IMG/VR virus record: IMGVR_UViG_3300049137_000091
Coordinates: 1-64,000 of that record
Reading direction: 5' to 3' (one strand)
Origin: a virus
Taxonomy: Duplodnaviria > Caudoviricetes
Length of the DNA: 64,000 nt
Shown here: in pieces, positions 1-64,000 of the stretch
Layout: each line of letters begins with the position of its first letter
Numbering within the stretch: position 1 is the first letter of the stretch
The notes under the pieces: model-generated
What the model was told of the DNA's origin: nothing
Databases searched by the model: none
The model's input: the letters and a program-made list of their open reading frames with translations, nothing else
Program-made: the position numbers and the translations under genes

Positions 1-47
1 CATGGTCTTCCTTCTTCCTTGGTCTGCCGGGCCGGTACCCCGTCCCG

Positions 48-65
48 ATGGATTAATTAAACCAT
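48..65 (-). promoter_or_regulatory. 18-bp AT-rich operator/-10 box (ATGGTTTAATTAATCCAT on minus strand)
   Basis: Matches consensus ATGRTTTAAYYAAWYCAT; TTGCGC lies 18 nt upstream of TTTAAT on the minus strand. Confidence 0.8.
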
Positions 66-96
66 CGATGGGGCCGGCCGCGCAACCTCGGACACC

Positions 97-132
97 GCGA
101 AGCCCCGACCCGGTGTGGGTCGGGGGCTTCGC
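97..132. terminator. GAAGCCCCG-family hairpin
   Basis: GCGAAGCCCC...GGGGCTTCGC inverted repeat just after the 144-374 stop. Confidence 0.6.
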
Positions 133-143
133 GGCCGGCGCGG

Positions 144-374
144 TCAGTAGTCGCCGAAGGTGCAGACCGGTCCGCACAGGTCGCGGTCGTGCGGGCCGCC
201 CGGGGCGAAGTGGGCGGCGATCTCACGGCTGGTCGGGTATCCCCCGGTCCGCTCCCGTTCGGTGCGCGGCCGGTTCCAGGTCACCGCCTCGGCGCCGTTC
301 GCCAGTTCGTCGCAGCGCGGACAACCCGCGACCTTGCGGCCGAAGTTCGGCCGGTGCGTGTGCTTCGTCGTCAC
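144..374 (-). CDS. Small Cys/His-rich hypothetical protein (76 aa)
   Basis: GTG start preceded by GAAGAAGGAA and ACCAAGGAA; CPRC and C-terminal CGPVC. Confidence 0.6.
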   Translation of the reverse strand: MTTKHTHRPNFGRKVAGCPRCDELANGAEAVTWNRPRTERERTGGYPTSREIAAHFAPGGPHDRDLCGPVCTFGDY

Positions 375-417
375 GGTTCCTTCTTCCCTCGGTTCCTTGG
401 TCGGTGTTCTTCTCGGG

Positions 418-798
418 TCAGCGGTGCACGACCGGCTTGGACAGGTCGCGGTGCACGACGTCGGCCGGGATGAGCCGGTCACGAAGGGCGTCGCGCACCG
501 CCTCGGCGACGGTGGCCGCCCGGTGCCGCCCGCCGGCGCAGCCGATGGCGAGGACGAACGGCTTGTCCCCGGCCGGGCCGTCCGTAAAGGCGGAGACGGC
601 GCGGGCCAGCGAGCGGACCAGGGCGGGAATGCCGGGCGTGCCGAGCACGGCGTCGCGCACGGCCGCGTCCCGGGCGGTCAGGTTCTTCAGCTCGGGGGAG
701 ACGTGCGGGTCCTTGAAGTGGTAGCGCAGGTCGGCGGTCAGGTGCGCCTCGGGCGGGTCGTCGTGCAGGAAGCCGAAGCTGACGATGGTCACGTTCAT
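418..798 (-). CDS. Stand-alone RapZ/YvcJ C-terminal-domain-like protein
   Basis: VSFGF..., D.R...DP and IGCAGGRHR motifs typical of the RapZ C-terminal domain; no P-loop domain. Confidence 0.75.
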   Translation of the reverse strand: MNVTIVSFGFLHDDPPEAHLTADLRYHFKDPHVSPELKNLTARDAAVRDAVLGTPGIPALVRSLARAVSAFTDGPAGDKPFVLAIGCAGGRHRAATVAEAVRDALRDRLIPADVVHRDLSKPVVHR

Positions 799-825
799 AG
801 GTTCCTCGTTCCGTGGTCGAGCACG

Positions 826-843
826 ATGAATTAACTAAACCAT
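826..843 (-). promoter_or_regulatory. 18-bp AT-rich operator/-10 box
   Basis: ATGGTTTAGTTAATTCAT on minus strand, TTGCGC 17 nt upstream, 28 nt before the 798 start. Confidence 0.8.
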
Positions 844-872
844 ACTAGGGATGACAGCGCAACCTCTGGACG

Positions 873-913
873 CGACGAAGCCCCGGCACCCTTCCGGGCC
901 CGGGGCTTCGTCG
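873..913. terminator. GAAGCCCCG-family hairpin
   Basis: CGACGAAGCCCCG...CGGGGCTTCGTCG after the 921 stop. Confidence 0.65.
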
Positions 914-920
914 TTGTCGC

Positions 921-1328
921 TCACCGCTTGCGGCGGTTGACCTTCGCCGCCGCCTTGGCCTTCGCCTCGTCGGCTCGGGCCTGCGCCTCCACCGAGGCCG
1001 TGAACTGCCGGATCACGAACAACGCGACCAGGCCGACCACGACGACCGCCAGCAGCACGGCCGCGACGATCGCTCCGGCGACGGCGAGCACCGCCACGCA
1101 GAGGGTGACGACGATGCAACCGAGCAGCAGGGTGAGCAGCCACGGCACCACCTTCTCCGCGACGGTCTTCTCGGTGGCCGCCGGCGCCGGGGCGGGGGCC
1201 GGCGCCGGGTAGTGGTGATGCACGTGCAGGTGGACCCCGTCCGGTCCGGCGACGGTGCCCGCCGACGGATTGGCCTTCAGGTACTCGACCATCTCGGCCG
1301 GGACCGGGGCGTGACGCCTTTCCAGCAT
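921..1328 (-). CDS. Membrane protein, Spd-like (spread protein candidate)
   Basis: Pro/Ala linker, long hydrophobic stretch, basic Ala/Lys tail; lies in the TraB cluster; start uncertain (1328 or 1352). Confidence 0.6.
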   Translation of the reverse strand: MLERRHAPVPAEMVEYLKANPSAGTVAGPDGVHLHVHHHYPAPAPAPAPAATEKTVAEKVVPWLLTLLLGCIVVTLCVAVLAVAGAIVAAVLLAVVVVGLVALFVIRQFTASVEAQARADEAKAKAAAKVNRRKR

Positions 1329-1433
1329 CCCTTCCATGGTTCCTTCTTCCATCGTCCGGCCCGCAGGCCGTCACCCCGAATATACCTCAATCATCAACGG
1401 TTGAACCGTCGTTGCAGGTCAGACGTTGGAACG

Positions 1434-1476
1434 CGACGAAACCCCGGGCCGTCGTGCGGCGCCGGGGCTTCGGTCG
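1434..1476. terminator. GAAGCCCCG-family hairpin
   Basis: CGACGAAACCCCG...CGGGGCTTCGGTCG after the 1490 stop. Confidence 0.55.
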
Positions 1477-1489
1477 GGACGGTGCGGGG

Positions 1490-1684
1490 TCAGACGCCCT
1501 GCGGGACCAGGCGCACCTGATGCTGGAACGTTCGCAGGGCGTCACCCCGGTTGCGGGTGGGCCCGGTGATGCGCGCACCCTGCCGCACCCGGTACCAGGT
1601 GCCCGGCGTGCCCTGGGTCCCGTGGTCGTCGGAGGCGACGTCCAGGGCAACTCCGGAACGGAGAATTTCCGTGGTCCAGTTCAT
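1490..1684 (-). CDS. Hypothetical protein (64 aa)
   Basis: GGAGGG SD, own AT-box upstream and hairpin downstream. Confidence 0.6.
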   Translation of the reverse strand: MNWTTEILRSGVALDVASDDHGTQGTPGTWYRVRQGARITGPTRNRGDALRTFQHQVRLVPQGV

Positions 1685-1721
1685 CAGGTTCCCTCCAGGG
1701 TTCAGGCGCCGGGTTCCCCGA

Positions 1722-1739
1722 CTGATTTAATTAAATCAT
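1722..1739 (-). promoter_or_regulatory. 18-bp AT-rich operator/-10 box
   Basis: ATGATTTAATTAAATCAG on minus strand, TTGCGC 17 nt upstream. Confidence 0.8.
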
Positions 1740-1768
1740 GTTCGGGTCGCCGGCGCAACTCCGTGGGG

Positions 1769-2158
1769 TCAGTACGTGAACGTGTAGGTCACGCCGTCGG
1801 CCGTCTTCGTCTTGGCCAGCTCGCGGTCGTCCACCCGGGCGTCCAGCCACCGGTAGAGCCACGGCCGGGACCGGCCCGTAGCCGTCATGATCTCCTTGAA
1901 GTCGGACGCGGTGACCTGCTTCACCCCCTTCCGCCGCAGGGCGACCAGGTGCTGGTAGGTCACGTCGTTCGCCTCCTCCGTGCTCATCTTGGACTCGGGG
2001 GCGGGCAGTTCGATCACGGTGGCGCCGCCGCGCACCCCGGCGAAGATGAACCCCAGCGCCTCCTCGGCGACCGCGAGTCCGCACCGCCCGCACAGCGGGA
2101 CGGTCTTCGTGTGGACCGCTGAGGCGCCGCAGCCTGCGCAGTTCATTTCCTTGGTCAT
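1769..2158 (-). CDS. Zn-finger plus winged-helix protein resembling the TraB C-terminal wHTH
   Basis: CAGC..CGRC N-terminus; TGRSRPWLYRWLD aligns with TGRPRGWVYDELE of the adjacent TraB. Confidence 0.7.
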   Translation of the reverse strand: MTKEMNCAGCGASAVHTKTVPLCGRCGLAVAEEALGFIFAGVRGGATVIELPAPESKMSTEEANDVTYQHLVALRRKGVKQVTASDFKEIMTATGRSRPWLYRWLDARVDDRELAKTKTADGVTYTFTY

Positions 2159-2405
2159 CTGTCAGCCTTCCTCGTGTCTGCGTTCACCGTCCGGCCGACC
2201 GGGCCGGGCGGAAGAGAGATCCAAGACCGGAGAGTTCCGGCCCTCGTCAGGGGCCCTGTCCGGGCCTGTAATCGACCGTGCCCCGAGACAGCCAGCGGCT
2301 GTCTGCGGACGCGTCAGAAGCGCCACCAGGCCCCGTCAGATACGCGTCAGGGCGGGCTCCCTGACATGGGATGCCCGCCCTGACCTGGCGCTAACCTCCT
2401 GGGGC

Positions 2406-4391
2406 TCACACGGCCGCAGCCTCCGCGAGGACGCTGCGGGCGATGCCGTACACGGCCGTCTGGTTGGGCGGGCTGAGCCGGTCCAGCACGTCCATTTCCA
2501 CCAGGCGCTCCAGCTCGTCGTACACCCAGCCGCGCGGGCGCCCGGTCAGGTCCGGCAGGTCGGCCACAGCGTCGAAGGTCATCTGCGTCTCGCCGCTGCT
2601 GGCCAGCACGTTGATGCGGTTCAGGATCTCCGCGCGGGCCTGGTCGTCGGTCATCCGGTCGAAGTTGACCGGCTCGCACAGGGTGATCGGCTCGGACACC
2701 CGGGGTGCGGCCAGCGGAGCTGCGGCGTCGAACTCCTCGCCGTCCACGTTCACGACGAACGGGTCCAACGGCTCTTGACCTGCGAAGTCCTGCTCCACCT
2801 CGTCCACCTCCGGGGCGGTCTCCTCGTCCACGACCCCGGCCGCCAGGATGCGGTAGGAGCCCTCGTCCAGCTCGGCCCAGTGCGGCCGGGTCGCCTCGAT
2901 CATCGCCGTCCGGTCGGCGCGCTTCACGCGCGGCGCCCGGCCGTCGATGGGCCACAGTTCCTTCGGCGTGCCGGTCAGCTCGGCGTACAGGCTGCCCGGC
3001 GCGTCGTTGGCCCACTTGGTCGGGTCGGCCCCGGCCTCCAGCGTGGGCGCCTCCAGCGCGTACTTGGCGTCCTGGTACTCCTTCTGCCCGTGGGCGAGGC
3101 TCTGGGCGAACTGACCTCGGGTTTTGCGGGAGATGTTGTCGTGCGGCATGGTCTGCATCGACGCGCAGAAGTGCACGCCGACGCTGCGCAGCTTGCGCAG
3201 CGCCTCGTCGGCCTCCTCGTCCACGTAGGGCAGGACGTCGGCGGCCTCCTCGATGTCCAGGAAGATGGCCGGGATGCCGTGCATGTCGTACAGCTCGGGC
3301 ACCCACTGCTTGTAGCCCTTGCCGCCGTCCGCCCTGGTCAGCTTGCCGAAGAGGCCGGCACGGTACTCCACGAGGGGCACCAGGTTCTTCACCAGGCGCT
3401 CCGTGGTGTCCCGGTCCTTGGCGGCCAGGCCCAGCACCTCCTCGATATCGCCGAAGCTCTGCTGGAACTTCGCCGGATCGCCGACGACGGGGACGACGTC
3501 GCGGCGCTCGCGCATCTGGAGGATCGCCATGCAGATCGTGTCCGTCTTGCCCGCTCCGGACATGCCCGTGCACTTCGTGTGGGCCAGCGGCCTGGGGTTT
3601 TCGTCGTCCTCGGACCCGACGATCCACCACTCCATGGGGCTCCCGTCCACGCGGTTGCCCAGCCAGATCGGGGCGTCCGCGATGGAAGCCCCCAGGTGAC
3701 GCGGACCCGTCCACACGGACGGCTTGACGTCCCCGGCCGGCCGCATGAACTGGACGTCAACCTGGGACTCGTCGCCCGGCACCTTCAGCACCTTGACCTG
3801 CGAGGCGTCCACGCCGGCGACGGCCGCGATCTGCTCCTGCGCCGCCTGCGCCTCCTTCGCCGTGGTCGGGGCGTCCAGGTGGACGCGGGCCGTCAGCGTG
3901 CTGTCCGTCTCCTTCACGGCGCCGACCTTGGCGTCCTTGAACGCCCTGATCTTCTCCATGAAGGAGCCGTCACCCTCCTTGACCTGCGACTTGTCCACGT
4001 CACGCACCCCGGACAGGGCGGCGTGCCGCAGGTTCCAGCCGATGGACAGCGCCATGCCGCCGAGGGCCCACGCCTTGACGACGTCGGCCTGCCACGGCTC
4101 CAGCGACGCGGCGATGATGACCCAGGTCAGCGCGGCCGTGACGAACCCGGTGGCCATGACGCGGGTTTCCTGGCGACGCACCGACCAGGTCTTCCACGTG
4201 ATGTAGCTCAGGTAGGCGGAGGCCGCTCCGAGCATGGCCATCCACAGCCCGTCGTCACCGGCGACGACGTGCACCACCAGGGCCACCGGCCAGGCAGCCA
4301 AGGTGAGCAGCCAGGGGAGAAAGTAGCTGGTCAGACGCTCGGGCATGTTGAAGATGCCGAGGAATCCGACGCGGGTCGTTGCCTTGCTCAT
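2406..4391 (-). CDS. traB: TraB-family FtsK/SpoIIIE-type DNA translocase (Streptomyces conjugation protein)
   Basis: N-terminal TM segments, Walker A GMSGAGKT, Walker B-like IFLDIEEA, MQT motif, C-terminal wHTH (GRPRGWVYDELERL). Confidence 0.8.
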   Translation of the reverse strand: MSKATTRVGFLGIFNMPERLTSYFLPWLLTLAAWPVALVVHVVAGDDGLWMAMLGAASAYLSYITWKTWSVRRQETRVMATGFVTAALTWVIIAASLEPWQADVVKAWALGGMALSIGWNLRHAALSGVRDVDKSQVKEGDGSFMEKIRAFKDAKVGAVKETDSTLTARVHLDAPTTAKEAQAAQEQIAAVAGVDASQVKVLKVPGDESQVDVQFMRPAGDVKPSVWTGPRHLGASIADAPIWLGNRVDGSPMEWWIVGSEDDENPRPLAHTKCTGMSGAGKTDTICMAILQMRERRDVVPVVGDPAKFQQSFGDIEEVLGLAAKDRDTTERLVKNLVPLVEYRAGLFGKLTRADGGKGYKQWVPELYDMHGIPAIFLDIEEAADVLPYVDEEADEALRKLRSVGVHFCASMQTMPHDNISRKTRGQFAQSLAHGQKEYQDAKYALEAPTLEAGADPTKWANDAPGSLYAELTGTPKELWPIDGRAPRVKRADRTAMIEATRPHWAELDEGSYRILAAGVVDEETAPEVDEVEQDFAGQEPLDPFVVNVDGEEFDAAAPLAAPRVSEPITLCEPVNFDRMTDDQARAEILNRINVLASSGETQMTFDAVADLPDLTGRPRGWVYDELERLVEMDVLDRLSPPNQTAVYGIARSVLAEAAAV

Positions 4392-4406
4392 GGCCTGTCA
4401 CCTCCC

Positions 4407-4982
4407 CTAGACGACGGTGAAGCCGCCGCGACGGCCCCCGGGTCGGTTGCTCTTGGTCCCGTCGTTCTCCAGCTCGTCCAGGAAGATCTCGAACCGGCGC
4501 CACGCCTTCACGGACTCGGCGGCGCCGGCGGCGCAGTTGTTGGCCAGCGCCGACAGGTTGCGGCCGATCATCCCGAGCGTGGCGGCCATCTTGGCGGCCT
4601 GCATGGGGTTGAGCCGGCCGGTGCTGGCCTGCCGGGCCTGCGCGCGGGCGGCAGCCTTGAGCTGGCCCTGGGCCATGTGCGCGGACACGGCCAGGTAGTT
4701 GAGCAGGGCGCGGTAGCCCTCGCAGAAGGCGTGCAGGTCGTCCTGGTTGGACAGCTCCATCGAGCCGATGGACTGGACGAGCTGGGAGAGGTTCTGGCCG
4801 CGCGTCCCGCCCGGCCGGTGGACGCGCTGGCTCTGACCTGCGGGCTTGCCGGTCGCGTACTGGTCGGGGTGCCCGTGGGCGTCCAGCCCCCGGCTGCGCA
4901 GCTCTTCCGCGCTGGCCCCCTTGACGCGGCCGGACGCGGTGGCGCTCTCGGGCGGGCCGAAGGGGTTCTTGGTCTCGTTCAT
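4407..4982 (-). CDS. TraA-like plasmid transfer protein
   Basis: Directly upstream of traB; LSNQDDLHAFCE and helical Ala-rich C-terminus resemble the TraA proteins of Streptomyces plasmids. Confidence 0.55.
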   Translation of the reverse strand: MNETKNPFGPPESATASGRVKGASAEELRSRGLDAHGHPDQYATGKPAGQSQRVHRPGGTRGQNLSQLVQSIGSMELSNQDDLHAFCEGYRALLNYLAVSAHMAQGQLKAAARAQARQASTGRLNPMQAAKMAATLGMIGRNLSALANNCAAGAAESVKAWRRFEIFLDELENDGTKSNRPGGRRGGFTVV

Positions 4983-5061
4983 TCCTGATTCCTCGTCTCT
5001 GGTCCGGGGTTCCTTCAGTCAAGCGACGTGGTCCCCGCCGGGATGATGCCCAGCGGGGACC

Positions 5062-5079
5062 ACGGTTTAACTTAATCAT
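5062..5079 (-). promoter_or_regulatory. 18-bp AT-rich operator box upstream of traA-traB
   Basis: ATGATTAAGTTAAACCGT on minus strand. Confidence 0.7.
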
Positions 5080-5094
5080 GTCACACTCAGCGGC

Positions 5095-6009
5095 CTACGA
5101 GAAGGCGCGGTTCACGGTCTTCCGCAGGGTGTCCGTGTTGACAGCCTCGTAGCCCGGCAGGGTCGGGACGATCGCCTTGATCTCGTCCTTGGTGTGCTGC
5201 ATGTCCCGCAGCCACCGGACGACGTCCGGCAGCTTCTTCTCCAGGACGTCCGCCGGGACATCCGGAGTTGTCCCGGCCCCGGAAGCGGAAGGCGCCGGCT
5301 TGGTGGTCTTCTTCAGCGAGACGTTGACCGTGGACCGCTTCGGGACATCTGCCGGGACAACGGCCTTGTCCCGGGCGGGACGCTTCGTCTCGGCGGCCGG
5401 GACAACCGGGGCCGGGACAACCGGCTGCGGGACATCGACGGCCGGGACAACCGGCTGCGGGACATCGACGGCCGGGACAACCAGGGCCGGGACAACCGGG
5501 GCCGGGACAACCGGGGCCGGGACATCGACGGCCGGCCCGTTGTCCCGGGACAGGCCGACGGTCGCCGGGGACATCGCGGCCTGACGCTTACGAACGCTGA
5601 TCAGCACCTGGTGCATGAGGGCGCCGAACGCGATCAGCGCGGCCGACGGCGGTACGGCGGCCACGATGTAGTCCAGGACCGGGGCCTTCTCGCCGACGCC
5701 GGCCACGTTCAGACCGATGGACCCGGCGGAGCCGACGATGGTCAGGCCGATACCCCACTTGTTGGACTGCCCGCGCAGACCTGACACGAACGTCAGCAGC
5801 TCGCCAGCGATGATGAACAGGTCCAACGTCGCAGGCCAGGCCCACGAACGGGCCGGTGACTCCTCCAGACCGTGCTCGCGGGCGACGTCAGCGAGGTGGG
5901 TGTAGGACAGCCAGAAGGCGATGGCGGTCAGGACGATGATGACGAAGCCGGCGGCCACCAGCGCGGTGAACGCCGCGCGCTCGGCCGGGTCGTCGTAGCT
6001 CTTGGACAT
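5095..6009 (-). CDS. DUF2637-like membrane protein with VPA repeat linker and short C-terminal helical domain
   Basis: AFWLSYTHL...AWPATLD and AAVPP motifs, four TM segments; ATG 6009 has SD and ACCAAGGAA. Confidence 0.75.
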   Translation of the reverse strand: MSKSYDDPAERAAFTALVAAGFVIIVLTAIAFWLSYTHLADVAREHGLEESPARSWAWPATLDLFIIAGELLTFVSGLRGQSNKWGIGLTIVGSAGSIGLNVAGVGEKAPVLDYIVAAVPPSAALIAFGALMHQVLISVRKRQAAMSPATVGLSRDNGPAVDVPAPVVPAPVVPALVVPAVDVPQPVVPAVDVPQPVVPAPVVPAAETKRPARDKAVVPADVPKRSTVNVSLKKTTKPAPSASGAGTTPDVPADVLEKKLPDVVRWLRDMQHTKDEIKAIVPTLPGYEAVNTDTLRKTVNRAFS

Positions 6010-6047
6010 GATCGATTCCTCGGTTCCTTGGTCGGTGCTTTCCTCGG

Positions 6048-6065
6048 TCGATTTACTTAAATCAT
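6048..6065 (-). promoter_or_regulatory. 18-bp AT-rich operator box
   Basis: ATGATTTAAGTAAATCGA on minus strand, upstream of the DUF2637 gene and abutting the array. Confidence 0.7.
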
Positions 6066-6320
6066 AGTACCCGGACATGTCCCGGGACAACCCCGCGCCG
6101 GGACACGCGTTGTCCCGGGACATCCGGCTGAGCGGGACAACGCGCCGGCGGGACATGTCCCGGGGCTATCCGCTGCGGGACACGGCTTGTCCCGGGACAA
6201 CAGGGCACCGGGACATCTCGGCAGCGGGACAGCCCGTGTCCCGGGACAACCTTCTGCGGGACACCGGACACGACGAAGCCCCGGGACACGATCTGTCCCG
6301 GGGCTGTTGTCCCGCCGCGC

Positions 6321-6569
6321 TCAGGTGTCCCGTTGTCCCGTTGTCCCGGGGACATCAAGCGGAATTGCCATCTCGCTGTAGTGGAAGCTGACGATCTCGA
6401 TGTCCCCCACCGGGACACCCTCATCCCGGGACAAGTCCCGGACGACGACCGCGCGCAGCCGTTCCTCGCTGCACGGGGCCGGGGACACCGCTGTCCCCTC
6501 CAGTGTCCGGGGCTGTCCCCGCAGGATCACTGACGCGCCATAGACGTATCCGTGCTGTGTCCCGGTCAC
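6321..6569 (-). CDS. Hypothetical protein (82 aa) overlapping the repeat array
   Basis: GTG start overlaps the TGA of the 6566-7009 ORF (GTGA coupling). Confidence 0.45.
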   Translation of the reverse strand: MTGTQHGYVYGASVILRGQPRTLEGTAVSPAPCSEERLRAVVVRDLSRDEGVPVGDIEIVSFHYSEMAIPLDVPGTTGQRDT

Positions 6570-7009
6570 CGCATGAGTCCGGGGTCCCCGGCGAACTGCC
6601 ACGCGGGGCGACCGTCCCGGGACGTCCGGGACAGAGCCCCGACGCTCGCCAGGAAGTTGAGGCGGTCGGACACCCACGACATCGGCAGGCCGATGTCCCG
6701 GGCGATGTCGGCGAAGTCGTCCAGGACGACGACGTCACGCCCGGACCGGGCCAGCGTGGCCAGCCTGCGCTCCATGGACCGGGGCAGGCCGTCGGCCCGG
6801 TGCTCCTGCGCTCGCGCCTCCTCATCCTCGGCACCGGCGTAGATCCCGTCCCAGGCGATCCTGCGCAGCTCGCCGGCGGCGAAGGCGAGCCGCGACTGCT
6901 CGTGCCGGGGCACGGACCGCAGGATCTCCCGGGCCCGTGCCGGGTCGTCGGCGAGCACGGCGCGCAGGGCGTCGGCCGCCGCCTCGGTGGTTGCGTCAGT
7001 GGTTTTCAT
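6566..7009 (-). CDS. Hypothetical protein, possible C-terminal winged helix
   Basis: GAGGAG SD; FADIARDIGLPMSWVSDRLNFL helix-turn-helix-like segment. Confidence 0.6.
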   Translation of the reverse strand: MKTTDATTEAAADALRAVLADDPARAREILRSVPRHEQSRLAFAAGELRRIAWDGIYAGAEDEEARAQEHRADGLPRSMERRLATLARSGRDVVVLDDFADIARDIGLPMSWVSDRLNFLASVGALSRTSRDGRPAWQFAGDPGLMR

Positions 7010-7034
7010 GATCTCCTCGGGTTGCTCGGTCGCG

Positions 7035-7667
7035 TCAGGCGGGCCGGCCGGCGGTGCGCGGCCCGTCCCGGTGCCAGATCCACGTGCGGGCGTCCAGGTG
7101 CTCGAAGACGGCCCCGGCGTCCAGCAAGCGGATCAGGTAGTCCTCGTCTTCGCCACGGTATCGGCGCCCGATCCCCTCCGTGTCCACCTCGTACCCGGCG
7201 CGGAATCCGCCGACGGCGCGCACGGCCGCCGTCCGCACCACGTGAGTCATCGGGATGAACGACGCGGCCCGGCGGATGTGCGCTGCCTGTTCCGGCCCGA
7301 ACCGAACGCCCCACGGGGAGCGCCAGACGCCTTGAACGGACACGGCGGTCGGGTCGGTGCCGCGCACCACCGGCGCCGGGTAGACCAGGTCGGGCCGCTC
7401 CGGCGATTGCTCCATCACGCGCATGCACGCGCGCAGGTGATTGGGCTTCAGCTCGTCGTCGTCGTCCAGCCAGGCGACGACGTCGGCGGTGACCCGGGCC
7501 AGCGCGCGGTTGCGGGCCTCCCAGGCGCCGGTGCGCAGGGAGTCGCGTTCCACGACGACCTGGTCCGGCTTGCGGGTCTGCGCGCGCACCGAGGCCAGCG
7601 CGCGGGCCAGTTCGGCCTCGCGGCCGGGGATGGTCGGTACGACGACGGCGACGCTCAGGCGGGGCAT
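7035..7667 (-). CDS. GT-A fold (family 2-like) glycosyltransferase
   Basis: VVVPT, ARNRAL, WLDDDD (DxD) and GEDEDY motifs. Confidence 0.85.
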   Translation of the reverse strand: MPRLSVAVVVPTIPGREAELARALASVRAQTRKPDQVVVERDSLRTGAWEARNRALARVTADVVAWLDDDDELKPNHLRACMRVMEQSPERPDLVYPAPVVRGTDPTAVSVQGVWRSPWGVRFGPEQAAHIRRAASFIPMTHVVRTAAVRAVGGFRAGYEVDTEGIGRRYRGEDEDYLIRLLDAGAVFEHLDARTWIWHRDGPRTAGRPA

Positions 7668-7978
7668 GCGGGCGTTTCCTCTCCGTCGGCGGGCGGGGTC
7701 CAGTGCATCGCGTCTCCGGGCCCGAACGGCACGGCGGGAACCAGGTCCGGCGGGGGCAGTCGCGCGGCCGTCTCCCGCAGCGTCCGGCGGGACGCGTCGA
7801 AGGCGAGAGCGAACTGGGCGACGGCTTCGTGCACTTCACGGAACGTGTCGGCTGCCCGCTGGAACATCTCGCCCACGGTGGCGAAGGCATCCCCGGAAAC
7901 CACGGAGCCCGCCTCACCGGGGCTCGGTGACGCGGGCTCGTCGCGTGGGCGGTCGCCGGCCGATGGCGGCCACGGCAT
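7655..7978 (-). CDS. Hypothetical protein
   Basis: ATGA-coupled to the 7978-8241 ORF. Confidence 0.45.
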   Translation of the reverse strand: MPWPPSAGDRPRDEPASPSPGEAGSVVSGDAFATVGEMFQRAADTFREVHEAVAQFALAFDASRRTLRETAARLPPPDLVPAVPFGPGDAMHWTPPADGEETPACPA

Positions 7979-8241
7979 CAGACCGCCCCCTTCACCGCGA
8001 CCCACAGCGTGTCCTTGTCGGCCTGCGAGGTCTCGGGGGAGACCTTGGTGGCCTTGCCGTCACGGCGCAGACGGTCCAGGGCGAGGTAAGCGCGGGACGT
8101 GTTGAGCCCCATCTCCTCGGCGATCTGGTTGCGGGTGAGGCCGTCCGGGTTGTCGCGCAGCATCTCCAGGATGCGGCGGTCCCGTTCGATCGTCTCGGCG
8201 GGGCGGGGGCGGCCCCGCCGTCGCTCGGCGGTCATGGTCAT
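7978..8241 (-). CDS. Small winged-helix DNA-binding protein
   Basis: GLTRNQIAEEMGLNTSRAYLALDRLRRDG. Confidence 0.7.
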   Translation of the reverse strand: MTMTAERRRGRPRPAETIERDRRILEMLRDNPDGLTRNQIAEEMGLNTSRAYLALDRLRRDGKATKVSPETSQADKDTLWVAVKGAV

Positions 8242-8272
8242 GAGTCCTTCCTCCGTGGTCGTGGGCGTGCCG

Positions 8273-8290
8273 ATGATTTATCTTAATCGG
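8273..8290 (-). promoter_or_regulatory. Degenerate AT-rich operator box
   Basis: ATGATTTATCTTAATCGG, 32 nt upstream of the 8241 start. Confidence 0.55.
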
Positions 8291-8307
8291 TATACCCGGG
8301 CCTGTCA

Positions 8308-8559
8308 TCACCCGAACCCCGGCGCGGCGAGCAGTCCGGACCGCCGGATCCAGGCGTGGGCGTCGCCCGGCGGCATCGGCCGGGCACCGGGGCGGAGCTG
8401 CGGGGCCGGAGGACCCCACAGCTCTACTTCCGTGGACGGAGCTGTGGGGTCCTCCAGCGCCCGCAGGTCGCGCAGGACGTTCTCGTAGGCGGCCAGCAGA
8501 GCGGTGTAGTTCCTGCTCAGCTCGTGCCGGCTCATCCGGGGTGCGGCGTGCTTGCCCAT
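8308..8559 (-). CDS. Hypothetical protein (83 aa)
   Basis: GAGGAG SD before MGKHAAP. Confidence 0.5.
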   Translation of the reverse strand: MGKHAAPRMSRHELSRNYTALLAAYENVLRDLRALEDPTAPSTEVELWGPPAPQLRPGARPMPPGDAHAWIRRSGLLAAPGFG

Positions 8560-8633
8560 CGGGTCCGTCTCCTCTCGGCTCCCTGCCGGCGCCGCACGGT
8601 AGCGGCAGGGACGGAAACGGCCGAACGCGCTGA

Positions 8634-9092
8634 TCAGTGCACGCGGCGGTTCTGCCAGGCGTCGCGCATGCCGGGGTCGAAGTCGCTGGCCTGGGCGGCG
8701 GCGCGGGAAGCCGGTGCGGTCAGGAAGACCTCGCCCCTGCGCCGGGTGGTCAGCTTCTCCATCACCTCGCCCGGGGTCACCAGCCACTCGAACTCCACGA
8801 AGTCGCGCTCGCCGGGAACAGCGGACGCGCCCCGGTTCACGACCAGGTAGCGGCCGTGGTCGGAGTTGTCGACGGCGAAGATGCGGATCTCCGTCCACCG
8901 GCAGGTCGAGCAGTGGGTGCCGCGCGGTGCGTACTCGCTGCCCGGGTGGTTCTGGTGCCGGGGGCGGTACGACGAGCCGAGCCCGAGCAGGGCGCCGGTC
9001 ACTTCGATGGTTTCACCGTGCTGGTCGGTGATGGTCCAGGTTCCTTCTCGCCCGACCTGTCCCATCGGGGGCAGGGGCGTGGTAGACGGCAT
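8634..9092 (-). CDS. Hypothetical protein with H..HCSTC motif
   Basis: GAGGAG SD; GC-rich third codon positions. Confidence 0.65.
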   Translation of the reverse strand: MPSTTPLPPMGQVGREGTWTITDQHGETIEVTGALLGLGSSYRPRHQNHPGSEYAPRGTHCSTCRWTEIRIFAVDNSDHGRYLVVNRGASAVPGERDFVEFEWLVTPGEVMEKLTTRRRGEVFLTAPASRAAAQASDFDPGMRDAWQNRRVH

Positions 9093-9300
9093 GGTCTCTC
9101 TCCTCAGTCCGTGGTCTCCCTCAGAGGGTACCCACGGCTGAGCAGCCTTCCTTCCTGGGGCTCCGGCCATTCTCGACGGCGTCGGGAGCCGGGCGCCGCC
9201 GACCGGGCGGGCGGCGGCGGGCAGGGCTGTGGCGTGGGGCATTCCGTGGTCTCCAGTCAAGAGCGTGCGTCAGCTTGGGGTTTCACCGTAGTGGGTACCA

Positions 9301-9318
9301 TTGATTTAACCAAATCAA
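9301..9318. promoter_or_regulatory. 18-bp AT-rich operator box between divergent genes
   Basis: TTGATTTAACCAAATCAA palindrome. Confidence 0.75.
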
Positions 9319-9344
9319 ACTTGCTGGGGTGAGGTGACCAAGGA

Positions 9345-9923
9345 ATGCGGATCATCGGTCTCGACCTGTCGATGTCGGCGACAGGCGTGTGCATGCCGGA
9401 CGGCTCGACGGTCGTCATCAAGCCGAAAGGCAAGGGCGATGCCCGGCTGCTGCCGGTGCACGAGCGGCTGTCCGCCGCGCTGCGCGTGGCCCGCCCCGAC
9501 CTGGCCGTGGTGGAGGACATCCGCGCGGGCCTGAAAGGCGACGCGGCCAGGATCATCCCGATGGTGCACGCCGCCGCGCTGCTCGCCCTGATGCAGGCCG
9601 GCGTCCCGTACGTCTACGTCAACGCCATGACACTGAAGGTCTACGCGACCGGCCGGGGCGGCGCCGACAAGGCCGCCATGATGCGCGCCGCACGAGAGCG
9701 GGCCGGCCGTGTGTTCCGCGACGACAACGAATGTGACGCCTGGTGGCTGCACGCGGCCGGACGCGCCGCCTACGGCTCGCTGGTCGTCTCCGTGCCCGAC
9801 AAGCAGGCGCAGGCCCTCCAGGGTGTCGCCTGGCCGGTTGTGAACGGGGCGCACCCGATGGTCGTCTCCATCCCGGCCCCGTCGTCCGGGCGGGGCGCCT
9901 CCCGCCGCCGCGCTGCGGCGTGA
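9345..9923 (+). CDS. RuvC-like Holliday junction resolvase
   Basis: IIGLDLSMSATG, AVVED, LKVYATGRG.ADK, DDNECDA acidic motifs. Confidence 0.8.
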   Translation: MRIIGLDLSMSATGVCMPDGSTVVIKPKGKGDARLLPVHERLSAALRVARPDLAVVEDIRAGLKGDAARIIPMVHAAALLALMQAGVPYVYVNAMTLKVYATGRGGADKAAMMRAARERAGRVFRDDNECDAWWLHAAGRAAYGSLVVSVPDKQAQALQGVAWPVVNGAHPMVVSIPAPSSGRGASRRRAAA

Positions 9924-9940
9924 CATGATGGCGCGCACGG

Positions 9941-9977
9941 CGAAGGCCCCGGGAATCTCTACTTCCCGGGGCCTTCG
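9941..9977. terminator. Hairpin between convergent genes
   Basis: CGAAGGCCCCGGGAA...TTCCCGGGGCCTTCG. Confidence 0.7.
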
Positions 9978-10022
9978 TCTTGCCGTGCAGGCTAGCCCGG
10001 ATTCACCGGACTACCGAATCGC

Positions 10023-10652
10023 TCAGCCCTGCGGGCCGAACGGGTTCGGGGCCGCCGCGCCGCCGCCCTGCGGGCCGAACGGGTTGGGCGCCTCGCCCTC
10101 GCTGGCCGCGAGGAACTGGCCGGCCTTCTTCGTGTTCTGCGCGGCCGGGGTGTACTGGGCGACGAAGGTGTGCGCGAACTTGCTGCCGCTCAGCTTGACG
10201 TCGGCGCCCCGGGCCACCTTCAGGTAGCCACCGATCTCCGGCGCGTCGACTCCGGCCTCCTTCATGGCCTTGCCGATCGCACCCGCCATGCGGCCCTTGA
10301 CGTACAGGACGCGCATGCCGTCGTCCTCCGGCAGCGCCTTCTCGATGTACTGGTTGGTCTCCCAGGTGACGCCCGTGGGCTCGCCCTGGAGTTCGATGAC
10401 GAGCTGGTCCACCGGCTTGGCCGTGGCCGGGAACTTCAGGTCGGACTGCTTGACCCGCTCCTTGCCCTCCCAGAACAGCAGCTCGCCGCTGTTCATGTCG
10501 GTCTGCTGCGCCATGCGGAAGGACTCGATGGTGCCCTCCACGACGAAGCCCGGCTTCGGGAACTTGGCGGCGACGGAGCCGCCGCCCCCGAGGAACTGGG
10601 CGGCGCGAACGGCCTCCACGGCGAACGGGTCGGTCATCGGTGCAGTGGTCAT
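10023..10652 (-). CDS. Putative ssDNA-binding/recombination protein
   Basis: Beta-rich core, flexible NPFG-repeat tail, position next to exonuclease and resolvase. Confidence 0.5.
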   Translation of the reverse strand: MTTAPMTDPFAVEAVRAAQFLGGGGSVAAKFPKPGFVVEGTIESFRMAQQTDMNSGELLFWEGKERVKQSDLKFPATAKPVDQLVIELQGEPTGVTWETNQYIEKALPEDDGMRVLYVKGRMAGAIGKAMKEAGVDAPEIGGYLKVARGADVKLSGSKFAHTFVAQYTPAAQNTKKAGQFLAASEGEAPNPFGPQGGGAAAPNPFGPQG

Positions 10653-10733
10653 CCTGTGTTCCTGTCTCGTGTGTCCTACGTGGTGTGTCCCGCCCCGGTC
10701 GGGGAGGGCTGGAGCCGGCGGTGCGTGGCTCCC

Positions 10734-10821
10734 GTGCGCGGCCGGGGTCTCGAACCCCGGGTCTCTTCGGACGGCCGGGCCGGGATGTCCGAAGGGCTCT
10801 GACCTGTTGAGCTACCGCGCG
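10734..10821 (-). ncRNA. tRNA-like RNA with aberrant anticodon arm
   Basis: GCGCGG/CCGCGC acceptor stem, U8-A9, D arm GCTC-AACAGGTCA-GAGC, T arm CCGGGG-TTCGAGA-CCCCGG; 8-bp stem plus 14-nt loop in place of the anticodon arm. Confidence 0.65.
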
Positions 10822-11046
10822 ACCAGCGGTTAACGTCCGCCGACAGACCCCGAGCCGGCCACCGCTGTAGGTCTTTCGCCCTTGGGCTACTTGCCGCACG
10901 GCTGGCGCGTCGTTGGGTCTTCTCAGGCCCCGGGGCCGGGGGAGCGGAACCCCGGGGCAGTCTCTGTGGAGTTGTGACGCTTTGTCACGAACTTCTGGAA
11001 CGCCCGGTGTTGCTGCGTTCCGTGTACTTATATGGTACCCCGGATC

Positions 11047-11064
11047 ATGGATTAGTTAAACCAT
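11047..11064 (-). promoter_or_regulatory. 18-bp AT-rich operator box upstream of the tRNA-like RNA
   Basis: ATGGTTTAACTAATCCAT on minus strand. Confidence 0.75.
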
Positions 11065-11078
11065 TTTCCGGGGTCCTT

Positions 11079-13868
11079 TCAGCCGCCGGGTTCGGCGAGT
11101 TGCCGCAGGCGGGACTGCATGAGACGCACCAGTTCGTCCAGCTCGGCGGGGGACGCCCCGGCCTTCGTCGCCTCGTCCCAGACGGCCGCCGCCTCGCCCT
11201 GCGTGGTGACGACGGCCGCCCGATCGCGCAGCGACGCCGGCCGCACCGTCGTGCGCGAGGTGACTCCGGTGTCCGGGTCGTAGTCGCCCACCATCGGCGC
11301 CGACCGCACGACGTCGGCCGCCGCCCGCTGCGGCGCGAACGTCTGCTGCTCCGACACGGCGACCGGGGCCGCCAGCTTGCGGTTGTTGCGCCAGGCACGC
11401 ACCCGCTCACACAGCACAGCCGCGTTCCAGCCCGACTCCAGGTCCAGACCCCACACGGCCGGCTCGATGCCATCGGTCTTCTCCACCGGCAGGTGGACGA
11501 TCACGCCGACGTCCGCACGGATCACCGCGTCCCCGACAGGCTTCGGGTCCCACGCCTCGGCGTCCCAGTCGTACCGGCCCACGGTGATCAGGCCCTGCGC
11601 GTAGACGGCGAGCTGAATCGCGATCTCGCCCCAGCCGTACGACAGGTCCCGGCCGGTCTTCTTGTCGCCGATCACGTACTCGCCCGGGTTCAGCGTGACC
11701 GGGCCCCGGCCGGTGTTGACCGTCAGCGGCTTGGTCACCTTGTAACAGTTGTCGCTGGTCCCGGCCACGCCGTACTGCTTGACGAGCGTCGTGAACTCGA
11801 TCAGGTTCGGGACCGGCTCCAGGCCGGTCGCCTCCAGCAGCGCGATGTAGGTCTCGACGTCGGCCCGCATGTCCGGCTGCACGCGCCCGAGCACGCTGCG
11901 CGGTCCGGCCGGCGTGTGCCAGGCCCGGTCCACCAGCTCGGTGAAGGAGTGCATCGCCGTACCCAGCTTGGCAGCGACCTTGTCACCGGCCGCGCTGGTC
12001 AGCGTCTCCGTCAGCTCGTCCAGCAGTTTCTTGTCGGCCCGCACGTGCTTGCCGTGCGCGCGGGAGACGACGTCGGGCCGCAGCGTGGCGCCCAGCAGCG
12101 TCATCCGCTTCTGCCACTGGGACAGCGCGTAGGTGTCGCTGATCGACTTGGCGAACGTGGTCGCCCGGGTCCACCCCTTCTCCTTGCCGGTGTCCGGGTG
12201 CGGCAGCAGGTAGCGGCCCCACTTGTCGCGCTTGGCCTCCTTCTCGCCGTGCGCACCGGACCCGGCGGCGAGGAAGGCCGCCGCCGCGTCGGCCGGGTTC
12301 TGCTGCGGCTGTGTGGGCACCGACGGACGGCCGCCACCCAGGAAGGCCGCCGCCGCTGCGCTCTGGTCAGTCACCGCAGCACTCCTGCCGTTCGTAGCCG
12401 CCCTGCCCGTCGGCGCGGATGATGTCACCGAACTCGATTCCGGCGAAACAGCCGGAGCATTCGCCGTCGTAGCTGGCCTCGAACCAGGGGCCGGGGCCGT
12501 CGTCGCCGGGGCCGCCGGCGAGGAAGTCAGCCGCTGCTGCGGCGTCGTCACGGTGCTGCACTGGGTCTCCTGTTCCTTGGTCTGCGGAGCGGGGACCCGC
12601 TCCACGATCTCTCCGAGGTTGGCGAGGTCGCCGGTCACCCCGTCGTACGGGCCGCCGACCACGACGGCGTGGATGACGCCGTTGGTCTCGCCGGTGACGC
12701 GCATGGTGGCGCCGCCCCGGACGAAGTGATCCCCGGTCTCCAGGTGTCCGAGCAGTGTCGGACCGATACCGCGCGCCGCCATGGCGTCCAGCACGGTGCC
12801 CGTGCCCTCCGACTCGGCGGCGAGCAGCCCGGCCAGCGGCGACGGCACCGGGACGGCCGGGACAATCGGGTCGCGGGTGCCGCACAGCACGCACTCGTTG
12901 ACGTCGCGGCCGTCCTCGTCGGTGCCCGCGTAGGCCACGCCGACCGGGTGCGTGCACGGCGTCCCGCAGGCAACGCACACGGCCCGGCCGTCCTCGACAC
13001 CGAAGGTCGCGTCGTCGTGATGACAGAGGCGCCCGCCCTCGGTCATGCCGGGCGGGATCTTGTTGGCGGTCGTCCGGCGGTCGCACTCCTCGCACGCGGT
13101 GACTCCGTGCGGGACGTCCGTGCCGCAGCCGGGGCAGCGGTGGTCGTCGGTGTCGCACTTGACGCAGTCGGAGTCGCGCCCGTTGGCGGCCTGCCGCATC
13201 ACTGAGCAGTCCGGCGAGTCGCACGTCTCCTCTGGGCCCTCGTGCACCCACTTGGTGCCGGACGGGTCGGTGTACTCGTGGTGCTCGGACGCGGCCGGCT
13301 TCGCGTCGATCAACTCGCGGAGCTGGTCGGCCTCCGACTTGACCTCGCCGCACACGATGCACGCGGTGGCGCCGTACTGGTCGGTGTCGTACTCGGGGTG
13401 CGAACAGGGCTCCGTCTTCGGCGCCGGGATGACCGGCTTGTCCGCGCCCCGGAAGGCGTGGCAGTCGTGGCAGGCGCCGATCTCGCGGTGTTCGCAGTCG
13501 AAGGCGATGGTGGCCACGCGGCCGTCGGTCGTGCCGATCTGGTCTGGGTACTCGCCGAGCGGGAAGTCGGACCCGCCGGGGCAGGGCCGGGGCACCGCCT
13601 CCGGCGTCAGGTGGCTGCGGGCCCGGCCGTTGGCGGTGAGCACGACGGGGTGACGGCAGACGCGGCACTGGTGGCCGTCGGCTCCAGTACCCGTCGGCCG
13701 GCCGGTCTCGCCGGCAGGCGGCATGCCGATGCCCTTGCACTTGCGGGAGTCCGGGCCGGACTGGTGGTCGGGGTTGTCGGTCAGGTGGTGGCGCATCCCG
13801 CCGGACGCGGTGAGCGTGCACGTCTTGCCGCAGACAGGGCAGGGCAGCTTGTCCTTGGTCTCGGTCAT
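11079..13868 (-). CDS. PD-(D/E)XK (Cas4/RecB-like) exonuclease; long ORF with Cys/His-rich N-terminus, probable internal start at 12374
   Basis: RDKWGRY, GTAMH, GVAGTSD, IGDKKTG, IQLAVYA motifs; many CxxC pairs in the N-terminal half. Confidence 0.75.
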   Translation of the reverse strand: MTETKDKLPCPVCGKTCTLTASGGMRHHLTDNPDHQSGPDSRKCKGIGMPPAGETGRPTGTGADGHQCRVCRHPVVLTANGRARSHLTPEAVPRPCPGGSDFPLGEYPDQIGTTDGRVATIAFDCEHREIGACHDCHAFRGADKPVIPAPKTEPCSHPEYDTDQYGATACIVCGEVKSEADQLRELIDAKPAASEHHEYTDPSGTKWVHEGPEETCDSPDCSVMRQAANGRDSDCVKCDTDDHRCPGCGTDVPHGVTACEECDRRTTANKIPPGMTEGGRLCHHDDATFGVEDGRAVCVACGTPCTHPVGVAYAGTDEDGRDVNECVLCGTRDPIVPAVPVPSPLAGLLAAESEGTGTVLDAMAARGIGPTLLGHLETGDHFVRGGATMRVTGETNGVIHAVVVGGPYDGVTGDLANLGEIVERVPAPQTKEQETQCSTVTTPQQRLTSSPAAPATTAPAPGSRPATTANAPAVSPESSSVTSSAPTGRAATNGRSAAVTDQSAAAAAFLGGGRPSVPTQPQQNPADAAAAFLAAGSGAHGEKEAKRDKWGRYLLPHPDTGKEKGWTRATTFAKSISDTYALSQWQKRMTLLGATLRPDVVSRAHGKHVRADKKLLDELTETLTSAAGDKVAAKLGTAMHSFTELVDRAWHTPAGPRSVLGRVQPDMRADVETYIALLEATGLEPVPNLIEFTTLVKQYGVAGTSDNCYKVTKPLTVNTGRGPVTLNPGEYVIGDKKTGRDLSYGWGEIAIQLAVYAQGLITVGRYDWDAEAWDPKPVGDAVIRADVGVIVHLPVEKTDGIEPAVWGLDLESGWNAAVLCERVRAWRNNRKLAAPVAVSEQQTFAPQRAAADVVRSAPMVGDYDPDTGVTSRTTVRPASLRDRAAVVTTQGEAAAVWDEATKAGASPAELDELVRLMQSRLRQLAEPGG
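12367..12561 (-). CDS. Nested out-of-frame 64-aa Cys-containing protein
   Basis: GTG with GGAG SD and ACCAAGGAA; high GC3 where the long frame uses rare codons; WFEASYDGECSGC...ECC. Confidence 0.7.
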   Translation of the reverse strand: MQHRDDAAAAADFLAGGPGDDGPGPWFEASYDGECSGCFAGIEFGDIIRADGQGGYERQECCGD

Positions 13869-13949
13869 CCGAGTACCTTCCTCGTTTCCTTGGTCATGGC
13901 CTAACGGCCTGGTGGGGAGGGGTTCTTCGCCCCTCCCCGGGTTCCTTGG

Positions 13950-14408
13950 TCAGCGTCCGTACGTCCGGAACGGGTTCTCGGGCTCCGGCGCCGGGGTACG
14001 TCGCGTCTGGTGCTGGAGGACGCGCACCATCGCGTCCCGCACCGCCGGGTCCATGTGCCGCAGGGCGTCGCGGACGTCGGGGTCCAGCGCGTCCATGTCG
14101 GCGGCCGGGAGACGGGACGCCTTGCGCACCAGGGCCTCGCCGGGCTCCGGCTCGGGGTCTCCGCAGACGATGCAGAAGGACCCGCTGTGCCCGGTGCCGT
14201 CGTCAGCCCACCGGTAGTCGTGCTCGTGCCGGTTGCGGTCGGCGTCGGCCGCCTCGTAGGCACCCTGGTAGGCGTGGCTGTTGAAGTAACCCATCGCCCG
14301 GTACACGTCGGGGTCGTCGTCGTCGCTGCGGTACGCCATGTCGTACAGGGTCGTGAACGCCAGGCTGATCTCCTCGCGGATGATCCGTCGGATGTCGTCT
14401 TCGTCCAT
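13950..14408 (-). CDS. Hypothetical acidic protein with H..C..C motif
   Basis: ACCACGGAA plus AT-box upstream. Confidence 0.6.
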   Translation of the reverse strand: MDEDDIRRIIREEISLAFTTLYDMAYRSDDDDPDVYRAMGYFNSHAYQGAYEAADADRNRHEHDYRWADDGTGHSGSFCIVCGDPEPEPGEALVRKASRLPAADMDALDPDVRDALRHMDPAVRDAMVRVLQHQTRRTPAPEPENPFRTYGR

Positions 14409-14445
14409 CGTTCCGTGGTCCTTCCGTCGCGGGGCACACGGCCCC

Positions 14446-14463
14446 ATGGATTAATTAAACCAT
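14446..14463 (-). promoter_or_regulatory. 18-bp AT-rich operator box
   Basis: Identical to the 48-65 copy. Confidence 0.8.
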
Positions 14464-14474
14464 ACTCGGGCGAG

Positions 14475-17123
14475 CTACGCCACGAAACGGTCCAGCTTCC
14501 GTGACGCGGTGACGACCGCGAACAGGTCGGACGCCTCACCCATGCGGATGCCGTCCGGCGTCTGCACGCCTGCGTAGGCGAGCAGCCCGAGCAGCTTCGG
14601 CGTGGCCGGCTTGCGCCTCCAGGCGGCCGTCTTCGTCATGTTCAGCGTGCTGCGGTCCTGCGCTTCCGACTCCGCCCAGGCCATCGCCATGCCCAGGTCC
14701 AGCCCGGTGTGCAGCTTTTCCCAGTTGCCCCGGGGCGGGGCGTGGACCACCGACCACTTCTCCGGCTCCTCGTCCGGCCACAGCGCGATCTCGCCGCTGT
14801 CACCGATCGGGATGAACTGGACGCCGCCTGGGGTGCGCAGCCACGAGTACGCGGCCGACCCGGTGAACAGGTCGATTTCCCGGTGCGTCAGCTCGAACGC
14901 AGGCGAGCCGGCCGGGACCTTGCGGCCCGCCTCCTCCGCCTCGCGCACGACGGCTTCGGCCAGCGTCTCGCCGTCCTTCACCTGCCGCACGGCGGCGCCC
15001 GGGTCCAGGTCGATGAGCGTGCACAGCGACCCGCCGGTGCCGCCCAGGATGAGCACCGAGGCGTCCTTCTTCCCGGTCGCCGGCGACGGCCGCAGCACCC
15101 GGCCCACCATCTGGATGAAGAGGGGCTGCGACTTGGTGGGCCGCGCGATGACCGCGCAGTCGGCGAACGGGAAGTCGGCGCCCTCGGTGAGCACCATGCA
15201 GTTGACCAGCGTGCGCACGGAGCCCTCGCGGAACCTGCGGTAGATGTCCAGCCTCTCCTCGCGGGGCGTCCCGCCATGCACGTAGGCCGCGCTCGGCAGG
15301 GCCGCCGCCGTCTCCCGCGCCACCTCGACGGTCGGCGTGAAGACGATCGGCGACCGCCGGTCGGCCGCGTGTTCCTCCAGCACCTTGGCGATGATCTGCG
15401 GGCCGCCTGACTCCATCAGCGCGCGTCCGAGGTCTTTCGCCTGGTAGTCGCCTGCCGTCCGCTTGACGTCGGCCAGGTTCAGGGTGTCCACGTCGATGAT
15501 CCGGGAGCTGACGTCCACCAGGTAGCCACGGGCCATCGCCCACAGCGGGGACCGGGTGTAAACCGCGTCCTCCCAGACACCGCCGAGACCCTGACCGTCG
15601 CCCCGGGCCAGCGTCGCCGTCACCCCGATCGCGCGGGTGCCCGGCATGCCGGAGAAGCACCCGAGCCCGGCCAGGATGTTGCGGTAGGACACGGCCGCCG
15701 CGTGGTGGCACTCGTCCACGATGACCAAGCCGACCGGCCCGTACTTCTCCTGCGAGTCGGCGAGCTGCTGGAAGCGCTTCTCCCGGGCCAGGGTCTGAAC
15801 GGAGCAGACCATGACGTCGGCGTGCACATCGTTGTCCCCGGCCTTGACCTTGCCTGCCGACAGGGCGGGTTCGGTCTGCCGCAGCTTGGCCAGCGTCTGG
15901 TCGGCGAGTTCGTCACGGTGCACGAGGACGACGACGCGCGTCCCCTCCGTCTCGACGTGCTCCACGGCCATGCGGGAGAAGACGACCGTGTTGTGCGTGA
16001 CGATGTGGTGTCGTGTCACCTGATACAGACTGTCCGGGGCCGCCACGCTGATGCAGCGGATCTCCTGGTCCTCTACGCGCTCCACGCCCACAACCGCGCG
16101 CCGGGGTTCGAGCGTCCGGCGCGGGCCGCCGGGGCGGTTCTTGCGCGGCGTGGAGAACGCGGGGGTGTCCGACGGCATGAGGATGTTGACCACGATGTTC
16201 TGGTACGCCTTGCCGTTGGACGGCTGCACCCGGTCGTAGGCCGACACGCTGGCGGTACCTCCCAGGGAGCACACCAGCTCCCGCACGTCCTCCGCCAGAC
16301 GCAGCGACGTCGTGTGGTAGCAGACCGCCCGGCGTTCGGCCCGGCTGGACCCGTCGTTGTCCATGAGGCCGTGCAGCAGGGCGACACGCTGCCGAGTCCC
16401 CGCCTCCAGGTACCGGCGCGGGATGAACTTGTCCGCGCTGTTGACGCACAGGCCCATCGCACGGACGTGTCGCTGCACGCCACGGACGATGAACCGGGGG
16501 CACCACTTCGTCTCGTCTACGGAGACCCGCGTCACCTCGTGCTCCGCCTGAACGCGTTCGGCCACGTGCTCGTCGGGCGTCGTCAGGACGGGGCTCGTGT
16601 GTGACAGGTAGCCGTTGGCGATCAGGGCGCCCAGAGTGTACGGGCCAACAGGGAGTTCCACGTCGGCGGTGACCGTGCCGGACATCGGGATGGACCACCG
16701 GTTGTTCCGGCCGTGCTTCAGCCCGAGGCCCGCGATGTCCGCCGTGGAGAGCGTCCGGACCTCCCCGGCCGTGCGCCGGTGCGCGTAGTCCCGGGCGGTC
16801 CACAGGTGGTCGGCGTCCGTGACGACGGACGACCCGTCCCCGAACGTGACCCGGTACGCGGGTAGCACGCCCCGGTCGTAGACTCCGGTGATCTCGGTGG
16901 GCCGGCCGTTGCTGCCGAAGACGAGGTCCCCGGCCTGGAGGTCGCCCCACTTGCGCAGGCCCTGCGGGGTGGGGATCTCGGTGTCCAGCGGGTGGCCTTT
17001 GCCCATGCCGGTGGCCAGCACGATGGCCGGCCGCTGCATGCCCTCTTTCCACGCGGTGTGCACGGCGTCGATCGCCTCGCGCTGATAGGGCCGCAGCGTG
17101 ATGTGCTCCTGCGCCGGGCTCAT
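14475..17123 (-). CDS. SF2 DEAD/DEAH-type helicase interrupted by an intein
   Basis: LRPYQ, ATGMGK|T, DECHH, TATLARGD, LTEGAD, QMVGR motifs. Confidence 0.9.
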   Translation of the reverse strand: MSPAQEHITLRPYQREAIDAVHTAWKEGMQRPAIVLATGMGKGHPLDTEIPTPQGLRKWGDLQAGDLVFGSNGRPTEITGVYDRGVLPAYRVTFGDGSSVVTDADHLWTARDYAHRRTAGEVRTLSTADIAGLGLKHGRNNRWSIPMSGTVTADVELPVGPYTLGALIANGYLSHTSPVLTTPDEHVAERVQAEHEVTRVSVDETKWCPRFIVRGVQRHVRAMGLCVNSADKFIPRRYLEAGTRQRVALLHGLMDNDGSSRAERRAVCYHTTSLRLAEDVRELVCSLGGTASVSAYDRVQPSNGKAYQNIVVNILMPSDTPAFSTPRKNRPGGPRRTLEPRRAVVGVERVEDQEIRCISVAAPDSLYQVTRHHIVTHNTVVFSRMAVEHVETEGTRVVVLVHRDELADQTLAKLRQTEPALSAGKVKAGDNDVHADVMVCSVQTLAREKRFQQLADSQEKYGPVGLVIVDECHHAAAVSYRNILAGLGCFSGMPGTRAIGVTATLARGDGQGLGGVWEDAVYTRSPLWAMARGYLVDVSSRIIDVDTLNLADVKRTAGDYQAKDLGRALMESGGPQIIAKVLEEHAADRRSPIVFTPTVEVARETAAALPSAAYVHGGTPREERLDIYRRFREGSVRTLVNCMVLTEGADFPFADCAVIARPTKSQPLFIQMVGRVLRPSPATGKKDASVLILGGTGGSLCTLIDLDPGAAVRQVKDGETLAEAVVREAEEAGRKVPAGSPAFELTHREIDLFTGSAAYSWLRTPGGVQFIPIGDSGEIALWPDEEPEKWSVVHAPPRGNWEKLHTGLDLGMAMAWAESEAQDRSTLNMTKTAAWRRKPATPKLLGLLAYAGVQTPDGIRMGEASDLFAVVTASRKLDRFVA
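15990..16997 (-). mobile_element. Class-3-type intein (336 aa) with LAGLIDADG homing endonuclease
   Basis: Starts with Gly after GMGK, ends THN before Thr; W in block B (DHLW), C in block F (IRCISV), T in block G; LGALIANG and LHGLMDNDG motifs. Confidence 0.85.
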
Positions 17124-17707
17124 CGGTCTTCCCCCTTCCCCGCGTCGGCGTCAGCCCACCGGAGGTAGTCGCGCAGGCCGTCGTGCTCGATCCGGTCGCG
17201 GCCGACGATGTCCGCCGCCCGGCGCACCAGCGCCTCGTCGTACACCAGGCCGTCCCAGTCGTTCGGTCCGTACCCGGTGTACGCCAGCAGCTCGCAGCCC
17301 TCATCCAGCAGCGCGGCCATGGCTCGCAGGACGAAGTCGGCGACGTCGCGGGACATGGACAGGTCGGGCTTGAACGGGTTGGGGCCCAGCGCCGGGGCCG
17401 GCGCGGGCGGCTCGGCGGGGCCGTCCAGTTCGGCGTCCACGCCGCGCCGCCAGGCGTCGTACACCGACCGGGGCAGCTCGGGCGCCCGCACACCGGGCGG
17501 AACCGGTACGCCCCGGTACGTCTGGCCGTGCATGTACTCCACGTAGCCCCGGGCGGCGGCCACGGTCATCACCGAGCCGACCGAGACGCCCCGGCCGGTC
17601 ATCGCCCGCGCGGTCGCCTCGGCGTCCTCGCGGGTCTGCGGGTCGGTGAGCGCGTCGCGCCCTTCGTCGTCGCGGTACAGCACCTGGTACTGCTCGGTGT
17701 CGCTCAT
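17120..17707 (-). CDS. Hypothetical protein
   Basis: Start/stop overlaps with neighbours; GGAGGG SD. Confidence 0.6.
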   Translation of the reverse strand: MSDTEQYQVLYRDDEGRDALTDPQTREDAEATARAMTGRGVSVGSVMTVAAARGYVEYMHGQTYRGVPVPPGVRAPELPRSVYDAWRRGVDAELDGPAEPPAPAPALGPNPFKPDLSMSRDVADFVLRAMAALLDEGCELLAYTGYGPNDWDGLVYDEALVRRAADIVGRDRIEHDGLRDYLRWADADAGKGEDR

Positions 17708-18135
17708 CGATCGGTCCCTCCGTGCACGTCTTCTTCGCGCACGTAGCGCGCGTCCTCGTCCTGGCCGGGGCTGCACGTCTCCAGCTCCGGACCGTCCTTC
17801 ACCGGGTCGCCGTGCTCCGGGCAGTCCGGGTGCGCGTAGGCGATGACCCTGTCCCCGCCGTACTCGGGCATCCCAAGGTCGGCCGGGGTCAGGCAGATCC
17901 CGTTGCACTCGGCTTCGGCGGACGGGGTCCAGCGCATGGCGTCCATGGACGTGAAGTGCGGGTCGGCCGTCTCACCGCACGCCTCTGACGCACGACGGCA
18001 GTCGGGAAAGGCAGGGGACAGGTGGTAGCGGACCTGTTCCTCTCCGGGGAGGGAGAGGGGGCCGATCCAGTCGTGTCCCCTGGCGGGTTCAATGGGTTGT
18101 CCGCAGTGCGCGCACTCGGCTTCGGCGGCGCTCAT
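17704..18135 (-). CDS. Cys/His-rich hypothetical protein
   Basis: ATGA coupling; CAHC, HPDCPEH. Confidence 0.55.
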   Translation of the reverse strand: MSAAEAECAHCGQPIEPARGHDWIGPLSLPGEEQVRYHLSPAFPDCRRASEACGETADPHFTSMDAMRWTPSAEAECNGICLTPADLGMPEYGGDRVIAYAHPDCPEHGDPVKDGPELETCSPGQDEDARYVREEDVHGGTDR

Positions 18136-18428
18136 GCGGCCGACTCCAAACCCCAAGCCGTGCGGGCCGGGTAGTGCGCGATCTCGACGTGGCGGCCGTG
18201 CGCGGTGATCAGGTGCTCCCACAGGTCGGCGAAGTGCTCGCCGTCGTCGGGGCCGCCGGTGGGGAAGGTCTGCGGGCAGTACGTGCAGCGGGCGAGGCCG
18301 GCGCTGCGGTAGGCGGCGTCACGCAGGCCGTACAGCACGGCCTCCTGCGTCACCGCCTCGAACGGCGCTGCGATGTCGGAGCCGAAGATGTTGAGCGCGT
18401 CGGCGTAGGCGAGTTCTTCCTTGGTCAT
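18132..18428 (-). CDS. Hypothetical protein with C2H2-like motif
   Basis: CTYC...H...H; GGAGG SD. Confidence 0.6.
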   Translation of the reverse strand: MTKEELAYADALNIFGSDIAAPFEAVTQEAVLYGLRDAAYRSAGLARCTYCPQTFPTGGPDDGEHFADLWEHLITAHGRHVEIAHYPARTAWGLESAA

Positions 18429-18588
18429 GGCCGGAGCCTCCCAGATTTGCGGGCAACGGCCGAACGCGCCGGTGCCCGGGGTTCCTTGGTCTATGGTCTA
18501 AGCTCTATCCACCATCTACCCGGTGGGTAAGGGTGGGTAAACGAGGGTATCATTGTCACAACCCACTGACGACCCGTAAGGAGGGGTG

Positions 18589-18786
18589 ATGGACGGCTAT
18601 CTGACGGTGAACGAGGCCGCCAAGAAGGCCCGCGTGACACCTAAAACCGTCTACCGCTGGCTGGACGACGGCAAGCTGGTCAAGTACAGGGACGGCCTGG
18701 ACCGCGTGATGGTGAACGAAGCCGAACTGGACGAGCGTCTGACGGTGCGCCCGGTCCCGGCCGGCGCCGGCGGGGACGGCTCATGA
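18589..18786 (+). CDS. Excisionase/AlpA-like small HTH protein
   Basis: YLTVNEAAKKARVTPKTVYRWLDDGKL. Confidence 0.8.
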   Translation: MDGYLTVNEAAKKARVTPKTVYRWLDDGKLVKYRDGLDRVMVNEAELDERLTVRPVPAGAGGDGS

Positions 18787-19268
18787 GTCCGGGACCGATC
18801 GTCCAGGCGATCCCGACGAGGATCTACGGCTGTACGTTCCGGTCCCGCACCGAGGCCAAATGGGCGGTGTTCTTCACGCACGCCGGGATCCCCTGGGAGT
18901 TCGAACCGGAGGGTTTCAGCATCGACGGGCGCGGCTACCTCCCCGACTTCCGTATCCGGCCCCACAAGGGCGCTGACCTGGTGTGGATGGAGATAAAGCC
19001 TCCCACCGATACATTCGACGACCCGCGCTGGCAGGGGCTGGTGCAGGGCACGTCGATGATGCTGTTCACGGTCCGTGGGCAGCACCGCCAGGGTGACGTG
19101 TGCGGGCGGGACCACACCGTCCGTGTGTGGCACCCGGACGGCACGGTCGCCGACGTGCACCGCATGTGGACCGGCCCCGAGTACAGCGCGGCATGGGACG
19201 CCGCCAGCTCGTACCGGTTCGACAGCCGGGGCCGGGCGCCAGCACGGAAGGGGTACCGAGCGCGATGA
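18783..19268 (+). CDS. Putative PD-(D/E)XK nuclease-fold protein
   Basis: FRSRTEAKWAVFF, YLPDF, WMEIKP. Confidence 0.65.
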   Translation: MSPGPIVQAIPTRIYGCTFRSRTEAKWAVFFTHAGIPWEFEPEGFSIDGRGYLPDFRIRPHKGADLVWMEIKPPTDTFDDPRWQGLVQGTSMMLFTVRGQHRQGDVCGRDHTVRVWHPDGTVADVHRMWTGPEYSAAWDAASSYRFDSRGRAPARKGYRAR

Positions 19269-19317
19269 CTCAGCACCAGACCACGGAACGCACCATGACC
19301 AAGGAAGCAGGAACGAA

Positions 19318-22300
19318 ATGACCACCTTCGCGGAGCCGGGGGCGCCCAACGGCGCCCCCGCACTCGACCCCGTCCACGTCGCCGAACTGGCCTCCAGCGT
19401 CATCTCCGACGAGGTGCGCGACGCCCGGGGCTACCGGACCCTGTACGGCACCCCCGAGGACCGCGCCCTGCTGCGCGAGGAGTCCATCCCCGTCTGGGCG
19501 TGGCGCGAGGACACCGCGTTCCCCGGCCTGCTCATCCCGACGTATCGGGTGACCGGCGAGCGGATCGGCGCCCAGTTCAAGCCGGGCGTCCCGCAGGCCA
19601 ACGGCGAGAAGACCGTGAAGTACGCAACCCAGGTCGGCCGGAAGCCGCGCCTGGACGTCCCGCCGCCGGTGGCCGACTCGGTGCGCGCCGGCGTGGCCCC
19701 GCTGTGGATCACGGAAGGCGTGAAGAAGGCCGACTCTCTGGCGTCCAAGGGGCTCGCCTGTGTCGCGCTGTCCGGCGTCTACAACTGGCGCAACCGGCTG
19801 GGCACGCTGGGCGACTGGGAGGACATCCCGCTCAAAGACCGCACGATCGTCATCTGCTTCGACTCCGACGCCCGGCACAACCCGATGGTGCTGCGGGCCA
19901 TGCAGCGCCTGGGGGCGTGGCTGGAGTCGAAGCGGGTCGCCGACATCCGGTACCTGATCGTTCCGGAGAAGGTCGGGGACGTCGAGGTCAAGGGGGTGGA
20001 CGACTACTTCCTGGCCGGCGGGACGCTGGAGGGTCTGCGCGACGCAGCCACCACGGAGATGCCCTCCGACAACACGCGGGACGCGGCCTTCAGCGACGCC
20101 GTGCTCGCCGACACGGTGTGCCTGGAGCGGCTGGAAGGCTCGTACAAGTGGGCCTCCGGCATCGGCTGGCGGCGCTGGAACGGCAAGTTCTGGGAGGACG
20201 CCACCGACACCACCGTGCTGGAGGAGATCCGGCGCTGGGCTCTGGAAGGCTTCCAGCGGGTGCTCGACAAGCAGCGCGAGTCGCCCGGCAAGGATCTGCG
20301 CGCCGAGATGGACGGCTGGCGCAGCGTGCTGGCCGCGTCCAAGCTGGGCAACCTGCTGAAGCTGGCCAAGGGCGTCTTGGAGGCGGCGGCGTCCGACTTC
20401 GACCACGACCCGGATGCGCTCAACTGCCAGAACGGCATCCTCAACCTGCGCACCGGCGTGCTGGAACCGCACGACCCGGACCGGCTGATGACGAAAATCT
20501 GTGGCGCCGACTACATCCCGGGCGCCAAGCACCCCGACTGGGACCGGGCGCTGGAGGCCGTCCCGGAGGACGTGCGGGTCTGGTTCCAGCTCCGCATGGG
20601 GCAGGCGATCTCCGGTCACATCCCGCCGGACGACTTGATCCTGTTGCTCCAGGGCGGCGGGTCCAACGGCAAGTCCACCGTCATGGACGCCATCTCCCGC
20701 GCGGCCGGCGAGGCCAACGGCTACCACACCGTGGTCGCCCACCGGGCCCTGCTCGGCAACGCCTCGGACAATCACCCCACCGAGATGATGGACTTCATGG
20801 GCGCCCGCCTCGCGGTGCTGGAGGAGACGCCGGAGGCCAAGCGGCTGGACGTCAACCGGGCGAAGCAGCTCGCCGGCACCAAGTTCATCAAGGCCCGCCG
20901 GATGCGGCAGGACCCGGTCACCTTCGCGACCAGCCACACCCTGGTGATCAACACCAACAACCGGCCGCTGGTGGACGAAACCGATCACGGCACCTGGCGC
21001 CGGCTCGCCCTGCTGTGCTTCCCGTTCACCTTCCGCAAGCCGGGGGAGCCGTGCACGGGACCCAACGACAAGCCGGGTGACGCCACGCTGCGGCAGCGCC
21101 TGGCGACCGACGAGACGGTCCCGGCCGCCGTGCTGGCGTGGCTCGTGGAGGGCGCCAAGGCGTGGTACGCGGCCGGGCAGATCATGCCGCCGCCCCCGAA
21201 GCGGGTGGAGGACGACACGCTGGAGTGGCGCCGCGAGTCCGACCTGGTGCTGTCCTTCATCGGCGACTGCCTCACCTTCGACTGGAACTCTCACGTCACC
21301 ACGAAGGAACTGCACCAGGTCTTCAACAAGTACCTGGAGGAAAAGGGCCACCGGGAGTGGACGGACCGGACGCTCAAATCCCGATTCGGAGGCCACGACG
21401 AGTGCACGCGGAACGGCGTGCAGTGGAAGAAGATCAGGAAGCGCAACGGCCGTTCCACACTCGGCGGACACGAGCCCACGGGCGTCAACTACTACGCGTG
21501 GCTCGGTGTTCGCTTCCAGGACCCGAACGAAGAAGACCAGGTCAGTGGAGGTAGTACCGACGGTGTACCGCCTGTACCGTCTACTCCCTATAACCGTGAA
21601 ATTGACTCCCGTATAGGGGTATACGGAGGAGACGGTACAGGCGGTACAGGCCCGGTACGCACCCCCGGGGCGAACCCGTTCGCGGACGCCGCAGGGGCCG
21701 AAGCGGAAGCCGATCACACCCCCGTCCGCGCGGCCATCCCCGCCCCGTCCCCGGCGCCCGACGACACCCCCGCGCCCCGCCGTGGCGGCGTCGTCGGCTT
21801 CGACCTGGAAGGTCACAGCGCCAAGAGGCTGTTCACCCACACCGACATCGGCGGCGACCCCTACGTCCGTCTGTCCGGCTGGGTGGAGGCCGACGGCACC
21901 GAGGTGATCGCCAACAGCCCCGAGGAGCTGATCCGCCGGCTGGAGGAGGCCGACGAGATCAGCGGCCACAACATCCTCGGCTTCGACCTGCTGGCGCTCG
22001 CCCGCCACCACGGCGCCGACTACGACGCCCTGGCCGCCAAGGCGCTCGACACCTTCCGGTGGGTGCAGGTCATCGACCCGCCCGGCGCCGCCCACCAGAA
22101 GCCGTGGAGCGAAAAGGGCTACTACGGGCTGGACAAGGCCGCGCAGCGTCACGGCATCAACGGCAAGACCGCCGACCTCAAGGCGATGGCCTACCAGTAC
22201 GGGCCCGAGGAGCTGCACGGGAAGAAGCTGACCAAGGACGAGCGCGAAGAGGAGGGCTTCGGCCGCATCCCGGTCAACGAGCTGAAGGTGTACTTCTCCG

Positions 22301-23667
22301 GCGACCTCCAGGCCACCCGTGGACTGAGGGCCGCTCTCGGCACCCCGTCCGACTACGTGCGCCGCGAGATGCGCGTGGCGCACATTCAGCACCGGCCCAC
22401 CCTGACCGGGTGGAAGGTGGACGTGGACGAGCTGAACCGGCTCGCCAGCGAGGAGGCCGAGAAGAAGCGGGCCTCCCTGGAGTGGCTGCACGAGAACTGC
22501 GGCGTCCCGCTGACCAAGTCGGTCGGCAAGGGCCGGGGCAAGAACCGCGTCTTCACCGACGAACCGGTCAAGTCCCCGCTGGCCACCACCGAGGGCCGTG
22601 AAGCCATCATCCGGGCGCTGGCCGACCGGGGCGTGATGCACTACCCGAAGACCGAGTCCGGGATGATCGCGCTCAACAAGGACGCCATGGGCGAGACCAG
22701 TTACATGATGGGCAAGGGGGCGAACGCCAAGACTTTCGGCGCCATGCTCAACCCGAACACCCTGCGTCTGTTCGCCGAGCGCGGCGCCGACGTGGACGCG
22801 CTGCGTGAGATGTGCGGTCACATCGTCACCGTCACCTCCTCGGTGGCCAAGTACGCGGAGATCCAGAAGCACCTGGTGGGCGACCGGGTGCACCCGGAGG
22901 TCGGCGACGTGCAGGGCTCCGGCCGGTGGGCCTACGTCCGCCCGTCCGTCACCAACCTGGGCAAGCGGGGCGGCAAGCACGTCCAGCGCGCCCCGTTCAT
23001 CGCCGACGACGGCGAGCTGCTGATCGCCTTCGACCTGGACCAGGTGGACATGCGGGCCATCGCGGGCCACTGCCAGGACCCGGCGTACATGGCGCTGTTC
23101 CAGCCGGGCCGCGACGCGCACAGCGAGGTCGCCGATGCGGTGTTCGGTCGGCACGACGGCGAGTGGCGTGACAACGCGAAGAAGATCGGTCACGGCTGGA
23201 ACTACGGCATGTCCGTCAAGGGCATCGCCAACGGCGGCGTCGCCCTGGAGCTGGCGCAGAAGTTCGACGACCGGATGAACGAGCAGTTCCCCGGCCTGTG
23301 CGCCTGGCGTCAGGAGGTCCGGGACCGGGCCAAGGCCGGGCAGCTCCTCGACAACGGCTTCGGCCGGCTCATGCGGGCCGACAAGGACCGTGCGTGGACG
23401 CAGGCCCCGGCGCTGATGGGTCAGGGCGGCGCCCGGGACATCATGTGCACGGCCCTTCTGCGCCTGGTGGACATGCTGCCGGAGGCTCTGGGCTGGCTGC
23501 GCGTCGTCGTGCACGACGAGATCGTCCTGTCCGTCCCCGAGCACATGGTGGACGGCGTCACGGAGATGATCGTCAACGAGGCGTTCAACTTCGAGTTCAA
23601 GGGCGTGCCGATCACGGCGGGCGCGTCCAAGGCGGCCCGCACGTGGGCGGGTTGCTACGAGAAGTGA
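19318..23667 (+). CDS. Fused Toprim (DUF3854-like) primase / D5-type SF3 helicase / family A DNA polymerase (1449 aa)
   Basis: ITEGVKKAD and CFDSD; D5_N (NGILNL); GGGSNGKST; exo FDLE and GHNILGFDL; PolA motifs DLDQVDMR, RDNAKKIGHGWNYG, VHDEIV; one uninterrupted frame. Confidence 0.9.
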   Translation: MTTFAEPGAPNGAPALDPVHVAELASSVISDEVRDARGYRTLYGTPEDRALLREESIPVWAWREDTAFPGLLIPTYRVTGERIGAQFKPGVPQANGEKTVKYATQVGRKPRLDVPPPVADSVRAGVAPLWITEGVKKADSLASKGLACVALSGVYNWRNRLGTLGDWEDIPLKDRTIVICFDSDARHNPMVLRAMQRLGAWLESKRVADIRYLIVPEKVGDVEVKGVDDYFLAGGTLEGLRDAATTEMPSDNTRDAAFSDAVLADTVCLERLEGSYKWASGIGWRRWNGKFWEDATDTTVLEEIRRWALEGFQRVLDKQRESPGKDLRAEMDGWRSVLAASKLGNLLKLAKGVLEAAASDFDHDPDALNCQNGILNLRTGVLEPHDPDRLMTKICGADYIPGAKHPDWDRALEAVPEDVRVWFQLRMGQAISGHIPPDDLILLLQGGGSNGKSTVMDAISRAAGEANGYHTVVAHRALLGNASDNHPTEMMDFMGARLAVLEETPEAKRLDVNRAKQLAGTKFIKARRMRQDPVTFATSHTLVINTNNRPLVDETDHGTWRRLALLCFPFTFRKPGEPCTGPNDKPGDATLRQRLATDETVPAAVLAWLVEGAKAWYAAGQIMPPPPKRVEDDTLEWRRESDLVLSFIGDCLTFDWNSHVTTKELHQVFNKYLEEKGHREWTDRTLKSRFGGHDECTRNGVQWKKIRKRNGRSTLGGHEPTGVNYYAWLGVRFQDPNEEDQVSGGSTDGVPPVPSTPYNREIDSRIGVYGGDGTGGTGPVRTPGANPFADAAGAEAEADHTPVRAAIPAPSPAPDDTPAPRRGGVVGFDLEGHSAKRLFTHTDIGGDPYVRLSGWVEADGTEVIANSPEELIRRLEEADEISGHNILGFDLLALARHHGADYDALAAKALDTFRWVQVIDPPGAAHQKPWSEKGYYGLDKAAQRHGINGKTADLKAMAYQYGPEELHGKKLTKDEREEEGFGRIPVNELKVYFSGDLQATRGLRAALGTPSDYVRREMRVAHIQHRPTLTGWKVDVDELNRLASEEAEKKRASLEWLHENCGVPLTKSVGKGRGKNRVFTDEPVKSPLATTEGREAIIRALADRGVMHYPKTESGMIALNKDAMGETSYMMGKGANAKTFGAMLNPNTLRLFAERGADVDALREMCGHIVTVTSSVAKYAEIQKHLVGDRVHPEVGDVQGSGRWAYVRPSVTNLGKRGGKHVQRAPFIADDGELLIAFDLDQVDMRAIAGHCQDPAYMALFQPGRDAHSEVADAVFGRHDGEWRDNAKKIGHGWNYGMSVKGIANGGVALELAQKFDDRMNEQFPGLCAWRQEVRDRAKAGQLLDNGFGRLMRADKDRAWTQAPALMGQGGARDIMCTALLRLVDMLPEALGWLRVVVHDEIVLSVPEHMVDGVTEMIVNEAFNFEFKGVPITAGASKAARTWAGCYEK
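21553..21660. other. Origin-like element inside the replicase gene
   Basis: Inward-facing GTACC/GGTAC repeats around an AT-richer core; near-copy at 63821-63927. Confidence 0.6.
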
Positions 23668-23727
23668 TCCGCTGCCGGGGCGGGGCCGCCGTGGCCCCGC
23701 CCCGGCCGACCAAGGAAGGACAGACGG

Positions 23728-24162
23728 ATGACCGATCTGACACAGGCCCGCGAGGCGGCCAGACAGCACCCCGCCCCGGAGCCGGGCAGCCTGGCCGCGC
23801 ACCTGCACGACGCGCTCGCCGAGGTGGACCGGCTGACCGCCCGTCTCGCCGCCTACGGCAGCCCGGTGGGCGGCGGGATCGCCCCGCCGAAGGTGGACCT
23901 GACGTTGGAGCGGCAGCGGGCGGACCGGGCCGCGCTGGAGAAGGGGTTCACCGACCAGGAGTGGGCGGTGGGCCGCATCCTGTGCCCGGAGGGCTTCGCG
24001 TGCACCTCCCACCCGCTGGCCGTGTTCGTCCCGCTGAAGACGGGCCGGGTGCCGCTGCACCGCCACGAGCGGTTCGGCCACGCCTGCCCCGGGTCACACC
24101 AGAAGCCGTCCACGCCGCCGCTGAGGCTTCGGCCGGCCGACGGCCGGGAGGCGCAGCGATGA
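23728..24162 (+). CDS. Hypothetical protein with Cys/His motifs
   Basis: ACCAAGGAAGG upstream; CPEG..C..H...H...C. Confidence 0.6.
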   Translation: MTDLTQAREAARQHPAPEPGSLAAHLHDALAEVDRLTARLAAYGSPVGGGIAPPKVDLTLERQRADRAALEKGFTDQEWAVGRILCPEGFACTSHPLAVFVPLKTGRVPLHRHERFGHACPGSHQKPSTPPLRLRPADGREAQR

Positions 24163-24362
24163 GTGACACCGTGATCGCTCCCGAGCTGTGCCCGGTGTGC
24201 GGCCGGATGGCGTGGCTAGTCCGGCTGATGTCCGGGCTGCACTACGGGCATGGCCGGGGCGAGTGCTTCGGCCGGAGGTTCGTCCCGCTGGACGAGGCGG
24301 AAGGGGTGCGCCGCATCCGGGAGGACGGCGGGGAGCGGCTGCGTCTGGCCGCGCACCCGTAG
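24159..24362 (+). CDS. Small hypothetical protein (CPVC)
   Basis: ATGA coupling to previous ORF. Confidence 0.5.
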   Translation: MSDTVIAPELCPVCGRMAWLVRLMSGLHYGHGRGECFGRRFVPLDEAEGVRRIREDGGERLRLAAHP

Positions 24363-24385
24363 GTGTTGCCCCGGGCACACGAAGC

Positions 24386-24403
24386 ATGGTTTAATCAAAT
24401 CAT
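24386..24403 (+). promoter_or_regulatory. 18-bp AT-rich operator/-10 box
   Basis: ATGGTTTAATCAAATCAT; TTGCCC 18 nt upstream of TTTAAT. Confidence 0.8.
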
Positions 24404-24426
24404 CGTGACCAAGGAAGCGAGGAAAC

Positions 24427-24813
24427 ATGCCCTACTGGAGTGACACGTTCGCGGCTAGTCCGCACACGAAGGCCCACCCCAACGGTGTGGTGACGCACGG
24501 CGCGCTGGAGCCGGTACTGACCGTTCTGGAGTTCGGCGGGTTCCCTCTCCGGGACCTCTTCCTGATCGGCTTCAACGACTCGTGCGGCTCCATCTGGGTC
24601 GAGACCGAGTCGCGTGCCGAGAACGTCGCGGCGGCGCTGGAGCCGGCTTACGCCTGTCGGGCCAAGCCGCACAGCCACGGCGGGGTGACGGTGGCCTGGG
24701 AGGTCACCTTCGACCGCCGGGAGCTGGACGGGACGGTGCCGAGCCACTTCGTCACCGACGTGACGATGGAGGACGGGACGGTCGTCATCAAGGACGGCCG
24801 CTGGGTCCGCTGA
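24427..24813 (+). CDS. Hypothetical protein
   Basis: Box, ACCAAGGAA and GAGGAA upstream. Confidence 0.65.
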   Translation: MPYWSDTFAASPHTKAHPNGVVTHGALEPVLTVLEFGGFPLRDLFLIGFNDSCGSIWVETESRAENVAAALEPAYACRAKPHSHGGVTVAWEVTFDRRELDGTVPSHFVTDVTMEDGTVVIKDGRWVR

Positions 24814-24858
24814 CCGACTGATCTGCACGACCAAGGAACCCAGGAAGCGAGGAACGTC

Positions 24859-25209
24859 ATGAAGAGGCGCCACAGGTGCATCCCCGGCGGACGGCCGGTC
24901 AGGGACGGCATGGACTGGCCCGCGTTCGCCCAGCCCGGCCAGGTCGTCCGCGTGGACGGTGAGGACCACTGGGGCCGCATCGTCACGCTGCACGGCTGCT
25001 GCGGGACGGCCGACGTCGAGTTCGCCGGCGCCGGCGACCGCGAGCCGGGTACCGACCTGTTCACCGCCGACCAGCTCGTCAGCGTCTTCGCCCGCCGCGA
25101 GAACGCCGTCCCGCGCGGCTACCCGCTGCCCGGCCACGCCCGGCGCGGCGCCGTTCGCCCCGTACGTCCCGCCGGATCCGGCCGCGTCCCGGCCGGCGCC
25201 CGGCTCTGA
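24859..25209 (+). CDS. Hypothetical protein
   Basis: ACCAAGGAA and GAGGAA upstream. Confidence 0.45.
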   Translation: MKRRHRCIPGGRPVRDGMDWPAFAQPGQVVRVDGEDHWGRIVTLHGCCGTADVEFAGAGDREPGTDLFTADQLVSVFARRENAVPRGYPLPGHARRGAVRPVRPAGSGRVPAGARL

Positions 25210-25290
25210 CCCGCACCACCGTGACCGGGCCGTTCGGCGATTCGCCGGCGGCCCGGTTCACTGACCGACTAAGGAAGAGGGGACCCAACC

Positions 25291-25506
25291 GTGAGCGTTC
25301 AGCAGCAGATCGCGGACAGCTTCAACCGCTCGCACCCGGTGGGCACGCCGGTGCGGTACTGGACCGGGACCCGGGAGGGCGACGGCGAGACCGGCGCCAC
25401 CCGTAGCGCGGCCACCGTCCTGGGAGGGCACACCGCCGTCGTCTGGGTGACCGGGCACGGCGCGTGCATCGCGCTGACCCACGTCCAGCCGGAGGCGGAC
25501 CGGTGA
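25291..25506 (+). CDS. Small hypothetical protein
   Basis: GAGGGG SD; FNRSHPVGTPVRYW. Confidence 0.6.
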   Translation: MSVQQQIADSFNRSHPVGTPVRYWTGTREGDGETGATRSAATVLGGHTAVVWVTGHGACIALTHVQPEADR

Positions 25507-26063
25507 GCACCGGACTGCCCGAGGGTTTCGCCGTCTACCTGGCCGCCCAGGACGCCATGCACGCCCGGGACGTGGACGACGTCCTCGCCGCGCTCACCGA
25601 GCGGGAGCGCGATGTCGTCCGGCAGACGGCCGCGCTCGGCTTCGAGGCCGGGCTGCGCCACCCGGCCGGCGCCGACCACCCGAAGGACGGCGCGGTCGTG
25701 CGCGACGTGATCGGCGACCGCGTTCCCACCGTCGGCATCCTGGAGCAGCGGCTCGGCCGTGAGGCGGCCGTCATGGGCTACGTGCAGGGCCGCCGGTACC
25801 CGGACGCCTCCGCCTGGGACGCCGACACAGTGCTGCGCCTGGTCGTCGATGCCGTCCTCGCCCACCGGGACAACTTCCCCATCCTCTCCGGGGTCCGGCC
25901 GTGCGGCGAGTGCGGCCACCCGCAGTACGCGCACCGGGACGGCGAAGACGACGCCCTTGGAGTGTGCCTCCTGTGCAGCGGCGAGAAGTCGAACCGGGTC
26001 CTCCACGACTACCGCCGGGCCGCCCGCCCGGCACCGACCACGGAAGCGAGGAACGCACGATGA
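25503..26063 (+). CDS. Hypothetical protein with internal repeat and CGECGH motif
   Basis: GTGA coupling; LTEREQ-like and AAxGF/AAVMGY repeat. Confidence 0.6.
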   Translation: MSTGLPEGFAVYLAAQDAMHARDVDDVLAALTERERDVVRQTAALGFEAGLRHPAGADHPKDGAVVRDVIGDRVPTVGILEQRLGREAAVMGYVQGRRYPDASAWDADTVLRLVVDAVLAHRDNFPILSGVRPCGECGHPQYAHRDGEDDALGVCLLCSGEKSNRVLHDYRRAARPAPTTEARNAR

Positions 26064-26356
26064 GCAGCCACGGATACACCTGGAATGACGTCCGGTCGGT
26101 GCCCGTCGGGGACCTGGCCGTCGGCGACGTCTTCGTCCAGCCCGGCGCGGGGGTCGCGTACTACGTCGCCGACGACGGACGAGTGCGGGGCGCGGGCCTC
26201 GCGGTCGCCATGGAGCTGGACGGCACCGCGTGGACGGTGACCGCCCGCGACGGCAGCCTGATCACTATGCGCAGCGGCGACGGCCGGGAAATTAGCGAGG
26301 TGGCCCCCACGTCCGCGCGGGTGCTGCGCGTCAAACGGACGGAGGCGGGCCGATGA
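26060..26356 (+). CDS. Hypothetical protein
   Basis: ATGA coupling. Confidence 0.55.
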   Translation: MSSHGYTWNDVRSVPVGDLAVGDVFVQPGAGVAYYVADDGRVRGAGLAVAMELDGTAWTVTARDGSLITMRSGDGREISEVAPTSARVLRVKRTEAGR

Positions 26357-26685
26357 GCGACGAGGACGAGAAGGTCCCCGAGCGGCGCACCGTGCTGGTC
26401 GTGGACGTCACCTGGAACGGCGCCGACACCGGCCGGGGCAGCCTGGAGCACTACTACGACGACGCCGAACTGCCCAGCGTCGCCGGCGGCTGGATCACCG
26501 ATGCGTTCTACGACCGGGACGACGGACCCGCCCCGACCGTGTCAGCCCTGTCCCCGGCGGAGCTGGCCATGCTGCGCTTCGCGCTCCGCGAGGCGTACGA
26601 CATCACCCTGACCCGGGACGGGTTCACTGACGAGGAGACAGCCGCGCTCGACTCGCTGCGCGCCCGGTTCGGGGAGGGGCCGTGA
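26353..26685 (+). CDS. Hypothetical acidic protein
   Basis: ATGA coupling, GGAGG SD. Confidence 0.6.
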   Translation: MSDEDEKVPERRTVLVVDVTWNGADTGRGSLEHYYDDAELPSVAGGWITDAFYDRDDGPAPTVSALSPAELAMLRFALREAYDITLTRDGFTDEETAALDSLRARFGEGP

Positions 26686-26909
26686 CCGCCCTGTTCGCCG
26701 ACGGCACCGCGCGGTGCCCGCTGTGTCTTCGCACGCACCGGATCACCAAGGCGGGCCGGCTGTTTCGGCATGCCGACCTGGAGGGCTTGGTCACCGAGCA
26801 CCCGTCGAGCCGGTGCCGGGCGTCCGGCTTGACGCTCGCCGACGCCGACGACATGGCACGGCGGGAACTCGACGGACTGGAGGCGCTGCGCGCACGGGCT
26901 CACCCCTGA
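26682..26909 (+). CDS. Small Zn-finger-like protein
   Basis: CPLC...H...C; GTGA coupling. Confidence 0.55.
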   Translation: MTALFADGTARCPLCLRTHRITKAGRLFRHADLEGLVTEHPSSRCRASGLTLADADDMARRELDGLEALRARAHP

Positions 26910-26973
26910 CCGGAATGATCATGATGCGATCCGGTCTTAACATCGCCGCACCCGAGACATGGAGGGTGCGGCG

Positions 26974-28581
26974 ATGCCCGTTCACGCCGGGACCATGGCG
27001 GTCCCCCTGGAAGACCTCACCCCGTTCCCCGGCAACGCACGCCGGGGCAACGTGGACCTGATCCTCGACTCGCTGCGGACCAACGGGCAGTACAAGCCGC
27101 TGGTGGTGCGGCGCCAGGGCGACACCATGACCGTGCTGACCGGCAACCACACGCTTCTCGCGATGCTGCGGCACGAGGAGAACGACCGGGACGGCTGCCC
27201 CGACTGGGAGCTGGCCAACAACCGCCCGTGCCAGCTCTGCGTGGACGTGGAGGCCGACGACCCGGCCGCCCTGTCCCACGTCATCGAGTGCGACGACGCC
27301 ACCGCCGCCAGGATCAACCTGGTGGACAACCGGGCGGCCGACGTCGGCACCTACGACGAGGAGGCCCTGGCCGCCATCGTCGCCTCCCTGGACGGCGATC
27401 TGGTCGGCACCGGGTTCGGCATCAGCGAGGCCGAGATGTTCGAAGCAGGTCTGCTGGACTCGCCGACGGCGGCGGACGACGTCGCCAGCGAGCAGGGAGC
27501 GGAGTCGGCCGGCGATGAGGTCCCGGAGGCCCGCCCGTCCCTGGCCGACCGGTTTCTGATCCCGCCGTTCGACGTCCTCGACGCTCGCTCCGGCTGGTGG
27601 CGCACCCGCAAGCGACAGTGGCTCTCCCTGGGCTTCCGATCTGAGGTCGGCCGGGACACCGGCCTGACCTACAACACCGAGCGGGCCGACCCGAACTTCT
27701 ACGCGAAGAAGAACAAGGTGGAGGCGGAGCTGGGCCGGACGTTGACGGCGGCCGAGTTCAAGCGGGACTACTACGTGCGGCCGACCGAGGGGCCTGCGAC
27801 CGGGACGTCCATATTCGACCCGGTGCTCTGCGAACTGGCCTACCGGTGGTTTTCCGCTCCCGACGCCACGGTGCTGGACCCGTTCGCCGGCGGGTCGGTG
27901 CGCGGCCTGGTCGCAGGCATTCTGGGGCGCCGCTACCTCGGCAACGACCTGTCGATGGACCAGGTGACTTCCAACCGTGAGCAGGGCGAGGCGTTCGTCA
28001 AGCGCGGACTGCTGACCGACGACGGCCGCCCGGCGCCGGTGTGGTCGGTCGGGGACTCGTCGGCGTGGGTTCAGACGCTGGAGCCGGAGAGCGCGGACCT
28101 GGTCTTTACCTGTCCGCCGTACTACGGCCTGGAGGTCTACTCCGACGATCCGTCGGACTTGTCCACGATGGGTTACGACGCCTTCGACAAGGTCTACGCC
28201 GAGATCATCGCCGGGGCGGCCCGTGCCCTGCGTCCGGACCGGTTCGCCGTGTTCGTCGTCGGTGATGCCCGGGACGGCAAGGGCCGGCTGCACGACCTGC
28301 GTGGGTCCACGATCCGGGCTGCTGAGGAAGCTGGCCTCACCTACGCCTCCGGCGCCGTCCTAATCACGTCTGTCGGGTCGGCCTCGATCTCAGCAGGACG
28401 TGCGTTCACGAGGACTCGGGTCCTGACGGCCGTGCACCAGGACGTCCTGGTCTTCGCCAAGGGCAACCGGTCGAAGGCGGCGCAGGCGTGCGGGGACGTC
28501 GAGGTACACCTGCCGGACGACGTCGCGGCGGTGCTGGACGAGCCGGCCGCCGACGGCTTGCAGCTCTCCGACCGGCCCTGA
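26974..28581 (+). CDS. ParB/Srx-like N-terminal domain fused to amino (N6A/N4C) DNA methyltransferase
   Basis: PFPGNARRG and LTGNH; VLDPFAGG motif I and FTCPPYY motif IV. Confidence 0.85.
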   Translation: MPVHAGTMAVPLEDLTPFPGNARRGNVDLILDSLRTNGQYKPLVVRRQGDTMTVLTGNHTLLAMLRHEENDRDGCPDWELANNRPCQLCVDVEADDPAALSHVIECDDATAARINLVDNRAADVGTYDEEALAAIVASLDGDLVGTGFGISEAEMFEAGLLDSPTAADDVASEQGAESAGDEVPEARPSLADRFLIPPFDVLDARSGWWRTRKRQWLSLGFRSEVGRDTGLTYNTERADPNFYAKKNKVEAELGRTLTAAEFKRDYYVRPTEGPATGTSIFDPVLCELAYRWFSAPDATVLDPFAGGSVRGLVAGILGRRYLGNDLSMDQVTSNREQGEAFVKRGLLTDDGRPAPVWSVGDSSAWVQTLEPESADLVFTCPPYYGLEVYSDDPSDLSTMGYDAFDKVYAEIIAGAARALRPDRFAVFVVGDARDGKGRLHDLRGSTIRAAEEAGLTYASGAVLITSVGSASISAGRAFTRTRVLTAVHQDVLVFAKGNRSKAAQACGDVEVHLPDDVAAVLDEPAADGLQLSDRP

Positions 28582-28595
28582 TTTAATCAATTCAT
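28578..28595 (+). promoter_or_regulatory. 18-bp AT-rich operator box
   Basis: CTGATTTAATCAATTCAT overlapping the MTase stop. Confidence 0.75.
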
Positions 28596-28625
28596 CCGGA
28601 CGGACCGGAGGGAACAAGGAAGGCA

Positions 28626-28886
28626 GTGATCATGGGACGTGCACGAGACCTGACGATGGGCACCAAGCGCCGCAGCACCATCGCCACCCATCCCGACTTC
28701 ACCGCGCTGCGCCGCATGACCCGCGCCGCCAGCCCCGACCCGGTCTCGATGCGCGCGATTCTGGACCGCGTCGGCGCCCGTCCCGAGCGGATGCGCTTCA
28801 AGGAGGGCGCCATCTACATCGAGGCGTGCCAGCGCTACCGCGAGATCAGCGGCGAGGACTACGGGCCAAGGCTCGGCGTCCTTTGA
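28626..28886 (+). CDS. Hypothetical protein
   Basis: Box and AAGGAAGG upstream. Confidence 0.55.
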   Translation: MIMGRARDLTMGTKRRSTIATHPDFTALRRMTRAASPDPVSMRAILDRVGARPERMRFKEGAIYIEACQRYREISGEDYGPRLGVL

Positions 28887-28918
28887 CCGGCCGTTAATCG
28901 TTAGGGAGGCTAAGGAGC

Positions 28919-29560
28919 ATGCCGAAGGGTGACCCGCCCAGCCATCAGCCCAGCCACCGCGCGGCCGTCGCCCGGCGCCGGGCCAAGGCGATCGAGCTGA
29001 AGAACCGGGGCCTGTCCTGGCAGCAGGTCGCCGATCAGATGGCGGCCGAAGGGCACTACCTGGACGGCGACGGGAACCCGTCGGCCGCCGCCGCGTGCGT
29101 GGACGTCTCCCGCGCGCTCAAACAGGCCAACCGCGAGCTGTCGATGGGGCTGGAGGAGTACCGCGAGGCGGCCCGCATGCGGCTGGACGGCCTGCGCCGG
29201 CAGGTGCACGCCGTGCTGGCCCGGCCGCACTACGTGCTCTACAAGGGCGAGATCGTCCACGGCCCGGACGGCAACCCGCTGCGCGACGACGGGGTGGTGC
29301 TCGCCTGCATCGACCGCCTTCAGCGCATCGAGGAGCGCCAGGCGAAGATCGACGGTACGGACGCCAGCGAAAAGCTGACGGTCGCGCTGGAACGCCGGGT
29401 GGAGGACGAGACGACCGTGGTCGTGGAAGCCATCCTGGCCGGTTTCAACGCGCTGCCCGAGCTGACACCGGACGTGCGCCAGCGGGCCCTGGAAGCGGCC
29501 GGCGCGCACCTGCGCACCATCGAAGGCGAGGTCGTGTCGGAGACGACGGACGAGGGCTGA
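28919..29560 (+). CDS. HTH protein, probable terminase small subunit
   Basis: RRAKAIELKNRGLSWQQVADQ HTH; RLDGL; IEERQAKIDGTD pattern seen in actinophage TerS-like proteins. Confidence 0.55.
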   Translation: MPKGDPPSHQPSHRAAVARRRAKAIELKNRGLSWQQVADQMAAEGHYLDGDGNPSAAAACVDVSRALKQANRELSMGLEEYREAARMRLDGLRRQVHAVLARPHYVLYKGEIVHGPDGNPLRDDGVVLACIDRLQRIEERQAKIDGTDASEKLTVALERRVEDETTVVVEAILAGFNALPELTPDVRQRALEAAGAHLRTIEGEVVSETTDEG

Positions 29561-29639
29561 CCTGCTCGTTCAGTGATTCCGCGCATCGTCGCTACGCTCC
29601 CGCCACCGATCACAGACCACGGAACGGAAGCGGTTCGTC

Positions 29640-30722
29640 ATGCGCGTTTGCCTCACCGGGGCGTCGGGGTTCGTCGGCTCCCACGTCCTGCGCCACCTGC
29701 TCGCCGTCACCGGCTGGGACATCGTCTGCCCGGTGTCGTTCCGTCACCGGGGCGTCCCGGCCCGGATCACGTCGGCGGCCGACGGGATCCCGGACATGTG
29801 GGCCCGGACCGAGATCGTTTACTGGGACATGCGGGCGCCGGCCGACCCGGTGACGCTGGCCGCCCTGGACGGCTGCGAGGTGTTCCTGAACATCGCCGCC
29901 GAATCCCACGTGGACCGGTCCATCGCCGACCCGACGACGTTCGTGCAGAACAACGTGGCCATCATGCTCAACGCGCTGGACGCGGCCCGCCAGGTCGGCC
30001 CCCGGCTGTTCCTCCAGATGTCCACCGACGAGGTCTACGGCCCGGCCGCGCCCGGCGTCGCCCACCGTGAGTGGGACCCGGTCGTCCCGTCCAATCCGTA
30101 CTCGGCGTCCAAGGCGGCGCAAGAGGCGGTCGCCGTCGCCTACTGGCGGACCTACGCGGTGCCTGTTGTCATCACCAACACCATGAACATCATCGGGGAG
30201 ATGCAACACCCCGAGAAATTCCTGCCCATGGTGATCCGCAACCTGCGTGACGGCCGCCCCGTCCCGGTGCACACCGACACCGACGGCACCCCGGGCAGCC
30301 GGCACTACCTACACGCACGCAACCTGGCCGACGCCTGGCTGCACCTGATCCGCCGCTACACCGGTGGGACGGAGACGGTGCGCACCCTGGGCGGCGCCGC
30401 GTACCGCATCGAGCCCGGCCCGCCCATGTACTCGGGCGGCGCCCCGCGCCCGGCCCGGTTCCACATCGCCGGCGAGGAGGAGACCGACAACCGGTCCCTG
30501 GTGCACATGGTCGGCAAGGTGATGGGGCTGGACGCCGGCGAGGTGGACGCCCTGATCAAGCCGGTCAGCTTCCACGCCACCCGGCCCGGCCACGACCTGC
30601 GCTACGCCCTGAACGCCGACGCGATCGCGCGCACCGGGTGGACGGCGCCGCTGCCGCTGCGTGCCTCGCTGGAATCCACCGTGCGCTGGAGCCTGGACCA
30701 CCCGCAGTGGCTGGACCTGTGA
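29640..30722 (+). CDS. rmlB: dTDP-glucose 4,6-dehydratase (RmlB-like)
   Basis: TGASGFVG, AAESHVDRSI, STDEVYG, PSNPYSASKA, HPEKFLP, RPGHDLRYA. Confidence 0.85.
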   Translation: MRVCLTGASGFVGSHVLRHLLAVTGWDIVCPVSFRHRGVPARITSAADGIPDMWARTEIVYWDMRAPADPVTLAALDGCEVFLNIAAESHVDRSIADPTTFVQNNVAIMLNALDAARQVGPRLFLQMSTDEVYGPAAPGVAHREWDPVVPSNPYSASKAAQEAVAVAYWRTYAVPVVITNTMNIIGEMQHPEKFLPMVIRNLRDGRPVPVHTDTDGTPGSRHYLHARNLADAWLHLIRRYTGGTETVRTLGGAAYRIEPGPPMYSGGAPRPARFHIAGEEETDNRSLVHMVGKVMGLDAGEVDALIKPVSFHATRPGHDLRYALNADAIARTGWTAPLPLRASLESTVRWSLDHPQWLDL

Positions 30723-31006
30723 TGCGCGACCACGAGACCGAGCGCCTGTTGTGGGAGGTCCGCCGGGCCGTCGTCGCCGCCCGGCTCAACGGGGTGAGCG
30801 CCAAGGCGTGCATCTTCGACGCGACCGTGGCGGCCGTGGATTCGAGCGTCAGAGTCTTCCCCAGCGAGGAGGCCCGCAGGGCCGCCGTCAGAGCCTGCCG
30901 GGCCGTGGATGCCCCGGAGCCGGTGCCTGACCCGGCGCCCCGGCCGCAGCCGGTTCGGGGCCTGCGCCGATGGTTTAGCAAAACCAGCCTTCGGGGATTT
31001 AACTAA
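30722..31006 (+). CDS. Hypothetical protein
   Basis: Start overlaps the rmlB stop. Confidence 0.45.
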   Translation: MRDHETERLLWEVRRAVVAARLNGVSAKACIFDATVAAVDSSVRVFPSEEARRAAVRACRAVDAPEPVPDPAPRPQPVRGLRRWFSKTSLRGFN

Positions 31007-31011
31007 ATGAG
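30970..31011 (+). promoter_or_regulatory. Tandem pair of degenerate AT-rich operator boxes
   Basis: ATGGTTTAGCAAAACCAG (30970-30987) and GGGATTTAACTAAATGAG (30994-31011), about 100 nt upstream of the triple-LuxR gene. Confidence 0.55.
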
Positions 31012-31110
31012 AGTGTCCCGGCTCCCGGCGGCTGAACCCCGGGGACCCGGAGACCGAGGCCCGGGGCGGGGACGACGCCCCGGGCCTCACCCAATCATGG
31101 AGGTGATCTC

Positions 31111-33165
<2,055 letters not shown>

Positions 33166-33308
33166 CCCCACAGACAGCCGCGCGAGCCGGCGTCACGGAC
33201 CGGAGCGGGGACCGCCTTGCCCCGCAGCTCGCCGCACGACGGCCTGCCCCTCCTCGCTCGGGGGCGGGCCGTCGGCGTGTCGAAAATTTTCCACGCGTTC
33301 GGGTTGCT

Positions 33309-33334
33309 AACTATGCATCGCGTGATGCATAGTT
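33309..33334. promoter_or_regulatory. Perfect 11-bp inverted repeat, operator-like
   Basis: AACTATGCATC-GCGT-GATGCATAGTT, 49 nt upstream of the 33383 start. Confidence 0.6.
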
Positions 33335-33382
33335 GTTCTGACACAGGGTCAACTCGACCCGACAGACACCGTGGGGGACCGC

Positions 33383-33814
33383 ATGGCCATCAGCAGCAGG
33401 GAAGCGAAGAAGATCCACGACGCGGCCGTGGCGGCCGGGATCGATGACCGGACCTTGCAGAACTGGACGGAGGAGGCGGGCGGCTACCGATTCGCCATCT
33501 CCGACCACACCGGGGCCATCAAGGCGGCGGCGGCCGACGCGGTGCGCGCCCGTATCCGGCGCCACGTCGAGGAGCGGGAGCGGGCGGTGCTCACCGAGGC
33601 CGCACAGGCCGCCGGAATCGCCCCGCCGCCCGCGCCGGGCACGCCCATGGCCACGCCGCGACAGGTCGACTACATCATGTCCCTGCTGGACCGGCGCGAG
33701 CGCAACGGCGACGGCGGTGGATTCATGTACGGCCCGACCGACCGCGCGGGTGTCGAGCGGATGACCCGGGCCGAGGCGTCGCTCTACATCACGTCGTTGA
33801 AGGAGGAGTACTGA
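33383..33814 (+). CDS. Hypothetical protein
   Basis: ATPRQVDYI...MTRAEASLYI motif common in phage proteins. Confidence 0.65.
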   Translation: MAISSREAKKIHDAAVAAGIDDRTLQNWTEEAGGYRFAISDHTGAIKAAAADAVRARIRRHVEERERAVLTEAAQAAGIAPPPAPGTPMATPRQVDYIMSLLDRRERNGDGGGFMYGPTDRAGVERMTRAEASLYITSLKEEY

Positions 33815-34317
33815 TGAGCTGGGTGTACGGAAACCAGGTGTTCGGGGTGCTCACCCCGGACGACCGGCCGGCGGTCAAGGCCGTCCTCGACCACGCCGGG
33901 ATCACCGGCGTGGACGTCTCGTTCTCCCGGTCCGGCAACGCGTTCTTCCTCCTGGACCCGCCGGCCCCGCAGGGCAACGGCACGGTTGAACGGCCCGAGG
34001 TGCACCAGCGCGTCGTGGACGCGTTCACGGCCGCCGGGTGGACGGTCCATGGTGGACTGGACCTGGTGGCTCCGCCCGCCCCGGCCGACGGCACCCCGCC
34101 GCGCGAACTGTGGACGGTGCAGGACGTCGCCGACTTCCTCGGGGTGACCCGGGACAGCGCACGCGGTCAGCTCTCCAGGTGGGGCGTGAAGGCCGCTTAC
34201 CACTACCGGGAAGGCAACCTGCTCGCCTCCCTGTTCCGCTCCGACGAGGTACGCGCCGCCCACGCCGCGCGGCCCGGCCGGGGCAAGGGCGGCGGTCGGC
34301 CGCGCAAGGCAGCGTGA
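33814..34317 (+). CDS. Protein with C-terminal AlpA/MerR-like HTH
   Basis: LWTVQDVADFLGVTRDSARGQLSRWGV; RPGRG tail. Confidence 0.65.
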   Translation: MSWVYGNQVFGVLTPDDRPAVKAVLDHAGITGVDVSFSRSGNAFFLLDPPAPQGNGTVERPEVHQRVVDAFTAAGWTVHGGLDLVAPPAPADGTPPRELWTVQDVADFLGVTRDSARGQLSRWGVKAAYHYREGNLLASLFRSDEVRAAHAARPGRGKGGGRPRKAA

Positions 34318-34322
34318 ACGGG

Positions 34323-34559
34323 ATGAGCAAACGCACCGGGCCCAGCCTGTGGGAGCAGGTCGCCCGCGAGGCGGCTGGGCCAGACAACCAGCCGTGCTCC
34401 GACTGGCAGCCCAACCCCAAGCTGCCCCGACACTGCGCCGGGTGCGGGTGGGGCCACGACGTCCACCACCGGGACCACGCCGCCAGGGAGATCGAAGACG
34501 CCCTGTCCGGACTCGCGGACGAGACCGTTGCACGTCTCCTGTACGGAGACGACCGGTGA
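34323..34559 (+). CDS. Small Cys/His-rich protein
   Basis: C...HCAGCGWGH. Confidence 0.5.
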   Translation: MSKRTGPSLWEQVAREAAGPDNQPCSDWQPNPKLPRHCAGCGWGHDVHHRDHAAREIEDALSGLADETVARLLYGDDR

Positions 34560-34642
34560 GCGAGGAAAAGGCCGGCAAGCCGCTCCTCGCCTGACCTGCT
34601 CCGGAAAGCGATCCGCCGTTCGGCCCGCACAATAGGTCCATC

Positions 34643-36016
34643 ATGAGGGTGGACCCGAGGTTGCGAAGCCGGGCGGCGGACGCGCTGCTCATGCACGCAC
34701 GCACGCTGACGGAGCCGCGCTGGACCCCGCTGCCCCACCAGGTCCCGCCGGAAGGCAACTGGTACGGGTGGCTGCTGATGGCCGGCCGTGGCGCCGGCAA
34801 GACGGACGCTTGCGCCCGCTACATCCACGAGCACGTGATGGGCCCGCCGTGCATCCCCGGGCCCGTGCCCCACTGGATCGGCATTGTCGCCCCCACCCTC
34901 GGCGACGCGGCGACGTCCTGCTACGCCGGCCCGTCCGGGCTCCGGGTGCACAGCCCGGAGGCGAAGATGACGACCGCGCAGGGCGGCACGGTCATCCGCT
35001 GGCCCAACGGGTCCGAAGCCAAGATATTTGGGGCACATTCACCCGAAGATGTTGAAAGGCTCCGATCTGGGGGCAATCGTTGCGCCGTATGGATGGAGGA
35101 ATTGGCCGCCTGGCGGCACCTGGACGACACCTGGGACCAGATCCGTTTCGGCCTGCGCGCCGGGCCCCGCCCGCACTGGGTCGCCTCCACCACGCCCAAG
35201 CCCCGCGCGCTGATCAAGAAACTCATGTCGGGCGGCGTGGCCAACGTCGCCGTCACCCGGGCCACCACCTACGACAACCCGCACCTGCCCGCCGACATCC
35301 GCGAGGCGCTGGAAGACGCCTACGGCGGGACGCAGATCGGCCGCCAGGAGCTGTACGCCGAGGTCATCGACCAGGACGAGAACGCGCTGTGGACGCGGTC
35401 CATGCTGGACGCCGGCCGCATCCGCCCGGTGGACCTGCCGTCCCTGGCGAAGAAGACCGTGGGCGTGGACCCGTCCGGCGGCCGGGGCGAACAGGGGATC
35501 GTCGTCGTCGGCAAGGCGCTTCAGGAGCACATCCGCAACGTCAACGGCCGGGACGTCGCCCGCAACCTCGCGCACGGCTACGTTCTCGCCGACCGGACCT
35601 GCCACCTTTCCCCGGACGGCTGGGGGCGCCGCGCGGTGCAGGCGGCCGTGGACCACGAGGCGGACGACATCTGCGTGGAGGTCAACTTCGGCGGGGAAAT
35701 GGCCGTCAACACGATCCGCGCGGCGGCCGACGCGATGGGCGTCAGCATCCCCATCAAGATCGTGCGGGCCACGCGCGGGAAGAAGGTGCGCGCCGAGCCC
35801 GTATCGGCGCTGACCGAGCAGGGCCGGTGGCACATGGCCGGCGCCTTCGAGGAGCTGGAAGATCAGCTTTGCACCTGGTACGAGGATCTGGACTGGTCGC
35901 CGGACCGACTGGACGCGATGGTCTGGCCGGCGTGGCACCAGCGCATCGTGAAGGCGACGATGACCGGCACGACCACGTCCGGCGGCATGTCCACGGTGAG
36001 CCGGTCCATCGGTTGA
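34643..36016 (+). CDS. terL: Terminase large subunit
   Basis: MAGRGAGKT, WMEELA, STTPK, GRQELYAE, GVDPS, SPDRLDA. Confidence 0.9.
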   Translation: MRVDPRLRSRAADALLMHARTLTEPRWTPLPHQVPPEGNWYGWLLMAGRGAGKTDACARYIHEHVMGPPCIPGPVPHWIGIVAPTLGDAATSCYAGPSGLRVHSPEAKMTTAQGGTVIRWPNGSEAKIFGAHSPEDVERLRSGGNRCAVWMEELAAWRHLDDTWDQIRFGLRAGPRPHWVASTTPKPRALIKKLMSGGVANVAVTRATTYDNPHLPADIREALEDAYGGTQIGRQELYAEVIDQDENALWTRSMLDAGRIRPVDLPSLAKKTVGVDPSGGRGEQGIVVVGKALQEHIRNVNGRDVARNLAHGYVLADRTCHLSPDGWGRRAVQAAVDHEADDICVEVNFGGEMAVNTIRAAADAMGVSIPIKIVRATRGKKVRAEPVSALTEQGRWHMAGAFEELEDQLCTWYEDLDWSPDRLDAMVWPAWHQRIVKATMTGTTTSGGMSTVSRSIG

Positions 36017-36047
36017 CGCAGCCCGGGTTGCGCGGTCACCCTGGCCT

Positions 36048-36065
36048 ATGATTTAATAAATTCAT
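36048..36065 (+). promoter_or_regulatory. 18-bp AT-rich operator/-10 box
   Basis: ATGATTTAATAAATTCAT; TTGCGC 18 nt upstream of TTTAAT. Confidence 0.8.
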
Positions 36066-36091
36066 CAGCAGGACGACCGAGGAGAATCCCC

Positions 36092-36277
36092 ATGGCTGGC
36101 GCCTACTGCAAGTTCTGTGGCCACCGCTGCTTCGTCTACCGCGTGATCCCCGACGGCCCGCAGGAGGGCTGGGCCGGACATCTCGCCACGTGTGCGCAGG
36201 GCATGGCCCACGACCGAGCCCAGACCGGCCACGACCACACGACGGCCGCCAACCCGGCCGAGCACGCCACCCGCTGA
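36092..36277 (+). CDS. Small Cys/His-rich protein
   Basis: CKFCGHRC...HLATC; GAGGAG SD. Confidence 0.6.
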   Translation: MAGAYCKFCGHRCFVYRVIPDGPQEGWAGHLATCAQGMAHDRAQTGHDHTTAANPAEHATR

Positions 36278-36309
36278 CCGCACCACCGACCACGGAAGAA
36301 GGAACCCAC

Positions 36310-36492
36310 ATGCCGATGATCAGGGTCCGGGACATCAAGCCCGGCGACGTGGCCGTGTTCTGCGGGCACTACCACGAGACGGTGCTGCGGACGGAGCCGG
36401 GCGACGACGGCTACACGCACCTCTGGACGGAGGAGTCCGGCGACGACTACTACCTGCTGCGTCCTCACGACTCCCTGCCCGTCGTCCTCTGA
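36310..36492 (+). CDS. Small hypothetical protein
   Basis: ACCACGGAAGAAGGAA upstream. Confidence 0.55.
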   Translation: MPMIRVRDIKPGDVAVFCGHYHETVLRTEPGDDGYTHLWTEESGDDYYLLRPHDSLPVVL

Positions 36493-36538
36493 CCCCGATA
36501 GCCTGACTCGCACCACCGACCAAGGAAGGCAGACCCGA

Positions 36539-36838
36539 ATGAACGACGAACGCAAGGCACTGGAGAACGCGCTCCACCAGGCCATGCCGGGGTACCTCGC
36601 CCGCACGATGGACCCGCTGATCGACGAGTTGGTGGACGCAGTCCGCCGGGACCAGGCGGCGCGGGACGCCGACGTGCTGCGGCGGATGTCCCTCCGCAGC
36701 CCGGACGTCGCCCCGCCCCGGGGCGGGACCACCAGCCGCATCGTCTACGCGGGCGCGGCCGACCTGATCGACCCGGCCGGCGAGGGCTGGGGCCTCAACC
36801 TGCCGGACCACCTGAAGGACGACCAGCCCGCCGGCTGA
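36539..36838 (+). CDS. Hypothetical protein
   Basis: ACCAAGGAAGG upstream. Confidence 0.55.
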   Translation: MNDERKALENALHQAMPGYLARTMDPLIDELVDAVRRDQAARDADVLRRMSLRSPDVAPPRGGTTSRIVYAGAADLIDPAGEGWGLNLPDHLKDDQPAG

Positions 36839-36850
36839 CCCCGCACACGA

Positions 36851-36887
36851 CCGAAGCCCCGGAGACGGCTACGTCCCGGGGCTTCGG
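36851..36887. terminator. GAAGCCCCG-family hairpin
   Basis: CCGAAGCCCCGG...CCGGGGCTTCGG. Confidence 0.6.
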
Positions 36888-36933
36888 CGCGTTACGGTAC
36901 GCCCGAACGACCACGGAACAGAAGGAGACGACC

Positions 36934-37878
36934 ATGGAAGCCACGCTCGCAATCGCGGACATCGCCGCAGGCATCGAGGACGAATGGTGCTGGACCCCCG
37001 GCCTGGGCTGGCTGCGCTGGGACGGCGCGGTCTGGTGCCCGACCCGGGACCGCGACGCGCTGCGCGACCGCATCAACCGGGACCTGGCCGCGCAGGGACA
37101 CCGCCCGCTGACCATCGCACAACTCCGCGCGGAGACGGCCGCACTCCAGGAACACCTGCGCGTGGACGCGGACACGCTGGGCGCGTTCCCCGGACTGCTC
37201 AACGCGCGCAACGGAATTGTGGACCTGCGCACCGGCGAACTCCGGCCGCACGACCCGAACCGACGGATGACCCGGATCACCGGTGTGGACTACGACCCCG
37301 ACGCGACCTCCCCCGCGTGGGACCGGGTGCTCGCCGCCATCCCGGAGGCCGAGAGGGACAGGCTCCGAGTCCGTCTCGCCTGGGCGGTCGCCTGTGAACC
37401 CCTGGACTCAGTCGCCCTCGTCCACGGGCGCGGGCCGTGCGGGAAGACCACGTTCATGCGTGCCGTGTGCGACACACTCGGCAGCTACGCCTTCACAACC
37501 GGGGGCGGGCTGGACAACCTGCGGACTCCGGCCGAGCGCGTCGCCCTGATGGGCGCCCGCGTGCTCGTGATGGAGGACGTCGCTCCGAAGGACATGGCCA
37601 ACGTGAAGCTGATGGCCGTCCAGGACCGACTCACCGTGCGCCAGCCGCAGGAAGACACGGCGCAGGCCCCGCGCACGCACAGCGTGTTCGCCGTGACCGC
37701 ACACCGCCCGGCCGACCTGGCCGTGGACGAGGGGACCGAGCGTCACCTCCACCCCGTGGAGTTCCCGGCCCTTCCCAGTCCGGACCCGGCCGTCGGACGC
37801 GGCATGCGGGACGAGGGGGCGCTGCGGGCCGTGCTGCGCTGGATCGTGGACGGCGCCGTGCGCTACGCGGCGGCCTGA
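36934..37878 (+). CDS. Stand-alone D5_N plus SF3 helicase paralog without primase
   Basis: GWLRWDG, LLNARNGIVDLRTGELRPHDP, GRGPCGKTT; collinear with the replicase helicase part. Confidence 0.75.
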   Translation: MEATLAIADIAAGIEDEWCWTPGLGWLRWDGAVWCPTRDRDALRDRINRDLAAQGHRPLTIAQLRAETAALQEHLRVDADTLGAFPGLLNARNGIVDLRTGELRPHDPNRRMTRITGVDYDPDATSPAWDRVLAAIPEAERDRLRVRLAWAVACEPLDSVALVHGRGPCGKTTFMRAVCDTLGSYAFTTGGGLDNLRTPAERVALMGARVLVMEDVAPKDMANVKLMAVQDRLTVRQPQEDTAQAPRTHSVFAVTAHRPADLAVDEGTERHLHPVEFPALPSPDPAVGRGMRDEGALRAVLRWIVDGAVRYAAA

Positions 37879-37992
37879 CCCGCGCACGACCCCGAAGCCT
37901 CGTCGGCCTGGAGCCGGCGGGGCTTCGTGCTGCCCGTTCGGCGATTCGCCGCATCCGCCCTACCCTGCCCGGGTCGATCCGGGAGGTTCCCC

Positions 37993-38355
37993 ATGGGCAA
38001 GGTCTTCGGCCGCGAACCGGCCGTCATCATGGGCGCGTTCAGTGCCCTCATCCAGTGCGTGGCCGCGTTCGGCTTCCAGGTGTCGCCGGAGGTGCAGGCG
38101 ATCGTCACCGCCGTGGTGGCCGCCGCGCTCGGCCTGGTCGTCGCCGTGCGGGTGCACGACGGCCTGTTCCCCGCCGTGCTCGGTCTCGTGCAGGCGGGCA
38201 CCGCGCTGGTCGCCTACTTCTGGCTGCACTGGGACGCCGAGACGCAGGCGCAGTGGCTCGCGGCCGTCGCCGTGATCCTCGGACTGTGGACGCGGGAGAA
38301 GGTCACCGCGCCGGTCCCGGCCACCGTCTCGCCGGCGGGCAAGCTGCTCGCCTGA
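37993..38355 (+). CDS. Holin-like membrane protein
   Basis: FGREPA start, four hydrophobic segments, REKVTAPV end. Confidence 0.7.
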   Translation: MGKVFGREPAVIMGAFSALIQCVAAFGFQVSPEVQAIVTAVVAAALGLVVAVRVHDGLFPAVLGLVQAGTALVAYFWLHWDAETQAQWLAAVAVILGLWTREKVTAPVPATVSPAGKLLA

Positions 38356-38475
38356 GCCCGGAACGTCCCGGCCCGGCCGCGCGTCCCACCCGGTGACGGG
38401 GCGCCCGGCCGCGTGGCCACCTCCACCCCGCCCGCGCAACACGGGCGCCCCGCCGTCTCACCCGGAGCTGCTGCC

Positions 38476-38901
38476 GTGCCCGTCTGGCTTCTCATCACCT
38501 GCATGATCCTCGCCTCGTACCGTGCCGCCCGGCTCGCGACGAAGGACACCTTCCCGCCCGTGCTGTGGCTGCGCGACCGTCTGTCCGGCGGCTGGCGCCC
38601 CCTCACCGAACCGGAGATGGAGGTGGAGGGCAGCATCCCGGACGGTGACGAACTCCTCAGCCATCCCAAGCTGGGCTCGATCACGAGTATCGACGGCACG
38701 CCGCACCGTTACGTGCGCAGGGTCAAGTGGTCGCCGTACTGGCTGGCCGAACTCATCTCGTGCCCGTGGTGCGTGTCCGGGTGGCTGTCCGCCGCCCTCA
38801 CGGCCGGGGTTGCCCTCACGGTCGGCGTCCCGGCGCCGGTGCTGGTGTGGGGCGCCGTGTGGGCGGGCTCCGCGCTGCTGGCCTCGCGGGAGTGGGCGTA
38901 G
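38476..38901 (+). CDS. DUF1360-like membrane protein
   Basis: YRAARLATKD.FP...LRDR and LISCPWCVSGW. Confidence 0.75.
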   Translation: MPVWLLITCMILASYRAARLATKDTFPPVLWLRDRLSGGWRPLTEPEMEVEGSIPDGDELLSHPKLGSITSIDGTPHRYVRRVKWSPYWLAELISCPWCVSGWLSAALTAGVALTVGVPAPVLVWGAVWAGSALLASREWA

Positions 38902-38947
38902 GCCCGTTTCGCCCCGTGCTGTCGGTCGGCGCCGCTACGCTCAGCCC

Positions 38948-39475
38948 ATGAACAAGGAATCTTCGAGCCCGGCCGGCACCCGGTGGGTGGAGGACGCGTC
39001 CCTGCCCGCCCCCGACGGACATGTCTGGGCCCGTCCCGTGCCGGACGACTGCCCGAATTGCCCGTGCCACACCGCACGGGTCTGCCAGGGATTTGACTGG
39101 CACCGGGCCGAACGGCCGACACTCCCGGACGGCGAACCGTACACCGACCCGTGCCCGTGCGAGCAGGCCGCCCCGGCACCGGAGCAGCGGCAGGTCACGC
39201 TCACCATCGACGACGAGACCCGCACGGTGGCCGCCCTCTTCCACCACCACGGCTTGATGCGCGGCCGTCTTCAGACCGTCGGGTTTCCCTTCTGCGGGCA
39301 GACGACGGACGGCGCTCTCGTCGCCCGCTGCGGCATGGTCCTGAGCCCGGCCACCGACACCACTCCTGTGGAGATGCGCGCCCTGGACGATCAGGGACAG
39401 GCGTGGGTGCTGTCCTTTCAGGCGTCCGTCGCGGCCCGGCCGGCCCGTATCACCGGCTGGTGGGACCGGAATTGA
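38948..39475 (+). CDS. Cys-rich hypothetical protein
   Basis: CPNCPCH...C...CPC. Confidence 0.55.
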   Translation: MNKESSSPAGTRWVEDASLPAPDGHVWARPVPDDCPNCPCHTARVCQGFDWHRAERPTLPDGEPYTDPCPCEQAAPAPEQRQVTLTIDDETRTVAALFHHHGLMRGRLQTVGFPFCGQTTDGALVARCGMVLSPATDTTPVEMRALDDQGQAWVLSFQASVAARPARITGWWDRN

Positions 39476-39584
39476 CAGGAGATGCCGACTCTGGGACTGA
39501 CCGGGCAGGAGGTCGTCCCCGGCACCCTGTACGACGAAGGGCCGGTTCCCCGTGGGAGCCGGCCCTTCGTCATGTCGTTGTGGA

Positions 39585-40256
39585 TCACGCCGCCCTCGCC
39601 CTCATTGACGGGTGTCCGGCCGCCGCCGTGACCAGGCCGTGGCCCACCGACCGCAGGATGTCGGCGTAGTGCTCCCCGACGCCCAGGTCTGCGGACTTGA
39701 ACCCGTCGGCGTCTTCGTTCAGCGACGCCAGGTCGTCCAGGGTGCAGTGAGCTGCGGCCATCGCGTGCGCGTCGGCCGCGCGGACCTGAAGGTCGTACTG
39801 CGGGAGGTCTTCGGTCTCCAGGCGTGCGGCGGCCAGCACGGACAGGACTGCGGCGATCAGGTCCCCGTGCCGCGCCCCGAGCGTCACCAGCACGTCCCGC
39901 CCCAGGCCGGGGAGATCCCCGTCGATCACCTTGCGGGCGAGTTCTGCGGTTGTCCGGGTGTGCGCGGCGGCGGCCTCCCCGAGCGCTACCGCTGCGGCCG
40001 GCAGGCTGACCGTGCCGAGGGTGTCCCGCAGGCCGTGCCAGCCGCAGACGACGCCGGCCAGGGCGAAGGCGGTGGCCGGGCCGGGCTCGTCCAGGTCCCC
40101 GAGCGGCGGCAGTGCGACGACGAACCCGCCGCTGCTGACGTCTCCGGCGTCCCGCAATGCGTCCTCGACCCTCTCCAGCCAGTCCGCGTGTCCGGGGGTC
40201 AGATCGGGCAGGGTCTCGACCACGGGGGCCAGCCACGTAAGGGCGCGGTGTTCCAT
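39585..40256 (-). CDS. Hypothetical protein
   Basis: ACCGAGGAA upstream; converges on the 39533-39571 hairpin. Confidence 0.6.
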   Translation of the reverse strand: MEHRALTWLAPVVETLPDLTPGHADWLERVEDALRDAGDVSSGGFVVALPPLGDLDEPGPATAFALAGVVCGWHGLRDTLGTVSLPAAAVALGEAAAAHTRTTAELARKVIDGDLPGLGRDVLVTLGARHGDLIAAVLSVLAAARLETEDLPQYDLQVRAADAHAMAAAHCTLDDLASLNEDADGFKSADLGVGEHYADILRSVGHGLVTAAAGHPSMRARAA

Positions 40257-40544
40257 GATTCCTCGGTCTCCTCGGGTGTTGGTTCCGCCGGGGCCGGTAA
40301 GGCGGCATCTTCGACGGTCAAGCAGCGGCGCCGGGCCGGCGTCAGCGCCGCCCCGGACAGGATGATCAGTCGGTACCCGGCGCGCAGCCGTTCACGGGAT
40401 TCGAGATACAACCTTGTCCCCTATATACGCGTCCGCGCGAGGGCCGTTGGGCACTGGACGCTACCGCACACAGTCTCGGCGTGTCTGCGCCACCCCGGAA
40501 GGCGCGCATGGCAGGCGCACGGGGCACCCGGCGCGCATGGCTGT

Positions 40545-40678
40545 TGTTCATCAAACGGGCGGTTGTCGGTGCCAGACGAACGCCGGCGGTCCGTCGGCGA
40601 CCCGCCGGGGCCGCTTGTCCATCTGACCGTTCATCAACCTGATAGCGTTCACCTGCGATCCGAGGCGTTTGCTGAACA
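40545..40678. promoter_or_regulatory. Candidate res site upstream of resolvase
   Basis: TGTTCATCAAACG (40545), CGTTCATCAACC (40628) and inverted CGTTTGCTGAACA (40666). Confidence 0.45.
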
Positions 40679-40693
40679 TGGAGGCAGGAACCT

Positions 40694-41311
40694 ATGCCGC
40701 TTATCGGGCTGGTCCGCGTTTCTACGGACAAACAGAACACCCAGCGACAACACGATGCGCTCGGGCCAATCTGCCTGAAGGTATTCGAGGAAAAGATCAG
40801 CGGCAAGCTGAAGGTGGAAGACCGGCCCGGCCTGTCGGCCGCGCTCGACTACCTGCGCGACGGCGACATGCTCTGCGTGCACGAAGTGGACCGGCTCGGA
40901 CGCAACCTGCTGGAAGGGCTGATCGTCCTCAACGAGCTCTTCGAGCGCGGCGTCCCGGTCAAGGTGCTGGAGGGCATTGCCGCCGGCGAGCACCGCGAGC
41001 GGTCGCTGATCCTCGACCTGGCGCTGGCGCTGGCGGAGGACCGGCGCCGGGACATCGTGCGCAAGACCCGCAGCGGCCTGGACGCGGCGCGCAAGCGCGG
41101 CCGGGTCGGCGGCCGGCGCCCGGTCATGTCGGAGGCCCTGGTGGTGCAGGCGATTGCCCTGCGGGCCGCCGGGATGACGCTGCGGCAGATCCGGCCGCAC
41201 CTGGTCTACAAGACGGCAAGCGGTCAGTCCCGGAACCCGTCGCTGGGCGCCATCTCCCAGGCGCTCCAGGCGTACGACGCCGCCGCGCAGGAGCTGGCGG
41301 AGGCGCGCTGA
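40694..41311 (+). CDS. Small serine recombinase (resolvase/invertase)
   Basis: RVSTDKQ, RPGL, VDRLGRN, GRVGGRRP; 205 aa with no large-integrase domains. Confidence 0.9.
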   Translation: MPLIGLVRVSTDKQNTQRQHDALGPICLKVFEEKISGKLKVEDRPGLSAALDYLRDGDMLCVHEVDRLGRNLLEGLIVLNELFERGVPVKVLEGIAAGEHRERSLILDLALALAEDRRRDIVRKTRSGLDAARKRGRVGGRRPVMSEALVVQAIALRAAGMTLRQIRPHLVYKTASGQSRNPSLGAISQALQAYDAAAQELAEAR

Positions 41312-41338
41312 CCGGGGGTTGCGTGGTCCGGCCCTCCC

Positions 41339-41356
41339 ATGGTTTAATTAATTCAT
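41339..41356 (+). promoter_or_regulatory. 18-bp AT-rich operator/-10 box
   Basis: ATGGTTTAATTAATTCAT; TTGCGT 18 nt upstream of TTTAAT. Confidence 0.8.
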
Positions 41357-41402
41357 CGGGACGGGGCACCGGCCCGGCAGACCAAGGAATGGGGAACCGA
41401 TC

Positions 41403-41669
41403 ATGACCGAGACCTTCCGCGTGACCATCGAGCGCCGGCACCCGAAGGGCGCCGTCATCGCCACCGGGACCAGCGTCGTCCAGGCGGTCGACAAGGACGA
41501 GGCCGCCCGCGTCGCGGTCGCCAAAATCGTCGAGACGATGAAGGCGAGGAACGCCAAGCTCCACGCCTCCCGCGTCGCCGCCGGCACCACCTGGTCGGCC
41601 GCCTCCGAGGACCCGAAGGACTACGTGGTCAAGGGCGTCCGCCGCGCCGCCAAGCGCCGGACGGCCTGA
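41403..41669 (+). CDS. Basic hypothetical protein
   Basis: Box and ACCAAGGAA upstream. Confidence 0.6.
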   Translation: MTETFRVTIERRHPKGAVIATGTSVVQAVDKDEAARVAVAKIVETMKARNAKLHASRVAAGTTWSAASEDPKDYVVKGVRRAAKRRTA

Positions 41670-41741
41670 CCCACGCAGACCCCCGCCCGGGGCCGGCCGG
41701 CCCCGGGCTTCGGACCTACCGACCAAGGAAAGAAGGAAGAC

Positions 41742-42164
41742 GTGCCCCGACAGATGACGGCCACCGAGCGCGCGGCCCGAGACGCGATGAAGCCTTACGT
41801 CCGTGCCCACCTGATCAGTCAGGCCACCGTCAACAGGACGATCCGCGACGGCCTCGCGCTGGTGGAGCGCACGGTACATGCCGAGTACACCGCTGACCAG
41901 ACCTTCTACTACGCGGGGAAGATCGCAGCCGCGCGGGAGGCGTACGACGCGCAGGACAACCCGGTCGTCCGCATGATCCTGGGCGGCAAGCTGATGGCGG
42001 CCGAGATGTTCGCTGCCGTCTACGCCGTGGTGCGAGCCGAGCGCGGCGACACCGACCTGCCAATGGAGCAGGCCGTGGAGGCGATGACCGCCGTCCGCGA
42101 CACCGTGCGGGAGATGCACGAGGAGACCGCAGCCCCTGCGCCGCCGGCGGCCGTTGCCGCCTGA
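41742..42164 (+). CDS. Hypothetical protein
   Basis: ACCAAGGAA and GAAGGAAG upstream. Confidence 0.6.
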   Translation: MPRQMTATERAARDAMKPYVRAHLISQATVNRTIRDGLALVERTVHAEYTADQTFYYAGKIAAAREAYDAQDNPVVRMILGGKLMAAEMFAAVYAVVRAERGDTDLPMEQAVEAMTAVRDTVREMHEETAAPAPPAAVAA

Positions 42165-42165
42165 C

Positions 42166-42220
42166 CCCGAACGCGACGAAGCCCCGGACCGCGATGGTCC
42201 GGGGCTTCGTCGCGTTCGGG
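42166..42220. terminator. Perfect 25-bp inverted repeat, bidirectional terminator candidate
   Basis: CCCGAACGCGACGAAGCCCCGGACC-GCGAT-reverse complement, between convergent stops. Confidence 0.8.
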
Positions 42221-42222
42221 GT

Positions 42223-42597
42223 CTACGCCCAGAGCGCCGGGTCGGTGGGGCCGAAGGCGTCGGCGTACAGCCGGTGCAGCTCGCCGCCGGGCGCCCACTC
42301 GTCCCGGCCGAGGATGAGCAGGTGCCCGGTGCGGTGGGCGACCCGGGACAGCTCCGGCATCTGCGCGAACAGCAGCATGCCGCCCAGCTCAACGGCGGCC
42401 GGCGCGGGCAGGGCGGCAGCGGTCTCGCCGCGCTGCTCGGCGAGCGCCGCGCGGATGGCGAACACCCGGACGGCGTCGGCCATGGCGCCGGCGACGATGG
42501 GCATGTCCGGATCGGACAGCCACGCGTCGTGGATCTCCCAGGCGAGTACGGCGGCCGACTCGGCGGTGCTGCTGCTGGTCCGGGTGCTGCTGATCAT
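42223..42597 (-). CDS. Hypothetical protein divergent from the XRE regulator
   Basis: GGAGG SD before MISS. Confidence 0.55.
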   Translation of the reverse strand: MISSTRTSSSTAESAAVLAWEIHDAWLSDPDMPIVAGAMADAVRVFAIRAALAEQRGETAAALPAPAAVELGGMLLFAQMPELSRVAHRTGHLLILGRDEWAPGGELHRLYADAFGPTDPALWA

Positions 42598-42711
42598 CGG
42601 GCCCTCCACAGGTCGTCTGAGACCAGACTGCCCGTCAGGCGGCGTCATAGGGGCGTCATTCGTAGGCGTCATTCCGGTGTCATTCTGTCGCCGGGCGGGT
42701 ACGCCAGTGAC

Positions 42712-43446
42712 ATGACCGCCACCACACCGAATCTCGCCCTGCGCGCCGTGCGCGAGGGCATGCTGCTTTCCCAGGAGGAGCTGGCCCGCCGGCTCCAGAA
42801 AGCCGGGGCCCCGACCGCGTCCAAGCGCCTCGTGCAGCGCTGGGAGGCCGGGGACATCGCCTGCCCGCAGGCCGCGCACCTGCGCGTACTGGAGCAGGTC
42901 ACCCGGCGTTCCGCCGCCGAACTCGGCTTCCGCGTCTCCGGGACGGAGGAGGACCGCCCGGCCGGGGACGGGAAGCACGCTGTCGTCCGCCCGGCCGGGG
43001 CCGCGCCCACCGTCGCCGACAGCCTGTCCGGCGTCTGGCTGTCCCGCTACGAGTACCCGTCGTCCGGCCGGGGCGGGACGTTCGTCGGCCTGCACTACGT
43101 CGTCCTGCTCCAGCACGGGTCCCGGCTGACCGTGCAGTCCCTGCCGGACGCGTCGTCCAACCCGCACTCGCCACTGTCCATGGATCTGACCCTGGACGGC
43201 ACCGTGGCCACCGGCACTTGGACCGAGCAGACGGCGAAGGACGGCTACTACAAGGGCGCCCGCTACCACGGCGCCATCCAGATGATGCTGGATCCGACCG
43301 GCCGCCGGTTCGCCGGGCAGTGGGTCGGCTTCGGCAAGGACTTCTCGATGAACACAGGCCCGTGGACGCTGAGCTACCGCACCGCCAACCGGTCCCGGCA
43401 GTCCCTCGCGCATTTCCACCGCGCGCCCGAGCCGGACGAGGTGTGA
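42712..43446 (+). CDS. XRE-family HTH regulator with C-terminal beta-rich domain
   Basis: LRAVREGMLLSQEELA...VQRWEAG; LSGVW..Y...GTW...YHGAIQ. Confidence 0.8.
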   Translation: MTATTPNLALRAVREGMLLSQEELARRLQKAGAPTASKRLVQRWEAGDIACPQAAHLRVLEQVTRRSAAELGFRVSGTEEDRPAGDGKHAVVRPAGAAPTVADSLSGVWLSRYEYPSSGRGGTFVGLHYVVLLQHGSRLTVQSLPDASSNPHSPLSMDLTLDGTVATGTWTEQTAKDGYYKGARYHGAIQMMLDPTGRRFAGQWVGFGKDFSMNTGPWTLSYRTANRSRQSLAHFHRAPEPDEV

Positions 43447-43532
43447 CCGAGAGCCGAGGAACAGGTATGTCGGATCGTGCGCTAAATCGTCCAGCGGCCA
43501 TAGCCGGTGCGGGAGACGATCGTTGACCAAGC

Positions 43533-43856
43533 ATGACCAGCACACAAGATGAACCGACGTACGAGTTCCGGATGTACGGTATCGAGGGCCCTCCTGCGGC
43601 AATGTGGCCGGCGCGTAGGGCAGGAATGGACGCCCTGGGAGCCATCGAGGGTTACCGGGAAAGCGGCGATGAGCTGGGCGCACTCGGTCTGTGGTTCTGG
43701 CTTCGGAATCAGGCAGAGATGCGTCTGATGATGAGTATTGGCCGCCAACTGGGGGTTGGCACGTCTTGGTCGCAGATTGCCCAAACCCTCGGAATGGACG
43801 AGTCGGAAGCCCGGGAACGCTGGGGCGACATCAGTTCGGTCCCCACCAACCCGTAG
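43533..43856 (+). CDS. Small protein with C-terminal HTH, visibly lower GC
   Basis: SWSQIAQTLGMDESEARERWG. Confidence 0.55.
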   Translation: MTSTQDEPTYEFRMYGIEGPPAAMWPARRAGMDALGAIEGYRESGDELGALGLWFWLRNQAEMRLMMSIGRQLGVGTSWSQIAQTLGMDESEARERWGDISSVPTNP

Positions 43857-43946
43857 CCGCAGTTCCCGTCAACCCGATGCCCCGGACCGTCCCCGGTTCG
43901 GGGCATCGTCGTGTCCGTTGTCGGTGGCCGCCGCTACGGTCGGCCC

Positions 43947-44210
43947 ATGAGCGAATCCACCCGCCGGCCGGCCCAGCCCGGCGAGCTGTGCACGTGCGGT
44001 CGTCCGGCCGTCGTCGTCTACACCGGAGGATCGTTCCCCGACGTCGGGGACTGCGGGATCGAGGGGGCGGCGTTCCGCCCGGTGCTGCCGTGCCCGTGGT
44101 GCCGCATAGACGCCGCGCACGTCACCGGCTGGGGCGACCCGGCCAAGTGCCCCAGCTACAGGCTGCGGGCGCCGGAGCAGCCGGGGGTTGCGCAGGCCGG
44201 TGAACGATGA
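43947..44210 (+). CDS. Cys-rich hypothetical protein
   Basis: PGELCTCGRPA...CPWC...CP.Y. Confidence 0.55.
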   Translation: MSESTRRPAQPGELCTCGRPAVVVYTGGSFPDVGDCGIEGAAFRPVLPCPWCRIDAAHVTGWGDPAKCPSYRLRAPEQPGVAQAGER

Positions 44211-44224
44211 TTTAATCAATTCAT
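44207..44224 (+). promoter_or_regulatory. 18-bp AT-rich operator/-10 box
   Basis: ATGATTTAATCAATTCAT; TTGCGC 17 nt upstream of TTTAAT. Confidence 0.8.
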
Positions 44225-44251
44225 TGCAGCCGACCAAGGAACGAGGGCCTG

Positions 44252-44737
44252 ATGAGCCGCTTCGAGTTCGGACAGCGCTACCGCGACGCCGACGGGGACA
44301 CATACATCGTGGCTGAAATCCTCGGCACCGGCCGCCACGCCCGTCTGCTGGGGGACTTCGACATCCTCGCTCACCCGGGCGCCTTCGAGCTGGACCTGGT
44401 TACGACCGAGCATCTGCGCGACCTGGTCCGTGTCGGGGACGACCCTCAGATGACGGAAATCTTGCGTGCCCGCATGGCGGACGAGACGGACCGGGCGAAG
44501 GCGTGGGGCAAGGTGCCGTCCAACGAGGTCCGGACCGTCTACAACGCAGCTCACGACGCGCGGATGAGCGAGCGGGACGTCTGCGCCGGGCGGGATGCAG
44601 ACGGCATGCTCGCCGGCATCCGCGACCGCGCGCTGCGGAAGATCGCCAATATCGTCGGTGACGTGGACGACGCTGCCGTCATCACCGGGTTCCCCCGGGA
44701 GGACATCGAGCGGGCCGTCACCCGGGCAGCGTCCTGA
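44252..44737 (+). CDS. Hypothetical protein
   Basis: Box and ACCAAGGAA upstream. Confidence 0.6.
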   Translation: MSRFEFGQRYRDADGDTYIVAEILGTGRHARLLGDFDILAHPGAFELDLVTTEHLRDLVRVGDDPQMTEILRARMADETDRAKAWGKVPSNEVRTVYNAAHDARMSERDVCAGRDADGMLAGIRDRALRKIANIVGDVDDAAVITGFPREDIERAVTRAAS

Positions 44738-45140
44738 CCCGGCGCCGGCCGGAGGGGTGGGACTCCGTGGCCACGGAGCCTGGCTGATCCACCCGTCCGG
44801 CCGGCGCCGTCCACCGCAGCGATGTGCCGCCGCCCCATCCGGGCCCTGCAACACCCGGCACGCCCCCGTCACGTGCGGAGGCGCGTTCATGTGTACCGCG
44901 CATCTGTCGTCGGACCAACCGGGCCCGGAACGAGTAGGTGCGAACGGCGTTCCCCTGTACGGTTCCCCCGCACGCGATCTCCTCGGGTTGTGGGCAGCGA
45001 GAGGTGCGGTCCCGCCCGGCGGCTGGCGGGGCCGCACCTTTGTGTCTGCACCTGTCCGTCAGGGGCGTTCCTCGTCAAAGCGGTCAATCGGGAGATCGCG
45101 GCTACCATGCCGCCCCGACGATCCGACCCGGGGAGGCCGC

Positions 45141-46994
45141 ATGCCGTGGTACGACGCGTTCCGGGGCCGAACGCCCCGGCCGCCCGAGACCGCAACGACC
45201 TTCGGACCTGCGCCGGTGCCCGAGGCGCTGACGGCCGCCGCGTCCGAACCGCGCGGCCCCGAGACCAAGTTCTTGCGCCGCACCGAGTCCTGGCAGGAGG
45301 AGGTGTGGCGGTACCACGAGACGCTGGGCGAGTTCAACTACGGCGTGTGGTGGCTGGCCAACATGCTCTCCCGGGTCCGGCTGCGGGCGGCCCGGCTCAC
45401 CCCCGACTCCGACGAGCCGGAGATCGTGCGCACCGGCACGGCCGCCGAGCTGATGATGCGCCTCGGTGGCGGTGTCGCCGGTCAGGCTCAGCTCATGCGC
45501 CGGCTGACCGTGCAGCTCTCCCTGCCCGGCGAGGGCTACCTGGTGGGGGAGACGGAGGGGAAGACCGAGCGCTGGCAGGTGCGGTCGGTGGACGAGATCC
45601 GCGTCCAGTCGAACCGCTACGAGGTGATGGACGAAGAGAGCGTCACCACCGGGCAGGAATGGCGCCCCCTTGCCGCCGACCACCTTGTGGTCCGCGTCTG
45701 GCGCCCGCACGATCGCTTCTACCACCTGGCCGACTCGCCGGCCCGGTCCGCCCGCGAGGTGATGCGCGAGCTGGAGTTGGTCAACCGGAAGATCACGTCC
45801 GAGTATCTGTCGCGTCTGGCCAGTGCGGGCATGGTCGCAATCCCGGACGAGATCAGCTTCCCGGTGCGCGAGGAGTTTGCCGACGAGCCCAACCCGTTCA
45901 TGGCCGAGTGGATCGAGATTGCCGCGACGGCGATCCAGAACCCGGGCACCGCGTCGGCCGTCGTGCCGATCCCGCTGGTGGGCCCGGCCGAGGCCATCGA
46001 TAAGATCCGCATGATCGACTTCACGCTGAAGACGGATGAGAAGACGATCGAGAAGCGGGACAGCGCAATCAAGCGCCTGGCCACCAAGCTCGACATGCCC
46101 GCCGAGGTGCTGCTGGGCATGGGTGACGTCAACCACTGGGGGCAGTGGCAGCTCGAAGAGTCCGGGCTGAAAACGCACATCGCGCCGGTGGCCGAGCTGA
46201 TCTGCGACGCCCTGACGCGCGGCTACCTCCAGCCCCGGCTGGAAGCCTCCGGCGAGGACCCGGACGCGTGGGTCGTCTGGTACGACATGTCCGAGCTGGC
46301 GCTGCGCCCGGACCGTTCCGGCAACGCCGTCCTGGCCTACGACCGCATGGAGTTGAGCAGCGAGTCCTTCCGCCGGGAGATGGGCTTCAACGAGTCCGAC
46401 GCACCCACCGACGACGAGCTGCGCAACCTCGCGCTGAAGACCATCATCCGCACGCTGCCGTCCGGCGCCGCGTCCGCGCTGTCCCAGCTCATCGGGGAGG
46501 ACGTCCCGCAGATCGTGCCGGTGTCCCCGCAGGACCCGGGCACCGCCGAGGCCGTGCAGCAGGGCGACACCCCGCCGCCGGCCGGGCAGACGCCGGAAGG
46601 CGACGCCCCGGCCGGGCCGTCCCCGGCGCCGGACAGCGGGGCACGGCCCACCTCGCAGGAGTCCGGGCCGCCCGGCGAGGCGGCGGCCGACCGGGCCCGC
46701 CGCGTCGTCGCGCAGGCCCGCACACAGCACATGATCCGGTTCTCGGCTGCTGGCAGGTGGGAGCTGCTGCACCCCGGCGTCTGCGAGGAGCACGAGTACT
46801 CCTGCCCGTACACGCATGCCGTCGCCACGGCGGCGCCGTCGGTCCGGCCGGGCACATCCGGAACGTACCTGTGCCACCTGGACCCGTACGGCCGTCTGAT
46901 GCTGGACGGCCGCAGCCCCTACGCCGACACGTCCACGATGATCACCACGTCTCTGCTGCCGGGGGTGAGCGGCCGTGGCACCGACACCGTCTGA
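45141..46994 (+). CDS. Portal protein with C-terminal Pro-rich and Cys/His extension
   Basis: GGAGG SD; QLSLPGEGYL, VRVWRPH, LDMPAEVLLG, NHW.QW; first gene of the head module. Confidence 0.8.
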   Translation: MPWYDAFRGRTPRPPETATTFGPAPVPEALTAAASEPRGPETKFLRRTESWQEEVWRYHETLGEFNYGVWWLANMLSRVRLRAARLTPDSDEPEIVRTGTAAELMMRLGGGVAGQAQLMRRLTVQLSLPGEGYLVGETEGKTERWQVRSVDEIRVQSNRYEVMDEESVTTGQEWRPLAADHLVVRVWRPHDRFYHLADSPARSAREVMRELELVNRKITSEYLSRLASAGMVAIPDEISFPVREEFADEPNPFMAEWIEIAATAIQNPGTASAVVPIPLVGPAEAIDKIRMIDFTLKTDEKTIEKRDSAIKRLATKLDMPAEVLLGMGDVNHWGQWQLEESGLKTHIAPVAELICDALTRGYLQPRLEASGEDPDAWVVWYDMSELALRPDRSGNAVLAYDRMELSSESFRREMGFNESDAPTDDELRNLALKTIIRTLPSGAASALSQLIGEDVPQIVPVSPQDPGTAEAVQQGDTPPPAGQTPEGDAPAGPSPAPDSGARPTSQESGPPGEAAADRARRVVAQARTQHMIRFSAAGRWELLHPGVCEEHEYSCPYTHAVATAAPSVRPGTSGTYLCHLDPYGRLMLDGRSPYADTSTMITTSLLPGVSGRGTDTV

Positions 46995-49074
46995 GGTCCC
47001 GGTCAACGAGGGCGGGGACCTGCTGCGCCGCACGCTGCCTGACGGCGTCCGGCCAGTCGTCCACCGCTGCGGCCGGGCCGCGCTGACCGCCGACGCCGAC
47101 GGCTCGCACACGCAGGGCGGCATGATCGCGCTGATGCCGACGCCCGAAGACGCCGAGCGCCTGGCCATCCCCGGCGGCGAGCCCGCGTCTGAGCTGCACC
47201 TGACGCTCGCCTACCTCGGTAGCGACATGTCGATTTTCAGCGAGGAAGACCGGGCCGCTCTGGTGGAAGGGGTCCGCAGGGAGACCCGTTACCTGTCGTC
47301 CATCACTGCGAAGGTCTTCGGCGCCGCGCTGTGGAACGGCGACGGCGACGAGCCCGCGTGGGTGTGGTCGGTCGGAGACCTTCCCGACGGAGGCTCGCTG
47401 GAGGCCGCGCATGAGGCCGCCGAGGAAGCGGTCTGGGTAGCCGAGATTCCCGCTCCGCCGCAGCACACCCCGTGGGCCGCTCACGTCTGTGCGGCGTACA
47501 GCGACGACCCGGCGCTGCTGGGTGAGCTGAACGCACGACTGGGCGAGGTCACCTTCGACCGGGTGCGCGTCTCCTTCGGCGACGACGACACCGACATTCC
47601 GCTGACCGGCGAGGCGGTGACGGCCGCCGGGCCGCTACGGCGCGAGCCGACCACCCTGGAGGCGGCCAGCCGGTGCGACTTCACGACCGTGCACCGGGAG
47701 TGGGAGGACGCGACCGCGCGGGCGACCGGCGCACTGCGCACCATCACCGCCGGCTGGCGCCTGGCCCTGCGCGGGCAGATCGTGCGCAGTCTCACCGACG
47801 ACGACCCGACCGACGTCCCCGACTTGTCCGTGGACACCCTGGAGGCGGCCACGACGCTGCTGTCCTTCATGGAGGAGTACGCCGTCGCGGCCGGACGGAC
47901 GATGGAAGAAGAGGCCCGGCGCCAGGGTGTCAGCGTGCCGCCGTGGACCGTCCCGGACGGCGATGATGACGCGCTGACGGCCGCGCTGACGGGCCGCCGG
48001 CTGCTGGAGTCGGTGTCGCGCATCGTCTCCGACCTGGCCGCGTCCACGCTGGTGCAGGCCGCCAAGCGCGCGCTGGTCCGGCGCCTGCGCACCGATGCAG
48101 CCCCGGCCACCGTAGCCACGGAGGTGGACCGTGAGCTGGACCGCATGGACGACACCGCCGTACAGGCGGCGGTCGGCCAGGCGATGACCGCCGCGCAGAA
48201 CGCTGGGCGCCTGGCCGTGATGGAGGCCGCCGAGCCGGCCCGGTCGTACGTGGCCAGCGAGATCCTGGACGGCCGCACCTGCGAACCGTGCAAGGCCATC
48301 GACGGACGCACCTTCACCACCCTGGCGAACGCGGTCGCCGAGTACCCGGTGATGGGTTTCAAGGACTGCACCGGCGCCCGGTACGGCAACGCGTGCCGGG
48401 GCTTCATCGTCGCCGTGTGGCAGGAGGTCCGCGAGGACGCGGCCACCACGGCGAGCGCGCACCGCCACTACCTGCACGGCACACCGGGCCGCCCCTCGTA
48501 CCGCAAGTACCACCCCAAGAGCGGCGCGGCACAGGCAGGGCGGAAGACCCAGCACAGGAACGGCGGATGGCTTGGCAGTAACCGGTTCACCGAGCGGGAG
48601 CACGACATGGCGCTGGGGAGCTACACGAGCCGTGGCTACAAGACCATCAACGAGTGCCTGCGCACGGACTGCCAGGGGTCCGAGGACGAAGTCGCGCAGA
48701 CCCGCGAACGCATCAGCACACTCTCGGACCTGGTCAACATCCAGGACCCGACCACCGAGGAGATGCGCACGTACAGGGGGGTGAGGGGCATCCGTCTTGA
48801 TCTTGCCGAGGGTGACGAGTTCCATGACCGGGGCTTCGTCTCCACCACCCGCGACGAGAACTTCGCGAAAGGCTGGATATCCGGCTGGGGGACCATTGTC
48901 CGCATCAAGGTCCCCAAGGGCTCGCAAGTCCTGGACGTCACGGCGCTGGGCGGCCCGGGTTCCGAGAGGGAGGTCATCCTTCCGCCGGGCAGCAAGTTCC
49001 GCGTGACCCGCGCCCAAGTGCCGGACAGCCCGATGGAAGCCGTCGTTCTGGACGTGGAGTTGATCAATGGCTAA
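46975..49074 (+). CDS. 2H-phosphoesterase / MuF-like minor head / ADP-ribosyltransferase fusion
   Basis: HLTLAYLG and HVC; SEILDGRTCEPC...CRG; YKTINECLR, TYRG, FVSTT, EREVIL. Confidence 0.75.
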   Translation: MAPTPSEVPVNEGGDLLRRTLPDGVRPVVHRCGRAALTADADGSHTQGGMIALMPTPEDAERLAIPGGEPASELHLTLAYLGSDMSIFSEEDRAALVEGVRRETRYLSSITAKVFGAALWNGDGDEPAWVWSVGDLPDGGSLEAAHEAAEEAVWVAEIPAPPQHTPWAAHVCAAYSDDPALLGELNARLGEVTFDRVRVSFGDDDTDIPLTGEAVTAAGPLRREPTTLEAASRCDFTTVHREWEDATARATGALRTITAGWRLALRGQIVRSLTDDDPTDVPDLSVDTLEAATTLLSFMEEYAVAAGRTMEEEARRQGVSVPPWTVPDGDDDALTAALTGRRLLESVSRIVSDLAASTLVQAAKRALVRRLRTDAAPATVATEVDRELDRMDDTAVQAAVGQAMTAAQNAGRLAVMEAAEPARSYVASEILDGRTCEPCKAIDGRTFTTLANAVAEYPVMGFKDCTGARYGNACRGFIVAVWQEVREDAATTASAHRHYLHGTPGRPSYRKYHPKSGAAQAGRKTQHRNGGWLGSNRFTEREHDMALGSYTSRGYKTINECLRTDCQGSEDEVAQTRERISTLSDLVNIQDPTTEEMRTYRGVRGIRLDLAEGDEFHDRGFVSTTRDENFAKGWISGWGTIVRIKVPKGSQVLDVTALGGPGSEREVILPPGSKFRVTRAQVPDSPMEAVVLDVELING

Positions 49075-50716
49075 CCGGATCGAAGACCGGGCGGGCGACT
49101 GGACCATGGACGTCCTTGTCGTGGACAAGCGCGCCCACAACGTCACCGCCGCCATCGACGGGCGGGCGAGCGGCACCACCAACCCGGCCGCATTGGACGC
49201 GGCGGAAGGAGAGCAGGCCATGACGACCGAAGCGACCGAGGCGCTGGGCAAGGGCGAGCCGAATCCGGGCACGCCGAAGGACAAGCGGCTGAAGGAGAAC
49301 CGGAAGGAGGACGAACAGGGCTGCCCGCCCGGAATGGTCTGGGACGGGGACGCCGGCGAGTGCGTCAAGGAGGTGCCCGGCGAGCAGGCGGCCCGCGCCG
49401 AGACGCTGGCGCAGGGCGCGCGGGCCGACGCCGACGAGGTGACCGGTCCGGCCCCATCCGAGATCGGCGGAGAGCAGACGGCTCCGTGGCGGGGCCCGCT
49501 CACCGTGGAAGGCGTTGAGACCGGCGACGGCCGCGAGTTCTCCCCCGAGTCGCTGACGTGGGCCGACCTGCCGCTGCCGCTGCGCTGGAACAAGGAGGAC
49601 TCCCACGGCGGCGAGCCCCGGACGATCGCGGTCAACGTCGGCCGCATCGACCGCATCTGGCGCGACGAGGGCGGCCTGGTGATGGGCGAGGGCGTGCTCG
49701 ACCTGTCCACCGACGACGGCCGCACTGTGCACGGCAAGATCAAGGGCCAGTTCTTGCGGGGCGTGTCCGTGGACGTCGACTCCATCAAGGACGCCGACAT
49801 GGAGCTGGTCTGGCCGGACGACCCGGACGCCGACGGCGAAGGCTCTGCGTTCGACATGCTGTTCGCCTCTCCGGAGAAGGTCGTCTTCCACAAGGGCCGC
49901 ATCCGTGCGGCCACGCTGGTGGACATCCCCGCTTTCGCCGAGGCGTACATTGCGCTGTTGGACGAGGCGGGTGCGGTCGTCGCCGGCGGCACTCCGGCCG
50001 GGACGATGGCGCTGCGCCAGACGGTTACGGCGCGGTCGGTGTCGTCGGTGGAGGCGCCGGTGCGCCCGCCGGCCGCGTGGTTCGCCGACCCGAAGCTGTC
50101 CGTGCCGACCGGGATCACGGTCACGCCGGAGGGGCGGGTGTACGGACACGCCGCGCTGTGGGGGACCTGCCACATCGGGCAGGCCGGGGTGTGCGTCACC
50201 CCGCCGCGCGAGGACGCGCACCCGTACTTCATGACCGGCAACGTCTGGACGGAGACCGGCGACTCGGTGTCCGTCGGCCAGATCACCGTCGGCACCGGGC
50301 ACGCCCCGCTCAACTACTCCCACCGGGCGGCGGCCGAGCACTACGACAACACCGGCGCCGCCGTGGCGGACGTCGCCGTCGGCAACGACGAGCACGGCAT
50401 CTGGGTGGCCGGATCGATCCGGCCCTACACCGCCGAATCCCGCATCCGGGAGCTGCGCGCGGCCGGGCAGGTGTCCGGCGACTGGCGACGCATCGGCGGC
50501 CAGCTCCGGCTGGTCGGTCTGCTCGCCGTCAACGTGCCCGGGTTCCCGGTGCCGAAGCTGCGCACGGGCCTGGCGCACGGGCAGCAGTACGCGCTGGTAG
50601 CGGCCGGTATCCCGCCGCTCACCGAGTCTGTGGACGAGGCCGAGCTGGACCAGTGGGCCTACCGCCGGGTGCTGGCCTCCCTGTCCCGCAAGGTCCACGA
50701 CACCGAAGGGAGGTGA
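49067..50716 (+). CDS. Capsid maturation protease/scaffold-like protein
   Basis: Position between MuF and capsid; EGVETGDGR, RGVSVD, AGQVSGDWR; alternative start near 49220. Confidence 0.6.
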   Translation: MANRIEDRAGDWTMDVLVVDKRAHNVTAAIDGRASGTTNPAALDAAEGEQAMTTEATEALGKGEPNPGTPKDKRLKENRKEDEQGCPPGMVWDGDAGECVKEVPGEQAARAETLAQGARADADEVTGPAPSEIGGEQTAPWRGPLTVEGVETGDGREFSPESLTWADLPLPLRWNKEDSHGGEPRTIAVNVGRIDRIWRDEGGLVMGEGVLDLSTDDGRTVHGKIKGQFLRGVSVDVDSIKDADMELVWPDDPDADGEGSAFDMLFASPEKVVFHKGRIRAATLVDIPAFAEAYIALLDEAGAVVAGGTPAGTMALRQTVTARSVSSVEAPVRPPAAWFADPKLSVPTGITVTPEGRVYGHAALWGTCHIGQAGVCVTPPREDAHPYFMTGNVWTETGDSVSVGQITVGTGHAPLNYSHRAAAEHYDNTGAAVADVAVGNDEHGIWVAGSIRPYTAESRIRELRAAGQVSGDWRRIGGQLRLVGLLAVNVPGFPVPKLRTGLAHGQQYALVAAGIPPLTESVDEAELDQWAYRRVLASLSRKVHDTEGR

Positions 50717-50721
50717 CCCCC

Positions 50722-50832
50722 ATGTTCCGCCGCACCCAGTTCACCCGTCTCGACGGACAACGGTTCCGCTGCTCCTGGTGGCAGTTCGGCAGCAGGATCT
50801 TCCGGTACCGCGAATACCTCGAAGGGAGGTGA
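50722..50832 (+). CDS. 36-aa basic/aromatic small protein
   Basis: GGGAGG SD; flanked by 16-bp direct repeats. Confidence 0.45.
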   Translation: MFRRTQFTRLDGQRFRCSWWQFGSRIFRYREYLEGR

Positions 50833-50837
50833 CCCGT

Positions 50838-50933
50838 ATGCGTCTCGTGATCGATTTGGGCTGCGGCTGCGGCAAGCCGTACGCGCCGCCGCCCCCGCCG
50901 CCCCCGCCGCCGATCGGCGGACCGGCGGCCTGA
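50838..50933 (+). CDS. 31-aa GCGCGK/poly-Pro peptide
   Basis: GGGAGG SD; MRLVIDLGCGCGKPYAPPPPPPPPPIGGPAA. Confidence 0.45.
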   Translation: MRLVIDLGCGCGKPYAPPPPPPPPPIGGPAA

Positions 50934-51042
50934 ACTGGGACAACGGGCGGATCGTCAAGGGTCGTTCGACTTTTTGGCGATCCGCCCGTTTGCGCTTACT
51001 CTGCGCGCCGTCCTGATCAGACCATTTCCCGGGAGGTCCGCA

Positions 51043-52827
51043 GTGCCGGAGCCCGAGCTGTTCACCGCACCCGACGACCTCTCGCTGGTCCCTGAGGGCG
51101 AGCTGGCCGAACTGGAGGCGGGCGCGGTCGCCGAATTCGACCGCATCGCCAGTCTGTCCGAGCTGACGCCGGAGCACATCGCCTACTCTCAGCGGCTCAC
51201 CGGCGACCTGGACCGCATCCGCGCCGAGCTGCGCGTGCGCGCCGTCCGGGCGCAGGAGCAGGCCACCACCGCGCAGGCCGAGCGCGCCCGCCAGATGTCG
51301 CTGCTGCGCCAGTCGGTGCACGGCGGTGAGACCGCCACGACCGGGGAGGGCGAGGGCGGCACGCCCGCTCCGGTCGTGGCCGGCGGGGTCAACCTGACCG
51401 CGCTCACCGAGGCCACGGCCAAGGGAGTCGTCGCCGCCCTGTACGGCGACCAGGCGCCGCAGGACGTGCAGCGCCGCGTCGCCTCGCTGTCGCAGGTGCG
51501 CGAGCGCGCCCCGCAGCCGAAGATCCCGTCCGCCACCAACGCGGTCACCGCGTCCGTGGACATCCCGGGCGTGGCCGCCGGGCAGACCCTGCCCACCATG
51601 GAGGCGCTGAGCGAGGCGTTCCGCGCCAAGGCCAAGGCCGTGCCGACCACGCACTATGGCAGCCAGGGCGCCCCGCGCCACCTGGTCGCCTCGGTGCGCA
51701 ACCGGTTCGACCACACCGTGGACGACCGCACGTCGGCGTCCACCGTGGAGGAGCTGTGGCACTCGATGACGCAGGAGGGCGGCAAGGCCGACGCCCTGCT
51801 CGCCGGCGGCGGCTGGTGCGCGCCGTCGCAGACCACGTACGACTTCTTCAACATCGCCGACGCCCCGGTGGGTCTCATCGACCTGCCTACCGTCGGCGTC
51901 TCGCGGGGCGGCATCCGCTACCCGGTCAGCCCGTCGATCGGCGAGGTGTTCTTCACCGATGCCGGCTCCAACCCGGCCACCGGGTTCGGCGGGTTCGCGG
52001 CGGCGTTCTCCAACGCCTCCGACCCGTGGCTGTGGACCGAGGCCGACGACATCGCCACCGTCACCGGCTCGGTCAACAAGCCGACCCTGCGGGTGCCGTG
52101 CCCGACCTTCGCCGAGGAGCGGCTGGAGGCGTACGGCATCTCGCTCACGGCGGGCAACCTGACCGACGACGCCTACCCGGAGTCCACGCAGAACTTCATC
52201 CAGCTTCTGCGGGCCGCGTACGCGCACGTCATCAACGCCCGGCTGATCAGCCTCATGGTGGCCCGGTCCACCAGCGCGATCACCTTCGGCGGCAACGTCC
52301 CGGCCACGCAGACGCTGCTGGACGGCGCCGAGCTGGCCGCCATCGACTACCGCGCCAAGTACGGCATGCGCGAGGACGCGGTGCTGGAGATCATCTTCCC
52401 GCGCTGGGTGCTCGCCGTCATCCGGGCCGACCTGGCCTGGAGGACGTCGGTGGAGCGCGAGAGCGTCAGCGATGCGCAGATCACCGCGTGGTTCACCGAC
52501 CGGGGCCTGCGTCCGCAGTTCGTCTCCGACTGGCAGGTGCGCGGCGCCAACCAGTTCGGCCGCCAGTCCGCGAACCTCACCGCGTGGCCGACGTCGGCCG
52601 ACTTCCTGCTCTACGCGGCCGGCACCTTCCTGCACGGCAACGGCCTCCAGCTCGACCTGGGCGTCACCCGCGACAGCCAGCTCAACGCCGAGAACGACCA
52701 CAGCGCGCTGTGGGCGGAGGAGGCGCACCTGGTCGCCAAGGTCGGCCACGAGTCCCGGCTGTACCGGGCGTCCTTCCAGGTCAACGGTGCGGGCACGGCG
52801 GGCATCGCTCACGCCGCGCAGATTTGA
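51043..52827 (+). CDS. Major capsid protein with N-terminal scaffold-like region
   Basis: GGGAGG SD before GTG; GGWCAPSQTTYDF, RGGIRYP, C..F.E.RL. Confidence 0.8.
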   Translation: MPEPELFTAPDDLSLVPEGELAELEAGAVAEFDRIASLSELTPEHIAYSQRLTGDLDRIRAELRVRAVRAQEQATTAQAERARQMSLLRQSVHGGETATTGEGEGGTPAPVVAGGVNLTALTEATAKGVVAALYGDQAPQDVQRRVASLSQVRERAPQPKIPSATNAVTASVDIPGVAAGQTLPTMEALSEAFRAKAKAVPTTHYGSQGAPRHLVASVRNRFDHTVDDRTSASTVEELWHSMTQEGGKADALLAGGGWCAPSQTTYDFFNIADAPVGLIDLPTVGVSRGGIRYPVSPSIGEVFFTDAGSNPATGFGGFAAAFSNASDPWLWTEADDIATVTGSVNKPTLRVPCPTFAEERLEAYGISLTAGNLTDDAYPESTQNFIQLLRAAYAHVINARLISLMVARSTSAITFGGNVPATQTLLDGAELAAIDYRAKYGMREDAVLEIIFPRWVLAVIRADLAWRTSVERESVSDAQITAWFTDRGLRPQFVSDWQVRGANQFGRQSANLTAWPTSADFLLYAAGTFLHGNGLQLDLGVTRDSQLNAENDHSALWAEEAHLVAKVGHESRLYRASFQVNGAGTAGIAHAAQI

Positions 52828-52863
52828 CGGACGACCCGGGACGAGTGAGGGGAGCGTGACGGC

Positions 52864-53742
52864 ATGACGGGACTTCGCGTCCTGACCGACGGCCCTGTGT
52901 TCGAAGCGCTCCCTGACCCGCTGTGGGAGGCCGCGCAGCACCCGCAGCCGCCCGGCCCGCACTGGCAGCAGGGCATCACCTGGACGGAGTGGTGCGGCGG
53001 CGGGGAGACCACCTACGACGAGTGCCTGGCGTTCACCGGTTCGGGCGCCCCGCCCGCGCCGGGCGCGCTGGCCGAGACCGGCGACGCGTGCACGGTGCGG
53101 GGCGCGACCGCGTTCACTGTGTACGCCGGGTACACGGCGTCCCTGATCGGGTCCGACGGCGAAGATCAGGCCGAGGTGGCGCTGGCGCGGTCGGAGGCGT
53201 ACCAGACGTCCCGGGCGTTCTGGACCGGCACGGCCGGCGGGCAGCAGGTCGTGTGGCCGCACCTGGCCGCCGGCGCCGCCCTGGACGATCCGCACGGGGC
53301 GACCTTGCAGACCGAACCGGAAACGGTGCTCGCCTCCCCGGCCGACCCGGCCGTGGCCTTCGGCGCGGTTGAAGCCCGGCTGGCGGCCGTCTACGGCGGA
53401 CGCGGCGTCATCCACGTCCCGCCCGCCCTGCTGCCGGTGCTGATGGACCGCACGCTGGCCACCCCTGGCGATGACGGCGTGCTCCGGTCCCCGGCCGGGC
53501 ACCGTGTCGTCGCCGCGCCCGGGTACACCGGGTCCGGGCCGGACGGCGCCGCGCCGGCGGCCGGAACGTTCTGGATCTACGCGACCGGGGCCATGTTCTC
53601 CTACCGGTCGGACGTGTTCGTTCGGGACATGCCCGGCACGTTCGACCGCGCCACCAACACGGTCCGCAAGCTGGCGTCGCGCACCTACCTGTTCGCGTGG
53701 GAGTGCACCCACCTGGCAGCCCAAATCAACGTACCCGCGTGA
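52864..53742 (+). CDS. Second capsid-associated protein (pentamer/minor capsid candidate)
   Basis: Follows MCP; HWQQGITW...C, FTVYA, GVIH, IYATG, ASRTY. Confidence 0.5.
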   Translation: MTGLRVLTDGPVFEALPDPLWEAAQHPQPPGPHWQQGITWTEWCGGGETTYDECLAFTGSGAPPAPGALAETGDACTVRGATAFTVYAGYTASLIGSDGEDQAEVALARSEAYQTSRAFWTGTAGGQQVVWPHLAAGAALDDPHGATLQTEPETVLASPADPAVAFGAVEARLAAVYGGRGVIHVPPALLPVLMDRTLATPGDDGVLRSPAGHRVVAAPGYTGSGPDGAAPAAGTFWIYATGAMFSYRSDVFVRDMPGTFDRATNTVRKLASRTYLFAWECTHLAAQINVPA

Positions 53743-53755
53743 GGGGTGAAGATCA

Positions 53756-54436
53756 GTGGTAGCGACAGTCATGTCTACGGCGACCCCGATCAAGGGGACG
53801 GTCTTCCGCATTGTGCGGCTGGACGCCTGCGGCAACCCGGTGACCGGCACCGGGTCCCTCTCCATCGTGTCCAAGGGCTTCGTCTCGGTGCAGATGGAGC
53901 CCCAGTACGAGGACGGCGAGGAGTTCTTCGAGCGCACCGCCGACGGCACCCCGTGCGTCAACCAGATGGACGACCCCATCCTCAAGAGGATGCAGCTCAC
54001 CATCGAATTCTGCGAAATCAACACGACCGGCGTGGCCTACTTGGCGTCCGCCCGTGAGCTGACCGTCAACGGCGCCGGGGTGACCGGCACCGGCTTCGCC
54101 TTCGCCGAGGGTTCGCCCACCAACCGCTACTCGCTGGAGGTCTGGCAGCGGGTGGCCGGCTCGGGCGCGTGCGACCCGTCCGGCGCGCAGCGCTACATCT
54201 ACAACGCGTGGCCCAACGTCGGCGCCTCGCAGGTCGGCTCGTACAACATCGAGAACGGCCGCTCCACCCTGTCCATCGTCTCGAACACGGCGGCGCCGTC
54301 GGTCGCCGGCTGGGGCAGCGGTCCGGGCGGTACGTCGTGGCTGCCGGCCGGGGAGACGGTGCAGGACGGCGAGCACTGGCTGTGGAACATCACCACGACG
54401 GCCCCGCCGGTGCCGCAGGCCGGCGCACTGACGTGA
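53756..54436 (+). CDS. Major tail protein
   Basis: RLDACGNP, YEDGEE, PCVN, LEVWQ motifs; position in module. Confidence 0.65.
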   Translation: MVATVMSTATPIKGTVFRIVRLDACGNPVTGTGSLSIVSKGFVSVQMEPQYEDGEEFFERTADGTPCVNQMDDPILKRMQLTIEFCEINTTGVAYLASARELTVNGAGVTGTGFAFAEGSPTNRYSLEVWQRVAGSGACDPSGAQRYIYNAWPNVGASQVGSYNIENGRSTLSIVSNTAAPSVAGWGSGPGGTSWLPAGETVQDGEHWLWNITTTAPPVPQAGALT

Positions 54437-54735
54437 CGGTGCTGCTCGGCGGCGAGCGGCGGTGGTCCTGCCCCAACTGCTCGCACCGGGACCTGACCTT
54501 CGCAGGCGAGGTCAACCGGTTCCACCGGTGCCCCGGCCTGCGGGGTCTGCTCGCGCCCCTCGTGCTCGACGGCACCGACTGCACGGTGCGGGCCGTCGAG
54601 CGCGGGGACTACGTCGCAGGCGAGCGGGTCCGCACGGACGCCGCCGGCCGCCCGGTGATGGCGGTGGAGGTGGAACGCGACGACGGGACGGACGTCGTCG
54701 TGTTCGCCCCGACCGCGAGCGTTCGAAGGAGCTGA
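54433..54735 (+). CDS. Hypothetical Zn-ribbon protein
   Basis: GTGA coupling; CPNC...HRCPG. Confidence 0.6.
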   Translation: MTVLLGGERRWSCPNCSHRDLTFAGEVNRFHRCPGLRGLLAPLVLDGTDCTVRAVERGDYVAGERVRTDAAGRPVMAVEVERDDGTDVVVFAPTASVRRS

Positions 54736-54739
54736 CCTG

Positions 54740-55222
54740 ATGGCGTGGACGTCGTCCCGGGTGTTCCGGGAATGGGTGGCCGGCCCGATGATGCAAGCGG
54801 CCGGCACGGGCTACACCGGGCTCGACTCGGACACGGTCAAGGCGGCCCTGTTCAACAACACCGTGTCGCCCGACGCCGACGCGGCCGTGACCGCCACCGG
54901 CTACGGCACAGGCACCTGGACGACCGCGCGGGAAGTCTCCAGCGGCACCGGGTGGCCGGTGGGAGGCCGGGCACTGACCGGCAAGACGGTATCCGGACCG
55001 GAGCCGGGCGTGATGGCGTTCGGGGCCGCCAACCTGGCCGCCACCGGCACCGTCACCCTGTCCAGCGTCTACGGCGCGCTGGTCTACGACGACTCGGTCA
55101 CCGGCGGCACCGTCGCCGACCAGGGCGTGGCCTACCTCTACTTCGGCGGTGCCGTGTCGGTGACGTCCGGCACGTTCACCGTCGTCTGGAACGGCGACGG
55201 CATCATGCGGTTCACGGTCTGA
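54740..55222 (+). CDS. Virion structural protein (beta-rich)
   Basis: KAALF, EVSSGTGW..GG, FGG.VS..SGTF.V.W. Confidence 0.55.
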   Translation: MAWTSSRVFREWVAGPMMQAAGTGYTGLDSDTVKAALFNNTVSPDADAAVTATGYGTGTWTTAREVSSGTGWPVGGRALTGKTVSGPEPGVMAFGAANLAATGTVTLSSVYGALVYDDSVTGGTVADQGVAYLYFGGAVSVTSGTFTVVWNGDGIMRFTV

Positions 55223-55235
55223 CGCGGGAGGCACG

Positions 55236-55985
55236 ATGGCGGACTTCGGGCCGTGCGAGGACTGGCCGGTGCAGTGGGTGTGCGACACGGCGACGTACTC
55301 ACCGGAGGTCACCGGCTATGCGGTGAGCGCCGCCACCCGCATCCTGTGGTCGCTGTCCGGCCGCCGTTTCGGTCTGTGCACTTCCACACTTCGCCCGGTC
55401 ACGTCCGGCGAGACGTGGGACCCGGGCCGGTTCTGGTCCTGGGACGGCACCTGGCGGGCGACGACACCCCCGTACGGGTTCTGGGTGCTGCCGTGCACGG
55501 CGGCCCCGGAGATCCGCCTTCCCGCGCCCGTGGACCGGATCACCGAGGTCCGGGTGGACGGTGCCGTACTCGATCCGGGTGCCTACCGGCTGGACAACCA
55601 CCGCATCCTCGTCCGCACCGACGGCGGCGCCTGGCCGCGCGTTCAGAACCTCCTCCGGCCCGACAGCGAGCCGGGCACGTGGTCGGTGACGGCCGCCTAC
55701 GGCGAGGACGTGCCCGACTCCGGCCGGCTGGCCATGGGCGAGCTGTCCTGCGAGATCGTCAAGGCGTCCACCGGCGTGGACTGCCGGCTGCCCCCGGGCG
55801 TGACCCAGCTTGTCCGCCAGGGCGTCACTATCCAGTACCCGGACGTCGGGCAGCTCTTGAAGGAGGGCCGCACCGGCCTGTACCTGGTGGACCTGTTTCT
55901 GGCGTCCGAGAATCCGCACGGTCTGGCCCGGCGTGCCCGGGTCTACAACGTGGACGTGCCGTTGCCGAGGAGGACCGACGGATGA
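55236..55985 (+). CDS. Head-to-tail adaptor
   Basis: ATRILWSLSGRRFG.C; CRLP; RQGV; TGL..VD. Confidence 0.65.
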   Translation: MADFGPCEDWPVQWVCDTATYSPEVTGYAVSAATRILWSLSGRRFGLCTSTLRPVTSGETWDPGRFWSWDGTWRATTPPYGFWVLPCTAAPEIRLPAPVDRITEVRVDGAVLDPGAYRLDNHRILVRTDGGAWPRVQNLLRPDSEPGTWSVTAAYGEDVPDSGRLAMGELSCEIVKASTGVDCRLPPGVTQLVRQGVTIQYPDVGQLLKEGRTGLYLVDLFLASENPHGLARRARVYNVDVPLPRRTDG

Positions 55986-56479
55986 TCTCCGGACCCGCGA
56001 GGTGGTGGACGGTCGGCAAGTACATCGAGCAGGCCGCGTACGACGCGCTCAGCAGCAAGCCGGGCCGGCGCGGCCTGGTGCCCGGCGAGGTGGCCTGGGA
56101 CTCCTGCGACGGCGGCGGCACGCTGGCCGTCTCGGTGCGCCGCGTCTACGTCTCCGACGTCTTCCCCGACGAGGCCGACAACGTCACCGGCCGCTGCACG
56201 TCGCCGTACGAGGTGTGCGAGGCGGTCGTGTCCGTCATCCGGTGCGCGCCGCAGCCGGACGGGACGTCGATGGCCCCGGCCTCCGACGACCTGGAGGCGG
56301 CGGCCGGGCTGATGCTCCAGGACATCGCCGAGGTGATGGGCGCCCTCATGGTGCTGACGTGCCACCTGCACGACGCCGGCGAGATATCCGACTACCTGGT
56401 GTCGCCGGCGGAGGCGCAGGGGCCGGAGGGCGGCTGCGTCGGCTTCAACCTGACCGTCCGCGTCGCCCTGGTGCGCTGA
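55982..56479 (+). CDS. Tail terminator/completion candidate
   Basis: ATGA coupling; AWDSC; GPEGGCVG. Confidence 0.55.
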   Translation: MISGPARWWTVGKYIEQAAYDALSSKPGRRGLVPGEVAWDSCDGGGTLAVSVRRVYVSDVFPDEADNVTGRCTSPYEVCEAVVSVIRCAPQPDGTSMAPASDDLEAAAGLMLQDIAEVMGALMVLTCHLHDAGEISDYLVSPAEAQGPEGGCVGFNLTVRVALVR

Positions 56480-56482
56480 GCC

Positions 56483-56848
56483 GTGCCCGCCGCGCGCATC
56501 GAGATCCGCCGGGCCGGGGTCAACGGTCTGCTGCTGGATCCGGACTCCCCGGTGATGCGGGACCTGATCAAGCGGGCCCGCCGGGTGCAGCGCAACGCCC
56601 GGCGCATGGCCCCCGGCAGCATGGGCCGCAAGGTGAACGCGGTCATCGTCGGCCGGCACGTCCGTGTCGAGTCCACGCACCCCGCCACCCTGTACGTGAT
56701 CAAGGGGACCCGGCCGCACCGGATCCTGCCCCGCAACCGCACCGTGCTGAAGTTCAACGTCAAAGGCCGCACCGTGTTCGCCCGCGCGGTCAACCACCCC
56801 GGCACGAAGAAGAACGACTTCCTGACCAAAGCCCTGCGGATGGGCTGA
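56483..56848 (+). CDS. HK97 gp10-like neck/tail-completion protein
   Basis: Basic; YV.KGTRPH.I...V.HPGT...FL. Confidence 0.65.
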   Translation: MPAARIEIRRAGVNGLLLDPDSPVMRDLIKRARRVQRNARRMAPGSMGRKVNAVIVGRHVRVESTHPATLYVIKGTRPHRILPRNRTVLKFNVKGRTVFARAVNHPGTKKNDFLTKALRMG

Positions 56849-56908
56849 GCCCCGGCCCCTGACCCTGACCGGAACGATCATGGTGGGGTCTGGGCGCATC
56901 ATGCCCCC

Positions 56909-57340
56909 ATGACGGAGATCAGGGACTTCACGAAGAAGCGGAAGCCGATCATCTTCCGGGAGGGCGACGACGTCTTCCATGCCGCCCCGGGCCTCCCGGC
57001 GCAGGTGATGCTGGAGTTCGCCACCCGCTTCCAGGGCATGTCGATCGAGGCGACGGTGGATCAGCAACTGGAGGCGTTCACCTCCGTGCTGGAGATCGCA
57101 CTTCTGCCCGAGTCGTACAAGCGGTTCGCCGAGCGCATGGCCGACCGCGAGAACCCCATCGAGATCGACCAGATCGAAGAGATCATCACCTGGCTGATGG
57201 AGCAGTACGGGCTCCGCCCTACCGCACTGCCCTCCGTCTCCTCGGATGGGCAACCCGCCCCGGAACCTGGCACTACCTCGACGGCCAGTACGCCGGACGT
57301 GGTGTCGATCTCGGCAGCCTCCCCGCAGACCGCTTCCTGA
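56909..57340 (+). CDS. Tail assembly chaperone (G form)
   Basis: Directly upstream of tape measure; WLMEQYGLRPT. Confidence 0.75.
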   Translation: MTEIRDFTKKRKPIIFREGDDVFHAAPGLPAQVMLEFATRFQGMSIEATVDQQLEAFTSVLEIALLPESYKRFAERMADRENPIEIDQIEEIITWLMEQYGLRPTALPSVSSDGQPAPEPGTTSTASTPDVVSISAASPQTAS

Positions 57341-57564
57341 ACCTCGTCTACTTCGAGATGTGCCAGCGGACGCAGGACGGCGAGCGCGAGCCGGAAGGCT
57401 CCGCGCAGGCACGTCTCGACAACGACCTGGACGTGTCGCGCTGGCTGCTGCCCGGACAGGCGGCGCCGAAGCCGGTCGAGACGGATCCAGGGGCCCCGTG
57501 GTGGTGGCACGGGGACGAAGACGCCTCGCAGGCGTTCCTCGCAGCGCAAGGGGTGAGTCTGTAG
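57219..57564 (+). CDS. Tail assembly chaperone -1 frame extension (GT form, partial)
   Basis: -1 frame reads PYRTALRLLGWA...GVDLGSLPADRFLNLVYFEM through to 57564. Confidence 0.65.
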
Positions 57565-60500
57565 ATGGCGCGCGGCATTCTCATCGGCACGGGCTTCGTC
57601 CGGATCGACGCCGACACCTCGCCGGCGTCCAAGGCTCTTCAGGGCCTCGGAGCCATCGGCGGGAACCTGCTCACCACGGCGATGATCCCCGCGACGCAAG
57701 CCATCACTTCGGCGGCGGCGGCCGGGGCCGCGTCAGTCACGGCGTCGTTCGCCGCCGCCGGTGCTGCTGTGGGCGCGTTCGGCGCGGCCGTCGTGCCCCA
57801 GTTCAAGATGATCGCCGAGGCGAACGAGAAACAACAGGCGGCACAGGAGGCGCAGACCAAGGCCGACGTCTCGCAGAAGATCGCCAAGGACGCCGCCCGG
57901 GAAGCCGGCGTCGAATACGGCCAGGCCATCAAGATCACGGCCGACATGTCGGAGTCCGCGCGGGAGAAGGCCGAGGACTACAACAAGGCGTTGCAGGCGT
58001 CGGAGACGGCGACCAAGGCAGCCGACAAGTCCCAGGCGCTCTACAACGAGAAGCTGAAGGCGATGACCCCCGCCACGCGGGAGACGTCGCAGGCGTACCA
58101 GAAGCTGAAGGGCGCTGTGGACGACTGGTCGGCGTCCCTGTCCGCCACCACCATGCCGATCTTCACCCGGGCGCTGAACGGCATGCGCGAAGCCCTCCCC
58201 AAGCTGACGCCCTTCGTACGGACCGCGTCCACGGAGATCCAGCGGTTCGTCACGTCGCTGGGGGAGGGCCAGGCCGGTGCGACCTTCCGCGCCTTCGGGG
58301 CCAACCTCCAGACCAACGCCGGTGGCGCCCTGCGGTCCTTCCTCGACGTCGCCCGCAACCTCGCCGTCGGCATCACCGGCATCCTCAACGCCTTCATGCC
58401 GATGTCCGCCCAGATGTCCGGCGGGCTGGTAGACCTGACCGCGCGGTTCGCCGATTTCGGCGCCGGGCTCTCCGGCAGCCAGGGCCTCACCGACTTCATG
58501 GCCGGTATCGAGCAGCACGGGCCGGCCGTGGTGCAGCTCTTGTCCAGCATCGCCTCGGTGGTCGGGGACGTGGTCGCGGCGGCCGGGCCCCTGGGAGGGA
58601 TCAGCCTTCAGATCCTCAGCGCGTTCGCCGCGATCGTCGATGCCATCCCCACGCCCGTCCTTCAGGCCCTCGTCCCGGCGATCATCGCGGTCAACATAGG
58701 GCTGAAGGCGTGGGCCGTCTACCAGGGCGTGGCCGCCGGGGCGACGTGGGCTTTCACCACGGCGGTCACGACGCAGTCCGGCGCCGTGTACGCCAGCCGG
58801 GCCGCGCTGGTGGCCGCGCGGGTACAGCTCATAGCCACGGCCGTCGCGCAGCGGGCCTCGGCGGCGGCGACCGGGGTGGCGACGGCGGCCCAGTGGCTGT
58901 GGAACGCCGCGATGAGTGCCAACCCGATCGGGCTGGTCATCGCGGGCATCGCCCTGCTGGTGGGGGCGTTCGTCCTCGCCTACAAGAAGTCGGAGACGTT
59001 CCGCAACATCGTCCAGGGCGCCCTCGATGCGATACGGGTCGCGGCGCAGGCCGTCGTGTCCGGGGTGATGACCGCGTGGAACTGGCTGTCCGGGGGACTG
59101 ACCGCCACCTGGGACGCGATCTTCAACAACGTGATCGCGCCGATCCGCGACTTCTTCACCGTCACTATCCCCGGCTGGGCCACCTTCCTGGCCACCCGGA
59201 TGATCGCCGGCTGGACGATGGTGTGGAACGGGATCAAGGTCGTCTGGGACCTGCTCTTCAACTCGGTGATCGCGCCGATCCGCGACTTCTTCACCGTCAC
59301 CATCCCGACGTGGACGGCCTCGCTGGCCACCCGGATGATCGCCGGCTGGACGATGGTGTGGAACGGGATCAAGTCCGTCTGGGACATGATCTTCAACAAC
59401 GTGATCGCCCCGATCCGCGACTTCTTCACCGTCACCATCCCCGGCTGGGCCGGCCGTCTGGTCGAGTTCGTGGTCACGCACTGGAACGTCCTGCGTGCCC
59501 GTCTGCTGGGTGTGTGGCGCATGCTGATGATCAACGTGATCATCCCGATCCGGACCTTCTTCACCGTCACCATCCCCGGCTGGGCGGCCACGGTGAAGGA
59601 CAAGGTGGTCGGCGCCTTCGAGAAGCTGAAGAACGGGATCAAGACCGTCTGGGACTGGATCCGGACCCGGATCTTCAACCCGGTCCGCGACTTCTTCACC
59701 AAGACCATCCCCGGCTGGGCCGGGACCATGAAGGACAAGGTGGTCGGCTTCTTCGAGAAGCTGCGCGACGGCGTCGGCACCATGATGGACAAGGTCCGGT
59801 CGAAGGCGAAGACGCCGATCAACTGGGTGCTGGAGAACGTCTGGAACAAGGGCATCGTCAGCGTCTGGGGGAAGATCGCCGGCTGGATCGGCATTGGCAA
59901 CGCGCTGAAGAAGGTCAAGCTGCTGGCAGCCGGCGGCACCGTCGGCAATGAACCCTTCGGGGTCTTCAACCGGCCCACCGCGATCGTCGGGGAGGGCCGG
60001 ACGTCCCGCCCTGAGTACGTCATCCCGACCGACCCGAAATACGGGGTCCGCGCCCGCTCCCTGTGGGCGGCGGCCGGGCAGCAGCTCGGCATGCCGCAGA
60101 TGATGGAGTCCGGCGGGATCATCGGCACCATCGGCGGCTGGCTGGGCGGCGCTGCCGACACGGTCGGGAACTTCGGCAAGGCAGCCGTCAACTTCCTGTC
60201 CGACCCGCTCGGGTCGGCGAAGAAGATGTTCGACGGGGTGCTGGGCAGGCTGAAGGAGGCCGGTACCAGCACCTGGGCCAAGGCCATCGCCGAGCTGCCC
60301 CGCAAGGCCGTGGACGGCCTTCTCAAAGCCGTGAAGAAGATCGGTTCGTCCGCGCTGTCCGCGATCGGCCTCGGCCCGTCCGGCGGGTCCGGTGTGCAGC
60401 GCTGGCGCCCCGTCGTCCAGCAGGTGCTGAAGATGGTCGGGCAGCCGCAGGCGTACACCGACATCACGTTGCGCCGGATGAACCAGGAGTCCGGCGGCAA

Positions 60501-60999
60501 CCCGACCGTAGTCAACAAGTGGGACTCCAACTGGCACGCCGGGTACCCGTCGGTCGGCCTCATGCAGGTGATCAGGCCGACGTTCCAGTCCCACGCGGGC
60601 CGGATGCGCAACGTGGGCCCGTTCCTCTACGGCGTGTCCACCAATCCGGCGGCCAACATCTACGCCTCCATGCGCTACGCCCTGTCGCGCTACGGCTCCC
60701 TGCCCCGGGCCTACAACCGGGCCGGCGGCTACGCCCTGGGCACCGCCGGGTCCTCGCCCGGCTGGCACTGGGTGGGCGAGCACGGCGCCGAGCTGATGAA
60801 GCTTCCCGCCGGCGTGCAGGTGCGCAGCCACGCGCAGTCAGTGCGTCAGGAGCGGGCCGCGTCCGGCCCGGTCACCCTCGTCATCCAGAACCACGGGATC
60901 ATCGCCTCCCGGCGGGAGGCCGAGGACTGGCTGGTGTCCTCGCTGGAGGAGCTGGCGCGGAAGAACCGGCTGCCCCGCTCCCTGAAGGGTGGCCGCTGA
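57565..60999 (+). CDS. Tape measure protein with C-terminal lytic transglycosylase
   Basis: 1144 aa Ala-rich, NPIG motif, Trp/Phe repeats; QESGGNP, SVGLMQV, NIYASMRY. Confidence 0.9.
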   Translation: MARGILIGTGFVRIDADTSPASKALQGLGAIGGNLLTTAMIPATQAITSAAAAGAASVTASFAAAGAAVGAFGAAVVPQFKMIAEANEKQQAAQEAQTKADVSQKIAKDAAREAGVEYGQAIKITADMSESAREKAEDYNKALQASETATKAADKSQALYNEKLKAMTPATRETSQAYQKLKGAVDDWSASLSATTMPIFTRALNGMREALPKLTPFVRTASTEIQRFVTSLGEGQAGATFRAFGANLQTNAGGALRSFLDVARNLAVGITGILNAFMPMSAQMSGGLVDLTARFADFGAGLSGSQGLTDFMAGIEQHGPAVVQLLSSIASVVGDVVAAAGPLGGISLQILSAFAAIVDAIPTPVLQALVPAIIAVNIGLKAWAVYQGVAAGATWAFTTAVTTQSGAVYASRAALVAARVQLIATAVAQRASAAATGVATAAQWLWNAAMSANPIGLVIAGIALLVGAFVLAYKKSETFRNIVQGALDAIRVAAQAVVSGVMTAWNWLSGGLTATWDAIFNNVIAPIRDFFTVTIPGWATFLATRMIAGWTMVWNGIKVVWDLLFNSVIAPIRDFFTVTIPTWTASLATRMIAGWTMVWNGIKSVWDMIFNNVIAPIRDFFTVTIPGWAGRLVEFVVTHWNVLRARLLGVWRMLMINVIIPIRTFFTVTIPGWAATVKDKVVGAFEKLKNGIKTVWDWIRTRIFNPVRDFFTKTIPGWAGTMKDKVVGFFEKLRDGVGTMMDKVRSKAKTPINWVLENVWNKGIVSVWGKIAGWIGIGNALKKVKLLAAGGTVGNEPFGVFNRPTAIVGEGRTSRPEYVIPTDPKYGVRARSLWAAAGQQLGMPQMMESGGIIGTIGGWLGGAADTVGNFGKAAVNFLSDPLGSAKKMFDGVLGRLKEAGTSTWAKAIAELPRKAVDGLLKAVKKIGSSALSAIGLGPSGGSGVQRWRPVVQQVLKMVGQPQAYTDITLRRMNQESGGNPTVVNKWDSNWHAGYPSVGLMQVIRPTFQSHAGRMRNVGPFLYGVSTNPAANIYASMRYALSRYGSLPRAYNRAGGYALGTAGSSPGWHWVGEHGAELMKLPAGVQVRSHAQSVRQERAASGPVTLVIQNHGIIASRREAEDWLVSSLEELARKNRLPRSLKGGR
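59100..59780 (+). repeat. Five tandem 135-bp (45-aa) repeats in tape measure
   Basis: PIRDFFTVTIP-type unit at 59140, 59275, 59410, 59545, 59680. Confidence 0.85.
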
Positions 61000-63374
61000 T
61001 GCCCGTCGCGTTCCGGTCGGCCGGTGCCCGGCTGCGGAAGGAAGTCCTGACCGGCTCCGAACAGGTCGCCCTGCCCGCCGGCCACGCCGCCGGCGACCTG
61101 CTGATGCTGGTCGTCATCACCGACGACAACACCGGCGTGACCGCCACCCCGGCCGGGTGGACGACGCTGCTGCGCGCCTTCGGCGGGACCAGCCGGGAAT
61201 CGCCGTACTACGGCGGCCCGCACGTCTTCGTCTTCTCGCGCATCTCCCCGGGCACGGGCAGCACGGTGCCGGTGTCCTTCTCGACAGCGGCCTGGCCGTC
61301 CGGCTCCCCGTACGTGCTGGCGTGGACGGTGGCGTACACCGGCGTTGACCCGGCCGCGCCGATCGGCCAGTTCGGCCTCTCCGGGATTCCCGGCTTGCGC
61401 CCGCCCGAGCACGCGCACCCGGTCGTCTCGACGACGCGTACCGGCTCCTGGCTGGTGTCCCTGCGGGCCATCGGCGCCCCGACGCAGGCGACATTCACCG
61501 ACTCGGTGGCCGGCGACGCCGAACGCGTGGACGAGTGGGGCGGGATGAACCAGGCCCCGTCGGCGGCCTGGTTCGACTCGGCGGGCGCTGTGCTGCCGGT
61601 GGGCGCGCAGACGCAGCGGACCACCACGGCCAGCCGCACGGCGGCGTACGGGTCGGTGGCAATCTCGTTCGTGATCCAGCCGCCCGACCAGGTGCCGTCG
61701 GCGACCGCGCAGGCCCAGACCGCCGCCGTGTCCGCCCTCGCCCTCGGGGCCGCCCCGCAGACCAGCGAGCACGGCTGGGACATCTGCGGCGCCGACGGCC
61801 TGCCCGACTACCGGTTCACCATCGGGTGGGGCGACGGCGCGGGCGACGACGTCACCGGCAGCATCATTTCCGAGATCGCCACCCGGTACGGCCGCGACCA
61901 GGCCCGCCAGTTCGCGCCGGCCACCGTCGGTACGGCCGCGTTCACGCTGGACAACTCGACCCGCCGCTACAGCCCGGAGAACGACGCGTCGCCGCTGTAC
62001 GGCACGCTGGACCCGGCCCGGACCATGACCGCCGACGTCACCTTCAACGGGGCCGTCCACGCGCTGTTCACCGGACGCATCGACGACTTCGACGTGAAAA
62101 CGGAGTTCGGGGAGAGGTCGGCGTCCTTCAGCTTCCTGGACGGGCTGGCCAGCCTGCAAGGCGTCCGCCTGTCCACGCCGGTGCTGGCGGCCCGGCGCAC
62201 CGGGGAGCTGCTGCACACCATCCTGGACGGGGCCGGGTGGACCGGACCCCGCCGCATCGACCCGGGCGCCACGGTGGTGCGGTACTGGTGGGAGGAGGGC
62301 ACCGACGCGCTGACCGCCGTCAACAACCTGGTGCGCAGCGAGGGCCCGCCGGCGGTCGCGTACGTCGCGCCCGACGGGGCGTTCGTCTTCCACGACCGGC
62401 ACCACCGGATGCTGTCGCAGGAGTCGCTGACGGCACAGGCCGTCTTCCACGCGGGCCGTCTCGGGGACTGCACGCCGGACGGGGTGCCGGAGGGCGCGCT
62501 GAGCCTGGCCCGGCCGTTCACCTACGCGCACGGCTGGCGAGACATCGTCAACACGGTGAACTTCGACGTCGGGGTCCGGTGGCCCAGCGCCACGCTGGAG
62601 CAGGTGTGGAGCGACGAGACGTCGTACCTGCTGGAGGCGGGGCAGTCGGTGCAGATCCTGGCGACGTCGTCCGACCCGTTCGTGGAGGCCCAGCCCCCGG
62701 TGCCCGGCACGGATTTCACCGTGACGTCCCCGGCGCCGGGAGCGACGGTCACCGTGCTGCTCGACCGCGACTCGGGGGCCTCGGCGCGGCTCACCCTGAC
62801 CGCCGTCGGCGGGCCGGTCACCGTCACCGGGCTCCAGCTCCGCGCCCGGTCCCTGGCGGTGCGCCGCACGGTGCGGGTGGCCATGACGGATCCGGGCTCG
62901 ATCGGCCAGTTCGGCGAGAAGGCTTACCCGGAGGAGGTGCCGTGGGCGAGCGTGGAGGACGCCCAGGCCATCGCGGGCCGGGTGCTTCTGCACTACGCGC
63001 AGCGCCGGCCGACCGTGCAGATCCGGGTGGTCTCCTCCGATCCGGCGCACTTCGTGCAGGTGCTGCGCCGCACCGTCGGCGACCGCGTCCGCATCGTCAA
63101 CGCAGAGATGGGGCTGGACGCGGACTTCTTCGTGGAGTCCGTGGACCACACCGTCCAGCGGTTGTCGCGGCCGGGCCGTCCGCCGGTGCACTCGGTGGTG
63201 CTCGGCTGCGAGAAGGATCTGGTGGGCAACTCGAACCCGTTCACTTTCGACAAGCGCGGCGCCGGCTTCGACCAGGGCGTGTTCGGCCTGGTGGAGCAGG
63301 AGGACCCGGCGACGGTGTTCGTCTTCGACCACCCGGAACAGGGCCGCTTCGACACGGGGCGGTTCGGGACATGA
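60999..63374 (+). CDS. Minor tail protein (distal tail/hub-like)
   Basis: Start overlaps TMP stop; GRDQAR, FTLDNSTRRYSPEN, LFTGRIDD. Confidence 0.7.
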   Translation: MPVAFRSAGARLRKEVLTGSEQVALPAGHAAGDLLMLVVITDDNTGVTATPAGWTTLLRAFGGTSRESPYYGGPHVFVFSRISPGTGSTVPVSFSTAAWPSGSPYVLAWTVAYTGVDPAAPIGQFGLSGIPGLRPPEHAHPVVSTTRTGSWLVSLRAIGAPTQATFTDSVAGDAERVDEWGGMNQAPSAAWFDSAGAVLPVGAQTQRTTTASRTAAYGSVAISFVIQPPDQVPSATAQAQTAAVSALALGAAPQTSEHGWDICGADGLPDYRFTIGWGDGAGDDVTGSIISEIATRYGRDQARQFAPATVGTAAFTLDNSTRRYSPENDASPLYGTLDPARTMTADVTFNGAVHALFTGRIDDFDVKTEFGERSASFSFLDGLASLQGVRLSTPVLAARRTGELLHTILDGAGWTGPRRIDPGATVVRYWWEEGTDALTAVNNLVRSEGPPAVAYVAPDGAFVFHDRHHRMLSQESLTAQAVFHAGRLGDCTPDGVPEGALSLARPFTYAHGWRDIVNTVNFDVGVRWPSATLEQVWSDETSYLLEAGQSVQILATSSDPFVEAQPPVPGTDFTVTSPAPGATVTVLLDRDSGASARLTLTAVGGPVTVTGLQLRARSLAVRRTVRVAMTDPGSIGQFGEKAYPEEVPWASVEDAQAIAGRVLLHYAQRRPTVQIRVVSSDPAHFVQVLRRTVGDRVRIVNAEMGLDADFFVESVDHTVQRLSRPGRPPVHSVVLGCEKDLVGNSNPFTFDKRGAGFDQGVFGLVEQEDPATVFVFDHPEQGRFDTGRFGT

Positions 63375-63385
63375 GAGGGGACGCG

Positions 63386-63736
63386 ATGGAGCAGTTGATG
63401 GCCCCGGCGCGGGCGTACGTCTACGGCGGGGACTGGGTGGCGGACTGCCCGCAGCACATGTGCGGCAACGTCGAATTCCTGTACCGGCCGTCCCGCATGG
63501 GCGGGCCCCGGGACGTGCCGGTCGGGTTCTTCCAGTGCTCGCACTGCGGGGCGCAGGCGGAGGTGTCCTGGCCGGACAACCGCCACGACCTGCTGGCCGA
63601 GCTGCTGCGCCGGCCGGTGCCGAGCACGCGGAACTGGTACCCCACCGACCACCCGGTGGCGGTCAAATTCGGACTGCCGCACGGCCAGTCGGTGGGGGAG
63701 CTGCGGGAGGAGGCGGAGGCCCATGGCGTGACGTGA
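63386..63736 (+). CDS. Cys-rich hypothetical tail-region protein
   Basis: GAGGGG SD; WVADCP..C...CSHC...RNW. Confidence 0.65.
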   Translation: MEQLMAPARAYVYGGDWVADCPQHMCGNVEFLYRPSRMGGPRDVPVGFFQCSHCGAQAEVSWPDNRHDLLAELLRRPVPSTRNWYPTDHPVAVKFGLPHGQSVGELREEAEAHGVT

Positions 63737-63820
63737 TCCGGGCCCGCGCGGCCTCGAAGACCCGCGAAAGTCGTTAACCACACTAAGGGTTAACCCCGAA
63801 AACGTGCAGGTCGGTGCCCC

Positions 63821-63927
63821 CGTACCGCCTCTGTACCGTCTGTACCGTCATTGACCTATGACGAAAAAATCCCTTACGTATAGGGGTTATACGGAGCACA
63901 CGGTACAGGCGGTACAGCGGCGGTACG
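63821..63927. other. Second copy of the origin-like element, intergenic
   Basis: Shares CGTATAGGGGT(T)ATACGGAG.A.ACGGTACAGGCGGTACAG and upstream CTGTACCGTC with 21553-21660. Confidence 0.6.
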
Positions 63928-63975
63928 CGGCCTCGGACGCTCCGACCGGACCCCGCTGGAGGTGGCCGAAAACCA

Positions 63976-64000
63976 ATGGCTTGGACCGCACCTATGACCG
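63976..64000 (+). CDS. Start of next tail gene (truncated by window edge)
   Basis: GGAGGTGG SD, MAWTAPMT. Confidence 0.5.

Follow-up and report, generated by a model that had tools for sequence, protein, structure and literature searches.

Organization of the transfer region

The DNA analyzed here (the window, 64 kb) is the first part of an 89.5-kb phage genome whose relatives are of Streptomyces origin. Its G+C content is 70.8% and is even throughout. The initial annotation had raised the circularity of the replicon; the ends of the record are contiguous, so that the genome joins end to end, and we regard the window as part of a complete, circularly closing tailed Streptomyces phage genome of ~89.5 kb. 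The virion genes of the window include those for terminase, portal and major capsid proteins (Table 1), with the capsid protein showing ~32% identity to its counterparts in Gordonia phages and 78% to that of the related element pS1D4-14.2. Other genes of the element are of conflict type, encoding a MuF-ADP-ribosyltransferase and a ParB-methylase.

A transfer module of the pSN22/pCQ3 type lies within positions 418-7009, on the minus strand. In order of transcription it encodes a four-transmembrane (TM) DUF2637 protein, a TraA-like protein, TraB, a free TraB-type winged-helix protein and a small membrane protein. This order, with a repeat array embedded in the gene for the TM protein followed by traA and traB, is identical to that of the pCQ3 tra region. 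The flanking genes are phage replication genes, encoding an exonuclease-like protein, a helicase and a primase-polymerase, in agreement with the earlier description of the tra genes as contiguous with phage early genes.

Table 1. Features of the transfer region and selected phage genes, with positions in the window.
Feature	Position	Strand	Basis or detail
RapZ C-terminal-domain protein (126 aa)	418..798	-	PF22740 E 3e-25; phrog_18111 E 9e-43
AT-box promoter upstream of RapZ-C gene	826..843	-	TTGCGC 17 nt upstream
Small membrane protein (143 aa)	921..1352	-	hydropathy scan
AT-box promoter downstream of winged-helix gene 1	1722..1739	-	motif match
Free TraB-type winged-helix protein 1, Cys-rich N-terminus (129 aa)	1769..2158	-	NF041214
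TraB, predicted membrane-anchored FtsK-type dsDNA translocase, C-terminal winged helix (661 aa)	2406..4391	-	NF041214
TraA-like protein (191 aa)	4407..4982	-	pSN22 TraA similarity; NF041213
AT-box promoter upstream of traA-traB	5065..5079	-	motif match
DUF2637 membrane protein (304 aa)	5095..6009	-	PF10935 E 2.7e-13; phrog_733 E 1e-20
Repeat array 1	5200..5570	.	18 GGGACA cores, mostly 15-bp tandem units
Repeat array 2	6040..6700	.	~32 GGGACA cores, consensus CCGGGACAWC, both orientations
Free TraB-type winged-helix protein 2 (147 aa)	6566..7009	-	NF041214 positions 571-631, E 2e-7
Terminase large subunit	34643..36016	+	Terminase_6N + Terminase_6C; phrog_2
Small serine recombinase (resolvase)	40694..41311	+	PF00239 E 5e-28
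Portal protein	44595..46994	+	phrog_776 E 1.5e-124
Major capsid protein	50974..52827	+	phrog_777 E 3.8e-116

TraB matched the NCBIfam plasmid_TraB profile (NF041214) over positions 4-634 of 639 with an E value of 1.6e-89, at a score of 301 bits that falls under the NCBIfam equivalog cut-off of 800 bits; a Pfam search with TraB gave no match. TraB of pSN22 (NC_001425), only 24% identical, aligns with the phage protein from end to end (pairwise E 1e-28), including the membrane helices and the C-terminal winged helix. The Walker A (GMSGAGKT) and Walker B (FLDIEE) motifs line up in this alignment and both are intact in the phage TraB, and the catalytic residues K282 and E382 are invariant across 89 TraB homologues. 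An AF2 model of TraB (pLDDT 89) found FtsK motors as its best Foldseek matches (E 1.8e-14), predicting an FtsK-motor fold. Together with the gene order of pCQ3, these results bear out the initial reading of a TraB-type conjugation module, which is of the true TraA-TraB type.

The TraA-like protein shares 28% identity over 93 aa with pSN22 TraA (pairwise E 4e-5) and matches NF041213 at an E value of 0.0014. Its gene lies 15 nt upstream of traB, the same spacing as in the traA-traB-spd cluster of pSN22, and its counterpart in a relative with 48% TraB identity carries the Pfam domain TraA-like (PF28214). The DUF2637 assignment, also proposed initially, was recovered by profile search (Table 1). 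The true start of this gene is probably at 6009 rather than 6156, with a ACCAAGGAA leader at 6024-6032. A TM scan predicted four TM helices, and the protein further has a linker of (P/V)-rich repeats and a C-terminal domain of small size; a 304-aa protein encoded upstream of pCQ3 traA has the same architecture and position. This architecture and a weak match to pSN22 suggest an SpdB2-like protein. DUF2637 proteins are plentiful on Streptomyces chromosomes.

Two free winged-helix proteins resemble the C-terminus of TraB. The first is a paralogue of the TraB C-terminal winged helix, matching NF041214 at positions 557-627 (E 6e-8) and the C-terminus of pSN22 TraB (pairwise E 2e-5). It is 59-66% identical in 5 of 7 relatives and 31-32% identical in the other two, L014 and pS1D4-14.2; a ACCAAGGAA motif adjoins the start of its gene. 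The second, which we also count with the module, adjoins array 2 and is weakly conserved in relatives. The small membrane protein has a linker of PA repeats and ~57 aa of hydrophobic sequence; two or three TM segments are predicted. All 8 relatives compared encode it, at 42-57% identity.

Each of the genes named in the initial annotation between 418 and 6635 is present, on the minus strand, but two details did not hold. The gene labelled Spd-like is probably that of the small membrane protein, which gave no match in family searches and no demonstrable homology to a named Spd protein, and is Spd-like in style only. The RapZ-C gene is missing from relatives L006 and pS1D4-14.2, and we therefore consider it accessory and outside the module.

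Promoters, leaders and repeat arrays

The ACCAAGGAA motif occurs 18 times in the window (0.09 expected), at sites including 15, 393, 2147 and 6024. The AT-box RTTTAAYYAAWTCAT has 22 matches in the window against 0.02 expected, among them 48, 826, 1722, 5065 and 6051, and 27 AT-rich boxes were counted in the whole genome. The tra genes thus share the AT-box promoters and motif of the rest of the element, as had been proposed, and the presence of these promoters and leaders within the module supports the further proposal that the transfer genes belong to the phage's own regulon. No GntR/TraR-type regulator was found in the phage genome, and no repressor was identified there.

About 50 repeats of the CCGGGACA type adjoin the tra genes, just upstream of traA. 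Array 1 lies inside the linker-coding part of the DUF2637 gene, and array 2 occupies apparently non-coding DNA between that gene and the upstream winged-helix gene. The motif CGGGACA is concentrated here, with 44 of its 63 window sites in 5200-6700 (21 expected for the whole window); the same 1.6 kb holds 50 of the 113 GGGACA cores of the genome. Array 2 overlaps a promoter-like site at the AT-box 6051-6065, the -35 element of which falls inside a repeat.

When the phage element and 21 related viral contigs were scanned, the densest 7-mer array lay 1-2.6 kb upstream of traB in 20 of the 22 loci. The relatives carry arrays at the same place but with other motifs, and no such array was seen downstream of traB in the phage element or its close relatives. 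This departs from a canonical clt: in pSN22 the clt-type repeats are six direct copies of CCGCACA immediately 3' of traB, whereas the phage repeats number ~50, run in both directions and stand upstream of traA. Both pSN22 and pCQ3 do, however, have similar arrays in or next to an Spd-like membrane gene, that of pSN22 being a dense 7-mer array inside the gene. We infer a role of the repeats in transfer, array 2 being a candidate for the site that acts in cis. Among relatives whose arrays use CGGGACA, CGAAAGC or GCGAGAG, the recognition helix of TraB hardly changes; since the helix does not follow the repeat motif, TraB is perhaps not the reader of the repeats, and the arrays may be read by another protein.

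Conservation of the module and maintenance of the element

Twenty-two related viral contigs, 29-99 kb long and mostly 75-99 kb, have the module at the same position, with TraB identities of 38-69%; synteny as a whole extends over TraB identities of 38-70%. In every relative examined the module is placed between conserved phage genes. No integrase, tRNA or att-like boundary is present. Because phage AT-box promoters and ACCAAGGAA leaders lie inside it and its position is conserved in relatives, we conclude, as the initial annotation did, that the cluster is native to the phage and not an inserted integrative element (AICE). It is a conserved core part of the leftward early-gene arm.

The initial observation of a small resolvase and no integrase is likewise correct: no tyrosine integrase (PF00589) was found in the whole 89-kb genome, and the serine recombinase of Table 1, a candidate multimer resolvase, is its sole recombinase. 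A ParA operon (ParA E 1.2e-43, with an overlapping downstream gene) lies outside the window, 68 kb from the repeat arrays. This ParA recurs at 75-78% identity in pS1D4-14.2 and the element of isolate NPDC017936. It is absent from at least one complete relative, which suggests that maintenance functions vary.

At least 4 cultured isolates hold relatives in the form of whole, circular contigs or of a deposited plasmid. One relative was deposited as a plasmid, the contig in NPDC017936 closes as a circle, its ends overlapping by 95 bp, and the ends of an IMG/VR relative overlap by 127 bp; no relative lies on a contig longer than 107 kb. These observations agree with the plasmid lifestyle proposed at the outset, and the phage is most likely kept as an extrachromosomal prophage, that is, as a phage-plasmid.

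Comparison with known elements

The plasmid-phage pZL12 (phage ZL12, GQ919031), cited initially as a precedent for a dual lifestyle, is a ~90-kb Streptomyces element that is tailed phage and plasmid at once and has both ParA and a tra locus; its conjugal transfer has been shown (Zhong et al. 2010). It is a conceptual precedent for dual mobility, although the two backbones are not related: of 108 ORFs, only 6 match at E 1e-5. The pZL12 tra protein (pZL12.71c) is of the generic FtsK/SpoIIIE kind; it reaches 22 bits against the TraB profile and lacks pairwise similarity to the phage TraB. pZL12 also has an integrase/recombinase and ParB, whereas the 89.5-kb phage lacks an integrase. Plasmid pCQ3 (Streptomyces sp. 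W9, NC_013449), circular and 85.5 kb in length, carries traR-traA-traB together with a phage head-tail cluster; we found no description of it as a phage in the literature. Its TraA and TraB are so named by NCBI, and its TraB meets equivalog naming but is only 27% identical to the phage TraB. Unlike the phage, it has a GntR (TraR-type) regulator, and its phage backbone is different and pZL12-like, with matches only in TraB, TerL and the tape measure protein. Both precedents thus sit on a backbone unrelated to that of the 89.5-kb phage, which belongs to a separate, widespread lineage relative to pZL12, the case already known.

P1-type phage-plasmids offer a parallel: their prophages are extrachromosomal, partition genes are present, a site-specific recombinase resolves multimers, and in P1 many dispersed operator-like boxes overlap promoters. 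They share no homology with the phage and lack conjugation genes. AICEs such as pSAM2 and SLP1 resemble the phage in TraB-type dsDNA transfer and DUF2637 proteins, but differ in carrying an integrase and att sites and in lacking virion genes; the phage has neither of the former and a full set of the latter. pSN22 itself is 11 kb long, replicates by the rolling-circle mode and has a TraR repressor. The mechanistic model is pSVH1. Of its genes only traB is indispensable for transfer, and clt regions contain repeats of 8 bp. The pSVH1 TraB forms a hexameric FtsK-like pump whose C-terminus reads clt, and SpdB2 is a four-TM pore-forming protein required for intramycelial spread (Thoma et al. 2015, PMC4447253). 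An equivalence of the DUF2637 protein with SpdB2 would follow from the similarities noted above.

A model for transfer and its alternatives

We consider it fairly probable that the element is a phage-plasmid with a native TraB dsDNA transfer module, using both a virion route and a contact route. TraB would be expressed from the phage's own AT-box promoters and not through a plasmid-type TraR (GntR) kil-kor circuit, and, by analogy with pSVH1 and pSN22, would form a pore in the membrane where hyphae touch or at septa. The FtsK-like hexamer could then engage the double-stranded phage-plasmid at a cis site and pump dsDNA into neighbouring hyphae or compartments, with the membrane proteins of the module assisting its spread. 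We infer contact-dependent transfer by TraB, and its timing.

Alternatively, the phage may be lytic or in a carrier state rather than a stable plasmid, with TraB and the membrane proteins serving only in infection, to move phage DNA under replication across septa and hyphal contacts; infection would then spread independently of virions through the compartmented mycelium. The tra genes are part of the early-gene arm and have AT-box promoters of the kind that serves the replication genes, a GntR/TraR repressor is absent with no other identified, and one complete relative is missing ParA. Should the AT-boxes be early promoters of the lytic cycle, production of TraB would fall in infection and not in stable lysogeny. 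Nevertheless, this alternative appears unlikely given the ParA operon and resolvase, and the isolates with whole circular or plasmid relatives fit stable carriage better than acute infection.

It is more doubtful that TraB serves vertical inheritance, clearing or pumping the 90-kb plasmid prophage through septa that close in sporulation or vegetative growth, as FtsK, SpoIIIE or SffA would, each spore or compartment thus keeping a copy, with no horizontal transfer. The motor has the predicted FtsK fold, the repeat arrays could serve as loading sites, and the element invests in segregation, since it has partition genes. Yet TraB belongs over its full length to the plasmid TraB family and not to chromosomal FtsK, and is paired with TraA and an SpdB2-like membrane protein as on conjugative plasmids. 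Ordinary large Streptomyces plasmids are not known to require a private FtsK in order to segregate.

Re-purposing of the module for roles in conflict or entry, such as exclusion of competing plasmids or phages or DNA uptake, with the arrays as iterons or a centromere, seems improbable. The arrays do not covary with the TraB helix and overlap a promoter, and conflict-type genes are present, but conjugative pSN22 and pCQ3 have comparable arrays at their membrane genes, pSN22 relies on a Rep protein for replication and has no need of iterons at its array, and ParA is distant from the arrays. That the cluster is a passenger or decaying remnant of a separate AICE or plasmid, landed in or co-assembled with the phage, is largely refuted and highly improbable: AICEs and small plasmids typically carry TraB-type genes and DUF2637 proteins are common on Streptomyces chromosomes, but the genome lacks an integrase, tRNA and GntR, G+C is uniform, phage promoters and leaders lie inside the cluster, its place is constant in the 22 viral contigs and the TraB catalytic residues are invariant.

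Surveys of phage-plasmids have screened for conjugation with CONJscan, that is, for a relaxase and a type IV secretion system (PMC7969092), and would be expected to miss TraB-type systems. If the element is indeed a phage-plasmid with its own TraB module, the phage may travel in virus particles and through contact between hyphae alike.

Genome organization and virion genes

The IMG/VR record is a single contig of 89,468 bp with 70.8% G+C and a CheckV completeness of 100%; the window is its first 64 kb. Gene calling by third-position G+C resolved a minus-strand arm, which occupies 1-17.1 kb and extends over the end of the record to ~76 kb, and a plus-strand arm that begins at ~18.5 kb. A promoter, a ACCAAGGAA leader and a ribosome-binding site at window positions 1-60 precede a leftward gene starting at 89460, and the gene order at this junction is collinear with contiguous DNA in relatives. 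These junction features argue that the ends of the record join and that the genome closes on itself, a point that the initial annotation had proposed to check.

Judged by its virion and packaging hallmark genes, the element is a tailed phage. The full virion and packaging gene set by which a phage-plasmid is recognized was found, comprising TerL, portal, MuF-like head protein, capsid, the SLT-domain protein and a lysis amidase. Identity of the capsid to those of Gordonia and mycobacterial phages is only ~32%. Neither a megablast of 25 kb nor a tblastn search with TraB found a match among 50,697 phage records; given the lack of any match at the DNA level, the lineage has no cultured representative in this phage collection. 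Replication genes include an SF2 helicase, a 1530-aa primase-helicase-polymerase and an exonuclease-like protein. The LAGLIDADG-type insert of the helicase is probably an intein, which explains the spurious "terminase" PHROG matches of this gene.

Positions of predicted features. Coordinates are those of the window, except those marked genome, which lie outside it.
Feature	Coordinates	Strand	Remarks
RapZ-C protein	418-798	-	Pfam-supported; absent from two relatives
Small membrane protein	921-1352	-	Kept in all relatives compared
Free winged-helix protein	1769-2158	-	TraB profile match confined to the C-terminal winged helix, E 6e-8
TraB	2406-4391	-	NCBIfam plasmid_TraB, NF041214
TraA-like protein	4407-4982	-	15 nt upstream of traB
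DUF2637 protein	Probable start 6009	-	Upstream of traA; PF10935, E 2.7e-13
Second free winged-helix protein	6566-7009	-	TraB profile match confined to the C-terminal winged helix, E 2e-7
Glycosyltransferases and nucleotide-sugar epimerase, dispersed	7035-7667; 29640-30722; genome 68046-69125	-; +; +	First is a glycosyltransferase, the best-conserved gene near the module (~80% identity in relatives)
SF2 helicase (ResIII + Helicase_C)	14475-17123	-	LAGLIDADG-type insert in N-terminal half
DUF3854/D5_N primase, D5-type helicase and family A DNA polymerase (PolA)	19075-23667	+	1530 aa, single frame
ParB-like N-terminal domain/DNA methyltransferase fusion	26959-28581	+	540 aa; separate from the ParA operon
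Protein with three HTH units	31111-31923	+	270 aa; sigma-70 region 4, LuxR/GerE, HTH_23, and zinc ribbon
Terminase large subunit (TerL)	34643-36016
Small resolvase	40694-41311		205 aa; only recombinase in the genome
Portal	44595-46994
MuF-like head protein	46975-49074	+	RNA-ligase/2H-like region N-terminal; ADP-ribosyltransferase domain C-terminal (PF03496, E 1.5e-18)
Major capsid protein	50974-52827
SLT-domain protein	57565-60999		1144 aa; probable tape measure
DNA polymerase III beta-clamp homologue	genome 72411-74045	-	~150-aa N-terminal extension; divergent from parA
ParA ATPase	genome 74121-74909		E 1.2e-43
ParA operon	genome 74121-75733		275-aa gene translationally coupled after parA

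A divergent TraB protein

The predicted TraB matches NF041214 essentially over its full length (profile positions 4-634 of 639; E 1.6e-89, 301 bits). In the same search TraB of the Streptomyces plasmid pSN22, an experimentally studied protein, scored 809 bits. The score of 301 bits lies below the curated equivalog cut-off of 800 bits, placing the protein in a distant subfamily for which functional equivalence is not guaranteed by the model. Residues 18-648 align with pSN22 TraB at 24% identity (pairwise E 1e-28), with the Walker A (GMSGAGKT) and Walker B (FLDIEE) motifs in register and the C-termini of the two proteins aligned. A Pfam search gave no match for TraB or the TraA-like protein, and phmmer with TraB alone against the PDB returned nothing useful. 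A profile of 89 homologues matched FtsK motor structures in the PDB (E 6.5e-17), and every one of the 89 sequences has the Walker A lysine K282 and the Walker B glutamate E382.

A single-sequence AlphaFold model was discarded (pLDDT 43), and the final AlphaFold (AF2) model was made from the 89-sequence alignment (pLDDT 89). It predicts four N-terminal membrane helices (residues 18-126), a RecA-type motor and, at the C-terminus, a winged helix, seen as an H-b-H-H-b-b unit at 582-650. FtsK motor domains were the top Foldseek matches to this model (E 1.8e-14, TM 0.66 on target), followed by the conjugation coupling protein TcpA. Both the full-length profile match and the FtsK structures thus bear out the initial assignment of this gene as a TraB of the FtsK type.

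The tblastn match to TraB spans ~2.55-2.66 kb, versus 1.98 kb, in several relatives (L011/L035, which is an element of S. africanus, and the related elements L036, L038 and L041). In these elements the longer span points to either an additional matching segment or an insertion close to traB.

Other proteins of the module

The TraA-like protein aligns with pSN22 TraA at 28% identity over 93 aa (pairwise E 4e-5) and matches NF041213 at E 0.0014 (18.8 bits, where the cut-off is 80). The gap between traA and traB is the same length in pSN22 as in the element. In a more distant relative, whose TraB is 48% identical, the counterpart of this protein matches the Pfam TraA-like family PF28214.

The DUF2637 domain expected from the initial reading was recovered by profile search. 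From its probable start the protein combines four TM helices with a linker of Pro/Val repeats and a small domain at the C-terminus, the same architecture as that reported for SpdB2, homologues of which have been noted on actinophages with a proposed role in spreading phage DNA (Thoma et al., PMC4447253). The pSN22 spd ORF gives a DUF2637 match at E 8e-4, and the pairwise comparison reaches E 0.013; homology to a named Spd protein is only weakly indicated.

The RapZ-C-like gene, which had been counted among the transfer genes, is real; it is missing in two relatives and is therefore treated here as a neighbouring accessory gene. An ORF at 1387-1650 appears to be spurious, since it is Arg/Pro-rich.

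Shared promoters and leaders

AT-box promoters occur 22 times in the window, versus 0.02 expected, and many of them, those that point leftward, are preceded at a distance of 17 nt by TTGCGC, with CCGGGG in front of it. Boxes lie inside the module at 826, 1722, 5065 and 6051; others precede replication genes and further early genes. Genome-wide there are 27 of these AT-rich pseudo-palindromic boxes (ATGRTTTAATYAAWTCAT) in DNA of 71% G+C, distributed over window 48-44224 and genome 71812-89034. They look like a genome-wide promoter/operator set and recall the dispersed C1 operators of P1. The ACCAAGGAA motif, a conserved 5' leader element, has 18 copies in the window versus 0.09 expected, located 0-20 nt before start codons; sites include 15, 2147, 6024, 9337, 24408 and 44233. 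Within and around the module it precedes the DUF2637 gene, the winged-helix gene and two neighbouring genes. In DNA this rich in G+C, a simple scan for terminators and promoters gave no useful information. The protein with three HTH units is a candidate phage transcription regulator of one promoter class.

G+C is uniform across the window. The order glycosyltransferase, small genes, membrane protein, traA, traB, winged helix, membrane protein recurs in relatives, accompanying TraB identities of 59-70% in eight of them and 48% in one more. TraB relatives down to 38% identity were found on 22 IMG/VR viral contigs; these range over 29-99 kb, and most measure 75-99 kb. From its boxes and leaders, its composition and this synteny, we conclude that the module is native to the phage; its boxes and leaders agree with the earlier view that the transfer genes fall under phage regulation. 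Insertion of an AICE, the alternative that the initial annotation named as refuting its view, is largely excluded by the lack of a tRNA and of a tyrosine integrase (PF00589, sought throughout the genome), together with conservation at the same place in relatives; there is also no GntR regulator, and the sole serine recombinase is the resolvase, 36 kb away.

Repeat arrays upstream of traB

The 7-mer CGGGACA occurs 63 times in the window versus 21 expected, and 44 of these copies fall within 5200-6700. For the core GGGACA (consensus CCGGGACAWC), 50 of the 113 genome copies lie in these 1.6 kb. One array consists of 15-bp tandem units within the stretch of the DUF2637 gene that encodes the linker. 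The second occupies ~500 bp of apparently non-coding DNA upstream, has copies in both orientations and overlaps the promoter of the DUF2637 gene. The next densest word in the genome reaches 6-8 copies per 500 bp, versus 24 in the array.

We scanned 22 loci, the present element and 21 related viral contigs, and in 20 of them the densest 7-mer array of the locus lay 1-2.6 kb upstream of traB. The motif varies by element (CGGGACA, CGGACAG, GAGGACA, CGAAAGC, GCGAGAG, GCTCAGC and others), and the TraB recognition helix is nearly identical among relatives whose arrays differ completely. In sets of 8 and of 23 elements, the array motif showed no clear covariation with the recognition helices of TraB and the two free winged-helix proteins. 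In control scans, the plasmid pCQ3 had its array inside a multi-TM gene directly upstream of traA, and pSN22 inside a Spd-like membrane gene. In the conjugative plasmid pSN22 (L004), 14 CGTGAGC copies at 5796-6277 lie within this gene and directly behind it, distinct from the CCGCACA repeats; we know of no described function for this second array.

Immediately after its traB, pSN22 has six direct copies of CCGCACA, the repeat unit reported for clt, the cis-acting transfer site recognized by TraB, of the related plasmid pJV1 (PMC3583192). A search of the element for a small conserved array 3' of traB, the clt position of pSN22, found only generic GC-rich words, and the 50-copy array differs from the pSN22 repeats in position and orientation. 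Their place upstream of traB in most loci, with a changing motif and a constant TraB helix, argues that the arrays are a cis feature of the module that is conserved and evolves fast; as clt they are candidates only.

Probable plasmid lifestyle and comparison with known systems

The initial annotation had seen a small resolvase and no integrase, and this holds for the whole genome. With ParA and its coupled gene, the resolvase and no PF00589, the element has the maintenance genes without an integration module that mark a phage-plasmid; ParA is not universal in the lineage. The closest database relative, pS1D4-14.2, was deposited as a plasmid of Streptomyces sp. S1D4-14 and is syntenic with the element, with identities of 67% for TraB and 78% for both capsid and ParA. 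In isolate NPDC017936 a related element forms a 92,184-bp circular contig with ends overlapping by 95 bp, and an IMG/VR relative has an end overlap of 127 bp. The indications of an extrachromosomal replicon in host cells come from relatives (pS1D4-14.2 and the NPDC017936 contig). Among the 120 TraB clusters listed, none is on a contig >107 kb, and thus chromosomal integration was never seen there.

The 90-kb Streptomyces plasmid-phage pZL12/ΦZL12 is unrelated to the element in backbone and tra protein; 6 of 108 ORFs match pZL12, so that no pZL12-like backbone is shared. In the 85.5-kb plasmid pCQ3, GntR-traA-traB adjoins a phage head-tail cluster. We found no paper on the present lineage, and met pS1D4-14.2 only in a genome announcement. 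A survey of phage-plasmids screened for conjugation by CONJscan, which uses relaxase and T4SS models, with no mention of Streptomyces (PMC7969092). Such models would be expected to overlook the TraB system of actinomycetes, which consists of one protein.

Two possible routes of transfer

Phage-plasmids are usually assumed to travel only as virions. The initial observation of a TraB-type module in a tailed phage is confirmed here, and its interpretation is borne out to the extent that sequence analysis allows. We somewhat favour the view that the element is a phage-plasmid whose TraB-type dsDNA transfer module, native and under phage regulation, would provide a contact route beside the virion route. 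TraB might instead be used only for virion-free spread during infection, or have a role in segregation. A further alternative is that the module has been re-purposed for conflict or for entry, in which case the arrays would be iterons or a centromere.

Beyond the favoured two-route view, a more specific and rather doubtful proposal is that TraB and its membrane partners are an infection tool. After infection or induction in one compartment, the dsDNA genome would be pumped via septa and hyphal contacts into adjoining compartments and mycelia without virions, and the free winged-helix paralogues and arrays would act as a packaging/export switch. If true, a bacterial virus would be spreading directly from cell to cell.

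The divergent TraB subfamily, with its free-standing copies of the DNA-reading domain, should be useful for the study of TraB substrate choice. Cultivable strains, for which Streptomyces sp. S1D4-14 and S. africanus NRRL B-24243 are candidates, would allow the two routes to be compared directly in cost and benefit, together with the idea of virion-free mycelial spread. In this Streptomyces phage lineage, which comprises 22 IMG/VR contigs, dozens of metagenomic clusters and several cultured isolates, TraA-TraB is retained as a core, phage-regulated component. The lineage arose independently of pZL12, the one studied case, suggesting that dual mobility, by particle and by hyphal contact, recurs as a strategy in mycelial hosts.

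Follow-up and report, generated by a model that had tools for sequence, protein, structure and literature searches.

A putative zinc-ribbon protein with a predicted free-standing copy of the TraB DNA-recognition domain adjoins traB in a complete phage genome

TraB-type conjugation is known as a one-protein system, in which a motor acts together with the clt locus and is held by a GntR repressor. The locus described here raises the question of how such a system is arranged and controlled in a phage: a complete tailed-phage genome carries a TraB motor and lacks a GntR repressor, but it encodes two free copies of the TraB recognition domain (the head) beside two repeat arrays. One of these copies is the C-terminal part of a small protein whose gene lies directly after traB. 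What is this protein, and what could a free head do beside the motor from whose family it comes?

The source, a virus record in IMG/VR, is 89,468 bp long and complete by CheckV, with a GC content of about 70%. The window, by which we mean the whole stretch of DNA analyzed, comprises positions 1 to 64,000 of that record. The element has a tailed-phage gene set (terminase, portal, major head protein, tape measure and primase-helicase-polymerase) and, on the minus strand at 418-7009, a Streptomyces-type transfer module with a DUF2637/SpdB2-like gene, a traA-like gene and traB (Table 1). Pfam found no GntR domain (PF00392) in the 89-kb genome or in the 129-aa small protein, and Rfam gave no match within the window. 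Related contigs are 90-100 kb long, and the only relative among public plasmids is pS1D4-14.2, a 98.8-kb linear plasmid from a soil Streptomyces.

Table 1. Features of the transfer region, in window coordinates
Feature	Position	Strand	Basis
Small gene P0001, putative zinc ribbon plus TraB-type winged helix, 129 aa	1769..2158	-	ORF and translation
N-terminal module of the small protein, residues 1-45: CxxC...CxxC putative zinc ribbon, then helix 24-43	2024..2158	-	Invariant Cys, AF2
C-terminal winged helix of the small protein, residues 58-129: H60-76, H84-94, H98-110, beta hairpin 114-127	1772..1987	-	AF2, VIA-align, NCBIfam, hhalign
Predicted recognition helix, residues 98-110	1829..1867	-	Conserved signature
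Conserved spacer with array B: clt-like candidate and putative small-gene promoter region	2159..2405		Repeat enrichment, conservation
Strong stem-loop just past the traB stop, 11-bp arms	2347..2383	-	RNA fold -53.3 kcal/mol, z -5.2; conserved in relatives
traB (P0002), pSN22-type FtsK-like conjugative DNA translocase, 661 aa	2406..4391	-	NCBIfam plasmid_TraB
TraB C-terminal domain, about residues 578-650, predicted paralogue of the small-protein head	2442..2660	-	hhalign columns 575-648, HMM cross-detection, joint alignment
traA-like gene, 191 aa, directly upstream of traB	4407..4982	-	NCBIfam plasmid_TraA E 0.0014 (weak) and gene order
DUF2637 (SpdB2-like) membrane protein gene	5095..6009	-	Pfam DUF2637 2.7e-13
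Array A, 41 CGGGACA copies in both orientations	5202..6433		41 of the window's 63 copies
Third free TraB-head paralogue (P0091), 147 aa, adjoining array A	6566..7009	-	NF041214 positions 571-631, E 2.2e-7

Several other features of the window were recorded alongside the transfer module. A stand-alone RapZ C-terminal domain protein (418-798, minus strand; Pfam PapZ_C 3e-25) lies in the early/transfer region and is conserved in locus L002. The 882-aa ResIII/DEAD helicase at 14475-17123 (minus strand) has a LAGLIDADG_3 match at residues 246-298, N-terminal to the helicase motifs, which may be an intein or an inserted homing endonuclease. A DNA methyltransferase at 26959-28581 (plus strand) is fused to a ParB-like N-terminal domain (PHROG 5e-37 and 1e-81), and a 699-aa head-region protein at 46975-49074 (plus strand) combines RNA-ligase-like and head-maturation-protease matches with a C-terminal ADP-ribosyltransferase-like match (phrog_3895, 6.6e-8). 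A conserved AT-rich box of about ATGATTTAATTAAATC on the minus strand recurs at 46-65, 824-843, 1720-1739, 5060-5079 and 6046-6065. In this 70% GC genome these boxes stand upstream of successive minus-strand genes and are probably the -10/start regions of the element's early promoters; one of them yields the only sigma-70-like match, TTGTCC-18-TATGAT.

The open reading frame at 1769-2158 is a real gene. Its GC content by codon position (0.61/0.51/0.95) is that of real genes of this element, and about 40 homologues of 59-69% identity, all of roughly 130 aa, were found. Its dN/dS of 0.47 stands against 0.43 for traB. The earlier note had placed the gene right after traB, and a spacer of 247 bp does separate it from the traB stop. 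The note had also read a Zn finger from the sequence. The N-terminal part carries a Cys4 pattern of the zinc-ribbon kind: C7, C10, C23 and C26 are invariant among 25 homologues, and in some sub-clades a C-x3-5-C...C-x2-H (CCCH) pattern takes the place of Cys4. Because the Pfam zinc-ribbon match reaches only E 0.11 (DZR_2), below threshold, we treat the metal site as a predicted one. Comparison of the module with the ESM Atlas returned sub-threshold generic small zinc ribbons only.

Structure prediction, one of the checks that the earlier note had proposed, gave a confident winged helix. The AF2 model of the small protein has a mean pLDDT of 85, which rises to 90-96 across the winged helix (residues 60-129). 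The N-terminal module, with short strands around two CxxC knuckles and a helix after them, is at 75-85, and a low-confidence linker joins the two parts. VIA-align matched residues 58-129 to many winged-helix domains with Z-scores of 7-8.8. The turn and the recognition helix bear the signature G-R-S-R-P-W-V/L-Y-x-W-L, in which R96, R98, W100, Y102, W104 and L105 are invariant in the 25 sequences of the small-protein family. The 129-aa protein contains no ATPase or membrane segment and is not a whole TraB translocase; as modeled, it is a soluble protein of two modules, a Cys4 zinc ribbon with its helix and a winged helix, with a flexible linker between them.

The claim that the C-terminus is a free-standing copy of the TraB winged helix was upheld by profile methods. 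BLASTP of the small protein against TraB is weak (26% over 73 aa, E 6e-4, for this single pair). The hhalign comparison of the small-protein and TraB families gave a probability of 96% and an E-value of 3.7e-9 over 74 columns, and positions 557-627 of the 639 in NF041214 (plasmid_TraB) match small-protein residues 51-120 with E 6.2e-8, the sole NCBIfam family for this protein at E ≤ 1. Both peptides that the note had compared were found; they span residues 82-114 in the small protein and 604-636 in TraB and are identical at 10 of 33 positions. Domain HMMs were constructed from TraB C-termini and from small proteins and run over all loci; every TraB C-terminus and every small protein was cross-detected, and the window's other wHTH gene (7978-8241) was not picked up. 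The counterpart signature of the TraB families is G-R-P/S-R-G-W-V-Y-D-E-L, and a G-R-S-R-P-W-V-Y identical to that of the small protein occurs in some TraBs (P0090, L028).

Structural searches were less specific. In the ESM Atlas the closest structures fall into two clusters (TM 0.60 and 0.54), both bearing the name plasmid transfer protein TraB. Foldseek found no match to the small protein in the PDB at E ≤ 0.001, a wide VIA-align search of the PDB returned many equally scoring winged helices and neither an FtsK gamma nor a TraB-specific signal, and BFVD yielded generic phage HTH proteins only. Since the searches of solved structures return only generic winged helices, the assignment to TraB rests on sequence profiles and not on the fold. 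AF2 modeling of full-length TraB with 21 close homologues reached a pLDDT of 42, too poor for superposing the two heads. In the domain tree the head copies group by type and not by element. The duplication is therefore old, no trace of gene conversion is seen, and this clustering, which has good support, rules out a recent duplication or conversion between traB and the small gene. By profile and phylogeny, the winged helix of the small protein arose long ago as a paralogue of the DNA-recognition domain at the TraB C-terminus and has been maintained separately.

The 661-aa neighbor is itself a true yet divergent TraB homologue by sequence comparison. Its residues 18-652 align with positions 4-634 of the 639 in NF041214 with E 1.6e-89. 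The score of 301 bits lies under the 800-bit equivalog cut-off of that model, so we class the protein as a divergent homologue and not as an equivalog. It is about 24% identical, over about 95% of its length, to the annotated traB products of pSN22, pJV1 and pWTY27, and its Walker A (G-x-x-G-x-G-K-T) and D-x-E-E motifs are invariant. TraB has been described as resembling FtsK/SpoIIIE (PMC4447253); the Pfam FtsK_SpoIIIE model has no match in the 661-aa protein, and in a comparison of its sequence with solved structures FtsK surfaces only at E ~0.15. The traA-traB order is the same in pSN22 and in the NBC_01005 plasmid. For the DUF2637 gene, the first in-frame ATG is at 6156; a ribosome-binding site and the upstream AT-rich box point to 6009, which is most likely the start.

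The earlier note had proposed a survey of co-occurrence with traB in phage-plasmids and plain plasmids. The small gene follows traB in all close phage-plasmid relatives examined and is absent from the classical plasmids tested. It lies 240-270 bp after traB in 10 of 10 IMG/VR loci whose TraB is at least 59% identical. It also follows traB in L001, L002, L004, L005 and L007-L010, and is present in L004 and L005 although the TraB proteins there are only 42-50% identical; on the contig of P0074 one extra gene stands between the two. This clade consists of Streptomyces phage-plasmids of about 90-100 kb. Seven other phage traB loci (TraB 38-51% identical) do not have the gene, and neither pSN22 nor another classical plasmid has a free head copy. 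In four host genomes, free matches to the C-terminal domain alone were restricted to phage-plasmid contigs, and no free head was found beside three classical TraBs. Of 72,556 plasmids, pS1D4-14.2 is the one that has the small gene, and in the GenBank phage collection no DNA or protein match turned up for the region, for TraB or for the small protein. A literature search found no paper describing free TraB heads. The TraB domain and its conjugation system are already known; none of the papers found describes a complete phage genome in which a fixed free copy of the head, with a putative zinc ribbon, is accompanied by additional free heads and by two arrays.

One syntenic relative bears on where the small protein might come from. 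The gene after traB in L005 (4122-4877, P0080) shares the locus position, the zinc ribbon and the head family, and encodes a T5orf172/MUG113 domain between ribbon and head (Pfam 1.2e-5); in P0086 a partial domain of this type is joined to a head. The small protein could thus have no role in transfer and instead be what is left of, or be related to, a mobile homing-nuclease cassette of the T5orf172 (GIY-YIG-like) type that took up a TraB head for targeting. We regard this origin as very unlikely. Unlike P0080, the window protein has no T5orf172/MUG113 domain by Pfam, and a nuclease domain is likewise absent from about 40 close homologues. The gene is fixed, keeps its position throughout the clade instead of occurring patchily, and is under constraint like that on traB.

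The spacer between traB and the small gene is itself a conserved element, with a mean column identity of 83% across five elements. It holds what we call array B, seven copies of CTGAC/GTCAG that start at 2161, 2246, 2313, 2335, 2346, 2361 and 2380, against 0.60 expected (P 3.5e-6); nowhere else in the 64-kb window are these copies packed as densely. Enrichment of this motif after traB was found in 13 of 15 loci, and in loci that lack the small gene 6-11 TGTCA-type repeats, mostly TGTCAG, lie in the approximately 150 bp past the traB stop. The exceptions are L002 and L018, which have CACGGAC-type repeats in its place. In these two loci the reading parts of both proteins are also lineage-specific, namely Q-R-S-R-G-W-V-Y-K-Q-L in TraB and G-K-S-R-G/S-W-V-Y-A-W-L in the small protein, with changes in the turn or reading helix. 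Array B lies where the clt of pWTY27 was mapped, abutting the 3' end of the tra gene (PMC3583192). TraB is reported to recognize 8-bp repeats by way of helix alpha-3 in its wHTH (PMC3583192; PMC4447253).

The stem-loop just past the traB stop, likely the traB terminator, contains the repeat motif in each arm as well as in its loop. As the small gene stands alone between this hairpin and the AT-rich box at 1720-1739, its promoter most likely lies within the array-B spacer, a placement that draws on conservation. The small gene would then be a fixed, independently transcribed unit, flanked by a putative terminator and by the AT-rich promoter box that follows. In most lineages examined, a conserved GGCCTWRG box, -10-like (TAGGTT or TAAGAC), occurs 11-20 nt past the last TGTCAG-type repeat; where it was seen (window 2159-2405 and L025-L029), the next gene is either the small wHTH gene or one for a membrane protein of 65-75 aa. 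The palindrome CTGACGCGTCAG, taken from the spacers of relatives, is not enriched in the window and was rejected as an operator candidate.

The second repeat field, array A, lies upstream of traB. CGGGACA occurs 63 times in the whole window against 21 expected, and the 41 copies in the array include five palindromes TGTCCCGGGACA found nowhere else in the window. It lies partly inside the DUF2637 gene, whose 3' half has GGGACA repeats at 15-bp spacing. The P-V-V-P-A peptide repeats of the DUF2637 protein are encoded by these repeats, so that protein repeat and DNA repeat are the same sequence. The two-cluster layout of array A is kept in relatives, and about 50 GGGACA copies lie upstream of traB in 11 of them. 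Next to array A stands the third free head, which a whole-genome search recovered again. Its family forms a separate clade (support 100/98) of proteins of about 95-190 aa, and relatives have one or two such upstream copies.

The earlier note had proposed that the small protein could mask a repeat array taken as clt and block TraB export, for example during packaging, which would give a switch between transfer and the lytic cycle. Applied to array A, the array meant there, this reading gains from the size and conservation of the array, from a -35-like hexamer of a promoter-like site upstream of the DUF2637 gene that overlaps the first repeats, and from accounts of TraB-type heads that read short repeats (PMC4447253; PMC3583192). 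The swapped arrays of two relatives argue against it. L017 (pS1D4-14.2; 3200-4400) and L020 (3340-4340) carry 18-25 CGARAGC repeats and almost no GGGACA, a complete exchange of the motif between elements that are alike in other respects, yet the reading helices of their TraB and small proteins show no consistent change. The helix that does change in step belongs to the upstream paralogue, where two exposed positions are altered (G-R-P-L-x-W-x-G against R-P-[DGA]-x-W-x-[EATV]). Moreover, fifty copies in 1.2 kb are unlike known clt loci, which have a few repeats in 50-200 bp (PMC3583192), and no link to packaging was seen. Masking of array A by the small protein is in our judgment improbable. 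The motif of array A appears to change with the third paralogue and not with TraB or the small protein, which is suggestive only, as it concerns two lineages and linked DNA.

These observations point to array B as the more likely site of action. The small protein probably recognizes short repeats that adjoin its gene and modulates conjugative transfer. In the specific form that we favor, tentatively and at a little less than an even chance, the free head would bind array B, repress its own promoter and limit the access of TraB to the clt-like site. The small protein would then be a sequence-specific DNA binder on short repeats of the tra region, and its most likely target would be the CTGAC/GTCAG (TGTCAG-type) cluster in its own upstream spacer. 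Once bound, it could silence its promoter and also limit or time the loading of TraB, and so act as a Kor-like brake on conjugative export or as its antagonist. Self-association, on which stable binding by a lone winged helix depends, might come from the zinc ribbon and its helix; in TraB the hexameric motor would provide it. Competition with TraB is plausible, and promoter control is at least as likely as masking.

Support for this reading comes from several sides. The small gene is a fixed partner of traB and is constrained like it. In most Streptomyces plasmids TraR and traB form a kil-kor pair, and traB is tolerated only with the GntR repressor TraR (PMC4447253); the 89-kb genome has no GntR-type TraR. 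Array B is strongly enriched, is alike in most loci and holds a clt-like position; L017 and L020 keep it, together with both heads, although array A is swapped; and in L002 and L018 the turn or reading helices of TraB and of the small protein are changed along with the array. Set against this, the covariation comes from one or two lineages and from linked DNA. Moreover, the GTCA core is retained across TraBs whose reading helices are highly diverse, and the motif is thus not predicted by the helix sequence.

The C-terminal domain of TraB is also a protein-interaction surface (PMC4447253), so a free copy could act without DNA. The small protein might cap or poison TraB hexamers, or bind the SpdB2/Spd partners of the TraB C-terminal domain. 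Contacts of the pSVH1 TraB recognition domain (aa 717-772) with Spd198 and with the C-terminal domain of SpdB2 are described, as well as an interaction between the N- and C-terminal parts of TraB (PMC4447253), and a DUF2637/SpdB2-like gene belongs to the module studied here. However, every member of the small-protein family keeps Arg-x-Arg, Trp and Tyr in its turn and recognition helix, as expected of a retained DNA-contact surface; TraBs have the same pattern with some substitutions. The small gene also adjoins a repeat cluster in every lineage. A modulator acting at the protein level is, on balance, unlikely.

A free head could also help transfer instead of restraining it. As an accessory factor like those of relaxosomes, the small protein would mark or bend the clt-like array and recruit TraB, and efficient transfer would need it. 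Its gene stands immediately next to both traB and the array, and according to PMC3583192, transfer in theta-type plasmids, SCP2 and pZL12 among them, depends on a major tra gene plus two genes next to it. Classical TraB plasmids, however, require only TraB and clt (PMC3583192), and the seven more distant phage traB loci keep an array without the small gene. That gene is dispensable for clt function as such, a point that weighs on the favored array-B reading as well. We assign the accessory role a low probability.

Several known systems invite comparison with the small protein. With the winged helix of Streptomyces TraB (pSN22/pJV1/pSVH1; NF041214) its head shares homology, the helix-helix-turn-helix-wing order, the G-R-x-R-x-W-V-Y motif and adjoining short-repeat DNA. 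Unlike TraB, it is free-standing, has a Cys4 zinc ribbon instead of a membrane anchor and FtsK-like ATPase, and forms its own clade. Like the GntR-type repressors TraR and KorA, it is by sequence a small protein of the DNA-binding type encoded beside traB, in an element that has to restrain TraB; unlike them, it has no GntR/UTRA domain, belongs to an unrelated fold family and would be a repressor by conjecture, and its gene is downstream of traB and not divergent from it. To FtsK gamma, the KOPS reader and C-terminal winged helix of an FtsK-type pump for 8-bp motifs, its resemblance goes no further than the common fold. FtsK gamma had no Pfam match at E ≤ 1 and was absent among the matches listed by Foldseek and VIA-align, where many winged helices scored equally.

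At the level of the whole element, the closest parallels are the plasmid-phage pZL12 and its relative pSLE1. A title cited in PMC4487206 describes pZL12 as a plasmid with conjugal transfer and a lytic phage cycle. The element of the window is likewise a complete tailed-phage genome with a tra module, and its 89 kb is similar to the 86 kb of pSLE1 (PMC4487206). Its small gene is unmatched in the phage collection and occurs in one plasmid record, that of pS1D4-14.2.

A broader scheme, unlikely in our estimate, is a small address system in which the TraB head and two or three free heads are each paired with an array of their own. One head would be matched to array B behind traB and another to array A, which adjoins the upstream paralogue. 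The zinc-ribbon head would be a dedicated antagonist that competes with the TraB hexamer at clt and so acts as a DNA-level switch between conjugation and the phage cycle, built from the reading domain of the motor itself and deciding whether a genome copy is pumped into the neighboring hypha or kept for replication and packaging.

If the favored reading is true, and the free head competes or controls at array B, it would provide a testable handle on how a phage-plasmid chooses between conjugative export and virion production. It would also mean that the DNA-recognition modules of translocases can be duplicated and then re-used as regulators, and co-varying pairs of heads and arrays could help to decode how TraB heads read 8-bp signals.

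What the first reader, a model, noticed from the sequence alone, without database searches (positions are those of the whole stretch)
5250..6635. About 48 GGGACA/TGTCCC motifs running through a CDS and the adjacent intergenic DNA
Seen: the hexamer, often CCGGGACA or the palindrome TGTCCCGGGACA, fills 6070-6635. It also forms the VPA-repeat linker of the DUF2637 gene and part of the 6321-6569 ORF. Motifs occur in both orientations. Known: TraB binds 8-bp direct repeats in clt loci (GACCCGGA for pSVH1), and pIJ101 SpdA binds palindromic sps sites. Inference: this is either an unusually large clt or a centromere-like array bound by the membrane-anchored DUF2637 protein, partly encoded within its own gene.
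Basis: partly seen in the sequence, partly recalled or inferred. Interest (0 to 1): 0.8.

Follow-up and report, generated by a model that had tools for sequence, protein, structure and literature searches.

The report
Docking-site array inside membrane-anchor gene
An 89-kb Streptomyces-type phage-plasmid has written about 50 copies of the DNA word CGGGACA into and just upstream of the gene for a membrane protein with a small helical tail; these are most likely that protein's own docking sites, holding the element's DNA at the cell membrane beside a plasmid-type DNA pump.

Summary
Exactly 48 GGGACA/TGTCCC hexamers lie in 5250-6635, and 50 of the genome's 113 lie in 5202-6699. This is the only outstanding word cluster in the 89.5-kb phage genome.

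The word is kept at the DNA level. It sits in several reading frames and both orientations, and it forces rare codons. The membrane-protein gene holds 18 copies, against 2.4 expected from its amino-acid sequence.

About 13 related phage-plasmids carry the same array. Others carry a different word in the same place: CGAAAGC, CGAGAGC, GAGACG or GTGGCCAC. The word follows the type of C-terminal helical domain of the membrane protein. It does not follow that protein's membrane domain (four unrelated types) or the DNA-reading helix of TraB. Arrays also occur in DUF2637 genes of phages without TraB.

A separate small CTGAC repeat cluster lies right after traB, where clt sites normally lie.

So the "giant clt" reading is disfavoured. 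The [quoted passage not shown] reading is favoured at about 0.55, but binding is inferred, not shown.

This scan has noted the same phenomenon before on other genomes, with the words GAGACG, CGGAAC, TGCCAG and TGTCCCG. I found no published description.

The parts
6078..6354 (.). Core of the array. It holds 23 sCGGGACA sites in 277 bp, in both orientations, including four TGTCCCGGGACA palindromes and one tail-to-tail GGGACATGTCCC pair. Same-strand sites are spaced 15-17 bp apart. The last four sites overlap the 3' end of the 82-aa ORF.
5202..5573 (.). Part of the array that lies inside the DUF2637 gene: 18 sites. Nine are exactly 15 bp apart at 5399-5519 and encode the VVPAP/VDVPQP linker.
   Evidence: Observed 18 against 2.4 +/- 1.2 (max 7 of 500) after synonymous resampling. 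The rare codons GTT (2.5% of Val) and GAT (5.6% of Asp) supply the T of TGTCCC.
6401..6699 (.). Sparser upstream tail of the array: 9 sites inside the 82-aa ORF and the 3' end of the 147-aa ORF.
5095..6009 (-). Membrane-anchor gene (304 aa). Residues 1-145 (6009-5575) form a four-helix DUF2637 membrane domain. Residues about 146-250 form a Pro/Val/Ala-rich linker. Residues about 251-304 (5259-5098) form a small helical C-terminal domain, the presumed DNA reader.
   Evidence: Pfam PF10935, E 1.9e-13. PHROG 733. C-terminal model with mean pLDDT 72 and helices at 36-45, 50-59 and 68-79 of the last 80 residues.
6061..6090 (-). Sigma-70-like promoter for the membrane-anchor gene. The -35 hexamer TTGTCC (6090-6085) overlaps the promoter-proximal palindrome. 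The -10 hexamer TATGAT (6066-6061) lies in an AT-rich element at 6048-6072.
6321..6569 (-). 82-aa gene. It starts at a GTG that overlaps the stop codon of the upstream gene (GTGA). It is conserved in relatives, including ones with a different array word.
6566..7009 (-). 147-aa gene. Its N-terminal domain is conserved upstream of the array in all TraB-bearing relatives. Its C-terminus looks like a winged helix.
4407..4982 (-). TraA-like gene (191 aa), directly upstream of traB.
   Evidence: BLASTP against pSN22 and pJV1 TraA, E 4e-5 and 2e-5
2406..4391 (-). TraB/FtsK-like DNA translocase (661 aa) with a C-terminal winged helix.
   Evidence: tblastn full-length matches to annotated plasmid TraB of pSN22, pWTY27 and others, about 24% identity over 95% of the length. 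PHROG 24831 and 1358.
2231..2400 (.). Second, small repeat cluster right after the traB stop codon: 6-7 CTGAC/GTCAG sites plus a hairpin. This is the candidate true clt.
   Evidence: Six sites in 170 bp against 2.75 per kb genome-wide. Relatives have 5-10 repeats at the same place: CTGACA, GTGTCA, CTGATCAG or GTGATCACACCC.
1769..2158 (-). 129-aa protein with a zinc ribbon and a winged helix. The winged helix resembles that of TraB. The gene is absent from the more distant array-bearing relatives.

Best explanation
The array is a cis-acting cluster of about 50 docking sites. The core word is sCGGGACA, partly arranged as the 12-bp palindrome TGTCCCGGGACA. The proposed reader is the small helical C-terminal domain of the membrane protein whose own gene the array overlaps.

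That protein has a four-helix membrane anchor (DUF2637), a Pro/Val-rich linker of about 100 residues, and a three-helix tail. Many copies bound to the array would fix the 89-kb phage-plasmid DNA to the cytoplasmic membrane, next to the co-transcribed TraA/TraB DNA-transfer proteins. That would serve hyphal spreading, transfer or positioning of the episome. The promoter-proximal palindrome overlaps the -35 hexamer, so the same binding would also repress the gene.

Shown: the array exists, it is selected at the DNA level, and its word co-varies with the C-terminal domain type. Inferred: that this domain binds the word, that binding tethers DNA to the membrane, and what the tether is for.
For: (1) DNA-level selection. 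Synonymous resampling gives 2.4-4.9 expected sites against 18, 30, 30 and 26 observed in the window and in L006-L008. No resample of 500 exceeds 11. The sites fall in 4-5 frame/orientation classes and use rare GTT and GAT codons. Other loci give the same result with other words.

(2) Conservation. About 13 distinct relatives (TraB 49-70% identical) keep GGGACA arrays both upstream of and inside the membrane-protein gene.

(3) Co-variation.
- C-domain type 1 (..P(G/D)..(D/N)(S/T)(L/V/I)..(A/S)I.R) always goes with GG(G)ACA, across four unrelated N-terminal membrane domains: DUF2637 in the window, L013, L018 and L087; the L006 type; the L025 type; the L027 type.
- Type 2 (GVSVTGDSIRAHR; L017 and L020) goes with CGA(A/G)AGC.
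- The MerR-like type (L029 and L030, with two different N-domains) goes with GAGACG. In L029 this word is also in the upstream intergenic array.
- The GIS.RT.RR type (L004 and L005) goes with GTGGCCAC.

(4) Other candidate readers do not co-vary. The TraB recognition helix is identical in L006 and L020, and the 87-aa wHTH is near-invariant. The Zn-wHTH gene is missing from L025-L030.

(5) Arrays of locus-specific words recur in the linker DNA of DUF2637 genes from 67 viral contigs: GCGGAAC, CCGTCG, CTCCAG. These include a 98%-complete provirus with no TraB.

(6) The promoter -35 hexamer overlaps the proximal palindrome.

(7) Precedent: SpdA2 of pIJ101 binds 12-bp palindromes that lie inside its own coding sequence, and these affect plasmid stability (PMC4170104).
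Against: No binding data exist for any protein.

The type-1 C-terminal domain matches no Pfam family. Its model finds no significant structural match: Foldseek E is at least 1.2, and the best VIA Z is 6.0, in the range common for small helical bundles. So its DNA-binding nature rests on its helix pattern and on co-variation alone.

The linker array and the C-domain coding DNA are adjacent, so part of the co-variation could be co-inheritance. Only the upstream arrays are separated from the C-domain, by the N-domain DNA.

The plasmid pS1D4-14.2 (L010/L017) keeps a type-1 domain in a second ORF but has no GGGACA array.

The type-2 loci have no upstream array.

Close DUF2637 relatives such as phiSASD1, Dubu and OnionKnight have no clear array.
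Confidence: 0.55

Rival explanations
1. The array is an unusually large clt. TraB (or TraB together with the Zn-wHTH paralog) loads on the sCGGGACA repeats and pumps the double-stranded episome into the neighbouring hypha.
For: The word is 8 bp long, like the TraB recognition sequences of pSVH1 and the 7-9-bp clt repeats of pJV1 and pWTY27 (PMC3583192). The array lies in the same operon as traA and traB. In L025, L026 and L087 the word continues into the 5' part of traB.
Against: The TraB recognition helix does not change when the word changes: L006/L015 against L020, and L008 against L010. Equivalent arrays exist in TraB-less phages. Known clt loci have 4-9 repeats at or after the 3' end of the tra gene, and such a cluster exists separately here at about 2231-2400.
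Confidence: 0.12
2. The array is the plasmid-state replication origin or a copy-control iteron field. This would resemble lambda ori, whose iterons lie in the linker-coding part of gene O.
For: Iteron-like repeats lie inside the linker-coding DNA of a gene, next to a short AT-rich element at 6048-6072. pZL12-type plasmid-phages replicate from a repA locus plus iterons (my own knowledge of Zhong et al. 2010; the paper is not held).
Against: The overlapped gene encodes a membrane protein, not an initiator. The AT-rich element is one of about 27 copies of a genome-wide promoter-like motif, not a unique unwinding region. The replication genes lie 13-18 kb away. The 7-kb DUF2637 plasmid has a separate rep gene.
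Confidence: 0.1
3. The array is only an operator field for transcriptional control of the tra/spread operon, with no tethering role. The reader could be the membrane protein or one of the neighbouring winged-helix proteins (147 aa, 129 aa).
For: The proximal palindrome overlaps the -35 hexamer. Several small wHTH genes flank the array.
Against: Fifty sites spread over 1.5 kb, most of them inside coding DNA and downstream of the promoter, are far more than repression needs. The flanking wHTH proteins are either invariant across word changes or absent from array-bearing relatives.
Confidence: 0.1
4. The array is the centromere of a partition system.
For: Repeat arrays just upstream of the operon that encodes their binder are typical of type Ib, II and III partition loci (my own knowledge). 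SpdA2/sps affects stability.
Against: No partition NTPase lies next to the array. A ParA gene (74121-74909), with a ParB-like ORF and an 18-bp palindrome, lies elsewhere in the genome.
Confidence: 0.08

Closest known systems
SpdA2/sps of Streptomyces plasmid pIJ101, and SpdA of pJV1, pSN22 and pSVH1 (Thoma et al. 2014, PMC4170104)
   Same: A plasmid-borne DNA-binding protein whose short palindromic binding sites lie inside or just upstream of its own coding sequence, in a poorly conserved part of the protein. The sites impose an S-R-D peptide motif, which TGTCCCGGGACA also encodes here. The two palindromes share GTCnCGnGAC. The phenotype is in stability or spreading, not in transfer itself.
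   Different: SpdA is a small soluble protein with an N-terminal CxxC...YCSxxCRQRAY domain. No such protein is encoded in this genome. It has 2-3 sites, not about 50. The sps palindrome is conserved across plasmids, whereas here the word changes between relatives. SpdA has no membrane anchor.
clt loci with TraB recognition repeats (pSVH1 GACCCGGA; pJV1; pWTY27; pIJ101)
   Same: Short 7-9-bp words repeated in direct and inverted order inside a Streptomyces-type TraB transfer module.
   Different: Known clt loci have 4-9 repeats at or after the 3' end of the tra gene and are read by the TraB winged helix. This array has about 50 sites upstream of the module, does not co-vary with the TraB helix, and occurs without TraB in other phages. 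A separate clt-like cluster sits after traB.
Streptomyces plasmid-phage pZL12/phiZL12 (Zhong et al. 2010, J Bacteriol 192:3747; cited in PMC4487206 and PMC3583192)
   Same: An element of about 90 kb that combines tailed-phage genes, ParA-type partition and a TraB-type transfer locus. Transfer of pZL12 needs the main tra gene plus two adjacent genes.
   Different: The pZL12 sequence and paper were not available here, so kinship and the presence of an array in pZL12 were not tested. What I could read describes no repeat array.
Lambda ori inside gene O
   Same: Binding-site repeats overprinted on the DNA that encodes the interdomain linker of the protein that binds them.
   Different: Lambda O is a soluble replication initiator with four iterons and an adjacent unwinding region. 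Here the protein is a membrane protein with about 50 sites and no initiator features.
Phage phi29 p16.7 (my own knowledge)
   Same: A membrane anchor, a spacer and a small helical C-terminal DNA-binding domain that holds phage DNA at the membrane.
   Different: p16.7 binds DNA without sequence specificity and has no cognate site array. There is no sequence relationship.

Membership tests
clt / TraB recognition sequence array | Short (7-9 bp) repeats in several copies | tested here: met
   sCGGGACA, about 44 CGGGACA copies in 5200-6700
clt / TraB recognition sequence array | Location at or just after the 3' end of the traB-type gene | tested here: not met
   The array lies at 5202-6699, and traB ends at 2406 on the minus strand. 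A different cluster (CTGAC, 2231-2400) holds that position.
clt / TraB recognition sequence array | The word is read by helix alpha-3 of the TraB winged helix, so word and helix should change together | tested here: not met
   L006/L015 (GGGACA) and L020 (CGAGAGC) share WVYGELEQL. L008 (GGGACA) and L010 (CGAAAGC) differ by one residue.
clt / TraB recognition sequence array | Occurs together with a TraB gene | tested here: not met
   Equivalent arrays occur in DUF2637 genes of a 98%-complete provirus (L058) and a 57.6-kb contig (L004) with no TraB match.
clt / TraB recognition sequence array | Required in cis for transfer | not testable with these tools
   Needs mating assays.
SpdA/sps system | Binder has the SpdA N-terminal CxxC...YCSxxCRQRAY domain | tested here: not met
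   No six-frame match anywhere in the 89-kb genome. SpdA of pJV1 and pSN22 was recovered as a positive reference.
SpdA/sps system | 12-bp palindrome CGTCACGTGACG | tested here: not met
   The palindrome here is TGTCCCGGGACA. It shares only GTCnCGnGAC.
SpdA/sps system | Sites lie inside or next to the binder's own coding sequence | tested here: inconclusive
   The sites do lie inside the gene of the candidate binder. That this protein binds them is inferred.
Pfam PF10935 (DUF2637) membrane proteins | Match to the family model above its gathering score | tested here: met
   E 1.9e-13, 51.1 bits against a cut-off of 22.8, residues 20-135. The corresponding proteins of L006, L020, L025 and L027 do not match.
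Partition centromere (parC/parS-type repeat array) | Array adjacent to an operon that encodes a partition NTPase and its centromere-binding protein | tested here: not met
   No ParA-, ParM- or TubZ-type gene lies next to the array. ParA is at 74121-74909, with its own ParB-like ORF and palindrome.
Helix-turn-helix DNA-binding domain (C-terminal 55 aa of the membrane protein) | Match to a known HTH family or fold | tested here: inconclusive
   No Pfam match for the type-1 domain. There are sub-threshold HTH_17, HTH_29 and HTH_11 hits for other C-domain types. The three-helix model has pLDDT 72. Foldseek E is at least 1.2 and VIA Z at most 6.0.
pZL12-type Streptomyces plasmid-phage | About 90 kb, with tailed-phage structural genes plus ParA plus a TraB-type transfer gene | tested here: met
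   89,468 bp. Portal, terminase and primase-polymerase genes. ParA. TraB homologue. Sequence kinship to pZL12 itself was not tested, because the record was not available.

The most novel reading that the evidence does not exclude
Overprinting a binder's docking-site array on the linker-coding DNA of its own gene may be a general, undescribed device of actinobacterial phages and plasmids. A membrane-anchored DNA-binding protein (DUF2637 or one of at least three unrelated anchor domains) and a locus-specific 6-8-bp word would evolve together as a portable 'membrane tether' cassette. The cassette would position episomal DNA at the hyphal membrane for spreading, transfer or inheritance, independently of ParABS and of TraB/clt.
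Probability: 0.45. Interest if true: 0.75.

Novelty: new variant of a known kind. Interest (0 to 1): 0.62.

Why it matters
How large low-copy episomes are positioned and passed along in branching, non-dividing Streptomyces hyphae is poorly understood. The roles of the 'spread' genes of Streptomyces plasmids are still largely unknown.

A membrane protein that carries its own high-avidity docking array would give a concrete, testable mechanism: sequence-specific tethering of the element to the membrane, next to the TraB pore.

It is also a striking case of dual coding. A protein linker's sequence is dictated by about 20 DNA-binding sites, against codon preference. The word and the reader domain can be swapped together between elements, which offers a natural specificity set for engineering orthogonal DNA tethers.

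Finally, it separates two repeat arrays that are easily confused when annotating actinobacterial mobile elements: the big array and the clt-like cluster after traB.

Tried and rejected
I found the real SpdA ORFs of pJV1 and pSN22 through their sps palindromes, but no CxxC...YCSxxCRQRAY protein in any frame of this genome. The 129-aa Zn-wHTH protein has a different N-terminus.

(b) Fold evidence for the C-terminal domain. The AlphaFold model gave no significant Foldseek match, and only Z of 6.0 or less with VIA-align. Pfam and the ESM Atlas gave nothing usable.

(c) Are SpdB-type spread proteins DUF2637 members? The pSN22 and pJV1 spd-region proteins do not match PF10935. pSVH1 SpdB2 itself was not available.

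(d) Close phage relatives of the DUF2637 domain (phiSASD1, Dubu, OnionKnight) show no dense array.

(e) Widening the family. A genome scan found 3 loci. A metagenome scan found 5. A search of 401 Streptomycetaceae genomes found only the seed genome.

(f) The pZL12 paper (PMC2897331) and Vogelmann et al. 2011 (PMC3117642) are not held. What I say about them comes from citing papers or from my own knowledge.

(g) Megablast of the first 25 kb of the window against phage records gave no match.

(h) ParB_N (PF02195) gave no match in the genome. The ORF after parA is called ParB-like only from its position and an HTH-like stretch.
Full report
**What the DNA is.** The window is the first 64 kb of a single 89,468-bp virus record with 70.9% G+C. 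It encodes a portal, a large terminase, a head protease and a primase-helicase-polymerase. It also encodes ParA at 74121-74909. On the minus strand of 1.7-7.0 kb lies a Streptomyces-plasmid-type transfer module.

- The 661-aa protein at 2406-4391 aligns over about 95% of its length, at about 24% identity, with annotated TraB of pSN22, pWTY27 and many other plasmids.
- The 191-aa protein just upstream is a distant TraA homologue (E 2e-5 to 4e-5).

The element is therefore a tailed phage-plasmid of the kind known from pZL12. That comparison rests on citing papers, because the pZL12 paper itself is not held.

**The observation.** Exactly 48 GGGACA/TGTCCC sites lie in 5250-6635. In the whole genome, 50 of 113 lie in 5202-6699, about 47 times the density elsewhere. 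All five TGTCCCGGGACA palindromes are there. Alignment of the sites shows a longer word, sCGGGACA. The array has three parts:

- 18 sites in the linker-coding part of the DUF2637 gene, nine of them exactly 15 bp apart;
- 23 sites in 277 bp of mostly intergenic DNA at 6078-6354, with same-strand sites 15-17 bp apart and palindromes interspersed;
- a thinner tail running into the 82-aa and 147-aa genes upstream.

No other hexamer clusters comparably anywhere in the genome.

**The word is selected as DNA, not as protein.** I kept the amino-acid sequence of the membrane protein and redrew every codon from the genome's own usage. This gives 2.4 +/- 1.2 sites (max 7 of 500), against 18 observed. In the corresponding genes of three relatives, 26-30 sites are observed against 4.7-4.9 expected. 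The sites occupy 4-5 frame/orientation classes, giving V-P, V/M-S-P, S-R-D and G-H/T peptides. The T of TGTCCC comes from GTT and GAT, which make up 2.5% of Val codons and 5.6% of Asp codons here. The window's nine 15-bp tandem copies could partly be identical by descent. The relatives' linkers are not tandem and still carry the word, so slippage is not enough to explain it.

**Relatives.** Scans with TraB and with the DUF2637 domain gave about 20 distinct related loci. About 13 keep GGGACA arrays both upstream of and inside the membrane-protein gene. In the L006-type genes even the first codons, ATGTCCCGCATGTCCCGC, are built from the word. Other relatives have a different word in the same place:

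| Locus | Word |
|---|---|
| L010 = L017 (plasmid pS1D4-14.2) | CGAAAGC |
| L020 | CGAGAGC |
| L027/L032 | GGACAG |
| L029, L030 | GAGACG (with GGGACGCGTCCC palindromes) |
| L004, L005 | GTGGCCAC |

- The GG(G)ACA word goes with one C-terminal domain type, three short helices ending ..P(G/D)..(D/N)(S/T)(L/V/I)..(A/S)I.R. It does so across four unrelated membrane domains: DUF2637 in the window, L013, L018 and L087, and the L006, L025 and L027 types, which match no Pfam family.
- Loci with the L006-type membrane domain but a different tail carry a different word. L017 and L020 have the GVSVTGDSIRAHR tail. L029 has a MerR-like tail.
- L029 and L030 share the MerR-like tail and the GAGACG word although their membrane domains differ. 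In L029 the word is also in the upstream intergenic array, separated from the tail-coding DNA by the conserved membrane-domain DNA.

The other candidates do not behave this way.

- The TraB recognition helix is identical in L006/L015 and L020.
- The 87-aa MarR-like protein is nearly invariant.
- The Zn-wHTH gene is absent from L025-L030.

A survey of 67 viral contigs with DUF2637 genes showed further locus-specific arrays in the linker DNA: GCGGAAC in L046 and L058, CCGTCG in L061 and L066, and CTCCAG in L073. Most exceed every synonymous resample. One is a 98%-complete provirus without TraB. The simplest common factor is therefore the membrane protein's own tail.

**Weak points.**
- The type-1 tail has no Pfam match.
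- Its model (pLDDT 72, helices 36-45, 50-59 and 68-79 of the last 80 residues) finds only non-significant helical-bundle and HTH-like neighbours.
- Linker array and tail are adjacent in the DNA, so part of the co-variation may be linkage.
- L010 keeps a type-1 tail in a second ORF without any GGGACA array.

**A separate clt candidate.** Right after the traB stop codon, at about 2231-2400, there is a hairpin followed by 6-7 CTGAC/GTCAG sites, against 2.75 per kb genome-wide. All relatives have 5-10 short repeats at this same place: CTGACA in L027, GTGTCA in L026, CTGATCAG in L025 and L028, GTGATCACACCC in L029. This is where clt lies in pWTY27 (repeats of TGACACC) and other plasmids. So the transfer module probably has its own clt, and the large array is something else.

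**Mechanism proposed.** The four hydrophobic helices are followed by VRKRQ, which by the positive-inside rule places the linker and tail in the cytoplasm (an inference from the sequence). Many anchored tails binding about 50 sites would hold the episome at the membrane beside TraA and TraB. The sigma-70-like promoter has its -35 hexamer, TTGTCC, inside the proximal palindrome, so the same binding should repress the gene.

Partition is probably handled elsewhere. ParA is followed by a ParB-like ORF that contains an 18-bp palindrome.

The closest documented precedent is SpdA2/sps of pIJ101. There, 12-bp palindromes inside the binder's own coding sequence encode an S-R-D motif and affect stability rather than transfer. 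This system differs in four ways: the binder family (no SpdA-like protein here), the membrane anchor, the 20-fold larger site number, and a word that changes between relatives.

**Standing.** Earlier notes of this scan describe the same phenomenon on other genomes, with the words GAGACG, CGGAAC, TGCCAG and TGTCCCG. They reach the same reading. They are unchecked AI notes and are not independent evidence, but I saw GAGACG and CGGAAC arrays myself in L029/L030 and in L046/L058. In the paper library, 'DUF2637' occurs in only two unrelated papers, and I found no description of such arrays.

I rate this a new variant of a known kind, that kind being cis-acting protein-binding repeat arrays of mobile elements. 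My confidence is high that the array is real and selected as DNA.

Noticed in passing
window 47-70, 825-848, 1720-1745, 5065-5084, 6048-6072, 8272-8295, 14445-14468, 24386-24407 and others; also beyond the window up to 89044: About 27 copies of an AT-rich quasi-palindrome of about 20 bp (consensus near ATGAATTAATTAAACCAT / ATGATTTAAGTAAATCAT) sit in intergenic DNA of a 71% G+C genome, one in front of most operons. Relatives have it too. It is probably a phage-specific promoter or operator.
   Followed up: partly
window 2231-2400: A hairpin plus 6-7 CTGAC/GTCAG repeats lie right after the traB stop codon and in front of the Zn-wHTH gene. Relatives have repeats at the same position, with varying words. 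This is the candidate true clt and/or the operator of the 129-aa protein.
   Followed up: partly
window 5575-6009 compared with L006:4054-4760, L025:5554-6093 and L027:5275-5874: Close relatives (TraB 65-70% identical) carry unrelated membrane-anchor domains in the same gene slot. Both sides of the slot are flanked by the same word array, and the C-terminal tail is kept. This looks like cassette exchange of the anchor domain.
   Followed up: partly
L010:4723-5312 (plasmid pS1D4-14.2, NZ_CP041606.1): An ORF with an endonuclease-VII-like CxxC...HCH...CN motif is fused to a CGAAAGC-laden linker and the type-1 C-terminal tail. The membrane protein upstream has acquired a different HTH tail. The annotated start at 4902 may be too far downstream.
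   Followed up: no
genome 74121-76000 (outside the window): ParA (262 aa) is followed by an overlapping ParB-like ORF starting at 74906. That ORF contains the perfect 18-bp palindrome TGTCGAAAATTTTCGACA at about 75300, a likely parS inside parB. Pfam ParB_N does not match.
   Followed up: partly
L106 (plasmid pADI95-16d, NZ_CP033585.1, 7012 bp): A 7-kb Streptomyces plasmid consists of little more than rep, a sigma-like gene, a DUF2637 gene with a Pro-rich linker and HTH tail (8-9 GGGGAC/GGGACA sites in the linker DNA), and an SpdA-like ORF (RRYCKRSHRQRAYE). It is a minimal setting for testing what DUF2637 proteins do.
   Followed up: partly
L087:4407-4881, L025:7270-7681, L026:7187-7693: In more distant relatives the GGGACA word also clusters in the 5' part of traB itself, so the array can spread over neighbouring coding DNA.
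   Followed up: no
window 1769-2158 and 2409-2600: The 129-aa protein's winged helix (GRSRPWLYRWLD) resembles that of TraB (GRPRGWVYDELE). It may compete for the same sites after traB. The gene is present only in the closer relatives.
   Followed up: partly

Follow-up and report, generated by a model that had tools for sequence, protein, structure and literature searches.

A conserved tRNA-shaped RNA in an mRNA leader of Streptomyces phage-plasmids and its possible role as a processing and stability module

Noncoding RNAs that mimic tRNA have precedents in tmRNA, Y RNAs, mascRNA, and viral tRNA-like ends. In mascRNA/MALAT1 and in the tRNA-linked small RNAs of murine gammaherpesvirus 68, a tRNA-like body acts as the RNase P/RNase Z handle of a longer transcript and thereby yields separate stable RNAs. 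The C4 RNA of phages P1 and P7 and the CI RNA of satellite phage P4 are cut from an operon leader by host RNase P and then base pair with phage transcripts. The acceptor/T mini-helix is the classical minimal substrate of RNase P, and the acceptor/T helix, the T loop, the elbow, and the 3′ tail are the parts of a tRNA that are read by RNase P, 3′ trimming, CCA-adding, and T-arm modification enzymes. Bacterial Y RNAs of the YrlA type (RF02553) are noncoding mimics of the D arm, T arm, and acceptor of tRNA (Chen et al. 2014, PMC4201824); in M. smegmatis YrlA, RNase P cuts the tRNA-like domain in vitro, and in vivo the domain is both cleaved and extended by CCA (PMC4201824).

The window analyzed here is a 64,000-nucleotide stretch (positions 1 to 64,000) of the complete IMG/VR virus record IMGVR_UViG_3300049137_000091, which has ∼70% G+C. 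It contains a tRNA-shaped element, termed E1, in an intergenic gap that an earlier note on this DNA had put at roughly 420 bp and that measures 426 bp (10653-11078). The flanking genes all lie on the minus strand, and E1 is placed in the sense orientation, about 80 nt before the start codon of the downstream gene. The replication module to which they belong also encodes a helicase, a RuvC-like protein, and other functions of DNA metabolism. The features of the locus, together with a second tRNA-shaped RNA of the same genome (E2), are as follows.

11079..13868, minus strand: upstream gene, with an exonuclease-like C-terminal part (phrog_466, E 5e-64)
10653..11078, minus strand: conserved leader/intergenic region holding E1, syntenic and alignable in all E1-carrying relatives
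about 11025-11062, minus strand: AT-rich, promoter-like box in the leader (putative promoter)
10824..10842, minus strand: hairpin 2 to 3 nt 5′ of E1, with a 5-bp stem of invariant RNAalifold pairs and a 9-nt loop
10733..10821, minus strand: E1, the whole cloverleaf with the unpaired N1 and the 3′ A-C-N tail (sequence, fold, ARAGORN with introns allowed, covariance model R1, covariation)
10815..10820, minus strand: 5′ strand of the E1 acceptor, 6 nt, preceded by an unpaired first base (C) and paired with 10736-10741
10796..10814, minus strand: U8-A9 (10814-10813, read from the sequence) and D arm, with a 4-bp stem (10812-10809 / 10799-10796) and a 9-nt loop containing G18-G19; near-invariant in 14 full-length homologues
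10765..10794, minus strand: replacement of the anticodon arm, with an 8-bp stem (10794-10787 / 10772-10765) and a 14-nt loop (10786-10773), read from the sequence; double changes in homologues
10764-10761, minus strand: variable stretch, 4 nt, read from the sequence
10742..10760, minus strand: T arm, with a 6-bp stem (10760-10755 / 10747-10742) and the canonical loop UUCGAGA (10754-10748); 100% paired in 16 sequences
10733..10741, minus strand: 3′ strand of the E1 acceptor (10741-10736) and unpaired A-C-G tail, read from the sequence
10711..10732, minus strand: hairpin directly 3′ of E1, with a 6-bp stem, a 10-nt loop, and no U tract; present in 13 of 16 sequences
10023..10652, minus strand: downstream gene (209 aa, phrog_1911), with E1 in its leader
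76820-76917, minus strand: E2, called by ARAGORN with introns allowed

Read from the sequence, E1 (minus strand, 10733-10821) is a cloverleaf-shaped RNA. U8-A9, the D arm, the TTCGAGA T loop, a replacement arm of 8-bp stem and 14-nt loop, and the lack of an encoded CCA had all been described in the earlier note and are borne out by the letters; the 3′ end reads A-C-G where CCA would stand. The same note had found U33 to be absent, but with the 8-bp stem the second base of the loop is a U. The complete elbow set (U8, A14, G18-G19, T54-Psi55-C56, and A58) is present in the window, and acceptor and T stem stack as 6+6 (12 to 13 bp). The minimum-free-energy fold of the region is this same cloverleaf. 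Its z value against shuffled sequences is only -1.75, so that a single sequence does not take the fold beyond chance, and the case for E1 rests instead on 15 positional homologues with covariation. A consensus scan of the E1 region found no promoter and no terminator-like site, and among public sequencing runs no RNA run was found to contain the E1 sequence.

Standard tools either overlook E1 or misname it. Default ARAGORN reported 0 tRNA and 0 tmRNA genes in the window. With introns allowed, it called exactly two genes in the whole genome (89,468 bp), E1 and E2. The identities obtained in intron mode differ among orthologues, being Gly(GCC) for E1, Arg(CCG) in relative G005, and none in relative G001. 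No Rfam family reached its gathering score on E1. The Rfam tRNA model (RF00005) had no match in the E1 region at E up to 10 and likewise none in six homologues with an E cutoff of 2. A permissive Rfam scan of the region placed YrlA first (16.7 bits, E 1.5; gathering score, 69) and gave mascRNA 15 bits (gathering score, 42.5), and both of these low-scoring matches are at chance level; the YrlA model had no match in six E1 homologues at E up to 2. A gapped pattern of D arm, long gap, and T arm retrieved tRNAs with introns from AT-rich phages, a single chance match, and nothing else. Within the phage genome, genes for a CCA-adding enzyme and RtcB were not found, and the 89-kb sequence had no match to PF05731 (TROVE/Ro60), with positive controls; a dedicated partner of E1 is thus not suggested by these genes. 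Literature searches combining tRNA-like RNA with actinobacteriophage, Streptomyces, and minihelix returned no prior description of this family; with no match in Rfam 15 and no description found in the literature, the E1 family appears to be undescribed.

Homologues were gathered by BLAST of a relative's genome, D-arm pattern scans, inspection of the loci around the neighboring protein, and a genome scan. These sources yielded 15 positional homologues, all in elements of about 85 to 107 kb, or 16 sequences with that of the window. All share one leader and one orientation and lie about 80 to 170 nt ahead of the start codon. A blastn search of the E1 region against GenBank phages gave no orthologue, only T-arm look-alikes. 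Three relatives found in IMG/VR via the neighboring protein showed no clear E1 at first; one of these, L009, holds a decayed cloverleaf. E1 is absent from the more distant relatives L199, L010, and L011. Homologues of the 209-aa protein reside on contigs of about 85 to 107 kb, several of which come from Streptomyces isolates, and one carrier is the complete linear plasmid pS1D4-14.2. Cultivable strains with such an element are Streptomyces sp. S1D4-14 (on pS1D4-14.2), S. africanus NRRL B-24243, and Streptomyces sp. NRRL S-455. A pattern scan of species-representative genomes found E1-type elements only in four Streptomyces assemblies. Taken together, the isolate contigs, the linear plasmid, and the genome scan point to Streptomyces as the host genus and to a phage-plasmid as the type of element.

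A covariance model was used for alignment because MAFFT alone misaligned E1 with E2. This model, R1, was built from five homologues and a hand-drawn structure; it recovered and aligned all members and scored E1 at 68.8 bits (E 4e-12). In the 16-sequence alignment, which is fitted to the model, standard pairs occupy 94.2% of the cells, compared with 84.6 ± 0.8% after shuffling. In this model-fitted alignment, double changes occur at 15 of the 26 pairs, compared with 4.6 ± 1.4 in shuffled data, and none of 500 shuffles reached 15. Sliding the pairing partners by 1 to 3 columns lowered pairing to 28 to 47%. The acceptor and T helices are paired throughout (100% in all 16 sequences), with double changes at four of the six acceptor pairs, contributed by L201 and L009, and at two pairs of the T stem, contributed by L195 and L204. 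Both sides have changed at six of the seven pairs in the outer helix of the long arm. Independently of the model, MAFFT and RNAalifold applied to four full leaders recovered the acceptor, D, and T helices, and single-sequence folds of most members are cloverleaves. Homologues lacking compensatory changes had been named in the earlier note as the mark of a decayed tRNA or an att remnant; compensatory changes were found. As far as comparative sequence evidence goes, E1 is a real, conserved element whose predicted structure and evolution are well supported.

Constraint is unevenly distributed along the leader. A conservation profile over twelve leaders shows a first peak at 10841-10802 (0.96 and 0.91), which covers the upstream hairpin and the 5′ half of E1, and a second at 10741-10722 (0.93), which runs from the 3′ acceptor strand through the A-C-N tail into the 3′ hairpin. 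No other block of the intergenic region is as conserved as the 5′ half of E1. Both flanking hairpins share in these peaks: that at 10824-10842 corresponds to RNAalifold columns 249-253/263-267 and lies within the highest one (0.96), and that at 10711-10732, whose stem is invariant in four of four sequences, lies within the 0.93 peak. U8-A9, the D stem, the GG, and the UUCGA of the T loop are kept in 14 of the 16 members. The two decayed members differ in what they have given up, L202 having lost the D arm and altered the T loop and L009 having lost the elbow motifs, and both have kept the acceptor/T stack. The acceptor/T-arm helix with its T loop and a single-stranded 3′ tail is accordingly present in all 16 members.

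Within E1, conservation is lowest in the long arm (0.69 to 0.73). Among homologues it spans 29 to 40 nt, differs in sequence, and holds no common triplet. The CAT that the earlier note had placed at the anticodon offset is confined to the window, being found in no homologue, and is hence coincidental. In most members the arm consists of two helices, the inner one of 4 bp, topped by a C-rich apical loop whose motif is kept in 8 of 16. The arm in the window is a shortened version of this two-helix arm; it has lost both the inner helix and the apical motif and belongs to the only full-length member so changed. Elsewhere, four members carry hairpin insertions in the D loop at two different sites, with covarying inserted stems, and in two members the acceptor is interrupted by a bulged U. 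Most homologues have a T stem of 5 bp. The 6+6 stack given for E1 in the earlier note is therefore right for the window, whose T stem has one additional G-C pair, and not for the family, which is mostly 6+5, or 7+5 when the unpaired N1 × A72 layer is counted. The 3′ tail is A-C-C in most homologues, in contrast with the A-C-G of the window. A coding explanation was rejected, since element lengths (69 to 113 nt) differ by amounts that are not multiples of three and the changes in the stems are compensatory. As judged from the alignment, the acceptor/T stack and the elbow nucleotides can be taken as the conserved core, and the long arm and the D loop as parts that vary freely.

Among described RNAs, bacterial tRNA-Met(CAU) (RF00005) shares with E1 the U8-A9, the D-arm sequence, G18-G19, the UUCGA, and a similar acceptor sequence. 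Genuine tRNA(CAU) genes from high-G+C organisms and from phages have exactly the D arm of E1, and the best chromosomal match to R1 in two E1-carrying Streptomyces genomes is tRNA-Met(CAU), at 42 bits. The shared D arm and this chromosomal match identify E1 as a remodeled tRNA-Met(CAU)-type gene. It departs from tRNA-Met(CAU) in having neither a 5-bp anticodon stem with a 7-nt loop nor a conserved anticodon, in its acceptor of 6 bp (or seven layers with the N1 × A72 mismatch), and in the D-loop insertions and bulges of some members. The tRNA-like domain of tmRNA resembles E1 in its acceptor/T stack and in the long helix that replaces the anticodon arm, but E1 lacks an mRNA-like reading frame, pseudoknots, and the alanine identity pair G3:U70; a tmRNA was also rejected because ARAGORN finds none and the E1 arm is at most 40 nt. 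YrlA is permuted in topology: it ends on the anticodon side, in the Ro60-binding helix, and its acceptor is closed, whereas E1 ends at the acceptor; YrlA is also encoded next to Ro60, and the E1 phage has no TROVE gene. The mascRNA and gammaherpesvirus 68 systems work in the way proposed below but are eukaryotic or viral-nuclear, and the mascRNA score on E1 gives no evidence of homology. C4 and CI RNAs belong to enterobacterial phages and lack the full D/T elbow. The distinct makeup of E1 is thus normal tRNA topology, a full elbow, and a freely evolving hairpin for an anticodon arm, set inside a phage-plasmid mRNA leader.

The earlier proposal of a nondecoding tRNA-like RNA is upheld by an upper half that is conserved and covaries in 16 elements and by a variable arm without a conserved anticodon. 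Judged by the pattern of conservation, selection keeps those tRNA parts that processing enzymes read, namely the coaxial acceptor/T-arm stack, the unpaired A-C-(C) tail, U8-A9, the GG of the D loop, and the T loop, and the anticodon arm has become a freely evolving hairpin. Three functions had been suggested for the RNA, and of these an RNase P processing signal for the downstream mRNA would fit the conserved parts best. Our preferred reading, to which we give slightly less than even weight, is that E1 is a conserved nondecoding RNA module, derived from a tRNA-Met(CAU)-type gene, that acts within its ∼430-nt leader as an RNase P-type processing and stability module; we infer its transcription, its cleavage, and any effect that it may have on the downstream gene. 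Cleavage by host RNase P at the 5′ border of the E1 acceptor stem, perhaps with subsequent 3′ trimming and CCA addition by the host, would release a compact, stable, tRNA-shaped RNA. The upstream leader would then end in the hairpin at 10824-10842, and the downstream message would begin near that at 10711-10732, at or near a structured end. Such cutting would uncouple the stability and expression of the leader parts from those of the message.

Several observations favor this processing reading, among them the covariation, the placing of the constraint, and the tRNA-Met(CAU)-type ancestry described above. The decayed members L202 and L009 retain the acceptor/T stack although the elbow is lost, all copies of E1 stand sense in one and the same leader between two conserved hairpins, and a covarying 43-nt mini motif with an A-C tail recurs in other actinophages. 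The cleavage and CCA addition seen with M. smegmatis YrlA supply a direct precedent from Actinobacteria. Against it stand the 11-bp stack of most members, which reaches 12 only with the N1 × A72 mismatch layer, the two bulged acceptors, and the conserved hairpin only 2 to 3 nt upstream of the expected cut, an arrangement not usual in pre-tRNA leaders. Processing by itself would require neither a full elbow nor a long arm, so that the presence of both also counts against a role in processing alone. The C-rich apical loop kept in eight members hints at a further function.

The mini motif was reached via the T arm of E1; it lies between genes in phages of Streptomyces, Mycobacterium, and Gordonia, and many IMG/VR contigs carry it as well. 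It comprises a 5-bp acceptor, an 11-nt linker with a GG, a 6-bp T stem, a canonical T loop, and the A-C tail of E1, and is found in one to three copies per genome, in the sense orientation, between a stop codon just upstream and a hairpin. Across 19 distinct copies, 100% of the cells are paired and two acceptor pairs covary; one linker base further covaries with T-loop position 60 (AU 14, GC 3, GU 1, UG 1). No Rfam family matches the motif, and a literature search did not find its T-arm sequence. L202, a positional orthologue of E1, is itself of the mini form, and on this basis E1 and the 43-nt mini-helices may be two ends of one continuum.

A further function of the apical loop would be provided if E1 were a trans-acting regulatory RNA built on a tRNA scaffold, with the loop as a seed for mRNAs or as a protein site, which we regard as possible but rather unlikely. 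C-rich loops do serve as seeds in actinobacterial small RNAs, and in eight E1 homologues the inner 4-bp helix is topped by a C-rich apical loop. The sister element offers a further parallel. E2 has orthologues in G001, G005, and one Streptomyces contig, with compensatory changes in the acceptor and D stems and a 3′ CCA encoded by two of them. A loop core of 14 nt is invariant in three phages, and ten of the core bases are complementary to a start-associated leader motif, an 8-nt part of which is present in 30 to 48 copies per genome; Cluster K mycobacteriophages have start-associated sequences of this type (PMC3203893). For E1 itself, however, complements of the apical loop in the genomes of two relatives comprised only the element itself and scattered chance matches, with no enrichment. 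The window copy, moreover, has neither inner helix nor apical motif, the arm tips of other members are unrelated, and the arm is the very part of E1 that is least conserved.

It is improbable that E1 is a decoy or sponge for a defense or toxin acting on the acceptor end, T arm, or elbow, for instance nucleotidyltransferases of the AbiEii/MenT type, although what is conserved coincides exactly with the acceptor/T stack and its free 3′ tail. The one to three mini-helices per genome that recur in unrelated actinophages, and the two tRNA-shaped RNAs (E1 and E2) carried by this phage, would suit such a role. Toxins of the AbiEii/MenT type use CCA as the substrate end, which E1 does not encode, and a fixed place in one leader between conserved hairpins looks cis-acting. 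The related suggestion of a decoy for anticodon nucleases fails because the anticodon loop, the part that such enzymes read, is absent and unconstrained.

A cis-acting role could also take the form of an operator, through which a protein, either the downstream product or a host tRNA binder, regulates translation via the leader, as T4 gp32 and ThrRS do by binding their own mRNAs. The position of E1 ∼80 nt before the start codon and the conservation of the leader throughout agree with this, as do the only structural matches of the downstream protein, which are OB-fold nucleic-acid binders. This 209-aa protein has no Pfam match and no PDB sequence match, and the resemblance of its predicted fold to OB-fold proteins is weak (Foldseek E of at least 0.017, best Z 5.4). 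Moreover, distant homologues of the gene in L199, L010, and L011 have no E1, and the retained nucleotides for tRNA tertiary contacts point to the tRNA machinery rather than to an idiosyncratic binder. We judge an operator to be a little less probable again than an acceptor-end decoy.

The remaining readings are very unlikely. Clear tRNA(CAU)-type ancestry, decay in L202 and L009, loss in L199, and the truncated arm of the window would be expected of a functionless, decaying tRNA pseudogene or attachment-site remnant, but the fold is kept in 16 homologues through compensatory changes, and the most conserved intergenic block is the 5′ half of E1, whose acceptor strand an att core would not need. 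Just as unlikely is a working tRNA, whether one that decodes once a short intron is removed or one that is aminoacylated for nonribosomal use. The intron-mode ARAGORN call and the 3′ CCA encoded by E2 homologues in two phages speak for it. A decoding tRNA was nevertheless rejected, in that the 5-bp anticodon stem and 7-nt loop are missing, the arms of homologues share no triplet, and, where 7+5 and an NCCA end would be expected, the window stacks as 6+6 and most members as 6+5, two acceptors are bulged, and no CCA is encoded. Removal of an intron does not help: excising the insert gives Gly(GCC), Arg(CCG), or no call among orthologues, no loop of U33, anticodon, and purine is conserved among the homologues, the anticodon required by MetRS is absent, and bacteria are not known to splice tRNA introns of this kind. 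Least likely of all is a YrlA-type Y RNA partner of Ro60, a mimic also raised in the earlier note, for although YrlA is the best Rfam match in the region, it scores 16.7 bits where 69 are needed and matches none of six homologues, its topology is reversed, and the genome has no TROVE/Ro60 gene.

A broader and speculative possibility, which we rate as low, is that tRNA bodies are a general chassis of actinophages. E1, E2, and the mini-helices would then form a continuum of RNAs excised by RNase P and stabilized by their tRNA bodies, in which the arm gives specificity (the C-rich apical loop of E1 acting as a seed or binding a protein, and so controlling genes of the replication module or messages of the host) or the acceptor end soaks up tRNA-directed defense. 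For annotation, the relevance of E1 is that tRNA finders miss or miscall such elements. If the processing model is true, E2 would offer a route into the unexplained start-associated sequences of actinophages, and bacterial viruses would be seen to split their transcripts by tRNA "punctuation," a principle that the covarying mini-helix in Streptomyces, Mycobacterium, and Gordonia phages suggests may be widespread.

Homologues of E1, the tRNA-shaped RNA whose anticodon arm is replaced by a hairpin, elaborate the fold at a further point, the D loop, where four of them bear an extra hairpin. The insertion lies 3′ of the GG in two of the four and ahead of it in the other two, and comparison of L195 with L201 revealed covariation in the inserted stems. 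The leader in which E1 resides (10653-11078) is conserved over its full length and contains further predicted hairpins, among them an inverted repeat and a G+C-rich hairpin; the latter shows some compensatory changes among the sequences compared (n = 4).

D-loop hairpins in E1 homologues and predicted hairpins of the leader
L192 1010-1122: E1 homologue, extra D-loop hairpin
L197 1002-1113: same
L195 1017-1124: same
L201 967-1072: same
Leader, ~10925-10960: G+C-rich predicted hairpin, some compensatory changes
Leader, ~10975-10990: inverted repeat, predicted hairpin

Beyond the window, the 89-kb genome (G000) encodes a second tRNA-shaped RNA, E2, composed of a 7-bp acceptor, a D arm, a T arm, and a long arm tipped by a loop whose 14-nt core is invariant. 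Compensatory changes were seen across its orthologues (the related genomes G001 and G005 and one Streptomyces contig), two of which encode a 3′ CCA. The loop core is complementary, through ten of its bases, to the start-associated leader motif of the phage, a 7- to 9-nt word, in many cases extended by 3 nt at its 5′ side, that is located 10 to 30 nt upstream of many start codons. Its 8-nt form occurs 38 times in G000, 48 times in G001, and 30 times in G005.

E2 and the leader motif
G000 76820-76917 (L037 12820-12917), minus strand: E2, tRNA-shaped RNA
Window, ~44 sites (e.g., 23, 401, 6032, 13894, 19298, 24408, 41381, 44233): start-associated leader motif

A 43-nt acceptor/T-arm motif (mini-helix) is carried by Streptomyces phages (Yosif, Joe, Saftant, and Alsaber), the Konstantine group of Mycobacterium phages, and the Cafasso group of Gordonia phages. 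It is intergenic, in sense orientation, present in one to three copies, and followed by a hairpin; covariation involves acceptor pairs and one linker/T-loop pair, and the motif corresponds to no Rfam family.

Mini-helix (alignment A7)
L006 1489-1531; L007 1489-1531; L008 1485-1527; L012-L033

The top subthreshold mascRNA match (26.4 bits versus 42.5) was L029 9033-9079, a mini tRNA-like variant whose acceptor has 7 bp and whose T stem is different.

Elsewhere in the window, the N-terminal third of an 882-aa helicase matches a LAGLIDADG-like domain as well as terminase and primase PHROG families, suggestive of either an intein or a fusion.

Window 14475-17123, minus strand: helicase gene, 882 aa

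Unusual tRNA genes were also identified at other loci. ARAGORN called no counterpart of the G001 tRNA-Glu(CUC)-like gene in the window's genome. According to the same program, tRNA genes in AT-rich phage contigs harbor anticodon-loop inserts of 14 to 22 nt.

Other unusual tRNA genes
L183 787-858 (G001 20787-20858), minus strand: tRNA-Glu(CUC)-like, noncanonical T loop
L035 4630-4718, L035 5496-5589, and L036 2464-2555: tRNA-Lys(UUU) and tRNA-Pro genes (ARAGORN)

Further metagenomic tRNA(CAU)-type genes (L066/L152, L117/L157, L177, and L072/L123/L126) have a D arm identical to the E1 type and a surplus of 10 to 35 nt separating it from the T arm. The distribution of remodelled anticodon arms may extend beyond the E1 clade.
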